A stretch of DNA of 63,857 bases, counting the filler, from Candidatus Rokuibacteriota bacterium (GTDB lineage: Bacteria; JAUVQV01; DATDCY01), in NCBI GenBank assembly GCA_031406795.1. It is 5 parts of 5 records of this genome, joined end to end, with 100 filler letters (N's around TTAATTAATTAA, not from the genome) between each part and the next. Parts side by side here need not be neighbours in the genome. Positions count along the whole stretch, not along the records: positions 1 to 27,687 come from JANOHV010000174.1; 4 more parts are not named here. The stretch is one strand, 5' to 3'. The notes under the pieces are model-generated. The model was given only the letters and a program-made list of their open reading frames with translations. It was not told the DNA's origin and made no database searches. Position 1 is the first letter of the stretch; the number at the start of each line of letters is the position of its first letter. Shown here piece by piece: positions 1-63,857 of the stretch. The translations under genes and the position numbers were made by a program.

Positions 1-5
1 CCTTC

Positions 6-404
6 GTGATCTACCTCACCGGGATCCTGCCGCCCCACACCCCGGTCAACGACCTGCCGAAGTACTGGAAGATGCCGGTGAAACAGTACCTGCTCGAGAC
101 GAAAATCGACCGGCACGCCGAGGAGTACTGGCAAATCCCGGCCGAGCCGCCCGAGCTGCGGAAAAAATTTATCCATGACACGAACATCCACCCCGGCTGG
201 TCCTGGCTGCACCGGGTCGGCAAGGGGGATTTCCTGAACTTCATCCCGATCGCCTTCCTCGCCGCGATCACGGTGATCTGCTACATCCGGATCATCCCGA
301 TCTTCTTCGCCAAGAAGGACATGGTCTACACCCTGCTGGCCGTCACCGAGGTCGTCGTGCTCACGCTCGCCGCCTCGGGGTACCTCGGCAGCGGCGGCCA
401 CTAA
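6..404 (+). CDS. DUF1634-like membrane protein, probably 5'-truncated by the window edge
   Basis: Hydrophobic C-terminal helices and GWSWL..GDFLNF..IAFLA motif, recalled from the small membrane partners of TauE genes. Confidence 0.6.
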   Translation: MIYLTGILPPHTPVNDLPKYWKMPVKQYLLETKIDRHAEEYWQIPAEPPELRKKFIHDTNIHPGWSWLHRVGKGDFLNFIPIAFLAAITVICYIRIIPIFFAKKDMVYTLLAVTEVVVLTLAASGYLGSGGH

Positions 405-456
405 GGCGCGGCATATTCTGGGAAAAGCGGCGGGGCGCTCAGCCCCGCCGCTTCTG

Positions 457-1197
457 CTAGCCGATCTTCTCCCCCTCGATCAGCAGGTAGGTGTCGTGCT
501 TGATGAAGCGCGTTGAGGTGATTTGCAGCTCGGGGTTGTTCAGGAGATGCCGGTGCGTGTCGCGATCGAAGCGCGCGCCGTAGACTTTTTCCACGAAGGG
601 TGCGAAGAGATCCTGCCGCCGTCTCAACGCCGGGTCCTGCGAGTACACCATCTCGAGTAACCGGAACTTGCCCCCGGGCTTGAGCACCCGCCCGAACTGG
701 GCGATCGCCTGCTCCTGGAGACCGGCCGGGAGGACGCAGCAGAGGAAGGTCGCCACAACCCAGTCGTACCGGTCGGACTCGACCAAGGTCATGTCGCAGG
801 CGTCGTCCTGAAGCAGCCGCACGGAACACGACGCCTCACGGCAGCGCCGCGAAGCGTGTCGCAGCATCGCGGGGCTGAAATCCAGCGCGGTGAGTGCGAC
901 ATCTGACGGGTAGTACTTGAGGTTTCTCCCCGTGCCGACCCCTGCCTCCAGCACCTCGCCGTGCAGATCGCCTACGAGCTGTGGACGCCACTTTCGGTAC
1001 TGGAGTTCCCAAGGGGTATCCAGCAGGTCGTAGAACCAGGCCGTGACACCGTAGCGATCCCGGTTCCGGCGATTCTCCTCGCGCAAGTCCTCGACGGATT
1101 TCTGTCCAATTCCCACCTTCCAATAATAACGCTCTTGTCGGATATCGCCACTAGTTCGTGAAATGAAACGATCCGCTAGTCGGCTTTCGGTTGCCAC
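457..1197 (-). CDS. Class I SAM-dependent methyltransferase
   Basis: VLEAGVGTGRNL motif I, LDFSPAML, RVLKPGG; true start may lie downstream of 1197. Confidence 0.85.
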   Translation of the reverse strand: MATESRLADRFISRTSGDIRQERYYWKVGIGQKSVEDLREENRRNRDRYGVTAWFYDLLDTPWELQYRKWRPQLVGDLHGEVLEAGVGTGRNLKYYPSDVALTALDFSPAMLRHASRRCREASCSVRLLQDDACDMTLVESDRYDWVVATFLCCVLPAGLQEQAIAQFGRVLKPGGKFRLLEMVYSQDPALRRRQDLFAPFVEKVYGARFDRDTHRHLLNNPELQITSTRFIKHDTYLLIEGEKIG

Positions 1198-2090
1198 TGC
1201 TTCGCGAAGGCAATGAAAGTCGCCAGTATCGCGGTTTCCTTCTTGAGACGATGGCGAACGATGAAGAACTTGCGGCCCGCGGTCAGACCGTTGACGCGAA
1301 GCCGGACGAGCCAGCCCGCAGAGATTTCGTTGCCCACCGTGAGTGCCGAGAAATAGCCGATGCCGTGCCCCGACATCACGACCTGCTTGATCGCCTCCAC
1401 GGACCCGAGTTCCATGAAGTGCGGTAAAGAGATGCCCCGCCGGTTCAAGTGGGCTTCCATGGTCGCCCGCGTGGCCGAGCCCGGCTCACGGATCACCATT
1501 CGCTCCTTCAAGAATCGCTCCGGCGCGATGGAACGGGCCCGGGCAAGCGGGTGTCCCGGGGCGCAGCAGAAGAAGAGCTCGTCCTCCAGGAAGGGCTCCG
1601 AGACGATGTCCCGGGAGGTCCCGGCGGTCCCGATGAACCCCAGATCGAATTCGTTGGTCAGAAGCCGCTCTTCAATGTGTGCCGAGTTTTCAACGACGAG
1701 AGTGACCTTGACCCGGGGATATGCCACCGAGAATTCGGCGAGCCGCGAAGGCAGAAAATAGGTCCCAAGTGAGGTGCTGGCACCGACCCTGACGATGCCG
1801 GTGCCATTCTCCCGATATGCGGCGAAGTCCTGAGTCATCTCCCGCAGCCACCCCTCCATGCGCGTCGCATAGGCTTGCAACAGGTGTCCGGCATCCGTGA
1901 TGTGCACTTTCTTCCCGATGAGTTCGAATGGTGGTGTGCCCAGTACGATGCCCAGTTCCCGGATCTGCACCGAGACGGCGGACTGGGTGAGATGCAATTC
2001 GGCGGCGGCGGCGGTGAAGCTGCGATGGCGGGCAACGGCGCGGAAGATTCGCAGGTGGTGGAGCGTCAGACGCGCGAGCTCATCTTCCAT
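1176..2090 (-). CDS. LysR family transcriptional regulator, divergent from the selenoprotein cluster
   Basis: N-terminal HTH SFTAAAAELHLTQSAVSVQIREL; substrate domain REPGSATR, GSVEAIKQVV (CysL/CbbR-like). Confidence 0.93.
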   Translation of the reverse strand: MEDELARLTLHHLRIFRAVARHRSFTAAAAELHLTQSAVSVQIRELGIVLGTPPFELIGKKVHITDAGHLLQAYATRMEGWLREMTQDFAAYRENGTGIVRVGASTSLGTYFLPSRLAEFSVAYPRVKVTLVVENSAHIEERLLTNEFDLGFIGTAGTSRDIVSEPFLEDELFFCCAPGHPLARARSIAPERFLKERMVIREPGSATRATMEAHLNRRGISLPHFMELGSVEAIKQVVMSGHGIGYFSALTVGNEISAGWLVRLRVNGLTAGRKFFIVRHRLKKETAILATFIAFAKQWQPKAD

Positions 2091-2102
2091 GAGAACTACT
2101 TA

Positions 2103-2123
2103 TCATAATCATGACTATTATGA
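2103..2123. promoter_or_regulatory. Candidate LysR operator (inverted repeat)
   Basis: TCATAAT-catgact-ATTATGA in the AT-rich divergent intergenic region. Confidence 0.55.
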
Positions 2124-2163
2124 AATATCATCTTCTTCACGACAAGTCTAACTTGATGGCGAG

Positions 2164-2937
2164 ATGACATTGCCGCTGCTTGTCTTCCTGATCGGGGCCG
2201 GCGGCGGAGCCCTCTCCGGACTCCTCGGGATCGGCGGCGGAATCGTCACGGCGCCTTTGCTCCTGTATCTGCCGCGGATCTTCGGACTCGAGCCGCTCTC
2301 GATGCATGCCGTCGGCGGCCTGACCATCTCCCAGGCGCTCTTCGCGAGCCTCTTCGGCGGCGTCGCGCACTGGCGGACGGGGAACGTTGACCGGCGCCTC
2401 GCCGGGGTGATGAGCGGCGTCATCTTCGTGGCGGCGCTCGTGGGCGGGGCGGGATCGAAATTCTTCAGCCACCGGTCTCTCCTCGGTCTCTTCCTGCTGC
2501 TCTCGCTGGCGGCCGCCGTCCTGATCCTGCTGCCGCAGCCGGAGGGAGACGGGACGGGGTACCGACCCGGCGCTTTTTCGACACCGGGTGCCATTGGCAC
2601 TGCCCTGGGCATCGGCGTTCTCAGCGGACTCGTCGGACAGGGCGGGTCGTTCATTCTGATCCCGATGGCAGTGACCCTCCTCAGGGTGCCGCTGCGGATC
2701 GCGATGGGCAGCAACATGGTCATCATCTTCTTCGCGTCGCTCGCGGGATTTCTCGGCAAGGCGGTTACTGGACAGGTCCCCCCGCTGCTCGCTGCCGTGT
2801 TGCTGGCGGGCATCCTGCCGGGGTCGCTGGCCGGTGTCGCGCTCGCGCGTCGCATGCCGACGGGCGCCCTCCGGGTGGCTCTCGGCGTCCTGATAATCGC
2901 AGCGTGCGCCCGGATGGCGCTCGATCTGTTCGCCTAG
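2164..2937 (+). CDS. Sulfite exporter TauE/SafE family protein
   Basis: Duplicated SGLLGIGGG / SGLVGQGG motifs, about 8 TM helices. Confidence 0.9.
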   Translation: MTLPLLVFLIGAGGGALSGLLGIGGGIVTAPLLLYLPRIFGLEPLSMHAVGGLTISQALFASLFGGVAHWRTGNVDRRLAGVMSGVIFVAALVGGAGSKFFSHRSLLGLFLLLSLAAAVLILLPQPEGDGTGYRPGAFSTPGAIGTALGIGVLSGLVGQGGSFILIPMAVTLLRVPLRIAMGSNMVIIFFASLAGFLGKAVTGQVPPLLAAVLLAGILPGSLAGVALARRMPTGALRVALGVLIIAACARMALDLFA

Positions 2938-2976
2938 CCACGAAGTCACACCATCACCACGAAAGGGGAGGACGCC

Positions 2977-3240
2977 ATGAAGAAGCCGATCATCACGCTC
3001 TACAGCAACGAACCCATGGGAAAGAGGTGACGGCAGAACCTCGCGGTCGCCTCCCGTGCGGAGGCCGAACTGGGTGCTGAAATCGTGATCGTGAAGAAGA
3101 CCTCGCCGGAGTACCACCCGGGAACGGACCCACCCTGTCCCACGGTGGTCGTCAACGGGGAAGTTCTCGTGAAGGATGGCACGGTGACCTTCGAGCAGCT
3201 CCGGGATGCGATCCAGCAGAACCTGGAATATTGCATATGA
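2977..3240 (+). CDS. Selenoprotein, NEPxGxxU-motif thioredoxin-like small protein (87 aa, Sec at codon 18)
   Basis: RBS AAGGGGAGG, ATG 2977; MKKPIITLYSNEPMGKR-U(TGA 3028-3030)-RQNLAVASRAEAELGAEIVIVKKTS...PPCPTVVVNGEVLVKDG...; frame stays open to TGA 3238, which overlaps the next ATG (ATGA); hairpin follows the UGA. Confidence 0.85.
3049..3065 (+). promoter_or_regulatory. Bacterial SECIS-like hairpin
   Basis: GCCTCC-cgtgc-GGAGGC; loop 24 nt after UGA, with GU at loop positions 2-3. Confidence 0.65.
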
Positions 3241-4025
3241 GCTGGTCGCTGCTGGCTACCCTGCTGGGGCTCGGTCTCGGTGGCGGGTTCCTCTCCGGCC
3301 TCCTCGGTCTCGGCGGGGCGATCTTCATGATCCCGCTGCTGCTCTATGTCCCGCCGCTGCTCGGCGTGGGCCAATTCGACATGAAGATCGTCGCCGCGAT
3401 CAGCATGGTGCAGGTGCTGTCAGCCTCCCTGACCGGTGTGCTGGTGCACAACAAGAACAAGTTCGTCAGCAAACAGCTCCTGATCGTCATGGGCGTCATG
3501 AACGCCGTTGGAAACCTCGCCGGTTCCCTTTACTCGAAGAACACGCGGAGTTCGCTGCTCCTTGCGATCTTCGCCACCCTGGCGGTCATCGCCGCGGTCG
3601 TGATGTTCATCCCCCGTCGCGACCAGGGCGGGGACATCGCTCCGGATGACGTGAAATTCAACAAGCCGCTCGCGGCGGCGGTCAGTCTGGCCATCGGGTG
3701 CTTCGGCGGCATGGTCGGCGCGCCGGGGGCCTTCCTTTATATCCCGGTGATGATCTATCTGCTGGGCATCCCGACACGGATCGTGATCGGCAGCACCCTC
3801 GGCATCGTTCTGCTGGGGGCGATCACGGGCACCATCGGCAAGATGGTCACCGGCCAGATCATCTGGCCGTACGCGATCGCGCTGGTGATCGGCACCATCC
3901 CCGGCGCGCAGATCGGCAGCCGGATGAGCAAGAAGGTCAACACGAAGCACCTGCGGCTGGCGATTGCGGTCATCATCGCGGTCACCGGAGTGCGGATGTG
4001 GTACCAGATCGTGACCGGGCGTTGA
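3237..4025 (+). CDS. Sulfite exporter TauE/SafE family protein
   Basis: SGLLGLGG and GGMVGAPG repeats; ATG 3237 coupled to the upstream stop. Confidence 0.9.
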   Translation: MSWSLLATLLGLGLGGGFLSGLLGLGGAIFMIPLLLYVPPLLGVGQFDMKIVAAISMVQVLSASLTGVLVHNKNKFVSKQLLIVMGVMNAVGNLAGSLYSKNTRSSLLLAIFATLAVIAAVVMFIPRRDQGGDIAPDDVKFNKPLAAAVSLAIGCFGGMVGAPGAFLYIPVMIYLLGIPTRIVIGSTLGIVLLGAITGTIGKMVTGQIIWPYAIALVIGTIPGAQIGSRMSKKVNTKHLRLAIAVIIAVTGVRMWYQIVTGR

Positions 4026-4103
4026 GTGCGCATCGGGTTTCCCGAACGCGCCGACTCGTAACGGCAGCCGACAGGTTGTCGGTCCATTGAGAAGGGTCAG
4101 GCT

Positions 4104-5291
4104 ATGACGAAGATTGTGGTGTTGGGTGGGTCTTTTGGCGGGTTGACCGCCGCACTCGAGCTCAAACGGCTGCTCGGGGCGCGCGCGGAGGTAACCGTCA
4201 TCAGCGATGACGACCGCTTCGTGTTTCTTCCCTCGTTGCCGTGGTTGATCATGGGGTGGCGCAGACCGGACGACATCACGCTTTCGGCGAGCGAAATCCT
4301 CCGGCCGAAGGGGATCGCATTTATTCACGAGGCGGCGCGGCTGGTGGACCCCGAGAACCACCGGGTGGAAACCGCGACCAGGCACGTGCCGTACGACTAC
4401 CTGGTGGTCGCTACCGGATCGCACCAGGCTTTCGACGATATCCCCGGCCTCGGCCCCGAAACGGGCTTCACGGACAGCACTTTTACCCTCGATCAGGCCA
4501 TGCGAACCGCGCAGACCTGGAAGCGCATCCTGGAAAAGCCCGGGCCGCTGGTGCTCGGCGCCTCGCAGATGGTCAGCTGCTTCGGCCCTTCGTACGAGTT
4601 GGCCTTCGAGATGGATGCCGAGCTCAGACGGCTCAAAATGCGGCATGCGGTGCCGATCGTCTACCTCACCTCCGAGCCGTACCTCGGGCACATGGGTGTC
4701 GGCGGCATCGGCAAGTCGCGACGCTTCATCGAGGACGAGTTTGCCGAGCGCGACATCAAGCCGCTGGTGAACCAGGCCATCGAGGAGATCGCCCCGGGAG
4801 AGATCCGGCTCAAGGACGGCACGAAGATCCCCTTCGCGCTGGCCATGATCGCCCCGCCGTTCAAAGGCATTGCGGCGGTCGCGTCACTGGGGAATCCACG
4901 GGGTTTCATTCCCGTGGACAGGAACTACCGGCACGCCCGGTACAAGAACGTGTTTGCGGTCGGCGTGGCGATCGCGATCGCGCCGGCGGAGCCGACGCCG
5001 GTGCCGACCGGGGTTCCGAAGACCGGCTTCATGACGGTGAAGATGGCGAAAGTGGCGGCAGCGACGCTCGCGGCGGAGATCACGGGGGCGCCTCCCCCCG
5101 CGGCTGAGCACCTGGGCGTGATCTGCCTCATGGACATGGGGCCCACGGCCGCAATCATGAAGGCCTACCCGGTCCTCCCGCCGCGGCAGAGTTCCTACCT
5201 GAAGGAGGCGATCTGGGCAAAATGGATGAAGCTCGGATTCGAGAAGTATTTTCTTTGGAAAATGAAGCGCGGCCTGAGCAATCTGCCGTGA
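4104..5291 (+). CDS. sqr: Sulfide:quinone oxidoreductase-like FAD-dependent oxidoreductase
   Basis: GGSFGG Rossmann motif, SCFGPSYE and ICLMDMG catalytic Cys motifs, GVPKTGFM, C-terminal KLGFEKYFLWK. Confidence 0.8.
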   Translation: MTKIVVLGGSFGGLTAALELKRLLGARAEVTVISDDDRFVFLPSLPWLIMGWRRPDDITLSASEILRPKGIAFIHEAARLVDPENHRVETATRHVPYDYLVVATGSHQAFDDIPGLGPETGFTDSTFTLDQAMRTAQTWKRILEKPGPLVLGASQMVSCFGPSYELAFEMDAELRRLKMRHAVPIVYLTSEPYLGHMGVGGIGKSRRFIEDEFAERDIKPLVNQAIEEIAPGEIRLKDGTKIPFALAMIAPPFKGIAAVASLGNPRGFIPVDRNYRHARYKNVFAVGVAIAIAPAEPTPVPTGVPKTGFMTVKMAKVAAATLAAEITGAPPPAAEHLGVICLMDMGPTAAIMKAYPVLPPRQSSYLKEAIWAKWMKLGFEKYFLWKMKRGLSNLP

Positions 5292-5304
5292 AGACAACCT
5301 GGGC

Positions 5305-5985
5305 ATGATAGCCATCGTCGCGACGTACGCGGTCATCGCGGCGTTCTATCTGCGGCTTGGCCTCCATGCGTTGCGTTGGCTGCAGGCAGCCGTGCGCTTC
5401 AAGGCCGGTCCGAGCAGTGGCGCGGCGACGACGGTGCGTGCGGCAGCCGACACGGCTCTGGACATCATGATGCTTCGCAGGCTGCTCATCGTGAATCCTG
5501 CCCTCTGGGTCGGCGAGTGGGTGTTTCATGCGTCCCTGTTCCTGATTGTCCTCAGGCATCTTCGCTATTTCTTGGAAGTCGCACCGTTTTGGGTACGCTG
5601 GTCACAGACACCGGGATGGATCGCCGGCTTTCTGCTGCCGGCGGCTCTCTTGTATATCTTCGCCGTCCGCCTGCTGAGCGGGCAGGAGAAATTCTCATCA
5701 AGAGCAAATCTTCTGATGCTGCTGAATGTTCTCGCCATCGGCGCCACGGGACTCTTGATGAGCACCCGATACCGAGTTGACCTGGTGGCGGTCAAGCTTT
5801 TCGCGCTGGGTATCGTCACGCTTAACCCGTCACCTCCGCCGCAGAACGCCATATTCATGGTCCACCTGGCACTTGTTCTCGCACTGATCCTGTATATTCC
5901 CGGCCATGTCTTCACCGCGCCGCTCGTCATGCTGGATGCGCGTCGTCGCGATCGTGAACGCCAGGAGGTGATGCATGACCGATAA
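5305..5985 (+). CDS. NarI/DsrM-like membrane b-type cytochrome subunit
   Basis: About 5-6 TM helices, WVFHASL..LRHLRYF and MVHL...GH His pattern. Confidence 0.7.
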   Translation: MIAIVATYAVIAAFYLRLGLHALRWLQAAVRFKAGPSSGAATTVRAAADTALDIMMLRRLLIVNPALWVGEWVFHASLFLIVLRHLRYFLEVAPFWVRWSQTPGWIAGFLLPAALLYIFAVRLLSGQEKFSSRANLLMLLNVLAIGATGLLMSTRYRVDLVAVKLFALGIVTLNPSPPPQNAIFMVHLALVLALILYIPGHVFTAPLVMLDARRRDRERQEVMHDR

Positions 5986-7180
5986 GCGGTCCTTCGGCGA
6001 GGAACTTTCGCCCCGGCAGTTGATCGAGATCGACGCTTGCACGCAGTGCGGCGAGTGCCTGAAACATTGCCCGGTGCAGATGGTCACCGGGAACCCGGCC
6101 ATTGCTCCACCGGAGAAGATCCGGCTTTTCCGGGAGTTCCTGCGCGCAACGGACGGGATCAAGGCCCGCCTTCTCGGCCCCCAGGCGGTGGACCCGAAGC
6201 TGCTTGAAGACTTCACCAAGGCCGTCTACGAGTGCACGACCTGCGGCGCCTGCGGCGAGAGTTGCCCCGTGGGGATTTTCACGCAGCGACTCTGGCCGAC
6301 GCTGCGCAAGGAATTGGTTCGACGCGGACTCGGCCCCCTCGGGCCGCAGCCGAAGATGCCCGGGGCGATCGAACGCACGGGCAACCCTTATGACAAGCCG
6401 GCCGCGGAACGCTATTCCCCCTGGCTTCCGGAGCAGGTCCACGTTGCCGAGCGCGCCGAAATCGCCTACTACGCCGGGTGCACCGGCGCTTACGAGTCCA
6501 TGCCGATGGTGCGGGGCGACGTCCTCGTGCTGCACGCCACCGGCATTCCTTTCACGATGCTGCCGCCCGAAGAGGAAGTCTGCTGCGGGTTCCCGCTGTT
6601 CATCACCGGGCAGCACGAACTACTTGCCGGACTGGTGAAGCGACTCGTCGAAGGCTATCAGGCGCGCGGCGTGAAGACGCTGGTGTGCTCGTGTCCCTGC
6701 TGCGTGAACATCATGTCGCGTGACTGGCCGGCACTCTACGGCAAAGAGTTGCCATTCAAGATCCGGCACATCACCCAATTCGTCGTCGACGCCTTCAACC
6801 AGGGGAAACTTCGCGTGCCGCGTGCACTGCATGAACGGGTCATCTACCACGACCCCTGCTACCTGAGCCGCGGTGTCGGGGTGATCGAGGAGCCCCGGGA
6901 GACGCTGCGGCGCATCCCGGGACTCACGGTGCTGGAGTTCGATTGCCACGGCCTCAACTCCCGATGCTGCGGCTCCGGCGGCGCCGCGCGCAAGGTGTTT
7001 CACGAAAACGCGATCGCAATGGGCCGATTGACGATCGACGAAGCGGTGGCGAAGGGAGCCGACCGGCTGATCCTGAGTTGCCCCGCCTGCTATGCCAAGG
7101 TCAACGAGGCGATGCAGGGGTACGAAAAGCAGATCCGGATCACGGATATCATGGAGCTGCTGGCCTCCACGCTGCAGTGA
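5975..7180 (+). CDS. (Fe-S)-binding oxidoreductase, HdrD/GlpC-like with CCG domains
   Basis: Two CxxCxxCxxxCP ferredoxin motifs; YAGC, VCCG, SCPCC, YHDPCYL, RCCGSGG, SCPAC. Confidence 0.9.
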   Translation: MTDKRSFGEELSPRQLIEIDACTQCGECLKHCPVQMVTGNPAIAPPEKIRLFREFLRATDGIKARLLGPQAVDPKLLEDFTKAVYECTTCGACGESCPVGIFTQRLWPTLRKELVRRGLGPLGPQPKMPGAIERTGNPYDKPAAERYSPWLPEQVHVAERAEIAYYAGCTGAYESMPMVRGDVLVLHATGIPFTMLPPEEEVCCGFPLFITGQHELLAGLVKRLVEGYQARGVKTLVCSCPCCVNIMSRDWPALYGKELPFKIRHITQFVVDAFNQGKLRVPRALHERVIYHDPCYLSRGVGVIEEPRETLRRIPGLTVLEFDCHGLNSRCCGSGGAARKVFHENAIAMGRLTIDEAVAKGADRLILSCPACYAKVNEAMQGYEKQIRITDIMELLASTLQ

Positions 7181-7349
7181 AGGAACCGCATGACATGCCG
7201 ATCCCCCGCGGAGGATGTGAGCCAGATTCTTTCCCGGCATCAAACTCCCACCACCAGGGAGGACGACCATGGCCAAAGCGAAGCAGTGGAATGGAGATGG
7301 AAATGAAGATGATGTCTCGGGAGACCGTCTCCCTGCAAGGGGACAAACC

Positions 7350-9089
7350 ATGAGTCGGCGTAACATTCTCGCACGAAAAACTTGCGAATGGACTGCATTC
7401 TGCCTCGTCTTCCTCATTCCGGCGCTGTTCTGGACGCCCGAGGCTTTTTCGGCAGCCGGCGCGCCCACGATGGAAGATGTCCGCGTCGAGGCCGTCCGCG
7501 GTGGCTACCAACTCATCGATCTCGGGGAATTGCGCGGTATGCTGAAGCGCGGGCCGGGGCGAATCCTCCTCGTCGACACGCGGCAGGACTGGGAGTACCG
7601 CACCGGTCACATCCCGGGCTCGATCAACTTCTCCTTTGAGCCGACGCGGTGGTCGCGACTGAAGAACCGTTGGGCCTTGAAAGCGGCGCTTGGCGCGGAC
7701 AAATCGCGCCCGCTCGTCTTTTACTGAGCCGGCCTCACATGAGTCCGTAGCGACTCGGCGGCCCGGGTGGCCGTACGGCTTGGATACAAGGAAGTCTATC
7801 GGTATCCCACAGGTTTTCCCGAGTGGCAGGCAAACGGCCTGCCGGTGGGGAATGCCCCGGCGGGTGAGGTGCATGCCTCTCCGAAATCCCAAAGTGGCCG
7901 GGGTCTGATCTGGACGCTGCTCGGCGTATTTCTCGGCGGGATGGCCTTGAATCTCACCCCGTGTGTCTATCCGATCATCCCGATCACCGTCTCCTATTTC
8001 GGCGGTCGCAGCGGCGGGAAAGGGAGTGTTCTTGCGCATGGCCTCTGCTACGTGGGCGGTTTGGCGCTCACGAACTCGCTGCTCGGTGTTGCCGCCGCAC
8101 TCACCGGTGGGCTCATGGGCGCCGCGTTGCAGAACCCAGCCGTACTGGCGGCCGTCGCGGTCGTTCTGCTCGCCTTCGCCGCGAGTCTGTTCGGCTTCTG
8201 GGAACTGCGCCTGCCATCGGGCCTGACGCGTTCCGCGTCGCGTTCCTTCGCCGGCTTTTCCGGCAGCGTCTTCATGGGCCTGACGATGGGAGTCGTGGCG
8301 GCGCCATGCATCGGGCCCTTCGTGCTCGGACTCCTGACGTGGGTGGCGAGCAGTGGCAGCGCCCTTCTCGGATTCACGGTCTTCTTCACGCTGAGTCTCG
8401 GCCTCGGACTTCCCCTGCTCTTTCTGGCGCTCTTCAGCGGCCGGCTGGAGCGACTCCCACGGGCGGGGGAATGGATGGTCTGGGTGCGCCGCCTCATGGG
8501 TTGGGTCCTGGTCGGGATGGCCCTGCACTTTGTGCGCCCGGTCTTTCCTCCCGACGTGGGGCCAATCCTGCTGGCCGCCGTCGCTCTGATCGCCGGCATC
8601 GACCTGGGGTGGAGAACGACGATTGCCGGGGGATCGCGCGGTTTCGCCCTCTTTCGAACCGTGGTTGGCGTCCTCGGCGTCCTTCTCGCCCTGACGCTCG
8701 CCGGTGGCCGGCTCCTCCGCGGACCGGGGATGCCATGGCAGCCTTATTCGGACCGACTCGTCGCGACCGCGCTCCAGGAGGGCAAACCGGTGATCATCGA
8801 CTTCTCGGCGGCCTGGTGCACACCCTGCCGCAGGCTGGAGGACGAAACCTTCGATGACAAACGGGTGGTGGCATTCGCGACGGCACACTTTACCGTGGTC
8901 AAGGTCGACCTCACGAGCAGCGGCAATCTTCTCAATGAACACCTGCTCCGGAAGTACTCGATCAAGGGGGTGCCGACGATTGTCTTCCTGGGAACCGACG
9001 GCCGCGAGTTGCCGGCATTGCGCCTGGTCGACTATCTCCCGGCCGATGGCTTTTTGGCCCGCATGCAGGCGGCGCGCGGGAACCAGTAA
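7350..9089 (+). CDS. tsoB: Double-Sec rhodanese / DsbD-beta / thioredoxin fusion selenoprotein
   Basis: ORFs 7269-7727 and 7767-9089 are in one frame, joined by FY-U(7725)-AGLT-U(7740)-VRSDSAARVAVRLGYKEVYRYPTGFPEWQANGLP, the rhodanese YCxGxxCxRS loop; then LTPCVYP, APCIGP (DsbD-beta) and WCTPC. Alternative start 7269. Symbol is recalled from NCBIfam naming and unverified. Confidence 0.88.
7740..7774 (+). promoter_or_regulatory. Two tandem SECIS-like hairpins
   Basis: GAGTC-cgtagc-GACTC (7741-7756, loop 18 nt after first UGA) and GCGGCC-cgggt-GGCCGT (7758-7774, loop 21 nt after second UGA). Confidence 0.6.
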
Positions 9090-9111
9090 CACGGACAGAG
9101 GAGGGAATCCG

Positions 9112-9432
9112 ATGCTCAAGATTCGTGTCTTTCTGAATGAACCGCAAGGCAAGCCCTGAAAGCATTTCATGGAGATGCTGCCCAGGCTGGGCGGCAAGTA
9201 CGCGTTGCAAATCGAAGCGACGTCGAAACCGAAAGCGGAGTACCACACCGACTCCTATTACGCCCTGGACCTGCCGGTTGCCCCGGCCGTCATGGTGGAG
9301 CAGGAGATTGTCGTTGAGGGGAGGGACATCGACGAGGATGTATTTGAAGCGGCGGTCCGCCGCCATCTCGGATTGCCTGAGGAGGGAGGAGGCGGAAAGA
9401 AGGGGCTGTTGGACCGGATACTGGGGAAATAG
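9112..9432 (+). CDS. tsoC: NEPxGxxU-motif selenoprotein (106 aa, Sec at codon 16)
   Basis: RBS GAGGAGG, ATG 9112; MLKIRVFLNEPQGKP-U(TGA 9157-9159)-KHFMEMLPRLGGKY..., in frame with ORF 9169-9432; paralogous to 2977-3240. Symbol recalled from NCBIfam naming and unverified. Confidence 0.88.
9176..9196 (+). promoter_or_regulatory. Bacterial SECIS-like hairpin
   Basis: TGCTGCCC-aggct-GGGCGGCA; loop 24 nt after UGA. Confidence 0.65.
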
Positions 9433-9466
9433 CCGCGGCGGGACGGGGAGCGCCGCTTCCGGCAAA

Positions 9467-10303
9467 CTAGACGGGAAGACGGTCGAGCCGGGCGCCCAGG
9501 CCGCGCAGGTGTCCCTTCTCCTCCTCGATCAGCCGATGCAGGGTGGCGCGCAGCGCAGCGAGATCATCGCGGCGGGCCATCTTGAGATAAAGATCGAGAG
9601 AATTCGCCTCGATCTGCATCGCAAGGTCGAAGATGTCGCGGACCGAACGTCCCGGCGTCGCAGCCCAGGCCACCGCCTCCTCGATCCGGACGGCTCCTTC
9701 CATCCAGTCCGCTGCGGTGTCCCCGTGCGCCTCCCGGCCGGCAGCGGGTCCTCCCGGCAGAGACACTTGCGCTCCGAGGAGCAGCGCCCGGTGCCGCTCC
9801 TCGGCCTGCACCAGGCTGTCGAGAAGGGCGCGGGCCTCCGCACCGGGCGCGAGACCGCGCATCCGCTCGTAGAAGACCTGCGAACCCTCCTCGAGGGCGA
9901 GCGCAAAAGCGAGCGCTTGCACCGGAGTCGGTCCCTCCCCGAGCAGGAAGAGCCCGTGGTCGTATTCTCCCTGCGCCAGCGGGCCATTCCAGGCGGCGAT
10001 ACCCCCCTCGAGGCTCCTGACCTCGGGGAAGCCCTGGCCGATGAGTATCGAGGCAGCCGACCGGCTGCGCCTTCCGGCGCCGCAGTAGGTGACGATGCGC
10101 GCCGCGTGGTCGATTTCCCCCGCGCGGTCGGTCAGCTGGCTCAGGGGGATGTGCCGGGCGCCGGGCAGGTGTTCCCGGGCATACTCCGCCGCCTCGCGAA
10201 CGTCGAGAAGCATGACATCGCCGACGCCGGCGCGATCAAGCTCCGGTCGCAGCTCCTCGGCGGAGACGGTGGGGATTCTCTGCAGGAACTCCAGGAAGCT
10301 CAC
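9467..10303 (-). CDS. Rhodanese + rubrerythrin/ferritin-like fusion protein
   Basis: LLDVRE..EY...HLPGA, YCGAGRRS; C-terminal E..FY / EERH / EKGH diiron motifs. Confidence 0.85.
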   Translation of the reverse strand: MSFLEFLQRIPTVSAEELRPELDRAGVGDVMLLDVREAAEYAREHLPGARHIPLSQLTDRAGEIDHAARIVTYCGAGRRSRSAASILIGQGFPEVRSLEGGIAAWNGPLAQGEYDHGLFLLGEGPTPVQALAFALALEEGSQVFYERMRGLAPGAEARALLDSLVQAEERHRALLLGAQVSLPGGPAAGREAHGDTAADWMEGAVRIEEAVAWAATPGRSVRDIFDLAMQIEANSLDLYLKMARRDDLAALRATLHRLIEEEKGHLRGLGARLDRLPV

Positions 10304-10319
10304 CTGCTCTCCTTCGTCG

Positions 10320-11117
10320 TCAGCGCAGCAGTTTTGCCGTGAAGGGCAGCGCCAGGATGTGCGGCAGCATCAGATGACCCGGCTCCCGGTAGTTGGCGAG
10401 CCCGATCGTCATCGCCTCGTGCCCCTTCAGCGGCTGCGGGCGGTAGGTGCGGAAGAGGCGGTCCCAGAGCGAGAGATTGAAGCCGTAGTTGCTGTTCATC
10501 TCTTTGATGATGACGGAATGATGCACCCGGTGCATGTCCGGCGTGACCAGAACGCTCCTCATCGGTCCGTCGAGGGCGAGGGGGAGCGCAAAATTGCTGT
10601 GGTTGAACATCGCCATGGCGTTGAGGATCACCTCGAACGCAACTACCGCCGCCGGGGAGGCGCCGAGGACCGCGATGAAGCACAGTTTGACGACCATGGA
10701 GAGGAGGATTTCCAGCGGGTGAAATCGCGCGCCGGTCGTGACGTCGATGTCCAGATCGGCGTGGTGCATCATGTGCAGCCTCCAGAGGAGGGGGCGGAGG
10801 TGGAAGACCACGTGCTGCACGTAGATGACGAGGTCGAGGGCGATCACGGCGAGCACGGTCTCGAGGAGGGTGGGGAGGGGGACGTTATTGAAGAGCCCCC
10901 ACCCCCGCGCCTCGACCGCGGCGGCGAAGGCAACTGCGGTGACCGGAAAGGCGAGGCGGACAAGTGCCGCGCCCAGGAAGGTGACGGAGATATTGCTCAG
11001 CCACCGCGCCGCCTTCGGAGTGCGAAGCCGCCGCCTCGGCGCCATCGCTTCGAGCAGCGCCATCAGGGCGAAGACCCCGGCGTACGCACCAAGGCGAATG
11101 ACAATTTCCCTCTCCAT
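10320..11117 (-). CDS. Sterol desaturase / fatty acid hydroxylase family protein
   Basis: His boxes QHVVFH, LHMMHH, FNH, MHRVHH; NYGFNLSLWDRLF. Confidence 0.9.
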   Translation of the reverse strand: MEREIVIRLGAYAGVFALMALLEAMAPRRRLRTPKAARWLSNISVTFLGAALVRLAFPVTAVAFAAAVEARGWGLFNNVPLPTLLETVLAVIALDLVIYVQHVVFHLRPLLWRLHMMHHADLDIDVTTGARFHPLEILLSMVVKLCFIAVLGASPAAVVAFEVILNAMAMFNHSNFALPLALDGPMRSVLVTPDMHRVHHSVIIKEMNSNYGFNLSLWDRLFRTYRPQPLKGHEAMTIGLANYREPGHLMLPHILALPFTAKLLR

Positions 11118-11267
11118 GACTTTATTCTATACTCAATGCCGCCAAGGGTTTCAATCGAGACTTGCTCGTCCTGCGAGATTCCGATGCTACTCGCGGCGAA
11201 GGATCGGGACTATAATGAGCCGGCGAACGAGGGTTTTCCGAAGCGATAGGCTCTGAAGGAGTCAACG

Positions 11268-11972
11268 ATGAGTCTGATTGTCGCGGATAACGTCAGCAAG
11301 GACTACCGGACAGGCGGCGTCAGCGTCGCGGCGTTGAAAGGCCTGAGCTTCGCCATCGAGACCGCAGCTTTCGTTTCTTTCGTGGGACCCTCGGGAAGCG
11401 GCAAGACAACCCTGCTGAATCTGATCGGCTGCCTCGACCGGCCCACGGCGGGCAGATTGACCGTTGCCGGCACGGACGTGGCCGCCCTGAGCCGCACGCA
11501 GAGCGCGGCCTTCCGAGGCAGCACCATCGGTTTCATCTTTCAGGATTTCAACCTCATCCCCGTCCTGACGGTCTTCGAGAACGTCGAGTACCCACTGCTG
11601 ATGGTGCAGAACGTAGCCGCCGCGGAGCGGAAAAAGCGCGTGAGCGCCCTCCTGGAGGGTGTCGGCATGCTGGAGCAGCAGGGCAAATTCCCCGACCAGA
11701 TATCCGGCGGTCAGAAGCAGCGGGTGGCCGTGGCGCGGGCGCTGGTGACGAACCCGCAGCTCGTGCTCGCCGACGAGCCGACCGCCAACCTGGACCACGC
11801 GACGGCCTACCTGGTCCTGTCGCTCATGAAGCGGATGCGGGATGAGTTGAAGACGACGTTCGTCTTCTCGACCCACGATCAGAAGATTGTGGGCGAAGCG
11901 GAAATCATTTACACGCTCGAGGACGGGGAACTCAAAGGGAAAGACGTGCGGGGAGGCGGGCCTCATGGGTAA
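11268..11972 (+). CDS. ABC transporter ATP-binding protein (LolD/MacB-like)
   Basis: GPSGSGKT, ISGGQKQR, LADEPTANLD. Confidence 0.95.
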   Translation: MSLIVADNVSKDYRTGGVSVAALKGLSFAIETAAFVSFVGPSGSGKTTLLNLIGCLDRPTAGRLTVAGTDVAALSRTQSAAFRGSTIGFIFQDFNLIPVLTVFENVEYPLLMVQNVAAAERKKRVSALLEGVGMLEQQGKFPDQISGGQKQRVAVARALVTNPQLVLADEPTANLDHATAYLVLSLMKRMRDELKTTFVFSTHDQKIVGEAEIIYTLEDGELKGKDVRGGGPHG

Positions 11973-13203
11973 CCTGTTCAAGATCGCCCTGCGGAATCTC
12001 CTGCGCTACAAGAGAAGAACGCTGCTCACCGCGTCGCTCATCAGCGTTGGCGTGGTCTTCGTCCTCGTGTTCATGGCGGTGTCGGGTTCCTTCAAGAACA
12101 TGATGATCGGCCAGATCACCGACTCGATGCTCGGGCACGTGCAGGTACACCGCCAGGGCTATGTGGCATCAATCGACAACCTGCCGCTGAATCTGAATCT
12201 CAAGGCGGGCGCCCTCCAGCGGGTCACGACGGTCCTGCAGGCGCAATCCGGAATCGCGGCCTGGTCCCCCCGCATCAAGTTCGGCGGCATGTTCAGCAAC
12301 TTCACCGAGACCACGAGCATCAGGCTCAATGCCGTGGTCCCCGAAAAGGAGTTCGCCGTCGTGCCGCTGCTCCCGTCGAGGATGCACGACGGCGTCAAGG
12401 ACCTCAAACGGGGCGAGATCCTCATCCCCGACCTTTTGGCCAAGGGCATGAAGGTGAACGTCGGGGACATGGTGGTCGTCGTTGCCACGAACCGGGACGG
12501 CTCCGTGAACGGCAAACAGTTCAAGGTCGGCGGCCTGCTCGAGAGCGTGACGGGCCCGGGCGGCCGCGATGGGTATATCCACTTCGACGACGGCGTGGAG
12601 ATCCTCAGGATGGATGAGCCGGAGGTGAGCGAAATTGCCATCCGGCTCAAGAGCTTCGACGGGCTCCACGACTTCAGGGAGACACTGGGTGCGCAGCTCG
12701 TCCAGGAGATGAACCAGGAGGGCGAGCCGATCTTCGAGATTCACACCTGGGAGCAACTCACGCCCTTCTTCACCATTGCCCGGATGATCGACGTGCTGAC
12801 GTTTTTCATCCGGCTGATGCTGGTCGCCATCGTGCTGATCAGCATCACGAACGTCATGATCATGGCCGTCTACGAGCGGATACGGGAGATCGGCACCATC
12901 GCCGCGATCGGGACGCCACCGGGAAGGATTCTGAACATGTTCGTGATCGAGGGTTTTTGTCTCGGCATCGTCGGGGCGGTCATCGGCAATGTTGCCGGGA
13001 TCGTGGCGGTTTCGGTCATCACCATGTCCAGAATCACCTTCAATTTCGGCATGCAGCAGGGCCTGATCCTGCAGGCGCACGTCAACCTTCGCGACCTCGC
13101 CGTCATATCGGCAACGGTCATTGTTGTTTCGGTGATCGCCAGTCTCCAGCCGGCATTCAAGGCGTCGCGCATGGAGCCGATCGAGGCGCTGAGACATGTC
13201 TAG
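11965..13203 (+). CDS. ABC transporter permease (FtsX/LolC-E/MacB type)
   Basis: IALRNLLRYKRRT, ERIREIGT.AAIG, PAFKASRMEPIEALR; start chosen after GGGAGG RBS. Confidence 0.92.
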   Translation: MGNLFKIALRNLLRYKRRTLLTASLISVGVVFVLVFMAVSGSFKNMMIGQITDSMLGHVQVHRQGYVASIDNLPLNLNLKAGALQRVTTVLQAQSGIAAWSPRIKFGGMFSNFTETTSIRLNAVVPEKEFAVVPLLPSRMHDGVKDLKRGEILIPDLLAKGMKVNVGDMVVVVATNRDGSVNGKQFKVGGLLESVTGPGGRDGYIHFDDGVEILRMDEPEVSEIAIRLKSFDGLHDFRETLGAQLVQEMNQEGEPIFEIHTWEQLTPFFTIARMIDVLTFFIRLMLVAIVLISITNVMIMAVYERIREIGTIAAIGTPPGRILNMFVIEGFCLGIVGAVIGNVAGIVAVSVITMSRITFNFGMQQGLILQAHVNLRDLAVISATVIVVSVIASLQPAFKASRMEPIEALRHV

Positions 13204-13236
13204 CACTTCCGGCCGGCCCGGGTGAGGAGATTCGCC

Positions 13237-13965
13237 ATGCGTACTCTTGTCTTGGTCCTGATGCTGCTTGGATGTGCGCTTCCCGCCTCGGCCATCGACG
13301 GAACGGAGCTTCTCCGACAGATCGACCGCAATCTGAACCCGGAGTCGTACGAAACGTACCGGAAACTCATCAACATCGAGCCCGATGGCCGCAAGAAGGA
13401 ATTCACCCTCTTCACGATCAAGAAGGGGCGGGACAAGGTCGCATCGCTCTTCATCGCGCCGGCGAGCGAGCAGGGCCGGAGCACCCTGCGTCTCGGGGAC
13501 AACATGTGGTTCTACATACCCAACGTCGGCAAGCCGATCCGCATCACGAGCCTCCAGAGCGTGGTCGGCGGGGTCTTCAACAACGCCGACATCCTGCAGC
13601 TCGATTACGGAACGGAGTACACCGTCGAGAAGCTCGAGGAGCAGGGAACCGAGTACCTTCTTCACCTCAAGGCGAGGACGAAGACCGTTGCCTACGACCG
13701 GATCAGGATCTGGGCCGAGAAGGACAGAAAACTCCCGACGAAGATCGAATGCCTGACCGAAGCCGGTCTGCTGATCAAGACCCTGTATTTCAAGGACGTG
13801 AAGGATTTCGGTGCCGGAGTGGTCCGACCCGCAGTCATCGAGACCGACAGCCCGCTCTACAAGGGCTACAAGTCCGTCATCCTCGTGGCGAAAACCAAGG
13901 CGCGGGACTACAAGGACGAGGTCTTCACGCTGACCTTCATGCCGAATCTCGAGTCGTTGCGATAG
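13237..13965 (+). CDS. Outer membrane lipoprotein-sorting (LolA-like) protein
   Basis: Signal peptide; F.APA.E.G..L...NMWFYIP.V.K.IRI pattern; context. Confidence 0.75.
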   Translation: MRTLVLVLMLLGCALPASAIDGTELLRQIDRNLNPESYETYRKLINIEPDGRKKEFTLFTIKKGRDKVASLFIAPASEQGRSTLRLGDNMWFYIPNVGKPIRITSLQSVVGGVFNNADILQLDYGTEYTVEKLEEQGTEYLLHLKARTKTVAYDRIRIWAEKDRKLPTKIECLTEAGLLIKTLYFKDVKDFGAGVVRPAVIETDSPLYKGYKSVILVAKTKARDYKDEVFTLTFMPNLESLR

Positions 13966-14007
13966 AAAGCGGCGCTGGCGGATGCCGACAACAGCCTCGA
14001 GCCGGCC

Positions 14008-15321
14008 ATGAATCGCCTTCGCTGGCCATCTTTGGCGATTGGCGGCCTGGCACTGTTCCTGGTCTTGTCCTCAAGTTTCCTCCATGCTGAGGAATACACC
14101 TTCGACGTGTCGGAGACCGAGAAGAAGCCTTACCACCTCGGCGGCTACGCGGAGTTCAGGCCCCTGCTCTCCGGGCTCGACCGGGACGCGGCCCTGCACA
14201 AGCTCCGATTCTACGACCGAAACGAGGGGCGGACCCTCCCGGAGTACAACGCAGCCCTTCAGCTCGAAGGCGGTTATGAAAAAGGCATCGCTGAACTCTT
14301 CGTGCGGGGACACGCCGCCTACCAGGACTCGTATCTTGGGTCGAAGTTCACTATTACAGCCTACGAAGCATTTCTTGCGGTCAGGCCCGCACCGTTCCTC
14401 ACGATAGGCGCGGGCAAACAGACGCTCAAGTGGGGCACGGGCTCTGCATGGAATCCCGTAGCTTTCGTGGATCGGCCGAAGAACCCTGACGAGCCCGAGT
14501 TGAACCTCGAAGGTTTTGTCGTGGTGTCTGCTGACTACATCAAGAGCTTTCAGGGTCCCCTCAAGACGATTTCCGTAACCCCCGTGCTGATCCCTGTATT
14601 TGCCCACATAAACGACGATTTCGGGGAATCCGACCATCTGAATGCGGCCGGGAAGGTTTATTTCCTGCTGTACGATACGGACATCGACTTCCTGTTCCTC
14701 TCGGGGGGGAGCAGAACATCACGCTACGGGCTGGATTTCTCCCGGAACATCACGACGAACCTCGAAGTCCACGGAGAGTACGCCCTCATCACCGATTTCA
14801 GGCAGAGTCTGATCGCGAGCGATGGGAGCACCCGTGAGACTGCCGCCGACGTCTCGAACTGGCTGCTCGGATTACGGTATCTCACCGAAAAGGAGACGAC
14901 CTACATACTCGAATACTACCGGAATGGGACCGGCTTCACGGAGCAGCAGATGCGGGATTACTTCACCTTTGTGCACAATGCGCACGATGCCTATCTTTCG
15001 TCGGGAAGCGACGTGCTCCTCAACAAGGCGGCGACGGTCACCGAGAAGAGCTACGGGCGGCCGAACGCCGGGCAAAACTATCTGTATCTGCGCGTCAGCC
15101 AGAAGGACCCCTTCGACTTTCTCTACTGGACGCCGGCGGTGACGGCAATCGTCAACGCCGACGACAAGAGCTGCTCGATCGCGCCGGAGATCTCGTACCG
15201 GGGGATTACCAACCTCGAGCTGCGCCTGAGGGGAACCGTTCTGGCCGGAGGCCGCTTGAGCGAATTCGGCGAAAAGCAGCACAACTTCCGACTGGAATTT
15301 CTGGCGCGCTTTTCTTTCTGA
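14008..15321 (+). CDS. Putative outer membrane beta-barrel protein
   Basis: Signal peptide, GKQ..KWG.G..WNP.., terminal aromatic FLARFSF. Confidence 0.7.
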   Translation: MNRLRWPSLAIGGLALFLVLSSSFLHAEEYTFDVSETEKKPYHLGGYAEFRPLLSGLDRDAALHKLRFYDRNEGRTLPEYNAALQLEGGYEKGIAELFVRGHAAYQDSYLGSKFTITAYEAFLAVRPAPFLTIGAGKQTLKWGTGSAWNPVAFVDRPKNPDEPELNLEGFVVVSADYIKSFQGPLKTISVTPVLIPVFAHINDDFGESDHLNAAGKVYFLLYDTDIDFLFLSGGSRTSRYGLDFSRNITTNLEVHGEYALITDFRQSLIASDGSTRETAADVSNWLLGLRYLTEKETTYILEYYRNGTGFTEQQMRDYFTFVHNAHDAYLSSGSDVLLNKAATVTEKSYGRPNAGQNYLYLRVSQKDPFDFLYWTPAVTAIVNADDKSCSIAPEISYRGITNLELRLRGTVLAGGRLSEFGEKQHNFRLEFLARFSF

Positions 15322-15425
15322 CCGGCCGCGGTAACAGCCCACCTGCAAGTTCTCAGCGGCAGGACCCCGACGCTCGGCAGGGACGAGAGTCCTGCCAGGA
15401 CGACGGGGTCCCGGGGCAAGTGATC

Positions 15426-15863
15426 CTAAACTCTCTGCTTCACCACATACACGGAACAAGGTGCGTGGCGCACCACTTTCGAGGCCACGCTGCCCATGCG
15501 GAACCGCGAACTGGGGCTGAGCCCCCGGGTTCCCATCACGATCAAATCGACCGCTTCTTTCTCGGCGTACTCCACGATCGCATCCGGGATCGAAGCCGCC
15601 GAGGTTTCGCTCTTGCACGTCACCGGCACGCCGGCAGCGGCGGCAATGGCGGCCCCTCTCTCGATGACCTTCGCCGCGCGAGCTTCGAATTCGCCGCGGA
15701 TGGCCTCCCGGCTCCCGGCCGAGAACTCCAGTTCGTACTCCTCGATGGCGGGGGCCACCGAGATCAGGCAGAGTTCCGCACCCTTGATCTTCACCAGGTC
15801 GATGGCAACCGCGAGCGCCGCTTCGGCGTACTTCGATCCGTCGGTCGGTACGAGTATCTTCAT
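15426..15863 (-). CDS. Universal stress protein
   Basis: KILVPTDGS, DLIVMGTRG, MGSVASKVVRHAPCSV. Confidence 0.95.
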   Translation of the reverse strand: MKILVPTDGSKYAEAALAVAIDLVKIKGAELCLISVAPAIEEYELEFSAGSREAIRGEFEARAAKVIERGAAIAAAAGVPVTCKSETSAASIPDAIVEYAEKEAVDLIVMGTRGLSPSSRFRMGSVASKVVRHAPCSVYVVKQRV

Positions 15864-15870
15864 GGCTTTC

Positions 15871-16599
15871 CTAGGCCTCCTTCTTCACTTTGGCCTTCGT
15901 CATCGTCAGGCCGACACCGTCGAACATGTAGAAGATCGCAAAGCCCCACCACATGGTGTAGATGACGTAGAAGACGAGCAGGGCCGTCATCAGCAGCGCC
16001 TTGTCGGCGACATTCTGCGCCTCGACGCCGTAGTAATTGTACGCCGTCTCGACCGCCTTCTTGTTGACGTCGGAGACCATTTTGGCCTCCTCGATCTTGC
16101 CGTTCTTTTTCAGGTACTTGTCGACAGAGGAGAGGGACGTCCACCAGGCCCGCAGCGCATCCTTCTCCTTCACGCCGTAGCGCTCTGCGACTGCCTTGCC
16201 GTCGTTGCGGTACATCTCGTCGGCGTCGCGCAGCACCGCGGCAAGCACCGCGCCGAGGTCGCCGGAGACCGCGAGCTTTCCGCCGTCGGCCGTCGCCGTC
16301 GCGCCGGCGGCCGTGAAGAGCTTTGCGGCCAACTCGGCCACCTCGGGCTTCTCGAGTTTGACCTCCGCGGCAAAGGGCTTCCCGGCGTAGCTCTGCACGC
16401 CCTTTTGCAGCTTGGGGATGAAGTAGGACGAACCCTTGGAGAGTTTGTTGAACAGGTCGTCGGCGTAGGTCAGGCCGTTCATGGCCTTGCCGTCCTTGTC
16501 CGCGCCGAAGACGGGCGAGAAGATCAACGCCAGCACGGCGAAGAACGAGATCGCCAGCATGACACCGACGGCAAAGGTCTTGCTGTTTGGCTTTGCCAT
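15871..16599 (-). CDS. Conserved hypothetical membrane protein (TauE-associated)
   Basis: N- and C-terminal TM helices around a soluble domain; operonic with TauE and USP. Confidence 0.75.
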   Translation of the reverse strand: MAKPNSKTFAVGVMLAISFFAVLALIFSPVFGADKDGKAMNGLTYADDLFNKLSKGSSYFIPKLQKGVQSYAGKPFAAEVKLEKPEVAELAAKLFTAAGATATADGGKLAVSGDLGAVLAAVLRDADEMYRNDGKAVAERYGVKEKDALRAWWTSLSSVDKYLKKNGKIEEAKMVSDVNKKAVETAYNYYGVEAQNVADKALLMTALLVFYVIYTMWWGFAIFYMFDGVGLTMTKAKVKKEA

Positions 16600-16603
16600 G
16601 ACT

Positions 16604-17878
16604 TTACCCCTCCTCTCGCAACGTCTTGATGTTGGTCACGAACTTGCTGATGATCCAGAATCCGAAGAAGCCGACCACGATCCAGAAGATCACATTGCCG
16701 ACGGTTTCGATGCCGTTGTTCAACGCCTTCGGGAAATTCACCACTTCCAGTTCGGTGAACTTCTTCGGCAGCGTCGAGACGCGGTTGATGAACCCGGCGA
16801 GGATCGAGATCGCGTAGAAACCGCGGATGTGGATCCCCTTGACGACCTTCGTGGTCAGCGCGCCGACCTGGATGCCGATCAGGGAGCCGAGGAGCATCCC
16901 CATCGCGAGCGTGTAGAAGACGTAGCCGTAGATCGCGTACTGGGCAATCGAGGCCAGCCCGGCGGTGAAGATGATCTGCAGGATGTCGGTGCCGACCGTC
17001 GTCGCCGTCGAGACGCCGAAGACGTACACGAACATCGGGAAGGTCACGAAGCCGCCGCCAACGCCCATGATCGCCGCGAGCGCGCCGACTATGGAGCCGC
17101 CGATCGCGACCCAGAGCCAGGAGATCTGCCGGCCGCCGAAGTCCTCGTCGAAGGTGATCATCGGCGGGATGTTGATTTTCTGCAGCTTCACGGCCAGCGG
17201 GGTCATGCCCGAGGGGCCGCCGTGCGCGCCGTGTCCGCCGCCGGTCTCCTTGGCATTGCGCGACTTCCAGTAGTCCGCGAAAGCGTAGAAACCGAGGAAG
17301 CCGAGCAGAACGGCATAGACCGAGCTGATGAAGGCCTCGGAGAGCAGCGGGTCCTTGTTGTAGAGCGTCTTGTTGATCCAGCCGCCGACGAACGTGCCGC
17401 CGCCGGAGCCGATCAGGAACGCGATCGCGAGCTTGACCGAGACGTTGCCGAGCTTCTTGTGAACCGTCGTGCCCATGATCGCCTTCGCGAAGATGTGGAA
17501 CACGTCGGTGCCGACCGCGAGAATGCCCTTGACGCCGGCCGCCATCAGCGCCGGTGTGATGATGAAGCCGCCGCCGGCGCCGATGCAGCCGGTGATCAAC
17601 CCGGCCGCGAGTCCAACCAGGATCGAGACCATGAAGATCGTCGTCGTGTAGTGCGCCGGCGCATACGCGGTCTTGCTGCCGATCAGGTCGGCCGCGCTCA
17701 ACGCCGAGATCGCCAGGATCGGCGTCACCAGCGCCAGCAACAACAGCATCTTCTTGCGGTTCTTGATGATGCTCATCGAGACTTCGAAGTCCCACTTGGC
17801 GTGGGCCACCGACGCCGCCATGAGGAACTCGTAGAGTTTCCTCGGTCCGCTCATCTTCTTTTTCTCCCCCATTTTCAA
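16604..17878 (-). CDS. Sulfite exporter TauE/SafE family protein (long form)
   Basis: TGCIGAGGGF and AIMGVGGGF, AVGTD/TVGTD; start may be 17872 or 17854. Confidence 0.9.
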   Translation of the reverse strand: MKMGEKKKMSGPRKLYEFLMAASVAHAKWDFEVSMSIIKNRKKMLLLLALVTPILAISALSAADLIGSKTAYAPAHYTTTIFMVSILVGLAAGLITGCIGAGGGFIITPALMAAGVKGILAVGTDVFHIFAKAIMGTTVHKKLGNVSVKLAIAFLIGSGGGTFVGGWINKTLYNKDPLLSEAFISSVYAVLLGFLGFYAFADYWKSRNAKETGGGHGAHGGPSGMTPLAVKLQKINIPPMITFDEDFGGRQISWLWVAIGGSIVGALAAIMGVGGGFVTFPMFVYVFGVSTATTVGTDILQIIFTAGLASIAQYAIYGYVFYTLAMGMLLGSLIGIQVGALTTKVVKGIHIRGFYAISILAGFINRVSTLPKKFTELEVVNFPKALNNGIETVGNVIFWIVVGFFGFWIISKFVTNIKTLREEG

Positions 17879-17901
17879 GGTTTTCTGCCCGTACTGATCG
17901 A

Positions 17902-18663
17902 TTATCTGATTCGCTCGAATTCGGTCTGGAGCTTGAACCGCTCCCCGATTTCGACGATACGGCTATAGGCGAGCGGCTGGTCCTCCGCGCCGATCAACAG
18001 CCGGTGCACCGCCAGGGCCGGCTTGCCGGGCTCCACGCCGAGCGTGGCGGCCTCCCGGTCGTTCAGCGTGGTGATCTCGACGGTCTGCCGCATCCTGAAG
18101 ACCTTGCGCGTCCCGCGCTCCTGGATCGCCGCGAAAAGCGCGAAGCCGCCGAGATCATCCCCCTCGATGCCGGGGAGCAGCCCGACGGGTATGAACGACT
18201 CGTCCGAGGAAACCGGCACGCCCTCCGCCAGACGGCGCGTGGCGATCCGGTAGATCGGCCCCTCGCTGACCAGCAATCGGCGCACCTCGGCCGGCGGTTC
18301 GACCTCGCCTCGTTCCAGAACTTCCCGTGCCTCCTGCACCCCCCTTCCGAAAAGCCCGTCGGTGAACCCCGTTTTCATCGTCAACCCGACAACCGGCCGA
18401 TTGCCGGCGACGAACGTCCCCTTCCCCTGGAGCTTCATCAGATAGCCATCGGCGGCCAGATTGGAGAGCGCCTGCCGGATCGTGATCTTGCTGACGCCGT
18501 AGCGGACGCCCAACTCGTCTTCGCTGGGGATGCGGTGACCGATCGCCCAGGTGCCTCTGCCGATCTCGTCGACGACGATGCGCATGATCTGGATGTACAG
18601 CTTCTCCTGATTCTTGCGGTCGACTATCCCGGGAGTCCCCGCACCGACGTTTTGTATCGTCAT
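17902..18663 (-). CDS. GntR (HutC/UTRA) family transcriptional regulator
   Basis: IPSEDEL...YGVSKITIRQAL..L...QGKGTFV; UTRA-like C-terminus. Confidence 0.92.
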   Translation of the reverse strand: MTIQNVGAGTPGIVDRKNQEKLYIQIMRIVVDEIGRGTWAIGHRIPSEDELGVRYGVSKITIRQALSNLAADGYLMKLQGKGTFVAGNRPVVGLTMKTGFTDGLFGRGVQEAREVLERGEVEPPAEVRRLLVSEGPIYRIATRRLAEGVPVSSDESFIPVGLLPGIEGDDLGGFALFAAIQERGTRKVFRMRQTVEITTLNDREAATLGVEPGKPALAVHRLLIGAEDQPLAYSRIVEIGERFKLQTEFERIR

Positions 18664-18675
18664 GACGTTATATCA

Positions 18676-18689
18676 TCATAATGTTATGA
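18676..18689. promoter_or_regulatory. Candidate GntR operator
   Basis: TCATAA-tg-TTATGA palindrome just upstream of the GntR start. Confidence 0.5.
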
Positions 18690-18804
18690 CCATGTCAACA
18701 GCAAAGTTTTGGCTTTACGGGGCGAAAAGAGCCTTTCGGGATGTGAGATGGGGCACATCTGGAACCAACTTCAGCGCTTATGGTATTTATTGGGGGAGGG
18801 TGCG

Positions 18805-20363
18805 ATGAGACTTCTTCATCGGATGGGGCTAATCGCCGCGCCACTTGTTGGTCTGTTGTTCACGCCGGATTCATCGATCGCCGTCAACCAGACGTCGGCA
18901 CGGGAAACCAACGCCGTTGCTTTGGCAACCGAAGGGCAGCTGCTGGGCGGCTGTCCGCTCTTCCCCGGAGACAACATTGGAATGTCCGGGTGGACACCCT
19001 GCCCGTTCACGCCCGCTCCGACGACTGGGTCTCGAGCATCGGCCGCAGCAGGGGTTTCCACATGGATTTCGGCTCCGGCACGTGGGATGGGGGGCCCATA
19101 GGCATCCCCGTCAATCTCGTCGCCGGGTCGCAGGTGCCCGCAGTTCGCCCGTCGTTCTACTACCCCGGCGAGTCCGACCCGGGTCCTTATCCGATTCCCA
19201 CCAGCCCGCTGCGGGAGTGGGGCTCCGACCATCACGTTCTGATCGTGGACACGGAGACCTGCAAGCTGTATGAGCTCTACGATGCCGGCTTCACCGGTGG
19301 CCAGTGGTCCGCCGGCTCCGGTGCAATCTGGGACTTGAATTCGCACGCCCTGCGACCCGCCGGCTGGACTTCCGCCGACGCCGCCGGGCTGCCCATCCTT
19401 CCCGGCCTCGTCCGCTATGACGAAGTCGCGGCCGGCAGCATCGACCACGCGCTCCGCTTCACCGCCAGCGTCACCCAGCGGTCTTACCTCTGGCCGGCGC
19501 GGCACCATGCCTCCAGCAACAGCAGCCCGACAGTCCCGCCGATGGGAGCGCGCTTCCGCCTGAAGGCCTCATTCGACATTGCCGGTTTCGATCCGCGGCT
19601 CCAGGTCATTCTGCAGGCGATGAAGAGCTACGGCATCATCCTCGCCGACAACGGTTCGAACTGGTACGTCAGCGGGACGCCCGACGAGCGCTGGGACAAC
19701 GACCTGCTCCACGCGCTCGACTTGCTGACCGGCGCGGATTTCGAAGCCGTGGACGTCGCGGGGTTGATGGTCGACCCCGGCTCCGGCCAGGCCCAGGTCG
19801 CCGCGACCCTGACCGTCGCCTCGACGAACCCGACGAGCGGGGTGACGATTTCGGTGAGCCCGAACGATGGCAGCGGCCAGGGGAGCGGACCGACACCGTT
19901 CACGCGTCTCTACGACGGCGCAGTCCAGGTGACCCTCACCGCGCCCGCCGTGTCCGGAAACAACACTTTCAGAGTCTGGAGCGGCTGCACCAGCACTTCG
20001 GGCACCACCTGCGTCGTCACCTTGGACGGTTCAAGAACGGTGTGGGCAAACTATCGCGACCCGGCGATCACCCCCCCGGCGCGGAACGATTTCGACGGCG
20101 ACGGCCGCTCGGACATCGGCTGCTATGACCCTCCCCGGGGGAACTGGTACGGCTTCTCGAGCACGGACGGGTTCTGGCAGACGCAGTTCGGCTTTGCGCG
20201 GACGCTGCCGGTTACCGGCGACTTCGACGGGGACGGGAGGTTCGACATCGGCTGCTACCACCCCGCCGGGGGTGACTGGTACGTCTTCAAGAGCACGGAA
20301 GGGTTCTGGACGACACGGTTCGGGTACGAGGGGACGGTCCCGCTCGGAGGCACGCTGCGATAG
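18805..20363 (+). pseudogene. Secreted protein with Ig-like and FG-GAP/VCBS repeats, frameshifted near 18977
   Basis: RBS+ATG 18805 signal peptide ...GCPLFPGDNI continues as WNVRVDTLPVH in another frame (AACATTGGAAT lacks one T); DFDGDGRSDIG repeats at the C-terminus. Confidence 0.7.
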
Positions 20364-20445
20364 CCAGGAGGGAGATCCGGCGATTGAGCGCCCGGCGCGA
20401 ATTGCGCCGGGCGCCTGTACGGATCGAATGCTGTCCTGCGCCCCG

Positions 20446-20874
20446 TTACCGGGCTTTCATTTCCGCGCCGCAGACGCACTTGCCGGGCACGTTGGCCTGC
20501 ATGAAGCACTTGCAATCCGGGCACGCGCAGGTGTAGGCGCCTTTCTTGGGGAATGACTTGAGCTGCTTGCCGCAGGAGCACTGGGAGGGGTTCTTCGGGT
20601 TCAGGGCATCACAGCGGCAGTCCACGCACCCGCAGATGGAGTAGGCGGCATCGTCCTCCATGAGCACCTTCTTCAGAATCATCGGCTTGCCGCAGGTGCA
20701 GTTGCCGGGGAGGTTCGCATTCGAGCCGCACTTGCACTCCGGGCCGCAGTTGCAGACGTAGCGGTAACCCTTGGGCGCCTCCTTGCCTGCGGAGCCGGCG
20801 CCGCCGCCGAAAGTGGCGCAACCGCCGATGAACAGGGCCATGCCGGCAAGCAGAGTAAGAACGATTCTCTTCAT
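20446..20874 (-). CDS. Cys-rich metallothionein-like lipoprotein (142 aa, three 6-Cys repeats)
   Basis: RBS AAGGAGG, lipobox IGG-C; three repeats of CxCx2-3CxC...CxCG. Confidence 0.85.
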   Translation of the reverse strand: MKRIVLTLLAGMALFIGGCATFGGGAGSAGKEAPKGYRYVCNCGPECKCGSNANLPGNCTCGKPMILKKVLMEDDAAYSICGCVDCRCDALNPKNPSQCSCGKQLKSFPKKGAYTCACPDCKCFMQANVPGKCVCGAEMKAR

Positions 20875-20998
20875 GGTGCCTCCTTTACAGTGGTTGACCT
20901 CTTTGACATTCGGCGGGTCGGGTCGAGACTCGCCCGCCACACGACTCTCAGTAAAGCCGCAAGGCCGGGCAATGTCAAGCGCAGCCCGTTGTCTTTCT

Positions 20999-21086
20999 TG
21001 GTGCCGGAGGCGGGAATCGAACCCGCAAGGGCGCAAGGCCCGGGGGATTTTGAGTCCCCTGCGTCTGCCAGTTCCGCCACTCCGGC
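20999..21086 (-). tRNA. tRNA-Leu(CAA)
   Basis: GCCGGAGTGGCGGAACTGGCAGACGC-AGGGGACT-CAA-AATCCCC, long variable arm, GGTTCGATTCC, CCA. Confidence 0.97.
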
Positions 21087-21163
21087 CTGTTCGTGCCAGT
21101 GTACGGTACCAGAGGCAACCCCTGCACGGCAACCCGCAGTCGTTCGGCGGTCGGGGAAAGGGC

Positions 21164-21192
21164 TTGACATCCAACGATCTAGCGTCTAATTT
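21164..21192 (+). promoter_or_regulatory. Sigma70-like promoter for tRNA-Ala
   Basis: TTGACA-17nt-TAATTT. Confidence 0.55.
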
Positions 21193-21228
21193 CAGCCGGT
21201 GCCGACCAGGGACGACCGGCGGCGCATT

Positions 21229-21304
21229 GGGGCTGTAGCTCAGTTGGGAGAGCGCATGAATGGCATTCATGAGGTCAGGGGTTCGATCCCCCTCAGCTCC
21301 ACCA
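21229..21304 (+). tRNA. tRNA-Ala(GGC)
   Basis: GGGGCTGTAGCTCAGTTGGGAGAGCG-CATGAAT-GGC-ATTCATG...GGTTCGATCC...CTCCACCA, 76 nt, G3-U70. Confidence 0.97.
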
Positions 21305-21342
21305 TTCGTTCTTGGCATAGGTTCGGGGAGGTCTGCAAGGCG

Positions 21343-21876
21343 ATGCGACTGGCCGGATTGAGATCGTTGCTGTTCTGGACTGTTGCCATCCTGGCGGGCG
21401 GCGTTCTCGCGGGCTGCGACAACCCGTTCGATCCGCTCAAGACCACGGACAAGATTCAGGGACTGACGTTCTTCGATTTCACCGCGGCCCAGGCGCATTG
21501 GGATTCGGACCCGGAGTGGGACGGCTTGCAGATCTCCATGAGCTACTTCAATGAGTTCGGCGACCAGCTCAACTTCCACGACAAGCCCCACCAGCTGACG
21601 ATCGAGCTTTATTCGGAGGTGGCAGGCGACGCCACGGGCGACCCCGTGACGAGGGGCGGCCTCCTCGCCTCGTTCGACCTCGAATACTCCAACTCGGACG
21701 ACCTCATCAACGTCCCGATCGAGTTCTACGGCGGATCCCTCTCGCTGCCTTCCACCGAAGCCGTCACGGGCTGCGTGCTGATACGCGTCTTCCCGCCGCA
21801 GCAATCACCGCAGCGGGAGTTGTTCTTCTTCACCTGCGGCGTGGAATTATTCACGCCTGAGGACGCGCTGCTTTAG
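21343..21876 (+). CDS. Hypothetical lipoprotein
   Basis: Lipobox LAG-C; acidic beta-rich mature region. Confidence 0.75.
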   Translation: MRLAGLRSLLFWTVAILAGGVLAGCDNPFDPLKTTDKIQGLTFFDFTAAQAHWDSDPEWDGLQISMSYFNEFGDQLNFHDKPHQLTIELYSEVAGDATGDPVTRGGLLASFDLEYSNSDDLINVPIEFYGGSLSLPSTEAVTGCVLIRVFPPQQSPQRELFFFTCGVELFTPEDALL

Positions 21877-21894
21877 TAATCCTCCCCTTCGGCG

Positions 21895-21924
21895 AGGCCC
21901 CGGGGACCATGCCCGGGGCCTTTT
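21895..21924 (+). terminator. Intrinsic terminator-like hairpin
   Basis: AGGCCCCGGG...CCCGGGGCCT followed by TTT, between convergent genes. Confidence 0.6.
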
Positions 21925-21930
21925 CGCGTT

Positions 21931-22920
21931 TCAGCCCCCGGTCGCTGGGTCGGCAGAACCGCCCGACAGGAACGCGTCGACCTCGCCCAAGACCTCCGCC
22001 GGGTCCTCGAGACGCACGACCCGGCGACGGAATTCGTGCGCCCCGGCGCGCCCTCGGGCGTACCAGATCAGATGTCGCCGCATCGTGTGGACGCCATGGC
22101 GCGGGCCGAACTCCTCGATCGAAAGCGCGAGATGGCGCGCGATCACGCGCCCCAGTTCGGCGGAGTCGGGTCCCGGCAGCGGCGACCCGGCAAGAAGCGC
22201 GGCAGCCTCCCGGAAGATCCAGGGATTGCCGTAGGCCCCGCGGCCGATCATGACCGCGGCGCACCCGGAGTCGCGAAGCGCCTGCACCGCCCGCTGCGGA
22301 GTGGCGAGGTCGCCATTGCCGACCACGGGCAGCGCGCCGTCCGCCGCCACGTCCCGGATGACCCCCCAGTCCGCCAGACCGGTGAAACACTGCCGCCCGG
22401 TGCGGCCGTGAACGGTGACGGCCGCGACGCCGCACTCGCGTGCGATGCGCGCGATCTCTACGGCATTGCGCTCGTTGTCGTCCCAGCCGGCGCGGATCTT
22501 GGCGAGGACGGGCTTGGTCGCGACGGAGCAGACCGCGGTGAGAATCGCCCGCACGCGGGCCGGTTCGCGCATGATGGCGACCCCGCAGCCGGCCCGGACG
22601 ATCTTGCGGGCCGGGCAGCCGAAGTTGACGTCGATGAACGGCACCGCCAGCGTGTTGACCACCAGCGCCGCCGCCCGCATGTCCTCCGGACGTCCGCCGA
22701 AGAGCTGGACGCCGACGCGCGGCGCCTCCGCGGGCGACGGCAGCAGGCTCACCGTCTTGCGATCCCCGCGCGCGAGGCCGGCGGCGGAAACCATCTCGGA
22801 GAAGACGAGTCCGGCGCCCATCTCGAGCGCGATCGTCCGGAAGGAACGGTTGGTGACTCCCGCCATCGGGGCGAGGAAGAACGGGTTCGGCAACTCGACG
22901 CCGCAGAAGTTGAATGACAT
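21931..22920 (-). CDS. dusB: tRNA dihydrouridine synthase DusB
   Basis: LAPMAGVT, IDVNFGCP, TVHGRT, VVGNGD, VMIGRGAYGNPWIF. Confidence 0.92.
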   Translation of the reverse strand: MSFNFCGVELPNPFFLAPMAGVTNRSFRTIALEMGAGLVFSEMVSAAGLARGDRKTVSLLPSPAEAPRVGVQLFGGRPEDMRAAALVVNTLAVPFIDVNFGCPARKIVRAGCGVAIMREPARVRAILTAVCSVATKPVLAKIRAGWDDNERNAVEIARIARECGVAAVTVHGRTGRQCFTGLADWGVIRDVAADGALPVVGNGDLATPQRAVQALRDSGCAAVMIGRGAYGNPWIFREAAALLAGSPLPGPDSAELGRVIARHLALSIEEFGPRHGVHTMRRHLIWYARGRAGAHEFRRRVVRLEDPAEVLGEVDAFLSGGSADPATGG

Positions 22921-22980
22921 GGGAGGCAGACAATAGCCGATTCGACGCCGTAACGCCACCTCTGAACCGCGGCAACTGGG

Positions 22981-23415
22981 CGTTGGAGTCGGCCTGTAAG
23001 CCGAGTTCTGTCCCCCCGGCCTCTCAGCCGGAGGTGGCGGCCATTTCTCTAGGACGCCGATTGCCCGGCGCCTCCAGCGACCGTACCCGCTCCACCCTGC
23101 CTTGCGGCAATCCGGGCGGGCAACCCTCTTCCCCCCGAAGGAGGAAGGCGGAGCCTATTTGGTCTTGCTCCGAGTGGGGTTTTCCGGGTCCCCCGATCAC
23201 CCGGGGAACCGGTGAGCTCTTACCTCGCCGTTTCACCCTTACCCTCGGGAACTTCCCCGCACTGCGCGAAGAGGCCCGGGGCGGTTTGTTTTCTGTGGCA
23301 CTATCCTTCCCGTCGCCAGGACTCCGCGTTACGGAGCACCCTGCCCTACGGAGCTCGGACTTTCCTCCCGCCGCGGCTTGCACCGCAGCCGGCGGCCGCC
23401 CGGCCGGCTCCAACG
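22981..23415 (-). ncRNA. rnpB: RNase P RNA (class A)
   Basis: GAGGAAAGTCCGAGCTCC, AGTGCCACAGAAAACAAACCGCC, GGTAAGAGCTCACC, ACAGAACTCGGCTTAC; complementary ends CGTTGGAG/CTCCAACG. Confidence 0.97.
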
Positions 23416-23465
23416 CCCGCGCGACTGTACCCCCTGCGCCCTTCGAACGCAACTATGACCGTTAC

Positions 23466-23604
23466 GGCCGCTGAAAAGGGCCCATCGGCGGCTCCTTGCC
23501 CCCTGCGAGCGAGAGCGAGTGGGGGGAAGCCCTGCGGCGGGCACGAGCCCGCCTCAGTCGCAGCTTCGGGTGGCTGCCTTGCACCTGGACCCTTTTGATC
23601 AGCC
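23466..23604 (-). repeat. Structured ~140-bp MITE-like repeat, copy 1
   Basis: GGCTGATCAAAAGGGTCCAG...GCGACTGAGGCG-hairpin-CGCCGCAGGG...TGGGCCCTTTTCAGCGGCC, homologous to 31994-32113. Confidence 0.8.
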
Positions 23605-23748
23605 TCTCCGTTATGTGCCGGACCAGGACCAGCGAGGCGGCGGGGGCATGACTGAGGGAAGATGCGCGAAGACGCCGATCAGCCTGGAGTGCCGCCCGGG
23701 GCGGTTTCCGCAGGGACGCAGGCTCGTTGTTTGAGCCGAAGGCGAGCC

Positions 23749-23816
23749 GGGCGGGGGTCAACCCCGCCCCTACGACGAAATCGTCCACGCGTAGGGGAGG
23801 GGTTCACCCCCTCCCG
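23749..23816. repeat. REP doublet (REPIN) of the RAYT-associated family
   Basis: GGGCGGGGGTCAACCCCGCCCCTAC ... GTAGGGGAGGGGTTCACCCCCTCCCG. Confidence 0.85.
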
Positions 23817-23910
23817 TATGACGGGTAGGCGGCGCAGACGCACGACCGAAGGGACGCCGCCGTCGCCTCGCGCACGGGAACAGTTGCCCTCCAGGCGCGC
23901 GACTGGTTAC

Positions 23911-24525
23911 TCATCGACCGCTCGCATTGTCCATTGCTTCGTTCGCGAGCGCGTCCGCTTCCTTATTGAACTCGCGCCGCACGTGCGCGACGTCGACGCG
24001 GCCGATCTCGCGCATCAGCCGGATCGCCTCCTGCAGGTACTGCTGCAGATGAGGGACCGTGGTGCGGTAGCGCCCGTTGACCTGATTCACGAGCAGCTCC
24101 GAGTCGGAGAACACCCGCAGATGCCTCACTCCGGCATCGCGCGCCCGCGCCAGCGCCGTCAGCAGGGCCTGGTACTCGGCGGTGTTGTTCGTCGCCCGCC
24201 CGATGTACCGGGCAATGCTCTGCAGCGGCGCGCCGCTGCGATCCTGAAAGTATACGCCCACGCCCGCCTCGCCGGGGTTTCCCCGCGAACCGCCGTCGAT
24301 GTGGACCGTGACCTCGGCCGGCCAGTCGCCCACCGCCGCGGCGCAGTCCGCGGCCGTACGCGCCGCCGGCGCCGGTCGGGTGGTCCCGCGGGGCAGCTTT
24401 CCCGCAGCCGCGCGGACCATCGCGCGCAGCTCCTCGCGAGCCAGGCCGGGAAAGCGCGAGAGAACCTCACCCGCGTCCAGGGAAGCGGCGAGCGCTTCGA
24501 GGACCGCGCGGGGGTCGTGAATCAA
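23911..24525 (-). CDS. rnhA: Ribonuclease HI family protein with N-terminal extension
   Basis: IDGGSRGNPG, TNNTAEY, SDSELLVNQ, NKEADALAN; TTG start overlapping the upstream stop. Confidence 0.88.
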   Translation of the reverse strand: MIHDPRAVLEALAASLDAGEVLSRFPGLAREELRAMVRAAAGKLPRGTTRPAPAARTAADCAAAVGDWPAEVTVHIDGGSRGNPGEAGVGVYFQDRSGAPLQSIARYIGRATNNTAEYQALLTALARARDAGVRHLRVFSDSELLVNQVNGRYRTTVPHLQQYLQEAIRLMREIGRVDVAHVRREFNKEADALANEAMDNASGR

Positions 24526-25268
24526 GCGGCAGGCTCCGGCGCGCTCGGCGTCGCGGGGCGCACCTCGGGCTTGAGGTAATAGAGGATCCGCTGGCAGTGC
24601 GGGCAGTTGTGGATCCGGTCGTTGCGCATGACTTCCATGAAATTCTGGGGCGTGACCTTCGTGCTGCACCCCAGGCAGAACTCGTCGCGCACTTCGGCCA
24701 CGGCGCTTCCCCTCAGCTTGAGAATCCGCTGGTAGGTCTGGATCGCCGCCGGCTCGAGGGTCGCGACGATCCCGGCCCGGGCGGCCTCGCCGGCGGCGAG
24801 TTCCACGCGCAGCTTCTCCTCCGAGCCGCGCAGCACGCGCTCCTTCTGCTGGAACTCGAGCCTCTCGCGGCCGACCTCGACGGTGAGCCCCGGGAGCAGC
24901 TGCTCGGCTGCGGCCTGCTGCTCCATCTGCGTGAGAATCCGGTCCTCGGCCGCCGTCTCCTCGAGCTTCAGCGAGGCGAGCTCGCCCATCAGCGCCTGGT
25001 ACTCCTTGTTCGTCTTGACTTTGCTCTGCTGCTCCTGGAACTTGCGCCGCTTGTCGATCTGGACTTCCAGCTCCTTCTCGGCGGCGCGGCGGTCCTTGCG
25101 CGCGCCCTCGATGCGCGCCTTCCCCTCCTCGAGAGCCCGTTCGGCGGCGGCGAGGTGCAGCCGGGTCTCCTCGATCTGCGGGGCGATCCCGGCCAGTTGC
25201 TGCGCCAGGCGTTGAACCTCGCGGTCCAGCGCCTGAAGCCGGATGAGATTCTCCAGTTGCTCGTACAT
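24522..25268 (-). CDS. C4-type zinc ribbon / coiled-coil protein (DUF164)
   Basis: Long coiled coil, CLGC...CPHCQRIL; conserved neighbour of Nif3 and rnhA. Confidence 0.92.
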   Translation of the reverse strand: MYEQLENLIRLQALDREVQRLAQQLAGIAPQIEETRLHLAAAERALEEGKARIEGARKDRRAAEKELEVQIDKRRKFQEQQSKVKTNKEYQALMGELASLKLEETAAEDRILTQMEQQAAAEQLLPGLTVEVGRERLEFQQKERVLRGSEEKLRVELAAGEAARAGIVATLEPAAIQTYQRILKLRGSAVAEVRDEFCLGCSTKVTPQNFMEVMRNDRIHNCPHCQRILYYLKPEVRPATPSAPEPAA

Positions 25269-25277
25269 GTCGATTCG

Positions 25278-26390
25278 TTACCTCCCGGCCGCGGTCCGTG
25301 CTGCCCGCGGCTCCTTGTAGATGACGACCGGGACGGGGGACCCGGCAGCGGCCAGCCCCCCCCGGATCAGACGCGCAAGCAGGTCGACCGCCGGCATCTC
25401 GGTGCGGTCGTGGCCAAGCTCGACGATCGCGATGCCGTGATGCTCGGCCTCGCGCATGTTGTGGTAGCGGACTTCCCCGGTGACGAACACCTCCGCGCCG
25501 GCGGCCGCGGCCAGCGGGACCAGCCGCCCGCCGCTGCCCGGGCAGACGGCGACCGTGCGCACCCTTTTCACCCGCGCCCCCGAAACCCGCGCTTCAGCCC
25601 CGAGCGAGCGGGCCGCACGGCGGGCGAAGGCGCCGAGACTCGTCGCGGCGGTGCCGCCGACGCAACCGAAACCGCCCAGCGGCTTCGGCAGCAGCGGATA
25701 ACAATCGACCGCGGGCTCCTCATACGGGTGCACGCGACGGATGGCCGCCAGCACGGCGGGGAGATCCGCCTCCGCGGCGAGCATCTCGAGGCGCTCCTCG
25801 GCGACACGCTCGAGTCGCCCCGGCTTGCCGATGAGAGGCCGCGCCCCGCCAAGCGGGCGGAACATCCCCTCCCCGCGGCCGGAAAAGGCGCAGGAGTCAT
25901 AGCCGCCGATCGCCCCCGCTCCGGCTGCAGTCATGGCCGCATGCAGTTCAGCCACAGCCGCGGCGGGGGCGAAGACGACCACCTTGACGCGTGCCGGACC
26001 ATTCACCGGGTGCAGGAAACGCGGGTTCTCGAGCCCCAGGAGCCCGGCGACGGCAACCGCGAGCCCCGCCGGCGCGGCGTCAAGATTGGTGTGGGCGGCA
26101 TACACCGAAATTCCGGCGCCGATCGCGGCGGCGACGGCGGCTCCGGTCGCGGTGCCGGTGTCGATCCGGCGCAGGGGGTCCATGAACAGCGGGTGGTGGG
26201 TGACCAGCAGATCGGCCTTCGCACGAACGGCCCGGCGCACCGCAGTCGAGGTCGGATCGAGCGCCACGAGAATGCCGCCGACGCCCGCGTCCGCGCGGCC
26301 GGCCTGGAGCCCGGGGTTGTCATCGGGGAGAGCGAGGGCGAGCGGGGCGGCCCGTTCGATGATCCGCGCCACATCCCCGACGCGGATCAC
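25278..26390 (-). CDS. Nif3-like dinuclear metal centre hexameric protein
   Basis: DNPGLQAG, THHPLF, HTNLD, HPYEEPA, GHDRTE. Confidence 0.93.
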   Translation of the reverse strand: MIRVGDVARIIERAAPLALALPDDNPGLQAGRADAGVGGILVALDPTSTAVRRAVRAKADLLVTHHPLFMDPLRRIDTGTATGAAVAAAIGAGISVYAAHTNLDAAPAGLAVAVAGLLGLENPRFLHPVNGPARVKVVVFAPAAAVAELHAAMTAAGAGAIGGYDSCAFSGRGEGMFRPLGGARPLIGKPGRLERVAEERLEMLAAEADLPAVLAAIRRVHPYEEPAVDCYPLLPKPLGGFGCVGGTAATSLGAFARRAARSLGAEARVSGARVKRVRTVAVCPGSGGRLVPLAAAAGAEVFVTGEVRYHNMREAEHHGIAIVELGHDRTEMPAVDLLARLIRGGLAAAGSPVPVVIYKEPRAARTAAGR

Positions 26391-26541
26391 CGCTGGTTCC
26401 CCTCCCGGGGCGCCCGCTGCTCCCTGAACAAAAAAAGCGCGTCACGGGACGCGCTTGTGGGCCTTCGCCCCAATCCAGCGTGATCAGGGCGCCGCGGGAT
26501 GCCGGGTTTCAGCGTACCGTACAGCGTCACCTCCAGCAACA

Positions 26542-26617
26542 TGGTGGGCCCACCAGGACTCGAACCTGGGACCAACCGGTTATGAGCCGGTAGCTCTACC
26601 AGCTGAGCTATAGGCCC
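26542..26617 (-). tRNA. tRNA with CAT anticodon, most likely tRNA-Ile2
   Basis: GGGCCTATAGCTCAGCTGGTAGAGCTACCGGCT-CAT-AACCGGT...GGGCCCACCA; lacks initiator features; located after rpoD. Confidence 0.92.
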
Positions 26618-26661
26618 GCATCCTTCAGATTGTACCACATCATCCAAACGACAGGGCGCCC

Positions 26662-26686
26662 GGGCGGGGATCAACCCCGCCCCTAC
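26662..26686 (-). repeat. Single REP copy
   Basis: GGGCGGGGATCAACCCCGCCCCTAC downstream of rpoD. Confidence 0.75.
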
Positions 26687-26706
26687 GAATCAACCAGGCG
26701 CGCGCC

Positions 26707-27687
<981 letters not shown>

Positions 27688-27787
27688 NNNNNNNNNNNNN
27701 NNNNNNNNNNNNNNNNNNNNNNNNNNNNNNNTTAATTAATTAANNNNNNNNNNNNNNNNNNNNNNNNNNNNNNNNNNNNNNNNNNNN
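27688..27787. other. Artificial contig linker
   Basis: N-run with TTAATTAATTAA. Confidence 0.99.
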
Positions 27788-28600
27788 AAAGCCCAGATCG
27801 AGGGCGCCTTCACGTCCCGGTCGGATGTGACCGCGGGGGGCAGTTCCGCCGTGGACGGTCGCAACCACACGATCTCCGGCGCACTCGGTGGAACCTGCGG
27901 ATCGGACATGCCCGGCGTGACGGTGGACGTCGGCGCCACAGCGCCGCCGTGCGGCGGCAACATCGTCAGTTCCGGAGGCACGCCCTGCTCGACGAACTTC
28001 GATCCGACGGCGCCGGGGAAGCGGGACCTGGGAACGACACCCTGGGATGTCCTCGGGATGACGGAAGCGGATTTCAATTCCATGTTCGTCAAGGATGCAA
28101 CCTCCGCCACGATTCCCCAGCCGTGCTCGGCAAATCCGTATTATCTGTGGTTCAAGAAGGAGAGCATTAGCTTCAACAACAGTTCGGGGTGCAACGGCTA
28201 TTCGGGCATCCTGGTGGTCCACAACGAGGGCTTCAATGCCAAGGACTGGGCCGTGAAGTGCCCAGCGGACTGGAATGTCCCGAATGCGCTTGGCGGGCAT
28301 GCGAACGAGTACGACCCGGCGTACTGCAGCGACGCGCAGTATCAACCGGCAACGCTCACGATGAACGGAAACGTCACATGGACGGGGGTCATCATTGCCG
28401 ACCAAGTGATGCTGTTCAACGGGACCCCGGTCATCACCGGCGGCGTTTATACGCTGGCCACCAATCACGACTCGCCCAGTTACACGGTCAAGTCGGGGAT
28501 TTCAGGCAATATCACCATCATGTACAGCTGCGACGCGGTCGCCGCGGTCACCAAGCGGATCGGCTACAAGAAGAAGATCGGATGGCAGCGCGTCCGGTGA
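27788..28600 (+). CDS. PilX-like / type IV pilus accessory protein, C-terminal part
   Basis: Open from contig start; Gly/Ser/Cys-rich beta region, GILVVH, GVIIAD, ends GWQRVR. Confidence 0.5.
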   Translation, partial: KAQIEGAFTSRSDVTAGGSSAVDGRNHTISGALGGTCGSDMPGVTVDVGATAPPCGGNIVSSGGTPCSTNFDPTAPGKRDLGTTPWDVLGMTEADFNSMFVKDATSATIPQPCSANPYYLWFKKESISFNNSSGCNGYSGILVVHNEGFNAKDWAVKCPADWNVPNALGGHANEYDPAYCSDAQYQPATLTMNGNVTWTGVIIADQVMLFNGTPVITGGVYTLATNHDSPSYTVKSGISGNITIMYSCDAVAAVTKRIGYKKKIGWQRVR

Positions 28601-29004
28601 TGGATTTCGTCCACGCGCGCCGCAAGGTGGTGTCGGCACTTACCCTTGTTGCCGCCGCCTGTTTGCTGTCCGCGACGCCGGCAGCGTTCGCCGCAGGTGA
28701 CCCGAAGGTCTGGCGCGCCCTGACGGAAGAGGACCGGCGCGCCCGGACGCCAACTGCGGTCCCGGGAGGGAAGGGCAGTTTTGCCGCACCGGTTTCCCGT
28801 GATTCGGTTCTCGTGTCTGTCACCGCCGGGATCATCGTGGCGTTGTTCGCCGGGATCGGCATCGCGGTGCTCGCCTTGACGCGACGGCCCCGGCAGGTCC
28901 CCGCGCCGCCCCGACCTGCCAAACTGGAGACAGGGAGTGAGATCGAGCGGCTCTGGAGCCAGCACCTGACACTGAAGCGACGGAAGCGCGGCAGGACGTT
29001 TTGA
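28600..29004 (+). CDS. Hypothetical membrane protein
   Basis: ATG overlaps the upstream TGA; signal peptide plus one TM helix. Confidence 0.55.
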   Translation: MDFVHARRKVVSALTLVAAACLLSATPAAFAAGDPKVWRALTEEDRRARTPTAVPGGKGSFAAPVSRDSVLVSVTAGIIVALFAGIGIAVLALTRRPRQVPAPPRPAKLETGSEIERLWSQHLTLKRRKRGRTF

Positions 29005-29188
29005 CAACGCACGCTACCGAGGTTTTAATGACGCGCTGCTCATTCATATCGGCCGAGGCGGCAACGATCAAGGGGATCGTCTCCTCCACCGTCCCGCACA
29101 AAGTCCTCGCCTGGCGGAGGATGTACAATTAACCCCGTTCCTGCCCCGCCGCACCGCCGCCATTTCAGGTGGCCATGCGAGTGACGAG

Positions 29189-29704
29189 ATGACGAAGCCG
29201 AACGGGCGCGGCACGCGGAGCTGCCCCGAGTGCGGGGTGGCGTCCCGGGCCGGGTCCAAGTACTGCGAGTTCTGCGGCAGCAAGCTTCCCGCCGCCGTCG
29301 AGCCCCGCGCAAGCGAAACGCGCCAGGCGCAGTCGCGGCCCCGGACTGCGAAAAGAATATTCAAAGGGATAGCCGTAGCGTGTCTTGCCATCGGCGTTCT
29401 CGTGTTCGTCGGTCGGCGTCCCGGGGAGCGGGAGCCGCAGCCGTCCGCCCCTCCGAGCGCACCCGATGCCAAGCGTCAGGCCTCGGCGGCCTGCGAGGCC
29501 GCTCTGCGGCAGCAAGCGCGGGGGCCGTTCAGAGTCATCTCGTTCCGCTCAACCCTTGTCGCCGAGGAGCGGGGAGGGTATGTGGTTTCGGGCTCCGTCG
29601 AACTGCAGTCTGTCGCTGGCGAGGTGCAACTGCGGCCGTACTACTGCCGGTTTCACGGCGACATTCAGGCCGGGATGGTCCTCGACGAGGGCAAAATCCA
29701 CTGA
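29189..29704 (+). CDS. Zinc-ribbon domain membrane protein
   Basis: CPECG...YCEFCGSKL, then a TM helix and a periplasmic domain. Confidence 0.75.
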   Translation: MTKPNGRGTRSCPECGVASRAGSKYCEFCGSKLPAAVEPRASETRQAQSRPRTAKRIFKGIAVACLAIGVLVFVGRRPGEREPQPSAPPSAPDAKRQASAACEAALRQQARGPFRVISFRSTLVAEERGGYVVSGSVELQSVAGEVQLRPYYCRFHGDIQAGMVLDEGKIH

Positions 29705-29719
29705 CCGCGGCCTGACGGT

Positions 29720-29748
29720 TTGACAACGCCCGGCGCCGGAGGTTCAAT
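29720..29748 (+). promoter_or_regulatory. Sigma70-like promoter, probably leaderless transcript
   Basis: TTGACA-17nt-TTCAAT-6nt-GTG start. Confidence 0.55.
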
Positions 29749-29754
29749 GGCGCC

Positions 29755-31935
29755 GTGATTTCTTCCTCCCGTCGATTTCGTGCCGGTTGCGCACTGCTGC
29801 TTCTCGCTCTTGCAGCCGCCCCCGCGCTCGTTCGCGCGCAGGGCGCGGCGGTCGTGCCGGTCGTCTCCTATCCGCTCGACATGACGCTTGTCGAGCGGGC
29901 CGATCTCCCCGTCGAGGGGTTCGTGTCCGGTGCGGGTGTCGAGGAGATCGACATCGTCGTCAACGACGGACGGCCCGTGATCGTCCCCGTGCGCGACGGC
30001 CTCTTCGCGGAGGAGGTCAGCCTCGATGACGGGCTCAACACGCTGCGGATCGGGAGCGTGGTGCGCACGGTCTGGCTCGCTTCCGCTTCGGCGCAGCCGC
30101 CGGCGGGCTACCGGCCGGTCTATGGTCACTTCGGTCTCAACGACAGCTGTCTGGAGTGCCACAAGACCGCAGGCGCGGGAGTTTTGGTGCTCGCCGGCGA
30201 GCGCGAGGAGATCTGCGGCTGGTGCCACGGCGACCTCACGCGCGGCCGCGGCGGTGTCGCCTGGGCATCCGTGCACGCGCCGGTGGGCGCCGGCAAGTGC
30301 CTCACCTGTCACTCCCCCCATCTCTCGGTGAAAAAGGGGCTTCCCGCGGAGAACGCGCCGACGTGCGTCGGCTGCCACGCCGCCGTTACCGACCGGCTGA
30401 AGACCGACCGTTTCGTGCACGGCCCGATGAACCTCGGGGATTGCCGCCTCTGCCACGCGGTTCACTCCTCCGCGGAGCCGAAACTGCTCGTCCGGCCGGC
30501 GACCGCCCTGTGCACCGACTGCCACAGCGACGCGCTCCCCCCCGCGGGGACTCCCGCCGCCCTGAAGCCACACCCGATGATCCCCGAAGGTCAGTGCGGC
30601 CGCTGCCACGAGCCGCACTCCTCGGCGAACCCGCGCATGCTCCGCCAGCCCGCGGGGCGGCTCTGCCAGGGGTGCCACGAGGGGAAGACCCGCAGCTTTC
30701 ACGAAGCCAAGGGCTTCTCGATCTACATCTGCGCCAAGTGCCACGACCTGCACCGCCCGACGCAGCCACACCTGATCATGGAGGCCAGCCGCTCGCTCTG
30801 CACCGAGTGTCACGACTTTCGCGGGGAGGCCGTGTTCACGCACTCCTTCGTCGCCGAGGGCAAGTGCTTCCTCTGCCACAGTTTCCACGAGGCGCCGCTC
30901 TCGAGCGACGTCGCGTCGCTCTGCCTCGGCTGCCACCGCGACAACCCGCGTCTCCAGGAAGCGCACCGCGGGGTCTCCATCGAAAAGTCGCGCTGCACGA
31001 GCTGCCACCTGCCGCACCAAGCCCGCCGCGGCAAGCTGCTGCGCGCCGAGGAGCACACGCCGTTCAAGGCGCGCACCTGCGAGGTGTGCCACCGGGACCG
31101 CGCGGCGAAGATCGGGCCGATCCTGGCTCCCCTGTGCCTCGATTGCCACCGCGACAGGCAGGCTCCCGCAGCGTCCGCGGCGGTGACGGTCCACCCGCCC
31201 TTTCGCGACAGCGATTGCAGCAGCTGCCACCGGAGCCACAATGCGGAGGCGCCCAACCTGCTGCGGGAGTCCGAGGGTGCGCTCTGTCTCGGCTGCCATC
31301 GCAAGATGCGCAAGACGATGCTGATCGCGCCGGTTTCGGCGCACTCGGCGGTTCGCGACGGGCGTTGCGGCGTTTGCCACGATCCCCACTACTCGGCGGA
31401 CCCGGCACTGCTGCGCCAGCCGCAGAGCAACCTGTGCCCCTCCTGTCACGCGACGCTCGTAAAAGCCCCCGGCGGCGGTCCGTGGGCCGTCGGGCACAAA
31501 CCGGTGGACGAGAACAAGTGCCGCCTCTGTCACCGCAGCCACACCGCGCCCAACCGACGGCTGCTCAAGTCACCGCAGGCGCAGTCCTGCCGCCCCTGCC
31601 ACGCGGGATTCTTCGCCGCGATCGAAGCTGACGACATGCGTTCGCTCCACAAGCCGGTCAAGGAGGGAGCGTGCGGCGCGTGCCACACACTGCACGGGGG
31701 GACGCTCGCCAAGCTCCTCAAGGACGGTGTGCGCGGGCCGGTCTGCGGCGGCTGTCACCCGAACCCGCCCGGAGCGCATCACCAGTTCTCCGCCGATCAA
31801 CTCAAGGTCGCGGGGGATCCTTCGCAGATTGAGGCCAGCGGCTGTCTGCTCTGTCACCTGCCGCACGCTTCGGCGCAGCGCACCCTGCTGCTGGCGACCG
31901 CGTCAGCGGTCTGTAAGGGCTGCCACAACTCCTGA
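29755..31935 (+). CDS. Multiheme cytochrome c (25 CxxCH)
   Basis: Signal peptide, Ig-like N-terminal region, 25 CxxCH counted in paired H.P...C..CH.PH / LC..CH repeats. Confidence 0.93.
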   Translation: MISSSRRFRAGCALLLLALAAAPALVRAQGAAVVPVVSYPLDMTLVERADLPVEGFVSGAGVEEIDIVVNDGRPVIVPVRDGLFAEEVSLDDGLNTLRIGSVVRTVWLASASAQPPAGYRPVYGHFGLNDSCLECHKTAGAGVLVLAGEREEICGWCHGDLTRGRGGVAWASVHAPVGAGKCLTCHSPHLSVKKGLPAENAPTCVGCHAAVTDRLKTDRFVHGPMNLGDCRLCHAVHSSAEPKLLVRPATALCTDCHSDALPPAGTPAALKPHPMIPEGQCGRCHEPHSSANPRMLRQPAGRLCQGCHEGKTRSFHEAKGFSIYICAKCHDLHRPTQPHLIMEASRSLCTECHDFRGEAVFTHSFVAEGKCFLCHSFHEAPLSSDVASLCLGCHRDNPRLQEAHRGVSIEKSRCTSCHLPHQARRGKLLRAEEHTPFKARTCEVCHRDRAAKIGPILAPLCLDCHRDRQAPAASAAVTVHPPFRDSDCSSCHRSHNAEAPNLLRESEGALCLGCHRKMRKTMLIAPVSAHSAVRDGRCGVCHDPHYSADPALLRQPQSNLCPSCHATLVKAPGGGPWAVGHKPVDENKCRLCHRSHTAPNRRLLKSPQAQSCRPCHAGFFAAIEADDMRSLHKPVKEGACGACHTLHGGTLAKLLKDGVRGPVCGGCHPNPPGAHHQFSADQLKVAGDPSQIEASGCLLCHLPHASAQRTLLLATASAVCKGCHNS

Positions 31936-31938
31936 CCC

Positions 31939-32113
31939 CCGGGAGGAGGACAACGCCGCAGGTGGGCCGTTTTCAGCGGACTGAGGACGGGCCGGCTGCT
32001 CAAAAGGGTCCAGATGCCAGGCGGACGACGATCCGGCGACTGAGGCGTACGAGTGGTACGCCGCAGGGAGCCGGGAGGAGGACAACGCCGCAGGTGGGCC
32101 GTTTTCAGCGGCC
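31939..32113 (+). repeat. Structured MITE-like repeat: partial copy (31939-31979) plus full copy (31994-32113)
   Basis: 41-bp direct repeat CCGGGAGGAGGACAACGCCGCAGGTGGGCCGTTTTCAGCGG at 31939 and 32071; imperfect terminal inverted repeats. Confidence 0.82.
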
Positions 32114-34135
32114 GGACGGTAGATAGGACTGGGTGATGTGGCAGCCGCCGAGGCACTTGCCGCCGGCGCCGATCTTCTTGAATTCGATCTGGAGGCAGGG
32201 GACCCCGTTGCAGTCGAGCACGCGGCGGATCAGCCGCGGCGACTCGGTTGCGTGCGGGACGTGGCAGTTGCGACAGGTGACGCCGGGTTGTACGCGCGTC
32301 CCGAGTTCCGAGCGCGACACCCGGTCGCGCAGATGCAATGCGTGCAGATTCCTCGCTCCGTCGGCGAACCCGGTGTCGCTCCCGCGGTCCGGGTCGGTGA
32401 GCGCACTCTCGTCGTGGCACTCCAGGCACAGCCCGTAGCGTTCGGCGGCGAAGCGGACGTACTGTTCGATCGGATAGGGACGGACGAGCAGGTGCTCGTT
32501 CGCCGCCCCGTGCGCCGGGTGGCAGGCGCCGCAGTCGCCCTCGCGCACCGGATCGTGCACGGTCTGCTGCGCGAAGCGCGATTGCGGGTGGCAGGTGAAG
32601 CAGAGCGCCGGGCGCACGGCGCGCAGCAGCGCCTGCTCCCGCGCCGCGTGGGCCCGGTGACAGCCGAGGCAGCCTTTGGCGGCGAGTACCCCGTGCGGTT
32701 GCTTCTCCCGGCCGATCTCGTCGTGGCAGCCCCGGCAGACCTCGACGATGTTCCCGGCAACCCGCCAGCCCCCGGCCGGCGCGCCGTGGCAGGAACCGCA
32801 GTCGCCCTCCGCATACGGCGGATGGCGCTGCTCGTAGACGAAGCCCGCGGTGTCGCCGCCGTGGGGGTCATGGCATTCCGTGCAGCGACTGCCCTCGAGG
32901 GCGTAGCCCCCGTGCGCCGCGAGCGAGGCTTCCGACCCGGTGTTGTGGCAGCGGGCGCAGATGCGATCTTCGCGGCCGAGGAGGAGCAGCCGGTTCTCCG
33001 GACCGTGGTCGAGATGGCAGAAGCTGCAGGCCCCGGCGCGGACGGGGGCGTGGAGGCGGGCCTTGGCGAAGCGCTTCACCGCCTTGGCGTGGCAGGTGAC
33101 GCAGCTCTTGTTGATGCTGCGCTCGAGCGCGCTCTGCTCGGGCAGGGCGGCCGTCGCCCGCGGCGGGGCGACCGAAGGCGACACTGCCGGGGGGGCGGCC
33201 GGATCGAGGGCGCCGGTGAACGCATAGCGCTGCGGTGCGTGGCAGCCCGACAGACACTGCCCGCCGCTGTCCGTGCGCCGGAAATCCAGCTTCAGGCAGG
33301 GGACCCCGCCGCAGTCGAGTTCGCGCCGCACCAGACGCGGTCCCTCGGAGGAGTGCACCTCGTGGCAGCTGCGGCAGGAGAGGCTCTGCTGCGGTTGGCC
33401 GCCGCCGGCCGGGCCGGAGGTGTCGACGTGGAGCGCGTGCAGGTTGTTCTCGCCGGAGCGAAACAGAGTGCCCTCGGCTCCCGCGGTAAAGAAATTCCGG
33501 CGGTCATGACAGCCGAGGCAGAGCGCGACATCGCTCTCGCGGGCGACCCAGCGGCCGGGAGTGTACCGCGCTTTGAGCAGCGAGGGCCGGCGCGAGGCAT
33601 GCGGGTCGTGGCAGGCCAGGCACTCGCCCCGCTTGACCGGGGCATGAGCGATCCGGCGGGTAAACTCCTCGCCGGCATGGCAGCCCAGACACAATTCGCG
33701 GGCCGGCTTGAGCAGCTTGCCGTCGAAGCGGTGGCAGGGGTCGCAGCGGCCGAAGGCGAGCGGCCGGTGGCGCCGCGGCAGCAGCAGGTGTTCCTCGCTC
33801 GAGCGGTGCGGGTCGTGACAGGAGATGCAGAGGACCTTCGGGCCGCGAACACCGTGGTGGGCTTTCAGGAATGCCGGGTCAGCGCTCGCATGGCACTCTT
33901 CGCAGAGCGCGTTGCCCGCCGCGGCGAGGACGAGGCGCCCCTCGTCGCCGTGCTCGACGTGACAGGCGGTGCAATCGTCCTCGTCGAACGGCGGGTGTAC
34001 GCTGCGGGAGCCGGCGCCAATGTCCCCTTTTTCGTGGCACTCGCTGCACGGCTCGGCGGCGAGCGGGGCCGGCGCGCCAAGCGACCCGCCGAGAAGCAGC
34101 GCGAGGAGCGCAACGGCGGCCCGCCGTGCGCTCAC
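32105..34135 (-). CDS. Multiheme cytochrome c (20 CxxCH + 2 CxxxCH), internally duplicated
   Basis: Signal peptide; two modules each ending LHALH..CRxCH..PRL.RR.LDCxGVPCL..GGxCLxGCH. Confidence 0.93.
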   Translation of the reverse strand: MSARRAAVALLALLLGGSLGAPAPLAAEPCSECHEKGDIGAGSRSVHPPFDEDDCTACHVEHGDEGRLVLAAAGNALCEECHASADPAFLKAHHGVRGPKVLCISCHDPHRSSEEHLLLPRRHRPLAFGRCDPCHRFDGKLLKPARELCLGCHAGEEFTRRIAHAPVKRGECLACHDPHASRRPSLLKARYTPGRWVARESDVALCLGCHDRRNFFTAGAEGTLFRSGENNLHALHVDTSGPAGGGQPQQSLSCRSCHEVHSSEGPRLVRRELDCGGVPCLKLDFRRTDSGGQCLSGCHAPQRYAFTGALDPAAPPAVSPSVAPPRATAALPEQSALERSINKSCVTCHAKAVKRFAKARLHAPVRAGACSFCHLDHGPENRLLLLGREDRICARCHNTGSEASLAAHGGYALEGSRCTECHDPHGGDTAGFVYEQRHPPYAEGDCGSCHGAPAGGWRVAGNIVEVCRGCHDEIGREKQPHGVLAAKGCLGCHRAHAAREQALLRAVRPALCFTCHPQSRFAQQTVHDPVREGDCGACHPAHGAANEHLLVRPYPIEQYVRFAAERYGLCLECHDESALTDPDRGSDTGFADGARNLHALHLRDRVSRSELGTRVQPGVTCRNCHVPHATESPRLIRRVLDCNGVPCLQIEFKKIGAGGKCLGGCHITQSYLPSGR

Positions 34136-34326
34136 GAGGCTTTCGCGCCGCCGGCCGCGCTCACGCTCGCCCGCCGAACAGGAAGGGGTTGCGGCTGGCC
34201 CCGGTGTCGAGGGCGGTGAGGCGCAGGACCAGGTCGCAGATCTTCCCGGCGGCGGCGATTGTCCCGTTCATGGCGGCGCATTATGCCACAGTGGGGGCGC
34301 GAAGCGGACAGGCGCGATGCCGACGG

Positions 34327-34356
34327 TTGACAGCGCCGCGGGGGCGACCCTACAAT
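34327..34356 (+). promoter_or_regulatory. Sigma70-like promoter of greA
   Basis: TTGACA-18nt-TACAAT, 10 nt before ATG. Confidence 0.6.
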
Positions 34357-34366
34357 CCAGACCAAC

Positions 34367-34843
34367 ATGGCTGACTTGCCGATCATCAAGAAACTCGAGG
34401 CCGAGGTCGAGGCGCTCGACCGCGAGTTCCGCATCACGCTGCCGCGCCTGATCCGCGAGGCCGCGGCCCAGGGCGATTTGTCGGACAACGCCGAGTACCG
34501 CGCGGCCAAGCAGCGCCAGGAGTTCGTCAACGCCCGCATCACGCAGCTCAAGCAGCGCCTCTCCGGGCTGGCCATGATCAACCTGGCGAGCATCCCGAAG
34601 GACCGGGCGGGTTTCGGGAGCCGGGTGACGCTCGAGGACGCCGACACGGGCGAGGAGAAGTGCTTCCGTCTGGTGCTCCCCGAGGAGGTCGACGCGCCGG
34701 CGGGGCTGATTTCCGCGGGTTCGCCGGTCGGCCAGGCGCTTGTCGGCAAGCAGGAGAACGACGAGGTCGTCATCCGCACGCCCGCCGTGACCCGCACCTA
34801 CCTGGTCATCAAGCTCCGTACGATTCACGACCCGGACGAGTAG
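34367..34843 (+). CDS. greA: Transcription elongation factor GreA/GreB
   Basis: GDLSDNAEY.AAK, IS..SPVGQAL.GK. Confidence 0.9.
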   Translation: MADLPIIKKLEAEVEALDREFRITLPRLIREAAAQGDLSDNAEYRAAKQRQEFVNARITQLKQRLSGLAMINLASIPKDRAGFGSRVTLEDADTGEEKCFRLVLPEEVDAPAGLISAGSPVGQALVGKQENDEVVIRTPAVTRTYLVIKLRTIHDPDE

Positions 34844-34890
34844 CAGCGCCGGTCGCATCCGGGAAAATCAACGTGGTGTAGGGGCGAGGT

Positions 34891-36192
34891 TCATCCAGGC
34901 CCGGCAACCTGCGAAAACAGCGGGGAGGCGACCAGGAAGAGGCTGAGGAGAATCAGCAGCACGACGACCGTGATCCCCGCGATGTTCGCCCAACGGCCGT
35001 TGGCGTACTCGCCCATCAGCTCGCGGTCGTTCACCAGCACGAGCATGAAGATCAGGATGAAGGGCAAGACCAGGCCGTTCAGCACCTGGGAGAGGAACAT
35101 GATCTTGATCAGCGGCATCCCCGGCAGCATGATCGCCGCCGCTGCCAGCACGATGATCAGCGAGTAGAGCCCGTAGAACTGGGGCGCTTCGGCGAACTTG
35201 CGGTCCACGCCGACCTCCCAGCCCATCCCCTCGCAGACGGTGTAGGCCGTCGACAGCGGCAGGATGGAGGCGGCAAAGAGGCTGGCGTTGAGCAGGCCGA
35301 AGGCGAACAGATAGGCATTGTACTTCCCCGCTATCGGCGCCAGCGCCAGCGCGGCGTCTTTGGCGGTCTCGATCCGGATGCCGCTGCGGAAGAGCGTCTC
35401 GGCGCAGGTCACCATGATGAAGAAGGCGACGACCGTGACCATGATCGAGCCGAGGATCACGTCCCAGCGGGAGTAGCGGTACTCCTCGATCCGCACGCCC
35501 TTCTCGACGATCGAGGCCTGCTGATAAAACTGCATCCACGGCGCGATCGTGGTGCCGACCAGTGCGGTGAGCATCACGAGATACTCCGTCGAGAGCGTAC
35601 CCTGCGGGCGCGCCACCTCCCGCAGCAGGCTCGGCCAGTTCGGCGCGACCTTCACGCCGGCCACTATGTAAGCCAGGTAGAAGACGCAGGCGCTCAGAAA
35701 GATCTTCTCGACCGTGCTGTAGGTGCCCTTGACGACGAGCCACCAGACGAAGAAGGCCGCGATGGGGACCGCCGCGTAGCGACTGACGCCGAAGATCTCC
35801 ATCGCCGAGGCGACCCCGGCGAATTCCGCCACCGCGTTGCCGAAGTTGGTCACGATCAGGCAGAGCATCAGGTAGAAGGTGATCCGCACGCCGAAACGCT
35901 CGCGGATCAGGTCGGCGAGGCCCTGGCCGGTCACTACGCCGAGGCGCGAGGTCATCTCCTGCACGAGCACGAGGGCGAAGGCGATCGGCACGAGGGCCCA
36001 GAGCAGCGTCTGCCCGAAGTGGGCACCGGCGAGCGAGTAGGTCGTGATGCCGCCGGCGTCGTTGTCGACGTTCGCGGTGATGATTCCCGGGCCGACGACC
36101 GAGAGGAAGATCAGCAGTCCCCGCCAGCGCGCCTGCAGCCAGGAGCGGGCGGCCGCGGGCGGCCGTGGCAGCGTGGGGCGCGCGGCGCTCAC
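34891..36192 (-). CDS. NRAMP family divalent metal transporter
   Basis: GPGIITANVDNDAGGI, GTTIAPWMQFY, SQVLNG. Confidence 0.92.
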   Translation of the reverse strand: MSAARPTLPRPPAAARSWLQARWRGLLIFLSVVGPGIITANVDNDAGGITTYSLAGAHFGQTLLWALVPIAFALVLVQEMTSRLGVVTGQGLADLIRERFGVRITFYLMLCLIVTNFGNAVAEFAGVASAMEIFGVSRYAAVPIAAFFVWWLVVKGTYSTVEKIFLSACVFYLAYIVAGVKVAPNWPSLLREVARPQGTLSTEYLVMLTALVGTTIAPWMQFYQQASIVEKGVRIEEYRYSRWDVILGSIMVTVVAFFIMVTCAETLFRSGIRIETAKDAALALAPIAGKYNAYLFAFGLLNASLFAASILPLSTAYTVCEGMGWEVGVDRKFAEAPQFYGLYSLIIVLAAAAIMLPGMPLIKIMFLSQVLNGLVLPFILIFMLVLVNDRELMGEYANGRWANIAGITVVVLLILLSLFLVASPLFSQVAGPG

Positions 36193-37445
36193 CGGTTGAG
36201 CTCCGGGGCCACGTCCTCGAGGACGTCGTCGATGGTAATGAGGCCCTTCATGACGCCGTGGTCGTCCACGACGGGGAGGGCGCGAAACCGGTACTTCGCG
36301 AAGAGTTCGGCGGCGGCGCTCTTGTCCTCGCCGGTCGTCACGGAGATCACGCGGGTGCTCATCAGGTCGGCGAGGCGGCGCTCCGGGCTGGCGACGATCA
36401 GGCTGCGCAGCGTGACGACGCCGACCAGATGCTCGAAGTCGTCGAGCACGTAGAGGTAGTAGATGTTTTCGGCCTCGCGCGCCTCCTGCCGCAGCACGGC
36501 GATCGTCTGGTCGACCGTATAGCCGGTCTTGAGGGCGATGAAGTCGGTGGTCATGATGCCGCCCGCGGTGTCCTCCTCGTGGGTCAGCAGTTCGCGCACT
36601 TCCTCGGAGCGCTCGCTCTCCATGCCGTCGAGGATGTTTTCGGCCTTCTCATCTTCGAGTTCGCTCAGCAGGTCGGCGGCGTCATCGGTGGCCATCTCCT
36701 CGACCACGCGGGTGGCGTGCTCCTCGCCCATGCCCTCGATCAGATCGACCTGGGTCTCGGTGTCCATCTGCTCGAGCGCGTCGGCCGCGACCTCGGGCGT
36801 CAGCGAGCCGAAGAGCGCCTGGCGCTTGTGCATGTCGAGATCCTCGAGGACTTCGGCCAACTCCGCGGGATGCAGCTGGGCGAGCGGCTGGTGGCTGGCC
36901 GAGAGCCGCAGGACCTGGCGCTGGCCGGCCCGGCCGAAATGCCCGACGGGCTGCACGAATTTCCAGGCGATGAGGTGGTCGCGGAGTTCGTAGTCGAACA
37001 GACCGCGCGTCAGGGCGTTCACGGCTGGAAGCCAGCCGAGCCGGCGGAAAAGGCCGCTGGCGCCGACGTCGACGTGGATCAGCCGCAGCCCGTCCTCCAT
37101 GCGCAGCAGGTGCAGGTCGTTGACCCGCACCACGCGGGCGCCGGAAGTGTCGATGATCTGGCGGTCGAGGACGTGCCGGCGCGCGTAGAGCGAGCCTTCG
37201 GGCGGCGTGGTGGCCCCGGGCACCTCGGGCGTTCCCCGCGCGAGGATCTCGCCCGGCTCCACCGAGGCGATCTGCGACCAGGGCAGGTAGAAGGCCGGGC
37301 TGCGGCCGGCGCGCACCATGAAGCCGACGACGGCCGGATAGACCTCCTCGGCATTGGCGACCAGATCGACCGGGTGCCCGAGCAGGCGGCCGTCGTCGAG
37401 CCCTCGCACCCGCTTCGCGAACAACTCGGTGAGAAAAACGAACAT
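36189..37445 (-). CDS. MgtE intracellular N-domain / CBS protein with PRC-barrels
   Basis: LDRQIID..GARVVRVND, LHPAELAEVLE, TAGGIMT, LPVVD..GLITIDD; no MgtE TM domain. Confidence 0.88.
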   Translation of the reverse strand: MFVFLTELFAKRVRGLDDGRLLGHPVDLVANAEEVYPAVVGFMVRAGRSPAFYLPWSQIASVEPGEILARGTPEVPGATTPPEGSLYARRHVLDRQIIDTSGARVVRVNDLHLLRMEDGLRLIHVDVGASGLFRRLGWLPAVNALTRGLFDYELRDHLIAWKFVQPVGHFGRAGQRQVLRLSASHQPLAQLHPAELAEVLEDLDMHKRQALFGSLTPEVAADALEQMDTETQVDLIEGMGEEHATRVVEEMATDDAADLLSELEDEKAENILDGMESERSEEVRELLTHEEDTAGGIMTTDFIALKTGYTVDQTIAVLRQEAREAENIYYLYVLDDFEHLVGVVTLRSLIVASPERRLADLMSTRVISVTTGEDKSAAAELFAKYRFRALPVVDDHGVMKGLITIDDVLEDVAPELNR

Positions 37446-37497
37446 TGCGGCCCCTCCGCCCCCGCCCGAATCGCAGTTGGACCCTTCTCAGCGGCCG

Positions 37498-38406
37498 CTA
37501 TGGCGGGCACTGGGCGCAGATCGATGTGAAGAGATTGGTCGAGAGGTAACGGTCGCCGCGGTCGCAGATGATCACCACGACCGTTCCCGCGTCGAGGTCG
37601 CGCGCAACCTCGAGCGCCGCGACGACGGCGGCGCCGCTGGACATGCCGACGAACAGGCCTTCGTGTTGCGCCAGGCGGCGGGTCATCTCGAATGCGTCCT
37701 CGTCCTTAACCGTGATCTTGCCGTCGAGCTTCGCCGGTTCGTAGATCGCCGGCACGATCGACTCCTGCATGTTCTTGAGCCCCTGGATCTTGTGCCCGAC
37801 CGTCGGTTCGACGGCGAAGACCCGCACGGCCGGCCGGTGTTCTTTCAGGCGCCGACCAACCCCCATGACCGTGCCGGTGGTGCCGAGGCCCGCGACGAAG
37901 GCATCGACGGCGCCGCCGGTCTGTTCCCAGATCTCCCGGCCGGTGTGGCGGTAATGGGCGAGCGCGTTCGCCGGGTTCTTGAACTGGTCCGGCAGGAAGT
38001 AGGCGTCGGGGTCGGCCTCGTAGATGCGCTCGGCCATGCGGATCGCCCCGTCGGTCCCGAGGCAGCCCTCGGTGAGGACGAGCTCGGCGCCGAACGCCTC
38101 CAGGGTGCGCCTGCGCTCGAGGCTTACGCACTCGGGCATTGCCAGCTTGACCGGGTATCCGAGCGCTGCGCCGACCATCGCGAGCCCGATCCCGGTGTTG
38201 CCCGAGGTCGCCTCGAGGATCGTCTTGCCCGGCCGCAGCTTTCCGCGCTCGAGCCCGTCGCGAACCATCTCCAGGGCGATGCGGTCCTTCACCGAGCCGC
38301 CGGGGTTCGAGCCCTCGAGCTTGGCCAGTATGCGGACCCGGGGGTTGGGGTTGACCCTGCCGAGTTCCACCAGCGGCGTGTTGCCGATCGCGTCCAGTAT
38401 GCTCAT
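37498..38406 (-). CDS. cysM: PLP-dependent cysteine synthase family protein (CysM-like)
   Basis: IGNTPLV, KLEG.NPGGSVKDR, EATSGNTG, GLGTTGT, DRGDRYLS. Confidence 0.88.
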   Translation of the reverse strand: MSILDAIGNTPLVELGRVNPNPRVRILAKLEGSNPGGSVKDRIALEMVRDGLERGKLRPGKTILEATSGNTGIGLAMVGAALGYPVKLAMPECVSLERRRTLEAFGAELVLTEGCLGTDGAIRMAERIYEADPDAYFLPDQFKNPANALAHYRHTGREIWEQTGGAVDAFVAGLGTTGTVMGVGRRLKEHRPAVRVFAVEPTVGHKIQGLKNMQESIVPAIYEPAKLDGKITVKDEDAFEMTRRLAQHEGLFVGMSSGAAVVAALEVARDLDAGTVVVIICDRGDRYLSTNLFTSICAQCPP

Positions 38407-38636
38407 GCTGCCTCCGGGGGCCACGCGCGGGGGAGCAACCGTCCCGCGTCACCCGTGCTGTTATAGGCAAAGACGGCGGCCGTGTCAAAGACGGCTGCGG
38501 GAGCGGGGCGCAGCCGGCCTTCTTGCCAAGCGGGCGCCCCGGAACCTATACTGACGGCAAGGCCGGTCATTGGTCGGGCGCTTCGACTCCCGCGGGGGGC
38601 TGGCGTTCGGAGTCCAGGGAGCAGGGAGGAGTGAGC

Positions 38637-39002
38637 ATGGCGCTCGGGAAGGTTCGCAATCAGCGTGGTGCCGGGACGATCGGCTGCCTGCTCATGGTCG
38701 CGATCGTCGCCTTCGTCGTGTACGCGGGGTATCAGTTTGGTCTGCCGAGACTGCGGCACAGTTCCTTCGACGCACGGATCACCGAATCCATGACCAGTCT
38801 GCGACAGCGGCCGGCAGCGGATGTCCGGCAGGAGATCATCCAGATCGGCAGGGATTTCGACATCGAACTCAAGCCCGAGCAGGTCCAGGTCACCAACAAC
38901 GGCGGCAGGCTGCAAATCGACGTCAGCTACGAGAAGCTCATCGACCTCAAATTCTGGCAGACGACGGTGCCCTTCCATCTGAGCCGGAATCCGGCGCCGT
39001 AA
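38637..39002 (+). CDS. DUF4845-like pilin-type membrane protein
   Basis: RBS GGGAGG; RNQRG followed by a hydrophobic helix. Confidence 0.6.
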   Translation: MALGKVRNQRGAGTIGCLLMVAIVAFVVYAGYQFGLPRLRHSSFDARITESMTSLRQRPAADVRQEIIQIGRDFDIELKPEQVQVTNNGGRLQIDVSYEKLIDLKFWQTTVPFHLSRNPAP

Positions 39003-40329
39003 CCGATCCTGAAGCGCTTGGGGTGGAGTCGCGCTTGAAGAGCGCGACGGTTTCGGCGTGCGCCGTCTGGGGGAACAGATCGATCGGCCGCGCGGTGACC
39101 AGGCCATATCCCGCAGCGCCAAGGACGGCGGCATCGCGCGCGAGGGTCGCCGGGTCGCAGGACACGACGACGACGCGCTCCGGGCCGAGCGCGGGAATCG
39201 CCGCCACCGCCTCCCGCGCCCCGGTGCGCGGGGGATTGAGCAGTACGAGCGGGAAACGCCGCCCCGCTCCGGCCAGCGCGCGGACGGCGGCGCCGGCGTC
39301 ATCGCGGAAGAACGTCGCCGCGCGACCGAGGCGACGGGCGTTTTCCCGCGCCTGGGAAATCGCGTTGTCGTCGAGGTCGATGCCGGTCACCCGTCCGCCG
39401 CGGGCCGCCGCGGGGAGGGAGAGATTGCCGAGTCCGCAGCAGAGGTCGAGCACCTCCTCGCCCGCAGCGGGCGCCGCGAGTGCAATGGCCAGTTCGACGA
39501 GTCTCAGGTTCTGCCGGAGATTGACTTGCGTGAATGCCTCGCCCGTCGTGACCAGCGCATCGAATCCCGGTCCGAGAGCGAGCGGTTCCTCGCTGGCCGC
39601 GGTGAGGAGCCTCAGCCCGCGGGCCGCAGCCGCCTGCTCCAGGGTGCGCGCGGCCGCCCCCGCGAGCACCGCGGGTTCATCCCGCGCCCCGCGCAGCAGC
39701 ACTCGCGCCTTCGCGGCGTCCCAACCCGCGTCGATGCGCACTTCGTTGCAGCACGCAAACCCGGCCGGATGGCGACGGCCGGTTTCGGCCAGGGCGCCGA
39801 GCACTCCGTTCAGCGCCGGGCTCAGCACGGGACAGGACTCGATCGCCACCGTCTCGTGGGAACCGGCGCGGTAGAAGCCGAATACGGCAGCGCCGGCCCG
39901 CCCGGCCCGATGCAGCCGCGCCCGGTGCCGGTAGCCGAACTCGAGCGGGGAGGCGATGGTCGGGGCGATCGGCGGTGGGTCGAGACGACCGATGCGTCGC
40001 AGCGCGTCCTCGACGATCGAGCGTTTGGCGGCGAGCTGGGCAGGGTAGCTCAGGTGCTGCCAGTCGCAGCCGCCGCAGGCGCCGAAAGCCGGGCAGGGTG
40101 GGGCGGCGCGCCCGGGCCCGGGCGCGAGCACCCGCAGCACGCGCGCCCGGCACCAGGTCCGGCGCTCCTCGATGATCTCGATCTCGACCTGGTCGCCGGG
40201 GGCGGTTCGCGGCGCAAATACCACCTTGGCGCCGATGCGGCCTACCCCGTCGCCGCCGGCCGCGAGCCGGTCGATGCGCACGACCGGCGCGCCGGTGGTT
40301 GTGCTGGCGCTGCCTCCGGGTCTCGACAT
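38947..40329 (-). CDS. rlmD: 23S rRNA m5U methyltransferase RlmD/RumA family (TRAM domain)
   Basis: CP.FGACGGCDWQH, FTQVN, LNPPRTG, VSCDPATLARD, DLFPQTAHAE. Confidence 0.88.
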   Translation of the reverse strand: MSRPGGSASTTTGAPVVRIDRLAAGGDGVGRIGAKVVFAPRTAPGDQVEIEIIEERRTWCRARVLRVLAPGPGRAAPPCPAFGACGGCDWQHLSYPAQLAAKRSIVEDALRRIGRLDPPPIAPTIASPLEFGYRHRARLHRAGRAGAAVFGFYRAGSHETVAIESCPVLSPALNGVLGALAETGRRHPAGFACCNEVRIDAGWDAAKARVLLRGARDEPAVLAGAAARTLEQAAAARGLRLLTAASEEPLALGPGFDALVTTGEAFTQVNLRQNLRLVELAIALAAPAAGEEVLDLCCGLGNLSLPAAARGGRVTGIDLDDNAISQARENARRLGRAATFFRDDAGAAVRALAGAGRRFPLVLLNPPRTGAREAVAAIPALGPERVVVVSCDPATLARDAAVLGAAGYGLVTARPIDLFPQTAHAETVALFKRDSTPSASGSVTAPDSGSDGRAPSSARI

Positions 40330-40383
40330 GCCGGTATGGTAACCGAAGATGTTGGTATATGATGCCGACGGGAGGTTGGCGGG

Positions 40384-41226
40384 ATGATCGCGGATTCACG
40401 GTTGGTGCGCCTCGAGGAGAGCATCGGCGCTCTCGGCGGCTGTCTGGTCGCCTACTCCGGCGGCGTCGACAGCACCTTGTTGCTCGCCGTCGCCCGGCGG
40501 GCGCTCGGCGAACGCGTCGCCGCGGCCACGGTCCGCACGCCCTTTCTGGAGCGGGCGGAGGTCGATGACGCCCACCGCCGCGCCGTCGCGATCGGCGTGG
40601 CGCACGAGATCATCGACGTCGACCTCTCCGGGGCGCCCCAGGTGCTCGAAAATCCGCCGGACCGCTGCTATCACTGCAAAAGCCTCGTGTTCGCGGCCTT
40701 GCGGCGGCGCGCCGATGAACAGGGGCTTCCGGCCCTCCTCGACGCCACCCACGCCGACGATCTGCTGGAGCGCCGCCCCGGCGTGCGCGCCCTGCGGGAA
40801 CTCGGCGTGCTGAGTCCGCTCGCGGCCGCCGGCCTCGGCAAGGCCGACATCCGCGCGCTTTCGACTGCATTGGAGCTCGAGGGGGCCGACCGGCCCTCGA
40901 GCCCCTGCCTGGCGACGCGCATCCCCTACGGCGAGCTGATCACGCCGGAGCGGCTGCGCCGGGTCTCGGGCGCCGAGCACGTGTTGCGCGCCCTCGGGTT
41001 CGAGGGCACCCGGGTGCGCGACTACGGGGATCTGGCGCGGATCGAACTGCGGCCGGCCGACTTGGAGCGGGCCGCGGCCGGGCCGGTGCGGCGCGGGATC
41101 GTCGAGCCGCTTCGCAATCTCGGTTACCGCTTCGTGACGCTCGATCTGGCCGGCTACCGGTCGGGGAGCATGGACGAGGCGCTTTCGGCGGCGGACCGTG
41201 CGCTGCCCGCCCGGGAGAAGGCCTGA
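40384..41226 (+). CDS. larE: ATP-dependent sacrificial sulfur transferase LarE
   Basis: AYSGGVDS, NPPDRCYHCK, PCLATRIPYG, GYRSGSM. Confidence 0.9.
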   Translation: MIADSRLVRLEESIGALGGCLVAYSGGVDSTLLLAVARRALGERVAAATVRTPFLERAEVDDAHRRAVAIGVAHEIIDVDLSGAPQVLENPPDRCYHCKSLVFAALRRRADEQGLPALLDATHADDLLERRPGVRALRELGVLSPLAAAGLGKADIRALSTALELEGADRPSSPCLATRIPYGELITPERLRRVSGAEHVLRALGFEGTRVRDYGDLARIELRPADLERAAAGPVRRGIVEPLRNLGYRFVTLDLAGYRSGSMDEALSAADRALPAREKA

Positions 41227-41287
41227 TCGGCGCCTGGGGACTGATTTTAGCTCACGCCAAAGACGAAAAATACCTTGAAATTTCACA

Positions 41288-41359
41288 CGGGAGGGTCTGA
41301 AACCCTCACCTACAACCCGATCATAGTCAAAGGTGTAGGGGCGGGATTTATTCCCGCCC
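41288..41359. repeat. Diverged REP doublet
   Basis: CGGGAGGGTCTGAAACCCTCACCTACA ... TGTAGGGGCGGGATTTATTCCCGCCC. Confidence 0.7.
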
Positions 41360-41437
41360 AAACTATCGAACTGATTCCGTGCACGACTTGCTGGGGATGA
41401 ATCTAACAAACCGACGTCGCGCAACAGGAGGTTGTCC

Positions 41438-42352
41438 ATGACCCACGACTACGAAATCATCATCATCGGCGGCGGCCCGGCGGGGCTGACCGCGGGGATC
41501 TACGCGGCGCGCGCGCGCCGCAAGACCGTCTTGCTCGAAAAGCACGGGACCGGCGGGCAGATGGCCCTGACTTGGGAGGTGGAGAACTACCCCGGGATCG
41601 AGAAGATCAGCGGCTACGATCTTGGCCAGATCATGGAGCGCCAGGCGCGCGGATTCGGCCTCGAGATCCGCTCGGTCGAGGTGTCGGGCGTCGCGGCCGA
41701 CGGCCCGCTCCACCGGGTGAGCACGACGGAAGGCGATCTTACCTGCCGCTCGCTCGTGATCACCTCGGGCGCGCGGAGCAATCGCCTCGGGGTTCCCGGC
41801 GAGGCCGAGTTGACCGGTCGCGGCGTGTCGTATTGCGCGACGTGCGACGGCGCTTTTTACCAGGACGTGCCGGTTGCGGTGGTCGGCGGGGGCGACACCG
41901 CGCTCGAAGAGGCGCTCTTCCTCACGCGGTATGCCAGCCGCGTCTATCTCGTTCACCGCCGCAGCGAGTTCCGGGGGACGAAGCTGCTTCAGGAGCGCAT
42001 CGCGGCGAACCCGAAGATCGAGCCGGTGCTCGATGCGATCGTGGAAGGCATCGAGGGCAAGGACGGTGTGACCGGGCTGGTGCTCAAAAACGTCAAGAGC
42101 GGCGCCGCGAGCAGCCTCGCCGCCCAGGGGGCCTTCATCTTCGTCGGCACGACCCCGAACACGGAATTCCTGCGGGGTTTCCTGCCGCTTGACCCCAAGG
42201 GATTCATCGAGACGACGACGAACCTCGAGACGACGATTCCCGGGGTCTTCGCCGCCGGCGATGTCCGGGCCAAGGTGCTGCGTCAGATCTCGACTGCCGT
42301 CGGCGAGGGCGCGCTGGCCGCTACCATGGCCGATCACTTCATTTCACTTTAG
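41438..42352 (+). CDS. trxB: Thioredoxin-disulfide reductase
   Basis: GGGPAG, GVSYCATCDG, GGGDTA, FAAGDVR. Confidence 0.96.
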   Translation: MTHDYEIIIIGGGPAGLTAGIYAARARRKTVLLEKHGTGGQMALTWEVENYPGIEKISGYDLGQIMERQARGFGLEIRSVEVSGVAADGPLHRVSTTEGDLTCRSLVITSGARSNRLGVPGEAELTGRGVSYCATCDGAFYQDVPVAVVGGGDTALEEALFLTRYASRVYLVHRRSEFRGTKLLQERIAANPKIEPVLDAIVEGIEGKDGVTGLVLKNVKSGAASSLAAQGAFIFVGTTPNTEFLRGFLPLDPKGFIETTTNLETTIPGVFAAGDVRAKVLRQISTAVGEGALAATMADHFISL

Positions 42353-42394
42353 CACGCTGCGGAAACAAGCCTTGGGCAAACAGGCTGGGGGCCT

Positions 42395-43606
42395 GTGCAC
42401 TACGCGTGGGTGATCGTCGTCGGCGGGACGCTGACCACGTTCGCCGCGCTGGGCCTCGGCCGTTTCGCGCTCGGGATGCTCCTGCCGTCGATGGCCGCCG
42501 ACCTCCACCTGGGTTATGCCCGGATGGGGCTGATCGGCACCGCAAACTTTGTCGGCTACCTCATCGCCGTTCTCGTCAGCGGGATCGTCGCCTCGCGGGT
42601 TGGCCCGCGCCGGATGGTCGTCGGGGAGCTGCTGCTCGCCGGGATCTCGCTCGTCGGGGTCAGCCGTGCCGAATCCCTCGAGGCGCTGCTCGCCCTGTAC
42701 TTTCTCACCGGGCTGGGCAGCGGCGCGGCCAACGTGCCGATGATGTCGCTGGTCGCCGCGTGGTTCGGCAGCCGTGCGCGGGGCCGGGCGGCCGGCTTCA
42801 TCGTCAGCGGCAGCGGTTTCGCGATCCTCCTCACCGGGTGGCTGGTCCCGCTGCTCAATCTGCGACTGGGCGCCGCGGGGTGGCGCGCCAGCTGGCTGGT
42901 CATCGCCGGAGTCATGCTGTGCGTCGCGGCGATCAATGCCGCGATCCTGCGCGACCGGCCGGCCGACCTCGGGCTGGCGCCCCACGGCGGCGAGGCGGCG
43001 GCCTATCTGCCGCCGGCGCACCATCCGCGCGGCATCGGCGCCGTGCTGCGTCGCGGCGTCCTCTGGTATCTCGGGCTGCTCTACTTCCTCTTCGGCTTCA
43101 CGTACGTCATCGCGGCGACCTTCATGGTCACGGCCCTCGTGCGCGATCGCGGCTTCCCGGAGTCGGTGGCCGGGACGTTCTGGTCGACCGTCGGCGCGCT
43201 CAGCCTGCTCTCGGGTCCGATCTTCGGGACGCTCTCGGACCGGATCGGGCGCCGGGGCGGGCTGGCGATCGTCTTCGGGCTCCAGTCGCTCGCGTACGCG
43301 CTCTTCGCCTCGGGGCTGCCAGGCTGGTCGCTCGTGGTCGCCGTCGGGTGCTACGGGCTCACGGTCTGGAGCGTCCCCTCGATCATGACGGCGGTGGCCG
43401 CCGACCTGGCCGGGCCGCACAATGCCGCCGCCGCCTTCGGGTTCATCACCTTCATCTTCGGCCTCGGCCAGATGGCGGGGCCGGTTGCCGCCGGGGCGCT
43501 CGCGGAGGCTTCGGGGCATTTCGCGTCGAGCTTCGCGCTGGCCGCCGCCCTCGCCGGGCTCGCGGCCATCCTGTCGCTGTTGCTACGGGTGGCGGACCGG
43601 GTGTAG
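42395..43606 (+). CDS. MFS transporter (YbfB/YjiJ-like)
   Basis: 12 TM helices, GLGRFA, SDRIGRR. Confidence 0.9.
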   Translation: MHYAWVIVVGGTLTTFAALGLGRFALGMLLPSMAADLHLGYARMGLIGTANFVGYLIAVLVSGIVASRVGPRRMVVGELLLAGISLVGVSRAESLEALLALYFLTGLGSGAANVPMMSLVAAWFGSRARGRAAGFIVSGSGFAILLTGWLVPLLNLRLGAAGWRASWLVIAGVMLCVAAINAAILRDRPADLGLAPHGGEAAAYLPPAHHPRGIGAVLRRGVLWYLGLLYFLFGFTYVIAATFMVTALVRDRGFPESVAGTFWSTVGALSLLSGPIFGTLSDRIGRRGGLAIVFGLQSLAYALFASGLPGWSLVVAVGCYGLTVWSVPSIMTAVAADLAGPHNAAAAFGFITFIFGLGQMAGPVAAGALAEASGHFASSFALAAALAGLAAILSLLLRVADRV

Positions 43607-43628
43607 CGGATCGGCGAAAACCGTTCAT

Positions 43629-43843
43629 GGGCGGGGGTGAACCCCGCCCCTACGATGGGCGTTTGGATTGTTGTTCGGGCGGGGATGAACCCCGCCCCCT
43701 CGACGGGCGTTTGGATTGTTGTTCGGGCGGGGATGAACCCCGCCCCCACGGTGGACATTTGGATTGTTGTTCGGGCGGGGATGAACTCCGACCCCACGGT
43801 GAATGGTTCAAATCACTGTAGGGGAGGGGTTCACCCCCTCCCG
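43629..43843. repeat. Tandem REP array: 4 x 48-bp units plus a terminal inverted REP
   Basis: Units start 43629/43677/43725/43773: GGGCGGGGATGAACCCCGCCCC(T/C)AC + ..TTTGGATTGTTGTTC. Confidence 0.92.
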
Positions 43844-43852
43844 CCATCTCCC

Positions 43853-44350
43853 TCAAACCCAATCCCGCCGATCCGGCCACGTCCCCGACCCGGACCACCG
43901 GTACTTCGCCGCTTCCGCGACAATCCCCGACCTCACCGGGTTGCCGAAGACATATCGTGTCACGTCTACAAGCCGCTCCCCGTGCCTGGGCGCATGGTCG
44001 TGAAATCCGCGCTGCCAGAGCCGGCGGTGGGGATCGATGCGGCGCGCGCGAGGCGTCAGGCTCCCCTTGAAAACACGGACATAACCGGTCAGATCGGCAT
44101 CCTCCAGCAGGAAATGCACGTGGTCCGGCATGACACACCAGGCGTGCAGCGTGGTCTGGCGGGCGTCGGCGAGCCCGACAATTATTGCGGCGGCATCGTC
44201 TGCCAGGGTTGGATGCAGGGAGAACCAGGGGTGACGGTTGTCCGTGCAGATCGTGACGAGAAACACCCGTCCCGGGGCATGGTACGAGGCAGAATCAAGG
44301 CGGATTCGTTTGCGGTGAGGGGTGACGGATGTCGTCGAGCGCCTGGTCAT
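43853..44350 (-). mobile_element. REP-associated tyrosine transposase (RAYT, IS200-like Y1 HUH)
   Basis: VFLVTICT, WCVMPDHVHFLL (HUH), WQRGFHDH, RYVFGNPVRSG, YRWS; flanked by GTAG REPs. Confidence 0.92.
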
Positions 44351-44402
44351 GGACGAATGTAATGCAGGATTCGTTCCCTAGATGGATGGCATGCACTTCG
44401 GC

Positions 44403-44713
44403 GGGCGGGGATGAACCCCGCCCCTACGATGGACATTTGGATCGTTGTTCGGGCGGGGATGAACCCCGCCCCCACGGTGGACATTTGGATTGTTGTTCGG
44501 GCGGGGATGAACCCCGCCCCCACGGTGGGCATTTGGATTGTTGTTCGGGCGGGGATGAACCCCGCCCCCACGACGGGCGTTTGGATTGTTGTTCGGGCGG
44601 GGATGAACCCCGCCCCTACGATGGGCGTTTGGATTGTTGTTCGGGCGGGGATGAACCCCGCCCCTACGATGGAGGGTTCGAATCTCCGTAGGGGAGGGAT
44701 TCGATCCCTCCCG
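44403..44713. repeat. Tandem REP array: 6 x 48-bp units plus a terminal inverted REP
   Basis: Units start 44403, 44451, 44499, 44547, 44595, 44643; ends GTAGGGGAGGGATTCGATCCCTCCCG. Confidence 0.92.
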
Positions 44714-44824
44714 AGCGGCGGGGCGTCCGGCCGCGCCGAACGGTGACTCCGCGCGGGACAGGTCGCCGATCTTCGGTTATACTGTGCTGAAACAATGACC
44801 ACGGAACGACGAAGGGGTGACCCG

Positions 44825-46486
44825 ATGCGCAGCGACATGATGAAAAAAGGGATCGAAAAGGCTCCGCACCGCTCCCTGATGAAGGCCGTCGGTCTCATCG
44901 ACGAGGAGATCGCGCGCCCGCTCGTGGGCATCGCGAACTCCTGGAACGAGATCGTCCCCGGCCACACCCATCTGCGCGACCTGGTCGATGCGGTCAAGGC
45001 CGGCGTGCGCATGGCGGGGGGGACGCCGCTGGAGTTCGGCGTCATTGGCGCCTGCGATGGCCTCGCGATGAACCACCCCGGCATGAAGTACTCGCTCCCG
45101 AGCCGCGAGCTGATCGCGGATTCCGTCGAGGTCATGGTCACCGCCCAGCCTTTCGATGCGCTCGTGCTCGTCCCCAACTGCGACAAGATCATCCCCGGCA
45201 TGATCATGGCCGCGCTGCGCCTGAACATCCCGGCCATCGTGATCAGCGGCGGGCCGATGCTCGCCGGGCGCCAGGGCGGGAAGAAGATCGACCTGATCTC
45301 GGTCTTCGAGGGGGTCGGCGCGGTGAAGGCGAAGAAGATGGGCGCCCGGGAACTGGCCGAGATGGAGGACAACGCCTGCCCGACCTGCGGTTCCTGCTCG
45401 GGCATGTTCACCGCCAACTCGATGAACTGCCTGACGGAGGCGATCGGCCTCGGCCTGCCCGGCAACGGCACGATCCCCGCGGTGACCTCCGCGCGCCGCC
45501 GCCTGGCCAAGCACGCCGGGATGCAGGTCATGGAGCTGCTGCGCAAGAACATCCGTCCCCGCGACATCGTGACGAAAAAAGCCATGGCCAACGCCATCGC
45601 GGTCGATATGGCGCTCGGTGCCTCCTCGAACACGGTGCTGCACCTGCCCGCCATCGCGCACGAGGCCGGATTCACGCTTGAACTGGAGACTTTCAACAAA
45701 GTCAGCCGCACCGTGCGCCGGCTCTGTCACGTCTCGCCGGCCGGGCCGTGGCACCTCGAGGACATCGACGCCGCCGGCGGCATCCCGGCCGTGATGGCCG
45801 AACTGGCCAAGGGCGGGCAGATCAACCGCTCGACGATGACCGTGACCGGAAAGCGCACCGGGGCGCTGCTGAAGGAGGCTCGCCTGCGCGACCCCGAGGT
45901 CATCCGCCCCTGGGACAACCCCTTCGCGAAGGAGGGCGGCCTCGCGATCCTCTTCGGGAACCTTGCCCCCGCCGGCGCGGTCGTCAAGCAGTCCGGCGTC
46001 GCCCCCGACATGATGAAGCGCACGCTCACCGCGCACGTCTTCGAGAGCGAGGAGGAAGGCTCGGCCGCGATCCTCGGCGGAAAGATCAAGAAGGGCGAGG
46101 TCATCATCATCCGCTACGAAGGTCCGCGCGGCGGGCCCGGCATGCGCGAGATGCTCGCGCCGACCTCCGCGGTCGTCGGCATGGGCCTCGACCACGACGT
46201 CGCGCTGATCACCGACGGCCGCTTCTCCGGCGGCACGCGCGGCGCGGCCATCGGCCACGTCTCCCCGGAGGCGGCCGAGGGCGGGATGATCGCGCTGGTC
46301 AGGAACGGCGACCGCATCGAAATCGACATCCCCGGCCGTCGCCTCGAACTGCTGGTTCCCGAGGCCGAGCTTTCCGCGCGCCGCAAGAACTGGAAGGCGC
46401 CGAAGCCGAAGATCACCACCGGCTACCTGGCCCGCTACGCGCGCATGGTGCGGTCGGCGGGCACCGGCGCGATCCTGGAGGACTAG
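44825..46486 (+). CDS. ilvD: Dihydroxy-acid dehydratase
   Basis: [49 protein letters not shown]. Confidence 0.97.
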
Positions 46487-46487
46487 C

Positions 46488-47096
46488 GTGACCGACCTCG
46501 TTGACGTGCAGGCCGCGCGTGATGAGCGCAAGCTTGTCGAAGGCTGCCGCCGCGGCGACTTCGACTGCTTCGAGCGGCTCATGGCCCGCTACGAGAAGAA
46601 GATCTACAACCTCGCCCTGCGGATGCTGCGCGACCCGGACGACGCGCGCGAGATCCTCCAGGAGACCTTCCTCAAGGTCTACGACAACCTCGAGAAATTC
46701 CGCGGCGAGGCGCAGCTCTCGACCTGGATCTACCGCATCGCGATGAACGAGGCGCTGATGCGCATCCGCAAGGACACGCACCGGCCGCGCTCGCTCGAGA
46801 TCGTCGACGAGGACGGCGAGCGCCGCGAGATCGACGTCGCGGACTGGAAGCCGCGGCCCGTCGACCGCGCGCTGACCAAGGAACTCGGCGGCGAGCTCGA
46901 CCGCGCTGTCGCGCTGCTGCCGGAGGACTATCGCGGGGCTTTCCTGCTGCGCGACATCGAGGGGCTCTCCAACGAGCAGATCGCCAAGGCGATGAAGCTC
47001 TCGGTCCCGGCGGTCAAGTCGCGGATACACCGGGCGCGGGTCTTCCTGCGCAACGAGCTGGCAACGTATTTCGCGAAAGGCCGCCGTGACAACTAA
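46488..47096 (+). CDS. ECF RNA polymerase sigma factor
   Basis: DAREILQETFL, STWIYRIAMN, VKSRIHRAR. Confidence 0.93.
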   Translation: MTDLVDVQAARDERKLVEGCRRGDFDCFERLMARYEKKIYNLALRMLRDPDDAREILQETFLKVYDNLEKFRGEAQLSTWIYRIAMNEALMRIRKDTHRPRSLEIVDEDGERREIDVADWKPRPVDRALTKELGGELDRAVALLPEDYRGAFLLRDIEGLSNEQIAKAMKLSVPAVKSRIHRARVFLRNELATYFAKGRRDN

Positions 47097-47448
47097 GCGC
47101 GTGAAGATCTGCAACACGCCCGAATGCCGCAGGATGCGCGAGCTGCTCTCGGACTTCATCGACCACTCGCTGCACTGGCGCACGGCCCGCAGCCTGGAGA
47201 CGCATCTGGCGGCCTGCCCGCCCTGCCGCTGCTACGTCGCGACCGTCGAGCGGACCATCGTGCTCTACCGCGAGCGCCCCGTTGTGGACGTGCCGGTCGC
47301 CGTGCGCGGACACCTGCGCGCGGTGCTGCGCGAGCGGCACGAGAGCGCGCCGAAGCAGCCCGCGGGGCGCTGCTGCGCCGGGAAGGCGGCCGTCAAGCGC
47401 GTCGTCCCGGCAGCGGCGCCCAAGCCGCGCGTCGCCGGGAAGGCATGA
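47086..47448 (+). CDS. Anti-sigma factor, zf-HC2 domain, soluble
   Basis: C...LSDFID...ETHLAACPPC (HxxxCxxC). Confidence 0.85.
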   Translation: MTTKRVKICNTPECRRMRELLSDFIDHSLHWRTARSLETHLAACPPCRCYVATVERTIVLYRERPVVDVPVAVRGHLRAVLRERHESAPKQPAGRCCAGKAAVKRVVPAAAPKPRVAGKA

Positions 47449-48428
47449 CCGGCGTCTCTCAGGAGTTGGCCGCCCTCGGCCTGGACCTCTGGGAGGGGCT
47501 GCGGCACATCTTCTGGTACTTCCTGGCCGGCATCATGCTGGCGGGCTGGATCCGGACCTACAAGTTCCACGTGCGCCTGCGCAAGCGGCTGCCGTCGCTT
47601 GGCGGCTGGGCGGTCTTCGTGGCGGTCGGCGTCGCGATCGTCAGCCCGCTGTGCGCCTGCGGCGTCCTGCCGATCATGGTCTCGCTGCTCACCGCCGGCA
47701 TGCCGCTGACCCCCTGCATGGCGCTGCTGGTGGCCTCCCCGCTGATGAGCCTCGAGGGGTACGCGGTCACCGCGGGGCTCCTCGGGACGACCTGGGCCAA
47801 CGCCAAGCTGGCGGCAGCGATCTTCATGGGGCTCTGGGCCGGGCTGGTCACGCACCTGGTCGCGCGCCGGGGCTTCGCCGTCGGGGAGATCTTCCGCGGG
47901 CCGCTCCCGGTCGGGGACATGCACGACCACGACTGCGACCCCCGCATCGCCTGCGACTGCCCGGACCGCTGGTCCAACCGTCTGGCCCGCAAGTATCCGA
48001 ACAAGTTCGTCATCTTCCTGGCCAAGTCCGCGGAGACCGGCTGGAAGGTCGGGCGGTTCATTCTCTTCGGGCTCGTGATCGAGGTCCTGGCGACCCGCTA
48101 CATCGACCCGGAGTGGATCGGCGCGGTCTTCGGGAGCACCCGCTGGTACACCACGGTCCTCGTGACGCTCGCGTCGGTGCCGCTGCACGTCAACCAGTTC
48201 ACGGCGGCCGGCATCCTCTACGGGCCGGTGAACCTGCTCGAGAAGATGGGGAGCACCGTCTCCTGGAGCAGCGGCATGGCCTTCCTGATCGGCGGCCCCG
48301 TGACGGCGCTGCCGGCGATCGCGGTCTTCCTCTCGCTCTTCAAGCCGCGCGTCTTCTGGCTCTATCTCGGGATCTGCCTCTCGGGGACGTTGATCGTCGC
48401 CTTCGCGGCGCAGTTCCTGCTCGGGTAG
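47445..48428 (+). CDS. Predicted permease (DUF318/ArsP-like)
   Basis: SPLCACGVLP, LVASPLM, AFLIGGP; ATGA coupling. Confidence 0.85.
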   Translation: MTGVSQELAALGLDLWEGLRHIFWYFLAGIMLAGWIRTYKFHVRLRKRLPSLGGWAVFVAVGVAIVSPLCACGVLPIMVSLLTAGMPLTPCMALLVASPLMSLEGYAVTAGLLGTTWANAKLAAAIFMGLWAGLVTHLVARRGFAVGEIFRGPLPVGDMHDHDCDPRIACDCPDRWSNRLARKYPNKFVIFLAKSAETGWKVGRFILFGLVIEVLATRYIDPEWIGAVFGSTRWYTTVLVTLASVPLHVNQFTAAGILYGPVNLLEKMGSTVSWSSGMAFLIGGPVTALPAIAVFLSLFKPRVFWLYLGICLSGTLIVAFAAQFLLG

Positions 48429-48529
48429 TCGCCCGGGCCGCCCCGCGCACTTGACGGCAGTGCCTTGCAGGGACTAATCTTCCGCTCTTCCGCAAGGGTC
48501 GCGGGTCGGCACGAGCAAAGGAGACGCAC

Positions 48530-48727
48530 ATGAAGGAACTCTCGGAGGGCGGGCTTGAGCAGCAGGGCGGTCATGTCGCAGTCTGGTACGATGCCCAGGA
48601 GGATACCGTCGTGATGCAGTGCGACTTCGTGGACCTGAACTTCTACCGGGACGACTTCATGGATCTGGTCGAGGTTCTCAAGGAAGCCGCCGACCGCCTG
48701 ATGCTCGAGAGCCCCGCGGAGCTGTAG
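48530..48727 (+). CDS. Small acidic hypothetical protein
   Basis: RBS AAGGAG; typical codon usage. Confidence 0.65.
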   Translation: MKELSEGGLEQQGGHVAVWYDAQEDTVVMQCDFVDLNFYRDDFMDLVEVLKEAADRLMLESPAEL

Positions 48728-48748
48728 CCGGCCGCTGAAAAGGGCCCC

Positions 48749-49087
48749 TCAGCACTCCATTTCCTCCTGGGTGTCGGCATTGAAGGCCCTGGCGCGCGTT
48801 CCCGGGGCGTTGCCGCGCAGCCCGTTCACCGCCCCGAGGGTCACCTCCGCCAGTTCCGGGGCGTCGTCGCGGCACTTGAGGTGGATCTGGATGCGCGGCG
48901 GGAAATCCAGCCGGGCCGTGAGATCCGGGAAGTAGGAACTCTTCCCCCAGACGACGTAGATCTTGATCGGGATGGTCGGGCTGGTGAACAACCCGCCCTG
49001 ATTGGACTCGAGAAAGCCGCAGGACTTCAGGATTGATGACGCTTCGGCGGTCGTCGCGTCGGAGTAGATAACTCGAGTCTGTCCCAT
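48749..49087 (-). CDS. Hypothetical protein
   Basis: ORF from ATG 49087 (MGQTRVIYSD...) with natural composition. Confidence 0.6.
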   Translation of the reverse strand: MGQTRVIYSDATTAEASSILKSCGFLESNQGGLFTSPTIPIKIYVVWGKSSYFPDLTARLDFPPRIQIHLKCRDDAPELAEVTLGAVNGLRGNAPGTRARAFNADTQEEMEC

Positions 49088-49164
49088 AGCCCTGATCGCA
49101 GCCCCCCTCGCCGACTGCGGACTATAATCCCTAGCACCCCGGGGCGCAAGTCCGGCGGGCACGC

Positions 49165-49264
49165 NNNNNNNNNNNNNNNNNNNNNNNNNNNNNNNNNNNN
49201 NNNNNNNNTTAATTAATTAANNNNNNNNNNNNNNNNNNNNNNNNNNNNNNNNNNNNNNNNNNNN
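49165..49264. other. Artificial contig linker
   Basis: N-run with TTAATTAATTAA. Confidence 0.99.
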
Positions 49265-51175
49265 CTGCGGATCGAGCGCCAGGACTTCGCGCAGCTGGGC
49301 GAGAGCGGCAGCCTGATCCCCGCGGGAGAGCAGCCAGGCGCCGAAGTGCTCGCGGTTCGGCGCCGAGGCGGGATCGGCGGCCACCGCCGCGGCGAAAGTC
49401 CGGCGGGCCGGTTCGGCGTCCCCCCGCGCCGCGAGGAGCGTGCCGAGCTGCATCAGGGCGGAGGCGTCGAGCGGCATCCGGCGCAACGCACTCTTGGTGA
49501 AACGCAGCGCCTCGTCGGGCTTCCCGTCACGCAGCGCGATGCGGGAGAGGGCGGCCGGATAGGCCGCGTCGAGGGGCTGGCACCGGGATGCCAGTACGAC
49601 AAGCCGGGTGACCGTCGCCGGTGTCGGCAGCAGCGGATCGGATCGCCTTTCCCGCTCGCGGGCGATTTCCGCGGCTGCACGCGCGGTAAGGTCGGCAGCG
49701 CTGGCGAGCACGACGATGACCGCGAACGCGGCGGCGATTTGCGCGACGCCGGGCGGAAGTCGCCGGCGTTCGAGGTGGGTCTCGGCGGCGGCCTCCGGCC
49801 CGGGGGCGTGCGAGGCCGCAACCGAGAGGCCGAGCAGGAAGAAGAAGTACAGCGCATTGGCGCCGATGGCCAGGCTGAAGTCGCTTCCCCCGTGGACAAG
49901 GAAAGCGACGCACCCCGCGATGGACCCTGCCGCAAGCGTGGCCGGGAAGGAGCCGTGACGGCGGCTGCAGGATCGCGCCGAACGGAGCAGGACCGCGGCG
50001 ATGAACCAGAGCGCGAGGCCTAGCCCGAATGCGCCTCCCCCGGCGAGCAGCTCGAGGTAGTCGTTGTGCGCGTGGGCGAATCCCAGCGGACCGGGGACGC
50101 TCCGGTAGGCCGGGTAGAGCCTCTCGAACGAGCCGACGCCCGACCCGAAAAGCGGGAAGTCCGCCGACATGCGCAGCGTGTCCCGCCAGAGTGCGGCCCG
50201 CATGGTGTCGACGATGTCGGGATTCAGGCGCAGGTCGGCGAAGCGCTCCGCGACTTTCCCCCAACCGAACCAGCCGACGAAGACCGCCAGAGCGCCGCCG
50301 AACAGCGCGGCCGAAACCGCGCGCCCCCGGCCGAGCCGGCGGGCGCCGAGCAGGCCGCCGAAGACGAGCAGGGCGGCGGCGAGCGCAATCGTGGCGCCGC
50401 GCGAGAGACTGATGAGGAGCGACGCCGCCGCGAGCAGCGCCGCGAACCCGGTGAGCAGCCGGACGCTCGATTCGCGCCGGGCCAGCAGTTCGACGCAGCG
50501 GGCGCGCAGGCCTCGCGGCCCCGCGCGCGTTGAGCGGCCGAGGAAGATCCCCAGGAGCACCGGGGTCAGCATCGCCATCAGGTTGGCATAGTGGTTGCGG
50601 TTCACGAAGGGGCCGAAGGGGTACTGCCAGGGCGCCGGCCGGAAGAAGAGCAGGCGCAGCGGCGCCGCCAGATGCTGCACGATGGCGGCGAACGAGAGCG
50701 TGGCGGCGAAGAGCGGCAGCACGATCGCAACTGCGTGCAGGCGCTCGCGCCGCGCGAGCAGTTGCACGGTCAGCAGATAGAGGGCGCCGCAGGCGCAGAA
50801 GCGCACGAACTCCCGCAGCGTCGCGAGCGGGTCGAGCGAGAGCGTCAACCAGGGCAGCGGCCCGACGGCGCCAAGCGCGGCGCTCCAGCGCGCGTGCGCC
50901 GCCGGCGAGAGCACGCGCACGAGAGCGGGCGGCAGCGGCGCCGTCTGCACCAGCAGAAACGCGAGAAACAGCAGCAGCGGCACGGCGCCGGGCGTGGCGT
51001 ACAGCAGCAGGGTTCCCGCGCGGCTGCGGCGGCGCAGGGCCAGGGCGAGCCCGGCGACGGCGGCGCTCGCGGCGATCGCGCGCGACCAGGGCTCGACCGT
51101 GCCGAAGGCGAGCGGGCTGAAGCCCAGGACGAAGAGCAGCAGCAGGAACTCGGGGCGCGCCAGAGCGGCGTTCAT
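49265..51175 (-). CDS. O-antigen ligase family protein with C-terminal TPRs, 3' truncated
   Basis: GPFVNRNHYA, SLSRGA, GSG.GSF, HAHNDYLE. Confidence 0.88.
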
Positions 51176-51188
51176 GGCTCAGCGGCCC

Positions 51189-52400
51189 TCACAACACCCG
51201 GCAGATGAGACCCTTCAGGTATTCGGTCTCCGGGAGGTCGAGCCGGATCGGGTGATCGTAGGGCTGACCAAGCTTTTCGAGCACTTGCACTGCGCGACCG
51301 GCGTCCTTGGCAGCCCAGCGGACGATCTCCTGGAAGAAGGCCGGCTCGATGCCGCCGGAGCAGGAGAACGTCGCGAGGATCCCCTCGGGGGTCAACAGTT
51401 TCATCGCGAAGAGGTTCGCGTCCTTGTAGGCGCGCGCGGCCTTCGGCGCCTGGGACCGGGTCGGCGCGAGCCGCGGCGGGTCGAGGATGATCAGGTCGAA
51501 GGAGCGTCCCTCGTCGCGCAAGCGTCGCAGTTCGGCGAAGGCGTTGCCGCGACGGATTTCGGTGGGGACCGACGCGAGCCCGTTGCCGTTCAGGTGAGCG
51601 ACGGCGGCCTCGAGCGCGTCGCGGGAGGAGTCCAGCAGCATCAGGGCGGCGGCGCCGGCGCGGGCGGCGTGTACGGAGAACGCGCCGGAGTAGCAGAAGG
51701 CATCGAGAACGCGCCGGCCGGGCGCCCAGGCCGCGACGGCGGCGCGGTTCAGCCGCTGGTCGATGTAGAAGCCGGTTTTCTGTCCTTCGCCGAGGCTGAC
51801 GTTGAACTTCAAGCCGTCGTCGAGGATGCCGACGGCCGGCGCCGGGTCGGGCCCGGGAGCCTCGCGGGTCCCGGCGGTGGCGGGCAGACCCTCGAGACTC
51901 CGCTGCTCCGCGTCGCTGCGATCGAGGATGGCCGCCGGCGAGAGCAGTGCGCTCAGCCGCTCGAGCGTGACCGTGCGCATGCGCTCGGCGCCGGGGGTGT
52001 GCACCTGGAGCACGAGGTGGTCGGCATAGCGGTCGACCACCAGGCCGGGAAGCAGATCCGCCTCGGAGAAGACCAGCCGGCACGCGCCGCGGGGATCGAG
52101 CAGGTACGTGCGGCGCCGGGCGAGCGCCGCATCGAGTTGCCGGGCCCACCATTCCTCGCCGACGGCGGCCTCTTCCCGGCGCTCCAGGATGCGGACGCGG
52201 ATGCGCGAGGCCGGGCTGTAGTGGCCCCACCCGACGAAGTCGCCGCGGGAGTCGCGGACTTTGATCAGGTCGCCGGCGGCGGGTTCTCCTTCGACGCGGC
52301 CGACTGCACCCGAAAAGACCCAGGGGTGCCCATCGCACACGGCCTTCTCTCGCCCCGGCAGCAGTCTGACGGCGCCGGGTTGCGCCGGGGCGTCAGACAC
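51189..52400 (-). CDS. rlmI: RlmI-like class I SAM rRNA methyltransferase (PUA domain)
   Basis: GHPWVFSG, SEAD.LPGLVVDRY, GQKTGFYIDQR, ILDPP, TFSCS, ETEYLK; start inferred. Confidence 0.88.
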   Translation of the reverse strand: MSDAPAQPGAVRLLPGREKAVCDGHPWVFSGAVGRVEGEPAAGDLIKVRDSRGDFVGWGHYSPASRIRVRILERREEAAVGEEWWARQLDAALARRRTYLLDPRGACRLVFSEADLLPGLVVDRYADHLVLQVHTPGAERMRTVTLERLSALLSPAAILDRSDAEQRSLEGLPATAGTREAPGPDPAPAVGILDDGLKFNVSLGEGQKTGFYIDQRLNRAAVAAWAPGRRVLDAFCYSGAFSVHAARAGAAALMLLDSSRDALEAAVAHLNGNGLASVPTEIRRGNAFAELRRLRDEGRSFDLIILDPPRLAPTRSQAPKAARAYKDANLFAMKLLTPEGILATFSCSGGIEPAFFQEIVRWAAKDAGRAVQVLEKLGQPYDHPIRLDLPETEYLKGLICRVL

Positions 52401-53889
52401 CGAAGAACGACCGGACGCGGTTGAGGAAATCGTTGTGCCCGGCCGCGAGGGCGGCCGCTTCAGCTTCGGCTTCGTGAATCGCGGCGTCCAGGCGCGCGCG
52501 GCGGCGGCTGACCACCCCGGCCACCGCCTCGAGGACACCCGGGTTTTCCGCGACGATCCGGCGGAAGGCTTCACCGGTGACGGGCACCAGTTCGACGTCG
52601 TCGACCGCGCGCACGGTGGCGCTGCGCGGCGCCCCGGTGAGCAGGGACATCTCCCCGAAGATGCGTCCGGCGCCGAGCGTGTTCACGACCTCCTCTTCGC
52701 CGCCGCTCGCCACGCGCACTTCAACCCGTCCGCGCAGGATGACGAAGAGGGAGTCGGCCTGCTCGCCCTGGCGGATGACCGTCTCCCCGCGGCCGTACGT
52801 TACGCACTGCAACTGCGAGGCCAGGCCGCCGCGCTCCTCGGGCGTCAGCGGGCCGAGGATGTCGACATCGCCCAGCGCGACGGCCACCCGGTTGCCGGCG
52901 TCATCGGCGCGAGCCTCGACGCGGTTGACGCGCACCGGCTGGGCATGTTCGATCCCGGCGCGGCGCAGCCGGTACCAGATCTGCGCGCCGACGTCGCTGC
53001 GAATGAAGTTGGTGCGACGGAAGTCCGCGATATAATAGCGCGCACGGTAGACCACGGCAGACTCCGCGTACTCCCAGAACAGCGCATGGCAGGGCGGGTC
53101 GTCGAGGACGCCGGGTGTGCCGCGAATCGCCTCGGCCAGCACGGTTGTCACCAGGTTCGGCGGGTAGCGGTAGTGCACGCGCACTTCGACAACGCAGAGG
53201 TGGGCGCGCGTGGGGCGCGAAAAGTTCGTCAGTGTCGAGCGGGTGACCTGCGAGTTCGGGAATGTGACCTCGTCCCGGTCGAGGTTGAGGATGCGGATGG
53301 CGCGCCAGCTCACCTGGAGGACCGTGCCGTGGAACTCGCCGATCTGAACGTTGTCGCCGATGGCGTGTGGCGCCTCCATCTGCAGCGCCATCCCGGCGAA
53401 GAAGCTCCCGAGCGTGTCCTGGAGCGCCAGGCCGAGCACGACCGAAATCATCGCGCTGGTGGCCAGCAGCGAGGAGAGGTTCAGCCCGAGCATCCCGCGG
53501 AGCGAGAGCAGGAACAGCGCGAAGGCGAGGGCGACGGTCACGAAATCGCGCAGGATGCGCGGGACCGGGGGACGCTTGAGCCACCCGGTCAGCAGCAGGT
53601 CGACGAGCAGCCACTGGGCGAACTCGACGAGCGCGACCCCGGCCAGCAGCAGCGCCGCGACGAGCAGCCCGCCCCGGGCCGCCGCGCGCGAATCCGGGGG
53701 CAGCAGCGCCGCCGCGAGCAGGAGCAGCGCGAGCAGCAGCAAGAAGAACAGGGCACGACGCACGGCGAGCGGCCAGTCTCTCCTGCTGGCGACCGTGATG
53801 GCGACCGTGAACAGCAGTGCGACGAGCGCCGCCGGCGCCGGCCCGCCGCCGAGTGAGCCGTCGGGGAAGAGCGTCGTGAGAAAGCCCAT
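52393..53889 (-). CDS. MscS mechanosensitive channel with cNMP-binding domain
   Basis: GLALQDTLG, FPNS, and FGEMSLLTGAPRSATV; start 53889 or 53901. Confidence 0.92.
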   Translation of the reverse strand: MGFLTTLFPDGSLGGGPAPAALVALLFTVAITVASRRDWPLAVRRALFFLLLLALLLLAAALLPPDSRAAARGGLLVAALLLAGVALVEFAQWLLVDLLLTGWLKRPPVPRILRDFVTVALAFALFLLSLRGMLGLNLSSLLATSAMISVVLGLALQDTLGSFFAGMALQMEAPHAIGDNVQIGEFHGTVLQVSWRAIRILNLDRDEVTFPNSQVTRSTLTNFSRPTRAHLCVVEVRVHYRYPPNLVTTVLAEAIRGTPGVLDDPPCHALFWEYAESAVVYRARYYIADFRRTNFIRSDVGAQIWYRLRRAGIEHAQPVRVNRVEARADDAGNRVAVALGDVDILGPLTPEERGGLASQLQCVTYGRGETVIRQGEQADSLFVILRGRVEVRVASGGEEEVVNTLGAGRIFGEMSLLTGAPRSATVRAVDDVELVPVTGEAFRRIVAENPGVLEAVAGVVSRRRARLDAAIHEAEAEAAALAAGHNDFLNRVRSFFGV

Positions 53890-54183
53890 GCCCGATCTCA
53901 TTCCCCCGTCCTGGTCTTCGAGAAACACGGTTCCCTCGGCTACGGTAGAGTATGGCATCGGGTCGGTCAAGACTCTGATTGGCCTGTACAAGAGTCCGTT
54001 CGTTGAACGATCCCGCATGAATTGTTCGCCGCGCCCTGCTGCTGATATTCGATACTTTCCAGAGGGAATGTTCCAACTACGTGGACCGCTACGCTTCAGA
54101 CTTGCGCCGGATCTGGGCCGTAGAGCGTCCCTTCGGGCTGCACCTGGCCGACGGTCGTGTTTCCGGTCGCGCCGACATCATCC

Positions 54184-54390
54184 TTGAGGTGGAGACCGGA
54201 GGGGCTGAACGTTGAGGGTGCCTACCTCCACGAGCTGCGCGACGGCACTCGTCACCCCGTGCCGACCGCTCCCGACGCCGTGTCCTCCGCCGTCAAGCGG
54301 ATCGGTGAGTCTGTCGGCCGAATCCAGGCCGCCGGGTTCGACCCCACTCGGGAAGCAGCTAAATGCAAGGAATGCGACTACCATCCCGTC
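54184..54390 (+). pseudogene. C-terminal fragment of a PD-(D/E)XK nuclease / UvrD-AddA-like protein
   Basis: AYLHEL...IQAAGFDP..AAKCKECDY terminal Cys motif, with no N-terminus. Confidence 0.5.
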
Positions 54391-54736
54391 CCAAATCCGC
54401 GCGTAACGCGCGGATCAGGAGAGTCAGGCTTGTCACCTGGTCCGGTTTATCCCGGTCGTTGCCCATATCTGATCGCAATGCATGCTTCAAGCGAAACTTG
54501 ATCTCTGCCACCCCATGCTTCCTGCAAGAAATCGTGCTTTTTCAGCGGTTGAAATGCCTTCTCTGCTGCTGGATCCGCGCGTACGCGCGGATCTGGGCCT
54601 GTGTGCCGTCACTGCCTATTGCGGGGGTGATGCGGTATAGTCCGAGCATTCAGAGGGGGGGGTAGCTTATGTACAACTACACCGCTGTCCTGGAAAAAGA
54701 GCAGGAAGCGCTCGAGTTGAACAGGGAGGAACCGTC

Positions 54737-54925
54737 ATGAATACCTATACCGCGGTCATTGAACGATGCCCCGATACCCGGCTGTTTGTGGGCTACATCC
54801 CTGGTTTCCCCGGTGCCCATACGCAGGGGCGTACGCTCGACGAACTGCAGGAAAATCTCAAAGAGGTCATCGCGCTGCTTCTTGAGGATGGGGAACCTAA
54901 GATGGAGGCGGAGTTCGTCGGCTGA
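54737..54925 (+). CDS. hicB: HicB family antitoxin (3' clipped)
   Basis: YTAVIERC...VGYIPGFPGAHTQG.TLDELQENLKEVI. Confidence 0.85.
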   Translation: MNTYTAVIERCPDTRLFVGYIPGFPGAHTQGRTLDELQENLKEVIALLLEDGEPKMEAEFVG

Positions 54926-54981
54926 GGAAGATCGCCAGGGACATCGGCCTTTCGGCGGAAGAGATGCTGTCTCACCGGTAA
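54922..54981 (+). pseudogene. HicA toxin C-terminal remnant
   Basis: LRKIARDIGLSAEEMLSHR* fused directly to the hicB end. Confidence 0.6.
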
Positions 54982-55034
54982 AGGGAGACCACTATGGCGC
55001 GCGGAGGCAAATCCACCACCGGAGCGCAGACGGT

Positions 55035-55295
55035 GCCGAGAAAGTGGCGGCCTGGTTTCCCGACGCGGATTTCGACGGCCGCTGCTTCTGCATCTCGCAG
55101 GCCTTCTTCCCTGACCAGCATGCGTGGGCGAAGATCGCCAAAGCGCTCGGCAGCCAGGCCGACGAGGAGGCTTTCGACGCCTTCAAGGGCACGAAGTCCC
55201 TGCCGTTCCCCGCCGGAAAGCACCACCGCATCGCCGTGAAGGTCATCGACCCGCGCGGCAACGAGGTCATGGCAATACGGAAGCTGGAAGAGTGA
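55035..55295 (+). pseudogene. C-terminal fragment of a site-specific DNA methyltransferase (type III Mod-like)
   Basis: AAWF.D.DFDGRCF...QAFFP...SLPFPAG..RIAVKVIDPRGNE. Confidence 0.7.
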
Positions 55296-55308
55296 GAGGA
55301 GAAGACTC

Positions 55309-55539
55309 ATGACGCCACAGGCGAACGACATTCTTCAAGAAGCCCGAAAACTGCCGCCGAAGGAGCGGGCCGAATTGGTAGAACGAATTCTGGAGACCTT
55401 CCCGTTTCCAGAACGTCAGGCCGTCGATGCGCGCTGGGCCGCCGAAGCGGAAGCCCGGATCGATGCCTACGAGCGTGGAGAAATTGCCGCGTCGTCCGCA
55501 GGAGAAGTCTTTTCGAGGATTCAGAAGGTCGGTGGCTGA
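55309..55539 (+). CDS. Addiction module antitoxin
   Basis: LPPKERAELVERIL...WAAEAEARI...GE. Confidence 0.85.
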   Translation: MTPQANDILQEARKLPPKERAELVERILETFPFPERQAVDARWAAEAEARIDAYERGEIAASSAGEVFSRIQKVGG

Positions 55540-55832
55540 TGCACGTCCGGTTCCTTCAGGCCGCGGAATCCGAGCTTCGAGACGCGGTTGCGTATTACAA
55601 CGGCGAGCGCGAAGGCCTCGGCTTCGAGTTCGCGGCTGAAGTTGTCCGTACGGTTGAGAGGATCGTTGCCTTTCCCGACGCTTGGCCCGCCCTCGCTGCC
55701 AGAGCCCGGAGGGCACGCACCGTCCGTTTCCCGTACGGTGTGCTCTACCAGGTCCGATCCGACGGGATCCTCATTCTCGCTGTCATGCACATGCATCGCG
55801 ATCCAATTGCGTGGCGGGAACGGCTGAGGTGA
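55539..55832 (+). CDS. RelE/ParE family toxin
   Basis: AESEL.DAVAYY....GLG.EF, RFPYGVLY, ILAVMH..R.P..W. Confidence 0.9.
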   Translation: MHVRFLQAAESELRDAVAYYNGEREGLGFEFAAEVVRTVERIVAFPDAWPALAARARRARTVRFPYGVLYQVRSDGILILAVMHMHRDPIAWRERLR

Positions 55833-56001
55833 TCAACATGTTCGGCGATAGCCTGAGCGACCGCCTAAGCGTACAAAGAATAAAGTTTTGATCTCCCGAG
55901 ATTTTTCTTACGTTTTAATGATAGCACGCCAAAGAAATCTTGCAATAGTAACTGACAGTAATGATTAATAACGGACATAAATGGGCAAGTACGACTAATT
56001 A

Positions 56002-57139
56002 TGATACACACGCAAAAAGTCCCGAAATTCGCAACTTGTTGATAAACAAGATGAATTGTGCGAATTTCTCTTGACAGCGTTGTCGATCGAAGGCATAATA
56101 TCCTGCAATATCAAAAAGATGCATGAGGCGGAATGTTTTTCGCCACCGATCACAAAACCATAGACTTGTTCGATCCTCTCCCGCGGCTGGGCCCCAAGCG
56201 CAAGGAGTTGATGAAAAAGTCCTGGGCGCAGCTGTTTCGCGAGCAGATTCTCCCCGAGTTGCCAGTCCAGAAGCTTTTGACGAAATATCATGCTTTCAAC
56301 GGCCGTCCGACCAAGGAGTTGCACGCCATGGTCGGGTTGATGATCCTGCAGTCCACCAAAACGGGTCAACTCCACACGTGGTTGTGGAACCGGCCAACGT
56401 GAGCGATGTGCACGCCCTGATTCCCGCCATCGAGTCGACGCAGCAAAAAGGACTGTGTCCGCAGCAGGTTGTTGCCGACACGCTGTACGGCAGCGACAAA
56501 AACTCTCTTGAGGCCAAGGCGCTGGGGGTTGATCTGCTGGCGCCGGCGCTGGGAAAACCCCAAGGGGATGCGCTTGGGCTTGAGCACTTTACCCTTGATC
56601 ACAACGGCACGGTGACCACGTGTCCGCAAGGCTTGGCGCCGGTGAAAACCACGTGCACTGAGGGCGGGAATCATCGGGTTGTATTTGATCGCGAGGCCTG
56701 TGTGGACTGTCCCCTGCTGTTGCGTTGTCCGGTGGGTATCGGCGAGAGAGGGTACGAAATCAACTACGATCAAGAACAACTGCGCCTGGCTGGCAGACGG
56801 GTGCAGGAGAAGACCACAGAGTTTCAGGACACCTATCGCTATCGGGCGGGGGTTGAAGCCTCGATCTCGCGCTATAAGTCGCAAACCGGGGTCAAACGAT
56901 TGCGCGTCCGAGGACTTGCCGCGGTGACTTTCAGCGCTGTGCTCAAGGCGATAGCCCTGAACATTTTGCGAGCCGCGGCCTTCTCGCTCCGCACCGCGGG
57001 GTCGGAAGTCCTTCGCGGCGCGCATTTCCTCGACGCTGCTTGCTCATGCCGTAGCTCTCACCTGGCTTGCCGCTCTCTGGGGCACCCTCCGGGAGTCCTT
57101 CGGGGCACCATCCAGCCGTCAGCGGTAGTCATGCGTTGA
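56002..57139 (+). mobile_element. Internally deleted IS (IS1182/IS5-like DDE transposase pseudogene)
   Basis: N-terminus 56133 (SWAQLFRE..GRPTKEL..MVGLMILQ) joined out of frame near 56350-56375 to VADTLYGS...C..CP...YRYRAGVEA; putative left end TGAT..CGCAAAAAGTC; promoter TTGACA-17-CATAAT at 56071. Confidence 0.75.
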
Positions 57140-57149
57140 ATACTGGGCG

Positions 57150-57353
57150 TTGGGTTTCTGCAGGACCGCCAAGTATGGTGATCGTCGCGCTTCGTTCGCC
57201 ATAGAGGATCTGCGTCTCCTCGAAGGGGATCTGTCTCGCCGGGTGACCGCTCTCGTCCTGGAGTGGGCATTTGAACACCGCGCCGAATTATTGGACAATT
57301 GGCAAAGAGTGGCCGCCGGAAAACCGCACAAGCCGATGGCGCCGTTGGAATAG
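57150..57353 (+). pseudogene. DUF4160 family protein, N-terminally truncated
   Basis: AKYG...I....EG.L..R...LV.EWA..H..EL..NW; the HxPPHxH N-terminus is missing. Confidence 0.75.
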
Positions 57354-57362
57354 GAGGCGGAT

Positions 57363-57623
57363 ATGCATTACGTACGCGCCGCGAAATATATTTCGGGATA
57401 TTCGCTTCAAATCGATTTCGAGGATGGATCCCGTCGCCTCGTGGACCTCGAGCCGTACTTGGATGGGGATATTTTCGAGCCGCTCAAGGATCTTGCATAT
57501 TTCCGGCGCGTAGCGGTGAACCACGATATCGACACAATCGTCTGGCCGAACGACGCTGATTTCTCGCCGGATTTCCTCTACGAAGTCGGGAGGGCCGTCA
57601 AGAGCATCGGTGTGCCGGCATGA
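57363..57623 (+). CDS. DUF2442 family protein
   Basis: Y.L.I.FEDG....VDL...L.G.IFEPL.D..YF..V.....TIVWPN.ADF.P..LY. Confidence 0.88.
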   Translation: MHYVRAAKYISGYSLQIDFEDGSRRLVDLEPYLDGDIFEPLKDLAYFRRVAVNHDIDTIVWPNDADFSPDFLYEVGRAVKSIGVPA

Positions 57624-57839
57624 ATACCTGCACCGCTGTCGTGGTCCCTGGTTTCCCCGGTGCCCATACGCAGGGGCGCACACTCGACGAACTTCAGGAC
57701 AATCTCAAGGAGGTCAGCGCGCTGCTCCTTGAGGACGAGGAACGCAAGATGGAGGCTGAGTTCGTCGGCTGAGGAAGATCGCCAGGGACATCGGCCTTTC
57801 GGCGGAAGAGATGCTGTCTCGCCGGTAAAGGGAGACCAC
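57620..57839 (+). pseudogene. Degenerate second copy of the hicB/hicA-remnant unit
   Basis: Near-identical to 54737-54992, with an extra ~40-bp 5' deletion. Confidence 0.85.
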
Positions 57840-57932
57840 CCGCAGGCCGCAGGCGCGGGCGCCCGCCCCTTGACAGCCGTTCCGCCGGGACGGTACCCTT
57901 ACGCCCGCATTGAGTAGACTTCACCGAGATAA

Positions 57933-59830
57933 TTGGCCACTCATGGCTCAGTCGTGAGTTTCATCCCGCTGCAGCTCGCCGGCGTCGCCGTTCTGATGCT
58001 GCTCGCGCTGGCGGTCCTGGCGCCGGTGCTCCACCGCTGGCAGCGTCTGGTGATCGGCATCTCGTTCTCGGTCTGCGCGGCGGCGTCCCTGCTCGCCGCG
58101 ATTGCCGGCGCCCTCGCCGTGGCGCGGGGCTCGGTGTCCTCGGTGACGCTCCGACTCGGACTCCCCGATCTGCCCTTCACGATGCGTCTCGATCCGCTGG
58201 CCGGGTTCTTCCTCGTCGTCATCGGGTCGCTCGCCCTGTTCGTCTCGATCTACTCGCTCGGCTACCTGCGCAGCCATCTCGGCCGCCGATCCATCACGCG
58301 GCTCGCGGTGTTCTACGCGCTGTTTCTCGCCGGCATGCTCATGGTGGTGCTGGCGAACGACGCCCTGTTCTTTCTCGTGGCCTGGGAGGTCATGGCCGTG
58401 GCCTCCTATTTTCTCGTCGTGTTCGAGGACGAGCGGGTCGAAAACCGCCGCGCGGGATTCCTCTACCTCGTCGTGGCGCACGTCGGCGCCGTTGCGATCC
58501 TGCTGTCTTTCGGCATCATGGCCGGCCTCGGAACCGGGTTCACGGGCTTCTCCGGGTACTCCTTCGACGCGATGCGCCAGTCCTCGCTGCCGCCCGCCTG
58601 GGGCACCGCCGCCTTCCTGCTGGCGTTCTTCGGGTTCGCGGCCAAGGCCGGCGTGATCCCGCTGCACGTCTGGCTCCCGGAGGCGCACCCGGTGGCGCCC
58701 TCGAACGTCTCGGCCCTGATGAGCGGCGTGATGCTCAAGACCGCCGTCTACGGCATCGTGCGCGTCGCCTTCGACCTGCTGCGGGACGCGCCGTGGTGGT
58801 GGGGCGCGATCATCCTGGTGTTCGGGCTGCTCTCCGCGGTCCTCGGCGTGCTGTACGCGCTGCTGCAGAACGACCTCAAGCGCCTGCTGGCGTACAGTTC
58901 GGTCGAAAACGTCGGCATCATCCTGGTCGGCATCGGGCTCTCGTTGATCTTCCACTCCTTCGATCTGGATCTGCTGGCGGCCCTGGCCCTGACGGCGGGG
59001 CTCTACCATGCGCTGAGCCACGCGCTGTTCAAGGGGCTGCTCTTCATGGGCGCCGGGGCGGTGCTGCACGCCACGGGCGAACGGAACATGGAGCGGATGG
59101 GCGGGCTGATCCACCGGATGCCCTGGACGGCGGCGCTCTTCCTGGTCGGCGCGGTCTCGATTTCCGCGCTGCCGCCATTCAATGGCTTCGTCTCCGAGTG
59201 GCTGACCTTTCAGGCGTTCCTGCTTTCGCCCTCGCTGCCGCAGCCGATGATGAAGCTGCTGATCCCGATGGGCGCTGCCCTGCTGGCGCTGACCAGCGCG
59301 CTGGCGGCCGCGTGTTTCGTCAAGGCCTTCGGGGTCACCTTTCTCGGCCACTGGCGGGGCGGGCCGCTGCCGCACGTGCGCGAGGCGGACTGGGCGATGC
59401 GCGCGGGCATGCTGCTCGCCGCGCTCGCCTGTCTCGGACTCGGGGTTTTCCCGCCGCTGGTCATCGACTGGATGGACGCGGTGACGGAGCAGCTGGTCGG
59501 CATGAAGATCGGGTCGCCCGTCGCCGGCCTCGGCTGGCTCTGGCTCACGCCGATGGCCGCGCAGCGCGCTTCGTACTCGGGGGGGATCGTCTTTTTCGCG
59601 TTGCTGGTCAGCATCCCGGCGGTCTACCTGCTGCTGCACATCCGGCCCGGCTCTCTGCACCGCGTGCCGATCTGGGACTGCGGGTTCGAGAAACTCACGC
59701 CGCGCATGCAATACACCGGCACCTCCTTCGCGATGCCGCTGCGGCGGATCTTCGGGTTCCTGTTCGGCATCAAGGAGCGCATCCGGCCGCTCGCCCATCC
59801 CGGGCAGTCGGCCTACCCCAGCCGGATCGG
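57933..59830 (+). CDS. hyfB: Hydrogenase-4 subunit B (HyfB/NuoL-like proton-conducting membrane protein), 3' disrupted
   Basis: WEVM, KAGVIPLHVWLPEAHPVAPSNVSALMSGVMLK, KRLLAYSSVEN, PPFNGFVSEW, WDCG...RMQYT. Confidence 0.88.
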
Positions 59831-59946
59831 CACATCTTCCTCAGCCACACCCACCACGATCACATCGAGGGGCTGCGCTTCTTCGATCCCGTCTATCGGC
59901 CGGGCTGGCATTGCTACCTGTACGGTCCGGCCCATGCTGGGCAGCC
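59831..59946 (+). pseudogene. Internal fragment of an MBL-fold metallo-hydrolase
   Basis: HIFLSHTHHDHIEGLRFF.P.Y (HxHxDH) abutting hyfB in another frame. Confidence 0.7.
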
Positions 59947-60046
59947 NNNNNNNNNNNNNNNNNNNNNNNNNNNNNNNNNNNNNNNNNNNNTTAATTAATT
60001 AANNNNNNNNNNNNNNNNNNNNNNNNNNNNNNNNNNNNNNNNNNNN
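59947..60046. other. Artificial contig linker
   Basis: N-run with TTAATTAATTAA. Confidence 0.99.
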
Positions 60047-60159
60047 ATCACCATGACGGTTATAATACCGTGTTTGGGACTCGATGGTGGTTGAGAACTT
60101 CTGCCGATTCGCTGTAAAGTGGCACGTACTTCAGATGACAGGAATTCAAGAGGAGCAGC

Positions 60160-60795
60160 ATGAAGAAGCTCAGTGTCTTTGGCGCAAGCGGGCGAACCGG
60201 TCTGATGCTCATCAACAATGCCGTTGAACGGGGACACGCCGTGACGGCATTCTGCCGAAGCGAATCGGACCGGCAGTATCTCCCGGAGAATGTGGAATGT
60301 GTCGTCGGTGATCTGCTCAACCCGGAGCATCTGGATCGGGCTGTGGCCGGGGCGGACGTGGTGATCTGCGCATTCGGGCCGCGCGAGCCGTACAGGGATG
60401 TCTTCTGTGCAGCCGCGACCGGCGGGATCATCGGGGCCATGAAGAAACATCGGGTCGACCGGCTGCTCTGCATAACCAACGCGTTGGCCGGCGATTACCC
60501 GAAGAACCGGTCGCGCTTCATCAAGGTCATGGCCCGGCTGGCCAGGCTGCTGAAAGCCGCGGTGGCGGCGGACCGCGACGAGCAGGAGCGGAGCGTCGAG
60601 GAAAGCGGTCTGAACTGGACGATCGTCAAACCGTCCGAATTGATGGCCGAAAACGAGAAGCCCCGGTTCGTTCACGGCGAAGATCTGCTGATCGATGCCT
60701 ATTCGCGCATCTCGCGGTATCACTTGAGCACCTTCCTGCTGGATCATTTCGAGGCCGACCAGTATTCTCGCAAGAAGGTCTTTCTGCGATATTGA
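60160..60795 (+). CDS. NAD(P)-binding oxidoreductase (BVR-B/NmrA-like SDR)
   Basis: RBS AGGAG; VFGASGRTG, GH.VTAF.R, SGLNWTIVKP. Confidence 0.88.
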   Translation: MKKLSVFGASGRTGLMLINNAVERGHAVTAFCRSESDRQYLPENVECVVGDLLNPEHLDRAVAGADVVICAFGPREPYRDVFCAAATGGIIGAMKKHRVDRLLCITNALAGDYPKNRSRFIKVMARLARLLKAAVAADRDEQERSVEESGLNWTIVKPSELMAENEKPRFVHGEDLLIDAYSRISRYHLSTFLLDHFEADQYSRKKVFLRY

Positions 60796-60907
60796 ATCTC
60801 CGCCGGGGGGGAGCACACCGGATTGACACCCGACCCGGGGAGGATCGGCGCCGGTGAAATTCCCGCAATTGCCCGAAAGTCGCCTGTCAAATTGACAAAG
60901 CCCGATC

Positions 60908-62154
60908 GTGGTCGGAGAATCGCGCCCACGATGCGAAGATCTTACCGACACTTGGCTCTGCGCGGCACAATCAGGAGCTTCGGAGCACTCGGCACATTCC
61001 TGTGAGTCAACCGTAGGCGTGCCGCCCCGATCCGTTCGCCTCCGACCCTGGCAGAAAGCGGCTCTTGAGCGATTTCAGGCCTCTGCGGCGCCTGATTTCC
61101 TGGCCGTAGCCACCCCCGGCGCCGGCAAGACGACCTTCGCGCTGACGGCGGCCTTGCAGGATCTTTCGCGGCACCCGATGCGGCGTGTCGTGGTGGTGGC
61201 ACCGACCCAGCACCTCAAACACCAGTGGGCGCGGGCGGCGGCCAGGCTCGGCCTTCATATCGAGCCCCAGTGGTCAGCCCGCGACGGCCGGTTGCCGAGC
61301 GACATGCACGGCGTCGTGGTCACCTATCAACAGGTCTCCCTCCAGGCGATGGCGTTGCAGGACCTGGCGCTCGATGCCTTCGTCATCTTCGACGAACTCC
61401 ATCACGCCGGAGACGACCGGGCCTGGGGTGACGGGATCCGTTCGGCGTTCGCGGGCGCCGCCAGGCGGCTGGCCCTTTCGGGCACCCCGTTCCGGTCCGA
61501 CACGACGGCGATCCCTTACGTGCCCTACGACGCCTGCGGGGAGGCCCGCAGCGACTACGAGTACGGATACGGCGAGGCGCTGGTCGATGGCGGCGTGGTG
61601 CGCCCCGTCTATTTTCCGCGCACCGACGGCCACATGGAATGGATCGGGCCGGACGGCTCCGAAAACTCGGGCAGCTTCGACGATCCCCTCGGCCCGGTTC
61701 TGTCCGGCCAGCGGCTGCGTGCCGCGCTGTCGCTCGACGGCGAGTGGCTGCCGTCGGTGCTCGACCAGGCCCACGCGCAGCTCATGGCCATCCGTTCGAC
61801 GCAGCCGAACGCGGGGGGCCTCATCATCGCCATCGACCACGACCACGCCCGCGGCATCATCGAGCTGCTGCGCCTGCGCCACGGCGTGAGGCCGATCCTG
61901 GTGCTGAGCGACGACCCAACGGCGTCGGCTCGGATCGAGCAGTTCGCCGAGGGCTCGATGCCCTGGATCGTCGCCGTACGGATGGTTTCGGAAGGCGTCG
62001 ACATCCCCCGCCTGCGGGTCGGCGTCTTCGCGACCACGACCGCCACCGAGCTCTTCTTCCGTCAGGCGGCCGGCCGGCTCGTGCGCTGGACCCGCGGCAT
62101 GCGCCAGCAGAAGTCGTTCTTCTTCATCCCTGACGACCCCCGGCTGCGCGAAGC
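60908..62154 (+). CDS. DEAD/DEAH-box SF2 helicase (ResIII-like), 3' truncated; start probably near 61019
   Basis: LRPWQ, ATPGAGKT, DELHHAG, LSGTPFRSD, MVSEGVDIPRL. Confidence 0.88.
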
Positions 62155-62254
62155 NNNNNNNNNNNNNNNNNNNNNNNNNNNNNNNNNNNNNNNNNNNNTT
62201 AATTAATTAANNNNNNNNNNNNNNNNNNNNNNNNNNNNNNNNNNNNNNNNNNNN
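62155..62254. other. Artificial contig linker
   Basis: N-run with TTAATTAATTAA. Confidence 0.99.
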
Positions 62255-62255
62255 C

Positions 62256-62813
62256 TTCTCGGCCGACCACGGCGTGTTGCACCTGTTGCGCCGGATTTCC
62301 ACAGGTAGGGCGCGGACTCCGCTCCGCGCCGCAGCGTCCATGCCCACGAACCTCGATCTCTTCGACGAGGCCGAACTCTGGCTCGAATCCACCAACCAGG
62401 GCCGCACCTGGTTCATCTCGGAACACCGCCTCATCCAGCGCCACGACGGCATCGGCCGGTCCTACGAGACCCTCAAGGCCGCCGCCGCCCTCTGCACCCT
62501 GCTCACCCGCAATCCCGTGCCCGACGAGTCCCGCGCTGACGTGACCGACCTGCTCCGGACCAGCCTCGGCGCCCTCGCTACCGGCGGCCGGCCCGACATC
62601 GTCTGGCTCAAGGCCCTCTACTGCCTCCTCCGCGACGAAGGTTATCCGGTAAAACAGCAATGGTGGCCCGGGTTGACCGTCGCCGACCGCGACGCCACCG
62701 CGCACCTGCTCAACCAGCCCCTCGCCGCCCAGACCGCCGACCCGGCCACCGTGGCCAAGATCACCCGCCGCCTCGAGGAATGGGTCGCCGCCGAGACGGA
62801 AATCCGGTTGTAG
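62256..62813 (+). CDS. Hypothetical protein, possibly divergent RecO-like, 5' truncated
   Basis: FSADHG..., LDLFDEAEL, helical C-terminus with EGYP; weak resemblance only. Confidence 0.5.
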   Translation, partial: FSADHGVLHLLRRISTGRARTPLRAAASMPTNLDLFDEAELWLESTNQGRTWFISEHRLIQRHDGIGRSYETLKAAAALCTLLTRNPVPDESRADVTDLLRTSLGALATGGRPDIVWLKALYCLLRDEGYPVKQQWWPGLTVADRDATAHLLNQPLAAQTADPATVAKITRRLEEWVAAETEIRL

Positions 62814-62838
62814 GGCGTGATCACTGACACCGCCGATA

Positions 62839-62906
62839 GAGGGCCCGCGTCTCTGCGGGCCGTCTTTCGCACTATCCAAACCCGGCCCGCAGGGACGCGG
62901 GCCCTC
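62839..62906. repeat. Inverted pair of 24-bp REP-like palindromes
   Basis: GAGGGCCCGCGTCTCTGCGGGCCG / CGGCCCGCAGGGACGCGGGCCCTC, 1 mismatch. Confidence 0.75.
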
Positions 62907-62964
62907 CAGAAGGCGATTCCCTCTTTCCTTCCGTCTGTTCCGTGTGTTCCGTGGTGATTCCTTC

Positions 62965-63857
62965 ATGCATTTCTCCCTCGCAACCCGCACCGTCAGCCTG
63001 AGCGTCGGCGAATTCGCCAATTTCAGCCTGGGCCCGCAGGAGAGTGGCGGCGGGCCGCAAGGCCTCTGGCGCGCGCAACTCGGCCAGCACTGGCATAACG
63101 AACTCCAGAAGCGCACGCTCGCCGAGTCGCCCGCCGCCCAGTTCGAGGTCGTCATCGATGGCCGCCTCACGCACCGCGGCTGGACCTTCGCCCTCACCGG
63201 CCGCATCGACCAGTTGATCGGCAACACCCTTCGCGAAATCAAAAGCGTCATGCGCCCGCTCCCGGCGGAGGAGACCGCGCTGCGCACCGACTATCCGGCC
63301 TACTTTCTCCAGCTCTCCGCCTACGTCGTCCTGCGTCGCACACTCGGCGCCAAGGACACGCGCGCGGAACTCGTCTTCGTCGAGGCCGGCTCCGGCCTGG
63401 CCCAGACCATCGCGCTCACGCCCTTTGACGAGGCGCTCGTCTTCCATCAGCTCGACGCCGTCGTCGAGTTCCTGAACCAGCAGCTCCGCGCCACCGCCCG
63501 CCGCCGCACACTGGTCTTCCACCCCCCCTTTCCCACTCTGCGTCCCGGACAGGAGACGATTCAGAAGGATTTGCTCTCAGCTTTCAGCTCTCAGCCCTCA
63601 GCTCTTCTCTTCGAAGCCCCCACCGGCTACGGCAAGACCGGCTGCGTCCTGGAGTTCGCCCTCGGCCAGCTCAAGTCCGGCCGCTTCGCCCGGCTCATCT
63701 GGCTGACCGGCAAGTCCACCGGCCAGATTCACGTCCTGCACACCCTCCGCCAGATGACCTCCCCGGAAACTTGTCATATAATGGATGACAAACTCCCCCC
63801 CCAGTCTTCAGGTTCAGGGTCATCTTTCTATCGGGATAATTCACCCGCCTCCCAGCC
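62965..63857 (+). CDS. DinG/XPD-like helicase with N-terminal PD-(D/E)XK-like domain, 3' truncated (absent from ORF track)
   Basis: MHFSLATRTVSLSVGEF...GRIDQL...EIKS...QLSAY...PFPTLRPGQ...FEAPTGYGKT; open to the window end. Confidence 0.85.
   Translation, partial: MHFSLATRTVSLSVGEFANFSLGPQESGGGPQGLWRAQLGQHWHNELQKRTLAESPAAQFEVVIDGRLTHRGWTFALTGRIDQLIGNTLREIKSVMRPLPAEETALRTDYPAYFLQLSAYVVLRRTLGAKDTRAELVFVEAGSGLAQTIALTPFDEALVFHQLDAVVEFLNQQLRATARRRTLVFHPPFPTLRPGQETIQKDLLSAFSSQPSALLFEAPTGYGKTGCVLEFALGQLKSGRFARLIWLTGKSTGQIHVLHTLRQMTSPETCHIMDDKLPPQSSGSGSSFYRDNSPASQ

Follow-up and report, generated by a model that had tools for sequence, protein, structure and literature searches.

We judge it about an even call that the gene cluster described here, which comes from a freshwater-sediment bacterium, forms a composite operon under LysR control, with the catalogued selenoprotein pair TsoB-TsoC at its core, and encodes a membrane-spanning relay for sulfane sulfur, possibly selenium, with selenocysteine (Sec) carriers. 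The cluster lies in the window, by which we mean the whole 63.9-kb stretch of DNA that was analyzed, and it ties TsoB, TsoC, and a related third selenoprotein that is not catalogued (NEP1) to sulfide- and quinone-linked enzymes and to two anion channels, a hint at the role of Tso. To our knowledge, no Tso protein has a tested function. Three features are specific to this locus: TsoA was not found in it, NEP1 is encoded between two TauE permease genes, and a sulfide:quinone oxidoreductase (SQR) gene and an HdrED-like gene pair stand upstream of TsoB.

Layout of the operon and its catalogued selenoprotein pair

Nine genes at 2164-9432 share one orientation (plus strand), with a divergent LysR gene opposite. 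Intergenic gaps of 13-169 nt and two overlaps make the spacing tight, and terminator-like sites show no excess over chance, so the cluster is consistent with a single transcript. Gene order and strands agree with the first-pass annotation of this DNA, which had listed LysR, TauE, a NEPxGxxU protein, TauE, an SQR-like protein, a NarI/DsrM-like protein, a CCG/HdrD-like protein, a rhodanese/DsbD/thioredoxin protein, and a second NEPxGxxU protein. The LysR-family regulator (1176-2090, minus strand) has HTH_1 and LysR_substrate domains. Its best NCBIfam match, out of 54 family matches, is the selenium-metabolism-associated LysR family NF040786, in which we do not place it, as its 204.7 bits fall below the cut-off of 250. 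The operator-like palindrome reported earlier beside this gene is a perfect one (TCATAAT-N7-ATTATGA at 2103-2123 in the LysR/TauE intergenic region; 7-nt arms, 100% complementary) and is a candidate LysR box. Two promoter-like sites on the minus strand, which are consensus matches only, overlap it. On the far side of the cluster, a rhodanese (YCGAGRRS) fused to a rubrerythrin-like domain (9467-10303, minus strand) is convergent with TsoC, and its membership in the system is uncertain. Next to it lies a fatty-acid-hydroxylase-like membrane protein gene (10320-11117, minus strand; OlsE model 96 bits, cut-off 475), of a kind that recurs near 7 of 36 Tso loci, the window counted in.

TsoB and TsoC are already known: TsoA, TsoB, and TsoC were published in 2025 and are curated in NCBIfam, and both proteins of the window score above the curated cut-offs, which bears out the identity that the first-pass annotation had suggested. 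TsoB (7350, or 7269, to 9089, plus strand) consists of a signal-anchor, a rhodanese domain (U126-x4-U131), a DsbD membrane core, and a thioredoxin domain, and reaches 858.7 bits with NF045694 (cut-off 805), its residues 17-575 aligning with model positions 7-571. The rhodanese loop reads FYUAGLTUVRS with Sec at U126 and U131, and the pattern UxxxxU occurs in 29 of 34 loci. The DsbD model NF001419 aligns with residues 178-575 at 234.4 bits against a cut-off of 330, and the membrane and CxxC cysteines (Cys205, Cys320, Cys490, and Cys493) are invariant. TsoB is a membrane protein of the DsbD type whose N-terminal domain has given way to a rhodanese domain bearing a U-x4-U loop. TsoC (9112-9432, plus strand; 106 aa, NEPQGKPU, Sec16) carries the motif NEPxGxxU, scores 138 bits with NF045708 (cut-off 45), and ends in an amphipathic C-terminal tail. 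Its AlphaFold2 model (pLDDT 90.1; beta-alpha-beta/beta-beta-alpha) finds thioredoxins as top matches in a fold search (E 2e-3, TM about 0.5), with ArsD at rank 7, and TsoC is accordingly predicted to be a small thioredoxin-fold protein with a single Sec.

The "three selenoprotein operon" of TsoA, TsoB, and TsoC was described by Haft and Tolstoy (2025, mSystems 10:e0141724), as cited in the review PMC13188914, and the passage of that review on Tso reports no demonstrated function, in line with the earlier statement that none was known. TsoA (LULAxC, NF045695) was absent from the 63.9-kb window both as a motif and as a tblastn match better than E 0.19 with 23 TsoA queries. The same search recovers TsoA in 23 of 34 comparison loci (the copy in L001 reaches 215 bits against a cut-off of 170), and it likewise found none in 10 of the 34. 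As for the conserved synteny that had been expected, it stands for TsoB-TsoC, which adjoin in 32 of 34 loci. Among 80 metagenome loci retrieved by way of the CCG protein, the whole cluster recurs in a single one, L135, and it recurs in none of the 34 TsoB genome loci. L135 has the order LysR-TauE-NEP1-TauE...cytochrome b-CCG...TsoB-TsoC, with a LysR 49% identical at the same position, and in place of SQR it carries a protein read as DsrE-like and a multiheme cytochrome.

NEP1, the TauE permeases, and the redox enzymes

The two permeases belong to the TauE/SafE (TSUP) family: permease 1 (2164-2937, plus strand; PF01925, E 1.2e-38) has eight hydrophobic segments and is 80% identical to its L135 counterpart, and permease 2 (3231-4025, plus strand; PF01925, E 2e-43) is 94% identical. 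Between them lies the gene for the small selenoprotein NEP1 (2977-3240, plus strand; 87 aa, NEPMGKRU, Sec18), whose own stop codon is also UGA and overlaps the start of the permease 2 gene. NEP1 was considered as a TsoC family member and rejected: although the motif is present, its 43.4 bits with NF045708 are under the cut-off (the L135 orthologue scores 34 bits), and in the tree it forms a clade apart from TsoC with support of 99/97. NEP1 aligns with TsoC and is its TsoC-like sister, a paralogue that represents a separate, uncatalogued Sec/Cys family, and through this paralogy the TauE and Tso modules are linked by common descent. Neither NEP1 nor TsoC has a match in a Pfam search. In the ESM Atlas, one of the Cys homologues of NEP1 is similar to clusters of Thioredoxin_3 (score 0.91), which is a lead only. 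Both NEP1 and TsoC are soluble and contain one Sec with no fixed resolving Cys, so they cannot serve as ordinary dithiol reductants. In a distant genome (G175), a selenoprotein resembling NEP1 is again paired with TauE, adjoining an ArsR-rhodanese regulator of the type found upstream of 25 of 36 Tso loci.

The genes inserted upstream of TsoB encode the SQR and a quinol:disulfide reductase pair of the HdrE/HdrD-like kind. SQR (4104-5291, plus strand) is a type I homologue, as judged from its alignment along the full length of solved enzymes (residues 4-390 match Aquifex aeolicus SQR, 3hyv, at E 1.6e-91) and from its redox cysteine pair (motifs VSCFGP and ICxxD, the latter as VICLMD). The third Cys is replaced by Phe, and the C terminus is about 35 residues shorter than the solved chain. 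Assignment to the type III selenoprotein subtype NF049943 was rejected (95.4 bits, cut-off 525). The HdrE/DsrM/NarI-like membrane cytochrome b (5305-5985, plus strand) has at least four hydrophobic segments, and its His75, His85, His187, and His201 are invariant in 51 of 51 homologues. The HdrD/DsrK-like CCG iron-sulfur protein (5975-7180, plus strand) is soluble, lacks a signal peptide, and contains two CCG stretches and a 4Fe-4S dicluster; it matches PDB 9ojn at E 1.9e-25 and the TfrB model at 184.7 bits, with every model score below its cut-off. Membership in DsrM (NF038037; 74.6 bits, cut-off 300) and DsrK (NF045796; 84.4 bits, cut-off 400) was likewise rejected: the pair is predicted to work like a DsrM/DsrK kind of enzyme, yet it is not a member of either family. 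Of the CCG loci, 47 extend 1.7 kb or more past the gene on its downstream side, and in 40 of these cysteate synthase adjoins the CCG protein, which makes the pair a portable module whose usual partner is a different one, and its nearest relatives adjoin coenzyme-M-type biosynthesis genes.

Selenocysteine at the UGA codons

Three of the genes hold four in-frame TGAs, at 3028-3030, 7725-7727, 7740-7742, and 9157-9159 (all plus strand). The proposal that they are Sec codons of three selenoprotein genes is borne out by relatives, which have Cys or UGA at the aligned positions of all four. The NEP1 codon (Sec18) is TGA in the L135 orthologue as well, and Cys occupies the position in six full-length homologues (P0127, P0128, P0137, P0144, P0146, and P0149), which carry the motif LYVNDPMGxxC; an RNA-library contig from another study covers the codon with no difference listed there. 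Both TsoB codons are the same in all 26 aligned sequences (the window and 25 others), two additional samples from the source study yielded contigs that carry them unchanged, and the six non-Sec full-length homologues have Cys at both positions in four cases, at neither in one, and a gap in one. In the TsoC alignment of 24 sequences (the window and 23 others), every one has UGA at the Sec16 codon (TGA in 22/22 of those used for codon counts), and the Sec/Cys column is invariant over 32/32 rows.

In bacterial selenoprotein genes, a stem-loop with G/U in its apical loop follows shortly after the UGA. Such a stem-loop is found in TsoC and TsoB, and a hairpin is also present in NEP1. The TsoC hairpin (GCCCA-GGC-UGGGC, 9180-9192, plus strand), which extends to a 9-bp stem in the window, keeps its five pairs in 21-24 of 24 sequences, and its codons are frozen (Pro24 CCC in 22/22, Arg25 AGG in 18/18, Leu26 CTG or TTG only), whereas Pro, Arg, and Leu elsewhere use three to five codons. 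The two TsoB hairpins (7741-7756 and 7758-7774, plus strand) keep their pairing across the aligned sequences, with 97.2% of 286 cells paired versus 24-60% when the partners are slid, and with compensatory changes at two pairs (4 cells). The candidate SECIS of NEP1 (GCCUCC-CGUGC-GGAGGC, 3049-3065, plus strand) lies 21 nt 3' of the UGA and is identical in its sole orthologue, hence it offers no covariation (single-sequence fold z -0.33 against shuffles). Across homologues, three of the four UGAs are followed by conserved hairpins whose synonymous sites are frozen or whose pairs show compensatory changes. The first-pass annotation had placed a hairpin after each UGA; this has comparative support for TsoC and TsoB and is matched by a hairpin in NEP1, whereas sequences folded singly do not outperform their shuffled versions (z -0.00 to -0.56).

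If the UGAs were true stops or sequencing errors, the genes would be split or decayed, a reading in keeping with the unexceptional hairpin energies and with gene calls that break up most homologues of TsoB, giving products about 445 aa long. We regard it as highly improbable, and the comparative data already contradict it: the same UGA recurs in 25 TsoB relatives, 23 TsoC relatives, and the single NEP1 orthologue, where the proteins are conserved over their full length to either side of it, Cys homologues exist, synonymous sites are frozen, and independent assemblies carry the codons. The Sec machinery was looked for as well. None of selA, selB, selC, and selD was found in the window (50 ORFs scanned for selenium-metabolism genes), and selA and selB score above cut-off in five of five genomes with the same UGA genes.

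A candidate relay and its relation to known systems

We infer a relay that seems a reasonable account of these genes. Judging from DsbD homology, cytoplasmic electrons would pass through the membrane Cys pair of TsoB to its CxxC thioredoxin domain and on to the periplasmic rhodanese, where sulfur or selenium held by the two Sec residues would be reduced or released. SQR would deliver sulfide electrons to the quinone pool, the HdrED-like pair would use quinol electrons to re-reduce an oxidized cytoplasmic carrier (TsoC/NEP1 or a small thiol), and that carrier would supply TsoB. The two TauE permeases would move a sulfur or selenium anion across the membrane, and LysR would set expression of the operon. 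Electrons may run in either direction, and the substrate may be sulfur or selenium. For the relay we count the curated scores of TsoB and TsoC, the UGA/Cys conservation, the conserved hairpins, selA and selB in the five genomes with the same UGA genes, the invariant TsoB cysteines, the retained Cys, His, and CCG features of the inserted enzymes, the linkage of modules in L135 and G175, the ArsR-rhodanese regulators shared by G175 and Tso loci, and the tight spacing; against it we count the rarity of the full layout, the SQR not kept in L135, the usual place of the HdrED-like pair beside cysteate synthase, the lone Sec of TsoC and NEP1, and the hairpin energies equal to those of shuffles. Tentatively, and with more doubt than belief, we further propose that NEP1 is the founding member of a Sec/Cys family, not yet catalogued, of carriers with a thioredoxin fold and a single selenol that partner TauE/TSUP permeases and that, via the operon link to SQR, the HdrED-like pair, and TsoBC, Tso acts across the membrane as a reductase of sulfane sulfur (or selenium) coupled to quinone. 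If true, the quinone-linked reductase reading would give a first clue to what Tso does.

The modules might instead be a mosaic under one promoter with no shared pathway, in which SQR would detoxify sulfide, the HdrED-like pair would act on a small-molecule disulfide, TauE would export sulfite or sulfonate, and TsoBC would have a separate task of its own. Each module is found alone elsewhere, TsoBC stands without the others in 34/34 genome loci, and the cysteate synthase neighborhood and the missing SQR of L135 point the same way. We think this unlikely, given that L135 preserves the grouping of TauE-NEP1-TauE, the HdrED-like pair, and TsoBC despite differing genes between them, that NEP1 links two of these modules by descent, and that start and stop codons of neighboring genes overlap. 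Also unlikely, in our estimate, is a selenium-specific system for the import, reduction, or detoxification of selenium oxyanions or for selenide trafficking. In it, TauE would form the channel, reductant would come from SQR and the Hdr-like pair, and the Sec proteins would carry selenium. Three Sec proteins in one operon, the selenium-associated best match of LysR, and the appearance in the TsoC search of ArsD, a thioredoxin-fold chaperone for metalloids, would fit such a system. However, the LysR score is below cut-off, SQR keeps its sulfide-oxidizing Cys, the DsrE-like reading in L135 and the ArsR-rhodanese regulators flanking Tso loci point to sulfane sulfur, and the scanned window ORFs include neither selD nor any other selenium-metabolism gene.

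The proposed relay of sulfane sulfur (or selenium) can be set beside several known systems. Like the published Tso operon, the window has a U-x4-U TsoB and a NEPxGxxU TsoC adjacent in the same order, but it is without TsoA, has LysR where an ArsR-type regulator stands, and adds TauE-NEP1-TauE, SQR, and the HdrED-like pair. TsoB shares with E. coli DsbD (NF001419) the membrane core with two conserved Cys and the C-terminal CxxC thioredoxin domain; it differs in its below-cut-off score and in having, where DsbD has an N-terminal immunoglobulin-like domain, a rhodanese with two Sec. The disulfide reductases HdrDE (Methanosarcina) and DsrMK (sulfate reducers) are quinol- or methanophenazine-linked. 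The window resembles them in placing a membrane diheme-type cytochrome b (four invariant His) beside a CCG/4Fe-4S protein with overlapping genes, although its pair is under every curated cut-off and has kin near coenzyme-M-type genes. The SQR aligns over about 390 residues (E 1e-87 to 1e-91, two redox Cys) with the type I enzymes of A. aeolicus (3hyv) and Acidithiobacillus ferrooxidans (3t2y), but has Phe for the third Cys and a shortened C-terminal membrane-binding end. Thioredoxin_3 small proteins and the ArsD metallochaperone resemble TsoC in fold, whereas they carry CxxC or several Cys and TsoC and NEP1 a single Sec (GxxU). Thiosulfate uptake by YeeE/YeeD (TsuA/TsuB) involves a permease gene and a gene for a small cytoplasmic single-thiol carrier. 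The window likewise has a permease gene adjoining one for a candidate small carrier of the single-thiol type, but the families are unrelated, with TauE/TSUP rather than YeeE and a thioredoxin fold rather than a TusA fold.

Layout of the cluster and reading of its UGA codons

The layout of the cluster at 1176-9432 was taken from open reading frame (ORF) lists and family scans. A LysR gene on the minus strand (1176-2090) is followed, all on the plus strand, by a first TauE gene (2164-2937), the small selenoprotein gene NEP1 (2977-3240; 87 aa, NEPMGKRU; from the ORF list), a second TauE gene (3231-4025), a flavoprotein homologous to sulfide:quinone reductase (SQR; 4104-5291), a membrane protein of the cytochrome b type (5305-5985), a CCG/4Fe-4S protein (5975-7180), the rhodanese/DsbD/thioredoxin fusion TsoB (7350-9089) and TsoC (9112-9432; 106 aa, NEPQGKPU). 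Two gene pairs overlap and the remaining gaps measure 13-169 nt. Terminator-like sites are not in excess (5 found, 6.7 expected from shuffles), and the LysR/TauE intergenic region contains a perfect palindrome with 7-nt arms, TCATAAT-N7-ATTATGA.

The window has a G+C content of 65.7% and carries housekeeping genes (RpoD, DusB and LolCDE-like genes, RNase P RNA and three tRNAs); the public sequencing run that contains the entire stretch is a freshwater-sediment metagenome. Convergent with TsoC lies a cytoplasmic rhodanese (loop YCGAGRRS) fused to a rubrerythrin/ferritin-like domain (9467-10303, minus strand). Elsewhere the window encodes two large multihaem c-type cytochromes related to DmsE/decahaem proteins (29755-31935, plus strand, and 32105-34135, minus strand), with 8 and 5 doubled-CXXCH stretches, respectively. 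A REP-associated tyrosine transposase (43853-44350, minus strand; 94.9 bits, cut-off 80) lies near a membrane protein (47124-48428, plus strand) that weakly resembles the SO_0444 Cu/Zn efflux family (59 bits) and SaoE (40.6 bits), both scores being below the cut-offs.

The first-pass annotation had described a gene cluster with selenocysteine (Sec) codons and had likened two of its products to TsoB and TsoC. The cluster was confirmed by the ORF lists, family scans and comparative UGA data, and this identification proved right: the fusion protein scores 858.7 bits against the NCBIfam TsoB model (cut-off 805), and the 9112-9432 product scores 138 bits against the TsoC model (cut-off 45). The comparison with Cys or Sec homologues that it had suggested places Cys or UGA at the aligned positions for TsoB, TsoC and NEP1. 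An alignment of TsoB retrieved 80 genome loci, the first 34 of which have a full-length TsoB and form the comparison set; in 29 of these, a pattern search found U-x4-U with both TGAs, and NEPxGxx-TGA was found adjacent to those TsoB genes. Cys occupies both Sec positions in four of six full-length, non-truncated homologues (FYCTGQTC, FYCAGPDC, FYCADLAC and FYCADLSC); one of the other two has neither Cys and one is gapped at the site. TsoB-type genes are common: 7177 of the candidates scored are homologues at E <= 1e-20, and many of those listed are cut by gene callers at the UGAs. The TsoC Sec column is invariant in all 32 aligned sequences.

For NEP1, 1.84 billion representatives were searched exhaustively with HMMER, and only 29 proteins matched at E <= 1e-3. 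The full-length matches read LYVN[DE]PxGxxC and thus align a Cys opposite the NEP1 UGA, and the shorter ones begin just past the UGA-aligned position, the pattern expected of genes that are probably miscalled Sec genes. The TGA is retained in the one orthologue of NEP1, which lies in L135, a metagenome locus retrieved with the CCG protein. In contigs of two further samples from the source study, the UGAs of TsoB and NEP1 are unaltered, and selA and selB score above cut-off in all five genomes that carry the same UGA genes; the window contains no tRNA-Sec, and its 50 scanned ORFs include no selA, selB or selD. Contigs of the X5 RNA library cover 2965-3213 with 5 differences and 8943-9250 with 3; such contigs are no proof of transcription and give a weak hint of it.

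A SECIS-like hairpin had also been proposed after each UGA, a proposal that gains comparative support for TsoC and TsoB; for NEP1 a candidate hairpin is present. Folded singly, the four post-UGA stretches have z-scores from -0.00 to -0.56, no better than shuffled sequences. In TsoC, 21-24 of 24 sequences retain a GCCCA/UGGGC stem with a GGU loop 3' of the UGA. There Pro24 is CCC in all 22 sequences, against three or four codons at Pro11 and Pro15; Arg25 is AGG in 18 of 18, against five codons at Arg5; and Leu26 is only CTG or TTG (22 sequences). This freezing of codons at the hairpin reflects selection on the RNA, not the protein. The two helices after the TsoB UGAs, the first of which starts within the second UGA, are 97.2% paired over 286 cells, compared with 24-60% with slid partners, and show compensatory changes in two pairs (4 cells). 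The candidate 6-bp hairpin of NEP1 lies 21 nt 3' of the UGA and is identical in L135, hence there is no covariation to read.

NEP1 and its relationship to TsoC

The AlphaFold2 model of TsoC is confident (pLDDT 90.1) and has the thioredoxin-type order beta-alpha-beta/beta-beta-alpha, and its Sec is predicted to open the first helix, the site of CxxC in thioredoxins. The best matches in a fold search were thioredoxins, though weak (E 2e-3, TM about 0.5), and ArsD ranked seventh. A TusA-like identity for TsoC and NEP1 was dropped because the modelled fold is thioredoxin-like.

NEP1 is 30% identical to TsoC and scores 43.4 bits against the TsoC model, just below the cut-off (34 bits for the L135 orthologue). 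In the tree, NEP1 and seven relatives group apart from 31 TsoC rows (support 99/97). From this split and these scores, we conclude that NEP1 represents a family that is sister to TsoC and includes Sec as well as Cys forms. No curated model names the family, which is why annotation pipelines will miss the gene. NEP1-type genes recur next to TauE.

When 401 genomes were searched with the NEP1 alignment, seven matched and two of these (G012 and G175) were of the NEP1 type; the five weaker matches equalled in strength the TsoC copies found in another search. Among 14 genomes of the phylum of one further genome, G004, the only match was G004's own TsoC. In the distant genome G175 (73% G+C), which has selA and selB, an ArsR-rhodanese regulator is divergent from a small NHPPGRRU selenoprotein gene followed by TauE (L217:8712-11314); the latter two make up a minimal 'carrier plus permease' unit. 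In G012 (L218), as in proteins P0149 and P0162, the NEP1-like domain is N-terminal and of the Cys form (LYVNNPMGVRC), and the 334-aa protein continues into a Cys-rich C-terminal part of about 250 aa that belongs to no known family.

Neighbours of the Tso genes and of the cytochrome b/CCG pair

In 32 of the 34 comparison loci, TsoC adjoins TsoB. TsoA lies just upstream in 23, was not found in 10 and could not be judged in 1 (the copy in L001, one of these loci, scores 215 bits, cut-off 170). It was found nowhere in the window, and the TsoA-less state is common. Across 36 loci (the comparison loci, the window and L135), an ArsR-rhodanese regulator precedes the Tso genes in 25; the window has no ArsR-type regulator. 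A TVP38/DedA-like membrane protein, by our own reading and with no family-model match, follows in 14, and a fatty-acid-hydroxylase-like protein follows in 7, the window included. The latter gene, fatty-acid-hydroxylase/OlsE-like, is usually co-oriented with TsoC and is inverted here (10320-11117, minus strand). Neither SQR nor a NEP1-TauE module lies beside TsoB in any of the 34 comparison loci, the weak exceptions in the set being a TauE-like match at 29% identity in L012 and an opposite-strand CCG match at 27% in L014. Many Tso loci also carry a second TsoC paralogue, NDPCGxTU (L001:11766-12044, L009:1992-2270, L018:5969-6238 and L027:2757-3023). Its Cys, four positions ahead of the Sec, could serve as the resolving residue absent from the main TsoC.

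The flavoprotein is a homologue of type I SQR, matching the Aquifex enzyme at E 1.6e-91 over residues 4-390. Compared with the solved SQR, it keeps two redox cysteines and has Phe in place of the third, and it stops about 35 residues short of the C-terminus of that chain. The cytochrome b has four His that are invariant in 51 of 51 homologues and scores weakly against the DsrM model (74.6 bits, cut-off 300); the CCG protein combines two CCG stretches with a 4Fe-4S dicluster and lacks hydrophobic segments. The two resemble HdrE/HdrD or DsrM/DsrK and belong to neither curated family.

With the CCG protein we retrieved 80 metagenome loci (73-88% identity), and in 76 of them the cytochrome gene adjoins the CCG gene. 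Downstream sequence extends for at least 1.7 kb in 47 loci, and 40 of these carry cysteate synthase, usually with sulfopyruvate decarboxylase next, both above curated cut-offs; upstream of the pair lie corrinoid-methyltransferase-type genes, read from translations alone. These usual neighbours, which are predicted to concern a small sulfonate thiol, differ from those in the window, and the HdrED-like pair therefore appears to be a portable quinol:disulfide reductase module. A cytochrome b search of 401 genomes of the phylum of genome G001 gave matches in 161, at 36% identity or less; the 11 regions examined from these all have the cytochrome b/CCG pair and none has TauE, SQR, TsoB or TsoC.

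The closest relatives of the pair, in L130-L209 (e.g., L142:4290-13601, L164 and L179), stand in a very conserved cluster that reads MtaA-like methyltransferase, corrinoid protein, corrinoid activation enzyme, a 167-aa protein of no family, cytochrome b, CCG protein, cysteate synthase and sulfopyruvate decarboxylase. Its content suggests a coenzyme-M-type thiol pathway that includes an HdrDE-like reductase, and its hosts are probably bacteria. The papers listed by a literature search deal, to judge by title and abstract opening, only with archaea or with metagenome and microbiome surveys.

A possible membrane route and its relation to known systems

The DsbD model aligns with TsoB residues 178-575, with Cys205, Cys320 and C490xxC493 invariant, and a crude hydropathy count gives six strong hydrophobic segments; the predicted topology of TsoB rests on homology to DsbD. 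In DsbD both flanking domains face the periplasm, and electrons leave the cytoplasm via the membrane cysteines, reach the thioredoxin domain and are handed on to the N-terminal domain. Unlike that of DsbD, the N-terminal domain of TsoB is a rhodanese with two Sec, and the active-site chalcogen of rhodaneses is where they carry sulfane sulfur or selenium. We infer that TsoB would reduce or discharge a sulfane-sulfur or selenium adduct outside the cytoplasm. SQR would load the quinone pool from sulfide, and the HdrED-like pair would draw on quinol to return a cytoplasmic carrier (TsoC/NEP1 or a small thiol) to its reduced state, and this carrier would in turn feed TsoB; the TauE pair with NEP1 may move an anion. 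The interpretation offered by the first-pass annotation stands in the TsoB/TsoC identity and the Sec reading, and its transmembrane relay stays at the level of a proposal.

Two other readings have to be set beside this route. A role specific to selenium seems unlikely to us, and so does a mosaic of modules without a common pathway. The conserved synteny anticipated for the cluster was found for TsoB-TsoC and not for the full layout, which only L135 among the 80 CCG loci has. L135 begins with LysR, as the window does, and its products are 80% (TauE), 78% (NEP1), 94% (second TauE), 74% (cytochrome b), 88% (CCG), 85% (TsoB) and 73% (TsoC) identical to those of the window. Instead of SQR, it has between TauE and the cytochrome (L135:4860-6448) a 119-aa protein, without a family match, that we read as DsrE-like, and a five-CxxCH multihaem cytochrome c; a TVP38/DedA-like membrane gene precedes TsoB (L135:8229-9035). 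The comparison indicates that the sulfur-oxidising front end is swapped between the two loci and that three modules remain together.

Haft and Tolstoy are said to have named TsoA, TsoB and TsoC from genome context in 2025. Passages of a 2026 review list five families from Haft & Tolstoy 2025, TsoA (LULAxC, NF045695), TsoB (UxxxxU, NF045694), TsoC (NEPxGxxU, NF045708), TsoX and TsoY, use the term "three selenoprotein operon" for Tso and include no experimental function for TsoA, TsoB or TsoC (PMC13188914). TsoB and TsoC of the window are therefore already known selenoprotein families. What is new here, as judged from sequence, is their joint occurrence with SQR, the HdrED-like pair and TauE-NEP1-TauE, together with NEP1 as a separate Sec/Cys family. 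In this variant TsoBC share an operon with enzymes whose chemistry is known, for oxidation of sulfide to quinone and for quinol-driven disulfide reduction, and with anion permeases. For redox selenoproteins that had no assigned role, this yields a testable statement on the handling of sulfane sulfur or selenium across the membrane.

Follow-up and report, generated by a model that had tools for sequence, protein, structure and literature searches.

A gene interrupted by two in-frame UGA codons probably encodes a TsoB-family double selenoprotein beside sulfur-type genes

Positions 7350 to 9089 on the plus strand of the DNA analyzed here are best explained as a single gene for a double selenoprotein of the TsoB family. 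We regard this overall explanation as very probable, and the identity of the product as a genuine TsoB selenoprotein is predicted from its sequence with near certainty. The window examined is a 63,857-nucleotide stretch (filler included) from a Candidatus Rokuibacteriota bacterium assembly (GCA_031406795.1). Judged by its sequence, the protein belongs to a family that has already been described, and its kind is therefore already known, because a family with a UxxxxU motif and two Sec residues is credited to Haft and Tolstoy (2025, mSystems 10:e0141724) in a review table (PMC13188914). The UxxxxU motif listed for TsoB in that table corresponds to TGA 7725 and TGA 7740 of the window. The principal features of the gene are as follows.

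7350..9089, + strand: tsoB coding sequence, with two UGA codons predicted to be read through, an alternative start at ATG 7269 and a TAA stop
7725..7727, + strand: first predicted Sec codon, encoding U126 (numbering from 7350), where rhodaneses have their catalytic Cys
7740..7742, + strand: second predicted Sec codon, encoding U131, among the two extra residues of the active-site loop

Translation with table 11 yields an upstream ORF of 152 amino acids (7269..7727) and a downstream ORF of 440 amino acids that begins with GTG (7767..9089), both in frame with the two TGA codons. Because TGA 7725-7727 and TGA 7740-7742 share one frame, they join the upstream ORF, whether it is begun at 7269 or at 7350, to the downstream one. 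When TGA is read as U, a single open frame results, with 606 residues from 7269 or 579 from ATG 7350. The sequence around the two sites is TTT TAC TGA GCC GGC CTC ACA TGA GTC CGT AGC, which on read-through gives the loop FY-U-A-G-L-T-U-V-R-S. The initial annotation had proposed that the two annotated ORFs are one frame split by the segment from the first of these TGA codons to the second, that the product is a rhodanese-DsbD-thioredoxin fusion, and that Sec occupies both loop positions. The sequence bears out the first of these proposals, and the other two are upheld by the profile matches and codon counts given below, an agreement well beyond what chance would produce.

In the same study, a second sample yielded a contig (record 5) that matches 7224-8280 with 0 differences. 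Since it is identical over both TGA codons, these cannot be put down to an assembly error in a single sample. The start of tsoB is ambiguous between ATG 7350 and ATG 7269, each of which has a purine-rich stretch on its 5' side. We favor ATG 7350 because the alignment to the TsoB model NF045694 begins at residue 44 (counted from 7269), which corresponds to profile position 7.

The joined protein matches NF045694 with 858.5 bits (cut-off 805, E 1.6e-258) over profile positions 7-571 of 572. In addition, Rhodanese (PF00581), DsbD_TM (PF02683) and Thioredoxin_7 (PF13899) each score above their Pfam cut-offs within the one chain, which is arranged as follows.

7392..7448, + strand: N-terminal hydrophobic segment (residues 15-33), a putative signal anchor or signal peptide
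7527..7832, + strand: rhodanese domain (PF00581, 61.5 bits)
7911..8543, + strand: DsbD-type transmembrane domain (PF02683, 140 bits), with invariant C205 (7962-7964) and C320 (8307-8309)
8736..9062, + strand: C-terminal thioredoxin-like domain, with an invariant W-C-x-P-C that includes C490 (8817-8819) and C493 (8826-8828)

Of the 79 genome loci, 78 have TGA at both sites, and the remaining one lacks the rhodanese part. Among metagenome loci, both are TGA in 76 of 80; the others read TGC/TGC, TGA/TGC and, twice, TCA/TCA. Sec/Cys pairing at the same columns is thus seen in L080 (TGC/TGC) and L081 (TGA/TGC), which represent uninterrupted genes, and one protein record (P0002) gives a full-length form of 578 amino acids with C printed at both sites. 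The two metagenome contigs with TCA/TCA would carry Ser at both Sec positions. If the redox pair is essential, such forms are difficult to explain except as inactive copies or edited records. In a protein alignment of 58 rows (57 loci with complete frames of 570-600 amino acids, plus the window), U126, U131, C205, C320, C490 and C493 are invariant in all 58 full-length proteins. A quick tree of these 58 sequences gives the window TsoB the longest terminal branch (0.95) and identities of at most 61%, and places it in no supported clade.

Two stops within 18 bases might suggest a decaying pseudogene that has acquired two nonsense mutations. This explanation is refuted by the conservation of both TGA codons and their flanks, and we consider its probability negligible. 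The same two TGA codons recur in 154 loci at protein identities of 50-67% (this total adds 78 genome and 76 metagenome loci, so that some contigs are counted twice), and conservation is strong on both sides of them, with 110 invariant positions in the 58 aligned sequences.

Another possibility is that there are two separate genes, one for a truncated rhodanese of 152 amino acids that ends at TGA 7725 and another for a CcdA/DsbD-thioredoxin protein of 440 amino acids that starts at GTG 7767. Table 11 yields exactly the ORFs that this would predict, and public gene calls for the tsoB contig and its close relatives (P0003-P0008) give the 440-amino-acid form. However, the first product would stop one residue short of the catalytic residue, and the intervening 39 bases keep the frame, are conserved and encode the remainder of the rhodanese loop. 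The joined protein also passes a curated full-length model (NF045694), and Cys codons in place of TGA leave L080 and L081 uninterrupted. Homologs that were consistently split at this point by stops other than TGA, or independent initiation at GTG 7767, would have pointed to two genes. Instead, homologs carry TGA at both sites, and GTG 7767 is not a conserved start, since 12 of 77 aligned sequences have GTA there and the codon is part of a conserved hairpin. We therefore consider the two-gene reading close to refuted, and very improbable. With a single tsoB gene as the preferred reading, its division in public gene calls exemplifies how double-UGA selenoproteins are lost in annotation.

It is also conceivable that TGA is read as some other residue, either through a genome-wide code change (to Trp or Gly) or through near-cognate read-through with Cys or Trp. 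The window carries none of selA, selB, selD or tRNA-Sec; at gathering thresholds, Rfam models find only RNase P RNA and three tRNAs in the window. The genes around tsoB bear on this possibility.

2164-2937 and 3237-4025, + strand: two TauE/SafE-like permease genes, which flank the TsoC-like gene
2977..3240, + strand: TsoC-like small selenoprotein gene (NEPxGxxU, TGA 3028-3030; 43.4 bits, slightly below the cut-off of 45)
4104..5291, + strand: SQR-like FAD-dependent pyridine nucleotide-disulfide oxidoreductase gene (Pyr_redox_2; SQR_III_seleno 95 bits, far under the cut-off of 525)
5305-5985, + strand: gene for a DsrM-like membrane protein, upstream of tsoB
5975-7180, + strand: gene for a DsrK/HdrD-like Fe-S CCG protein, directly upstream of tsoB
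9112..9432, + strand: tsoC, for an NEPxGxxU selenoprotein (NF045708, 138 bits versus a cut-off of 45), with a predicted Sec codon at 9157-9159 and a hairpin at 9176-9196
9467-10303, - strand: rhodanese-rubrerythrin gene, convergent to tsoBC
10320-11117, - strand: fatty-acid-hydroxylase-family gene, convergent to tsoBC

At least five well-supported genes of this window end in TGA, namely the TauE2, SQR-like, DsrK-like, fatty-acid-hydroxylase and TsoC-like genes, and so this codon has not been reassigned. The GC content of 60-70% is likewise unlike that of known TGA-recoding lineages. A covarying hairpin lies at SECIS distance, and selB is above its cut-off in all three genomes examined that carry related tsoB loci. 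Moreover, the remaining in-frame TGA codons also fall within selenoprotein family motifs, in two further genes of selenoprotein type (tsoC and the TsoC-like gene). Incorporation of another residue is thus highly unlikely. Searches of the window with a broad regular expression for U/C pairs and with a GC3-based scan for further in-frame TGA codons returned only noise.

The tsoB alignment contains one candidate for the signal that directs Sec insertion.

7758..7774, + strand: SECIS-like hairpin, in which 7758-7763 pair with 7769-7774 to close a CGGGU loop (7764-7768)

This hairpin begins 15 nt past UGA2 and 30 nt past UGA1. It covaries at third codon positions, with 29 double-change cells compared to 4.9 in shuffled alignments (alignment A1, which leaves out L077 because it has no rhodanese part, L064 because of a deletion and L071 because of a frameshift). 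None of 500 shuffles reached 29 such cells, and slid controls gave much lower values. In total, 99.3% of cells are paired, and compensatory changes occur in two pairs. Because the tsoB region, when folded as a single sequence, does not outperform shuffles (z -0.39 and -1.22), covariation is the sole basis for the hairpin, which on these grounds is likely to be a SECIS element. If so, two UGA codons 15 nt apart would depend on one predicted SECIS hairpin. The UGA-to-stem spacing in Escherichia coli fdhF is shorter than the 30 nt that separate UGA1 from the hairpin here. Two UGA codons with one covarying hairpin offer a compact natural system in which to test how spacing governs Sec insertion in bacteria. 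RNAalifold also proposed a small helix between the two UGA codons (alignment columns 13-17 with 24-28), which we discounted because it shows no compensatory change and a ribosome standing at UGA1 would open it.

The active-site loop departs from the pattern that defines rhodanese sulfurtransferases. The loop of rhodanese sulfurtransferases has six residues, C-R-x-G-x-[RT]. The window protein has the fold and the catalytic position, but its loop, U-A-G-L-T-U-V-R, does not conform to this pattern. In alignments to rhodaneses of solved structure (6mxv, 3d1p, 2hhg and 1qxn), its first U falls opposite the catalytic Cys, which likewise follows a beta-strand ending in F-Y, and HMMER opens a two-residue gap in these structures opposite T-U of the window loop. 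Single-domain periplasmic rhodaneses such as PspE and GlpE of E. coli and Sud, a polysulfide-sulfur transferase (PDB 1qxn), have the same fold. In contrast to TsoB, these proteins carry Cys where TsoB has Sec; the TsoB loop is two residues longer with a second Sec, and its rhodanese domain is joined covalently to a reductant channel of its own. PspE is described as periplasmic and as interacting with the Dsb reducing pathway (PMC5403849, citing Chng et al. 2012). Other rhodanese-type selenoproteins in the review table (forms 1-4 and NF041203, rhodanese_LYCAU) likewise have Sec in the active-site loop, but as listed there they contain one Sec (UxxS, UxxG or CxU) and no membrane fusion (PMC13188914). 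Against NF041203 the window protein scores 30.7 bits, compared to a cut-off of 115.

DsbD of E. coli (PRK00293) also combines a DsbD_TM domain bearing two membrane Cys residues with a C-terminal thioredoxin-like CxxC domain. The window protein reaches 234.2 bits against this model, under the cut-off of 330, and the match is confined to residues 205-602. Where DsbD has an N-terminal alpha domain with a Cys pair, the window protein instead has a rhodanese domain with two Sec residues. DsbD, ScsB and CcdA are characterized as reductant importers (PMC5403849), and TsoB likely shares with them the logic of moving reducing power across the membrane. The N-terminal hydrophobic segment is present in 57 of 58 homologs and follows the positive-inside pattern in 55 of 58. 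Together with the domain order, this fits the proposal of the initial annotation that an exported rhodanese takes the place of DsbD-alpha.

The electron path of DsbD is well established and serves as the basis, by analogy, for a possible relay in TsoB. The N-terminal segment would place the rhodanese domain outside the cytoplasmic membrane, and an even number of membrane helices would put the thioredoxin domain on the same side; this topology derives from hydropathy, by which the helix number is approximate. A cytoplasmic thiol or selenol donor might then pass electrons to the C205/C320 pair, from which they would travel by way of C490-x-x-C493 to the rhodanese domain. There, U126 may accept a sulfane sulfur or a selenium atom, or it may attack an oxidized substrate. 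U131 would subsequently resolve the U126 adduct as an Se-Se bond, which the thioredoxin domain would reduce again. We estimate that such a DsbD-like relay has an even chance of being correct. The diselenide or selenopersulfide center that it would involve is chemistry that we infer, and a sulfane-sulfur or polysulfide substrate is a tentative assignment of rather low probability. TsoC, presumed cytoplasmic and encoded next door, is by speculation a candidate partner for TsoB on the cytoplasmic side.

The genomic context distinguishes this gene from its relatives. The window TsoB shares with its family (NF045694) the UxxxxU motif with two predicted Sec residues, the three-domain architecture and a tsoC gene immediately downstream. 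It differs in that tsoA and tsoR are missing from the 64 kb and that SQR-like and DsrMK-like genes lie upstream. Compared to the Tso operon (tsoR-tsoA-tsoB-tsoC, the "three selenoprotein operon"), the window thus has tsoB and tsoC only. No tsoA was evident, as the six frames of the 64-kb window hold no LULAxC motif, and when TsoA proteins from 54 loci served as tblastn queries, the best match (E 0.007) fell at an unrelated site. The string LULACT occurs at 53973, in a short reading frame starting eight codons past a stop. The exact LULAxC motif occurs in 54 of the 79 genome loci, and TsoA matches are found in 44 of 80 metagenome loci; on the quick tree of 58 sequences, tsoA presence is not clustered. 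For tsoR, which encodes an ArsR/SmtB regulator (NF045707), the best tblastn E in the 64-kb window was 1.7. The placement of tsoB downstream of SQR-like and DsrMK-like genes has no counterpart among the 79 genome loci, and weak, differently placed echoes of this arrangement appear in 5 of 80 metagenome loci.

One explanation that retains a genuine TsoB is that its rhodanese module acts on, senses or carries a metalloid or oxyanion (arsenate, selenite or tellurite) rather than reducing sulfane sulfur. Most related operons start with TsoR, a metalloregulator of the ArsR/SmtB type (L003 TsoR scores 169.9 bits against NF045707, compared to a cut-off of 115), and TsoR-like matches occur in 58 of 79 genome loci. 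The active-site loop is also two residues longer than in the aligned solved sulfurtransferases, and a longer loop is the mark of the Cdc25/Acr2 branch within the rhodanese fold. However, the window itself lacks TsoR, and the neighbors are of sulfur type (SQR-like, DsrM/DsrK-like and TauE-like genes and a second rhodanese). Furthermore, TsoR weakly matches the sulfite-sensing BigR model (42.8 bits), so an ArsR-type regulator alone is no pointer to metals. We consider a metalloid or oxyanion role unlikely.

A broader reading of TsoB as a sulfur-handling enzyme is similarly doubtful. It holds that tsoBC has been cut loose from tsoR and tsoA and built into a co-directional sulfur cluster, whose order would be TauE, TsoC-like, TauE, SQR-like, DsrM-like, DsrK-like, tsoB and tsoC. 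TsoB would then act outside the cytoplasm as a selenium-based reductase of polysulfides or persulfides, or perhaps as a selenium-trafficking enzyme, supplied with electrons from the quinone pool or from cytoplasmic thiols via the DsrMK-like pair and TsoC, and Sec insertion at both UGA codons would be directed by one SECIS hairpin. If true, this would tie Tso proteins, which carry no assigned function in the entries devoted to them in the review (PMC13188914), to the turnover of sulfide and sulfane sulfur. The occurrence of TsoB and TsoC without TsoA and TsoR beside SQR-like, DsrMK-like and TauE genes offers a testable hint of extracytoplasmic sulfur or selenium handling.

Several smaller observations concern the neighboring genes and the source of the DNA. 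The tsoC gene lies directly 3' of tsoB. Its hairpin has a z of -2.75 in the window, and across 78 sequences (ungapped alignment) a 3-bp core alone is kept, so we do not claim this hairpin for the TsoC family. In a search against solved structures, TsoC had no sequence relative (best E 0.89). A contig from an RNA library, 99% alike, spans the tsoB-tsoC junction (8943-9250); because DNA may occur in such libraries, we do not count it as expression. Sequencing runs in which matches make up a small share give no evidence of habitat. The best named relative of the RlmD protein of the window is from a Candidatus Methylomirabilia MAG (76%), a single and weak label, by which this TsoB probably lies outside the Thermodesulfobacteriota. 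The TauE name comes from reading of the translations and from weak NCBIfam matches, and TauE2 is 77% identical to the product of a gene that adjoins tsoC in locus L040. The rhodanese-rubrerythrin and fatty-acid-hydroxylase-family genes recur beside tsoBC in other loci.

The product of 7350-9089 is almost certainly a genuine double-Sec TsoB selenoprotein whose gene carries a conserved SECIS-like hairpin. The two table-11 ORFs called here, 7269..7727 and 7767..9089, occupy a common frame that contains both TGA codons. Re-reading of the sequence (7719-7745, TTT TAC TGA GCC GGC CTC ACA TGA GTC) bears out the proposal in the initial annotation that they are one frame split by TGA GCC GGC CTC ACA TGA.

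7725-7727, plus strand: first in-frame TGA of tsoB, in the frame shared with both table-11 ORFs
7740-7742, plus strand: second in-frame TGA of tsoB, in the same shared frame

Translation of TGA as U gives a single open frame with the loop F-Y-U-A-G-L-T-U-V-R-S. Either ATG 7350 or ATG 7269 could serve as the start codon, and the former is favored because the family-profile alignment begins 16 residues past the Met at 7350. When the rhodanese part was used as query against the protein collection, only one full-length protein was recovered. The rest are fragments of 395-440 amino acids that start where the GTG ORF of the window starts, and the window's own gene call is among them. Gene callers thus split tsoB as a matter of routine.

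Conservation of the two codons was assessed in two sets. The first consists of 79 related loci taken from genomes that represent species (chiefly MAGs of Thermodesulfobacteriota, 52-67% identity), in which the Sec columns were located by local alignment; the second consists of 80 metagenome loci fetched with the full-length database protein P0002 as query. Sec had been proposed at both loop positions, and both codons are indeed TGA in 78 of the 79 genome loci and 76 of the 80 metagenome loci, although these counts are not independent since the sets overlap in some contigs (e.g., L019 and L107). The match to the remaining genome locus, L077, is limited to the DsbD part. Two other metagenome loci are rare Cys forms, L080 (TGC/TGC) and L081 (TGA/TGC), and provide the usual Sec/Cys pairing. 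Retention of the SECIS-like hairpin in both suggests that Sec was converted to Cys recently. The final two, L088 and L091, read TCA/TCA (Ser/Ser) with the hairpin intact and the remaining region identical to TGA-bearing relatives; possible explanations are an inactive variant, polymorphism within a population, or editing of the record.

Over 7224-8280 the window is matched exactly by a contig that the same study obtained from another sample, and selB scores above its cut-off in all three genomes with related tsoB loci that were searched. TGA also serves as an ordinary stop in the window, ending the TauE2, SQR-like, DsrK-like, FA-hydroxylase, and TsoC-like genes. In several sequencing runs, short contigs that belong to other organisms match window 7716-7775 alone (4-7 differences in 51-72 nt), a reflection of how unusually well the region of the two UGA codons and the hairpin is conserved at the nucleotide level.

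The hairpin was examined in an alignment of 94 nt around the site comprising the window and 76 loci, after L077, L064 (deletion), and L071 (frameshift) were dropped.

7758-7774 (alignment columns 40-56), plus strand: SECIS-like hairpin predicted by RNAalifold, stem GCGGCC/GGCCGU, loop CGGGU

In two of its six pairs both partners vary, the changes falling at synonymous third positions, one pair occurring as G-C, C-G, and A-U and the other as C-G and U-A. Overall, 99.3% of cells are paired, falling to 28-79% in slid-register controls, and there are 29 double-change cells versus 4.9 in shuffles (matched by 0 of 500). All six pairs are kept in 79 of the 80 metagenome loci, Cys and Ser variants included. 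The stem begins 15 nt past the second UGA and 30 nt past the first. Searches for SECIS elements in bacteria accept an apical loop at about 16-37 nt from the UGA, a range that both tsoB codons would fit, but the spacing in Escherichia coli fdhF is tighter. Independent initiation at the annotated GTG start at 7767 would instead yield a separate downstream protein. This is argued against by the location of that codon within the hairpin loop and 3′ arm, and by its replacement with GTA in 12 of the 77 aligned sequences.

The joined TsoB protein carries, in order, the Pfam domains Rhodanese (61.5 bits), DsbD_TM (140 bits), and thioredoxin-like (53.9 bits), as expected for the rhodanese-DsbD-thioredoxin fusion originally put forward. 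When compared with solved structures by phmmer, the first U lines up with the catalytic Cys in the rhodaneses 6mxv, 3d1p, and 2hhg, which show a two-residue gap opposite T-U. Thus, the TsoB loop is U-x6-R, two residues longer, with the second Sec in the insertion. TsoB therefore has the fold and catalytic position of rhodanese sulfurtransferases but lacks their six-residue loop. A protein alignment was built from the window and the 57 loci whose frames of 570-600 aa are complete. Across these 58 proteins 110 positions never vary, among them U126, U131, and two Cys pairs (numbered from ATG 7350).

C205 and C320: DsbD-type membrane-domain Cys pair, invariant in the 58-row alignment
C490 and C493: W-C-x-P-C of the thioredoxin domain, invariant in the 58-row alignment

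By hydropathy, residues 15-33 form a hydrophobic segment near the N-terminus, and the region 185-456 holds about eight more membrane segments. Of the 58 proteins, 57 have the N-terminal segment, and in 55 the positive charge that precedes it exceeds the charge that follows. Because most homologs lack an obvious A-x-A site after this segment, an uncleaved anchor is just as likely as a signal peptide.

Every TsoB family feature tested is present in the window protein. A passage of a review (PMC13188914) attributes TsoB to Haft & Tolstoy 2025, along with TsoA (LULAxC), TsoC (NEPxGxxU), TsoX, and TsoY, and gives “three selenoprotein operon” as the meaning of Tso. The kind is already known from a curated database and in print; the new element is that this member is divergent and has a different gene context. 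In a quick tree (n = 58), window TsoB has the longest terminal branch (0.95), shares at most 61% identity with any other member, and falls in no supported clade. Its gene is the seventh of eight closely spaced, co-directional genes.

1176-2090, divergent: LysR-type gene, named from its translation
2164-2937, plus strand: TauE-like, gene 1
2977-3240, plus strand: TsoC-like small selenoprotein (NEPxGxxU, TGA 3028-3030), between two TauE-like permease genes; 43.4 bits versus the TsoC cut-off of 45
3237-4025, plus strand: TauE-like, gene 3
4104-5291, plus strand: SQR-like flavoprotein, gene 4
5305-5985, plus strand: DsrM-like, gene 5
5975-7180, plus strand: DsrK/HdrD-like with two CCG domains, gene 6
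7350-9089, plus strand: tsoB, gene 7
9112-9432, plus strand: tsoC (NEPQGKP-U, TGA at 9157), gene 8; TsoC model 138 bits versus 45

The TsoC-like gene at 2977-3240, which may represent a separate subfamily, would be missed by automatic annotation because its score lies just below the cut-off. On the opposite strand, 3′ of tsoC, are a rhodanese-rubrerythrin gene and a fatty-acid-hydroxylase-family gene. Neither tsoA nor tsoR was found within the window, so the locus is not a canonical Tso operon.

Related loci usually have the order tsoR, tsoA, tsoB, tsoC, frequently with a second tsoC. One such genome locus, L003, scores 169.9 for TsoR (NF045707; cut-off 115), 224 for TsoA (170), and 149 for TsoC (45). 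TsoR-like matches occur in 58 of the 79 genome loci and an exact LULAxC motif in 54. TsoA (about 150 aa; e.g., L003 5425-5877) has a C-terminal winged helix-turn-helix (Pfam HTH_24, 23.9 bits), and for this reason may not be an enzyme but a regulator that contains Sec and senses redox state. Relatives of the rhodanese-rubrerythrin and FA-hydroxylase genes recur beside tsoBC elsewhere, the latter in about ten of the genome loci and in 7 of the 80 from metagenomes, and an extra rhodanese gene lies 5′ of tsoB in 12 of 80 metagenome loci. The DsrMK-like and SQR-like arrangement 5′ of tsoB was found in none of the 79 genome loci. Among the 80 metagenome loci, four have a distant opposite-strand DsrK-like gene and one an SQR-like fragment.

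In canonical DsbD, electrons pass from thioredoxin to the membrane domain, then to the C-terminal thioredoxin-like domain, and finally to the N-terminal domain. Window TsoB scores 234 bits against the DsbD model, under the cut-off of 330, and its alpha domain is replaced. By analogy, TsoB may work like DsbD yet is not DsbD. Three components are visible in it: a tethered rhodanese that bears the Sec pair, a channel of the DsbD type that has its own Cys pair, and a thioredoxin domain with CxxC. A cytoplasmic N-terminus and an even count of channel helices would place both soluble domains in the periplasm, where the rhodanese would take the place of DsbD-alpha and reducing equivalents would flow via C205/C320 and C490/C493 to the U126/U131 pair. 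We give such a DsbD-like relay about an even chance. The rhodanese Sec might accept a selenium atom or a sulfane sulfur, which the second Sec would displace as selenide or sulfide in forming a Se-Se bond, and the thioredoxin domain would reopen that bond. We infer this mechanism, and a sulfane-sulfur substrate is an unlikely, though conceivable, choice. Part of another review (PMC5403849) describes DsbD, ScsB, and CcdA as membrane proteins that keep periplasmic oxidoreductases reduced, and states that PspE, a rhodanese of the periplasm, functions together with DsbC. This pairing offers a loose precedent for coupling a rhodanese to a DsbD-type pathway.

The window DNA is present in freshwater-sediment metagenomes of one study. 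Its RlmD protein mostly matches unnamed metagenome proteins, and its nearest named relative gives a weak hint that the organism lies outside the phylum of most Tso loci.

38947-40329, minus strand: RlmD-type rRNA methyltransferase, best named relative a Candidatus Methylomirabilia MAG (76%)
22981-23411, minus strand: bacterial RNase P RNA class A (253 bits), near tRNA-Leu, tRNA-Ala, and tRNA-Met genes

The proximity of the RNase P RNA to these tRNA genes indicates that the window is chromosomal. Each of the segments 27688-27787, 49165-49264, 59947-60046, and 62155-62254 consists of two 44-N runs with 12 bases between; these stretches are masked or withheld, and genes are unreadable across them. 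A 46-nt direct repeat occurs at 31939-31984 and 32071-32116 (96% alike, copies 132 nt apart). At about 32100-33300 lie several imperfect repeats that follow the pattern GTGGCAGG...GCAGTCGCC; read on the minus strand, these would encode repeated C-x-x-C-H-like motifs, possibly those of a multihaem cytochrome (ORF 32105-34135, minus strand).
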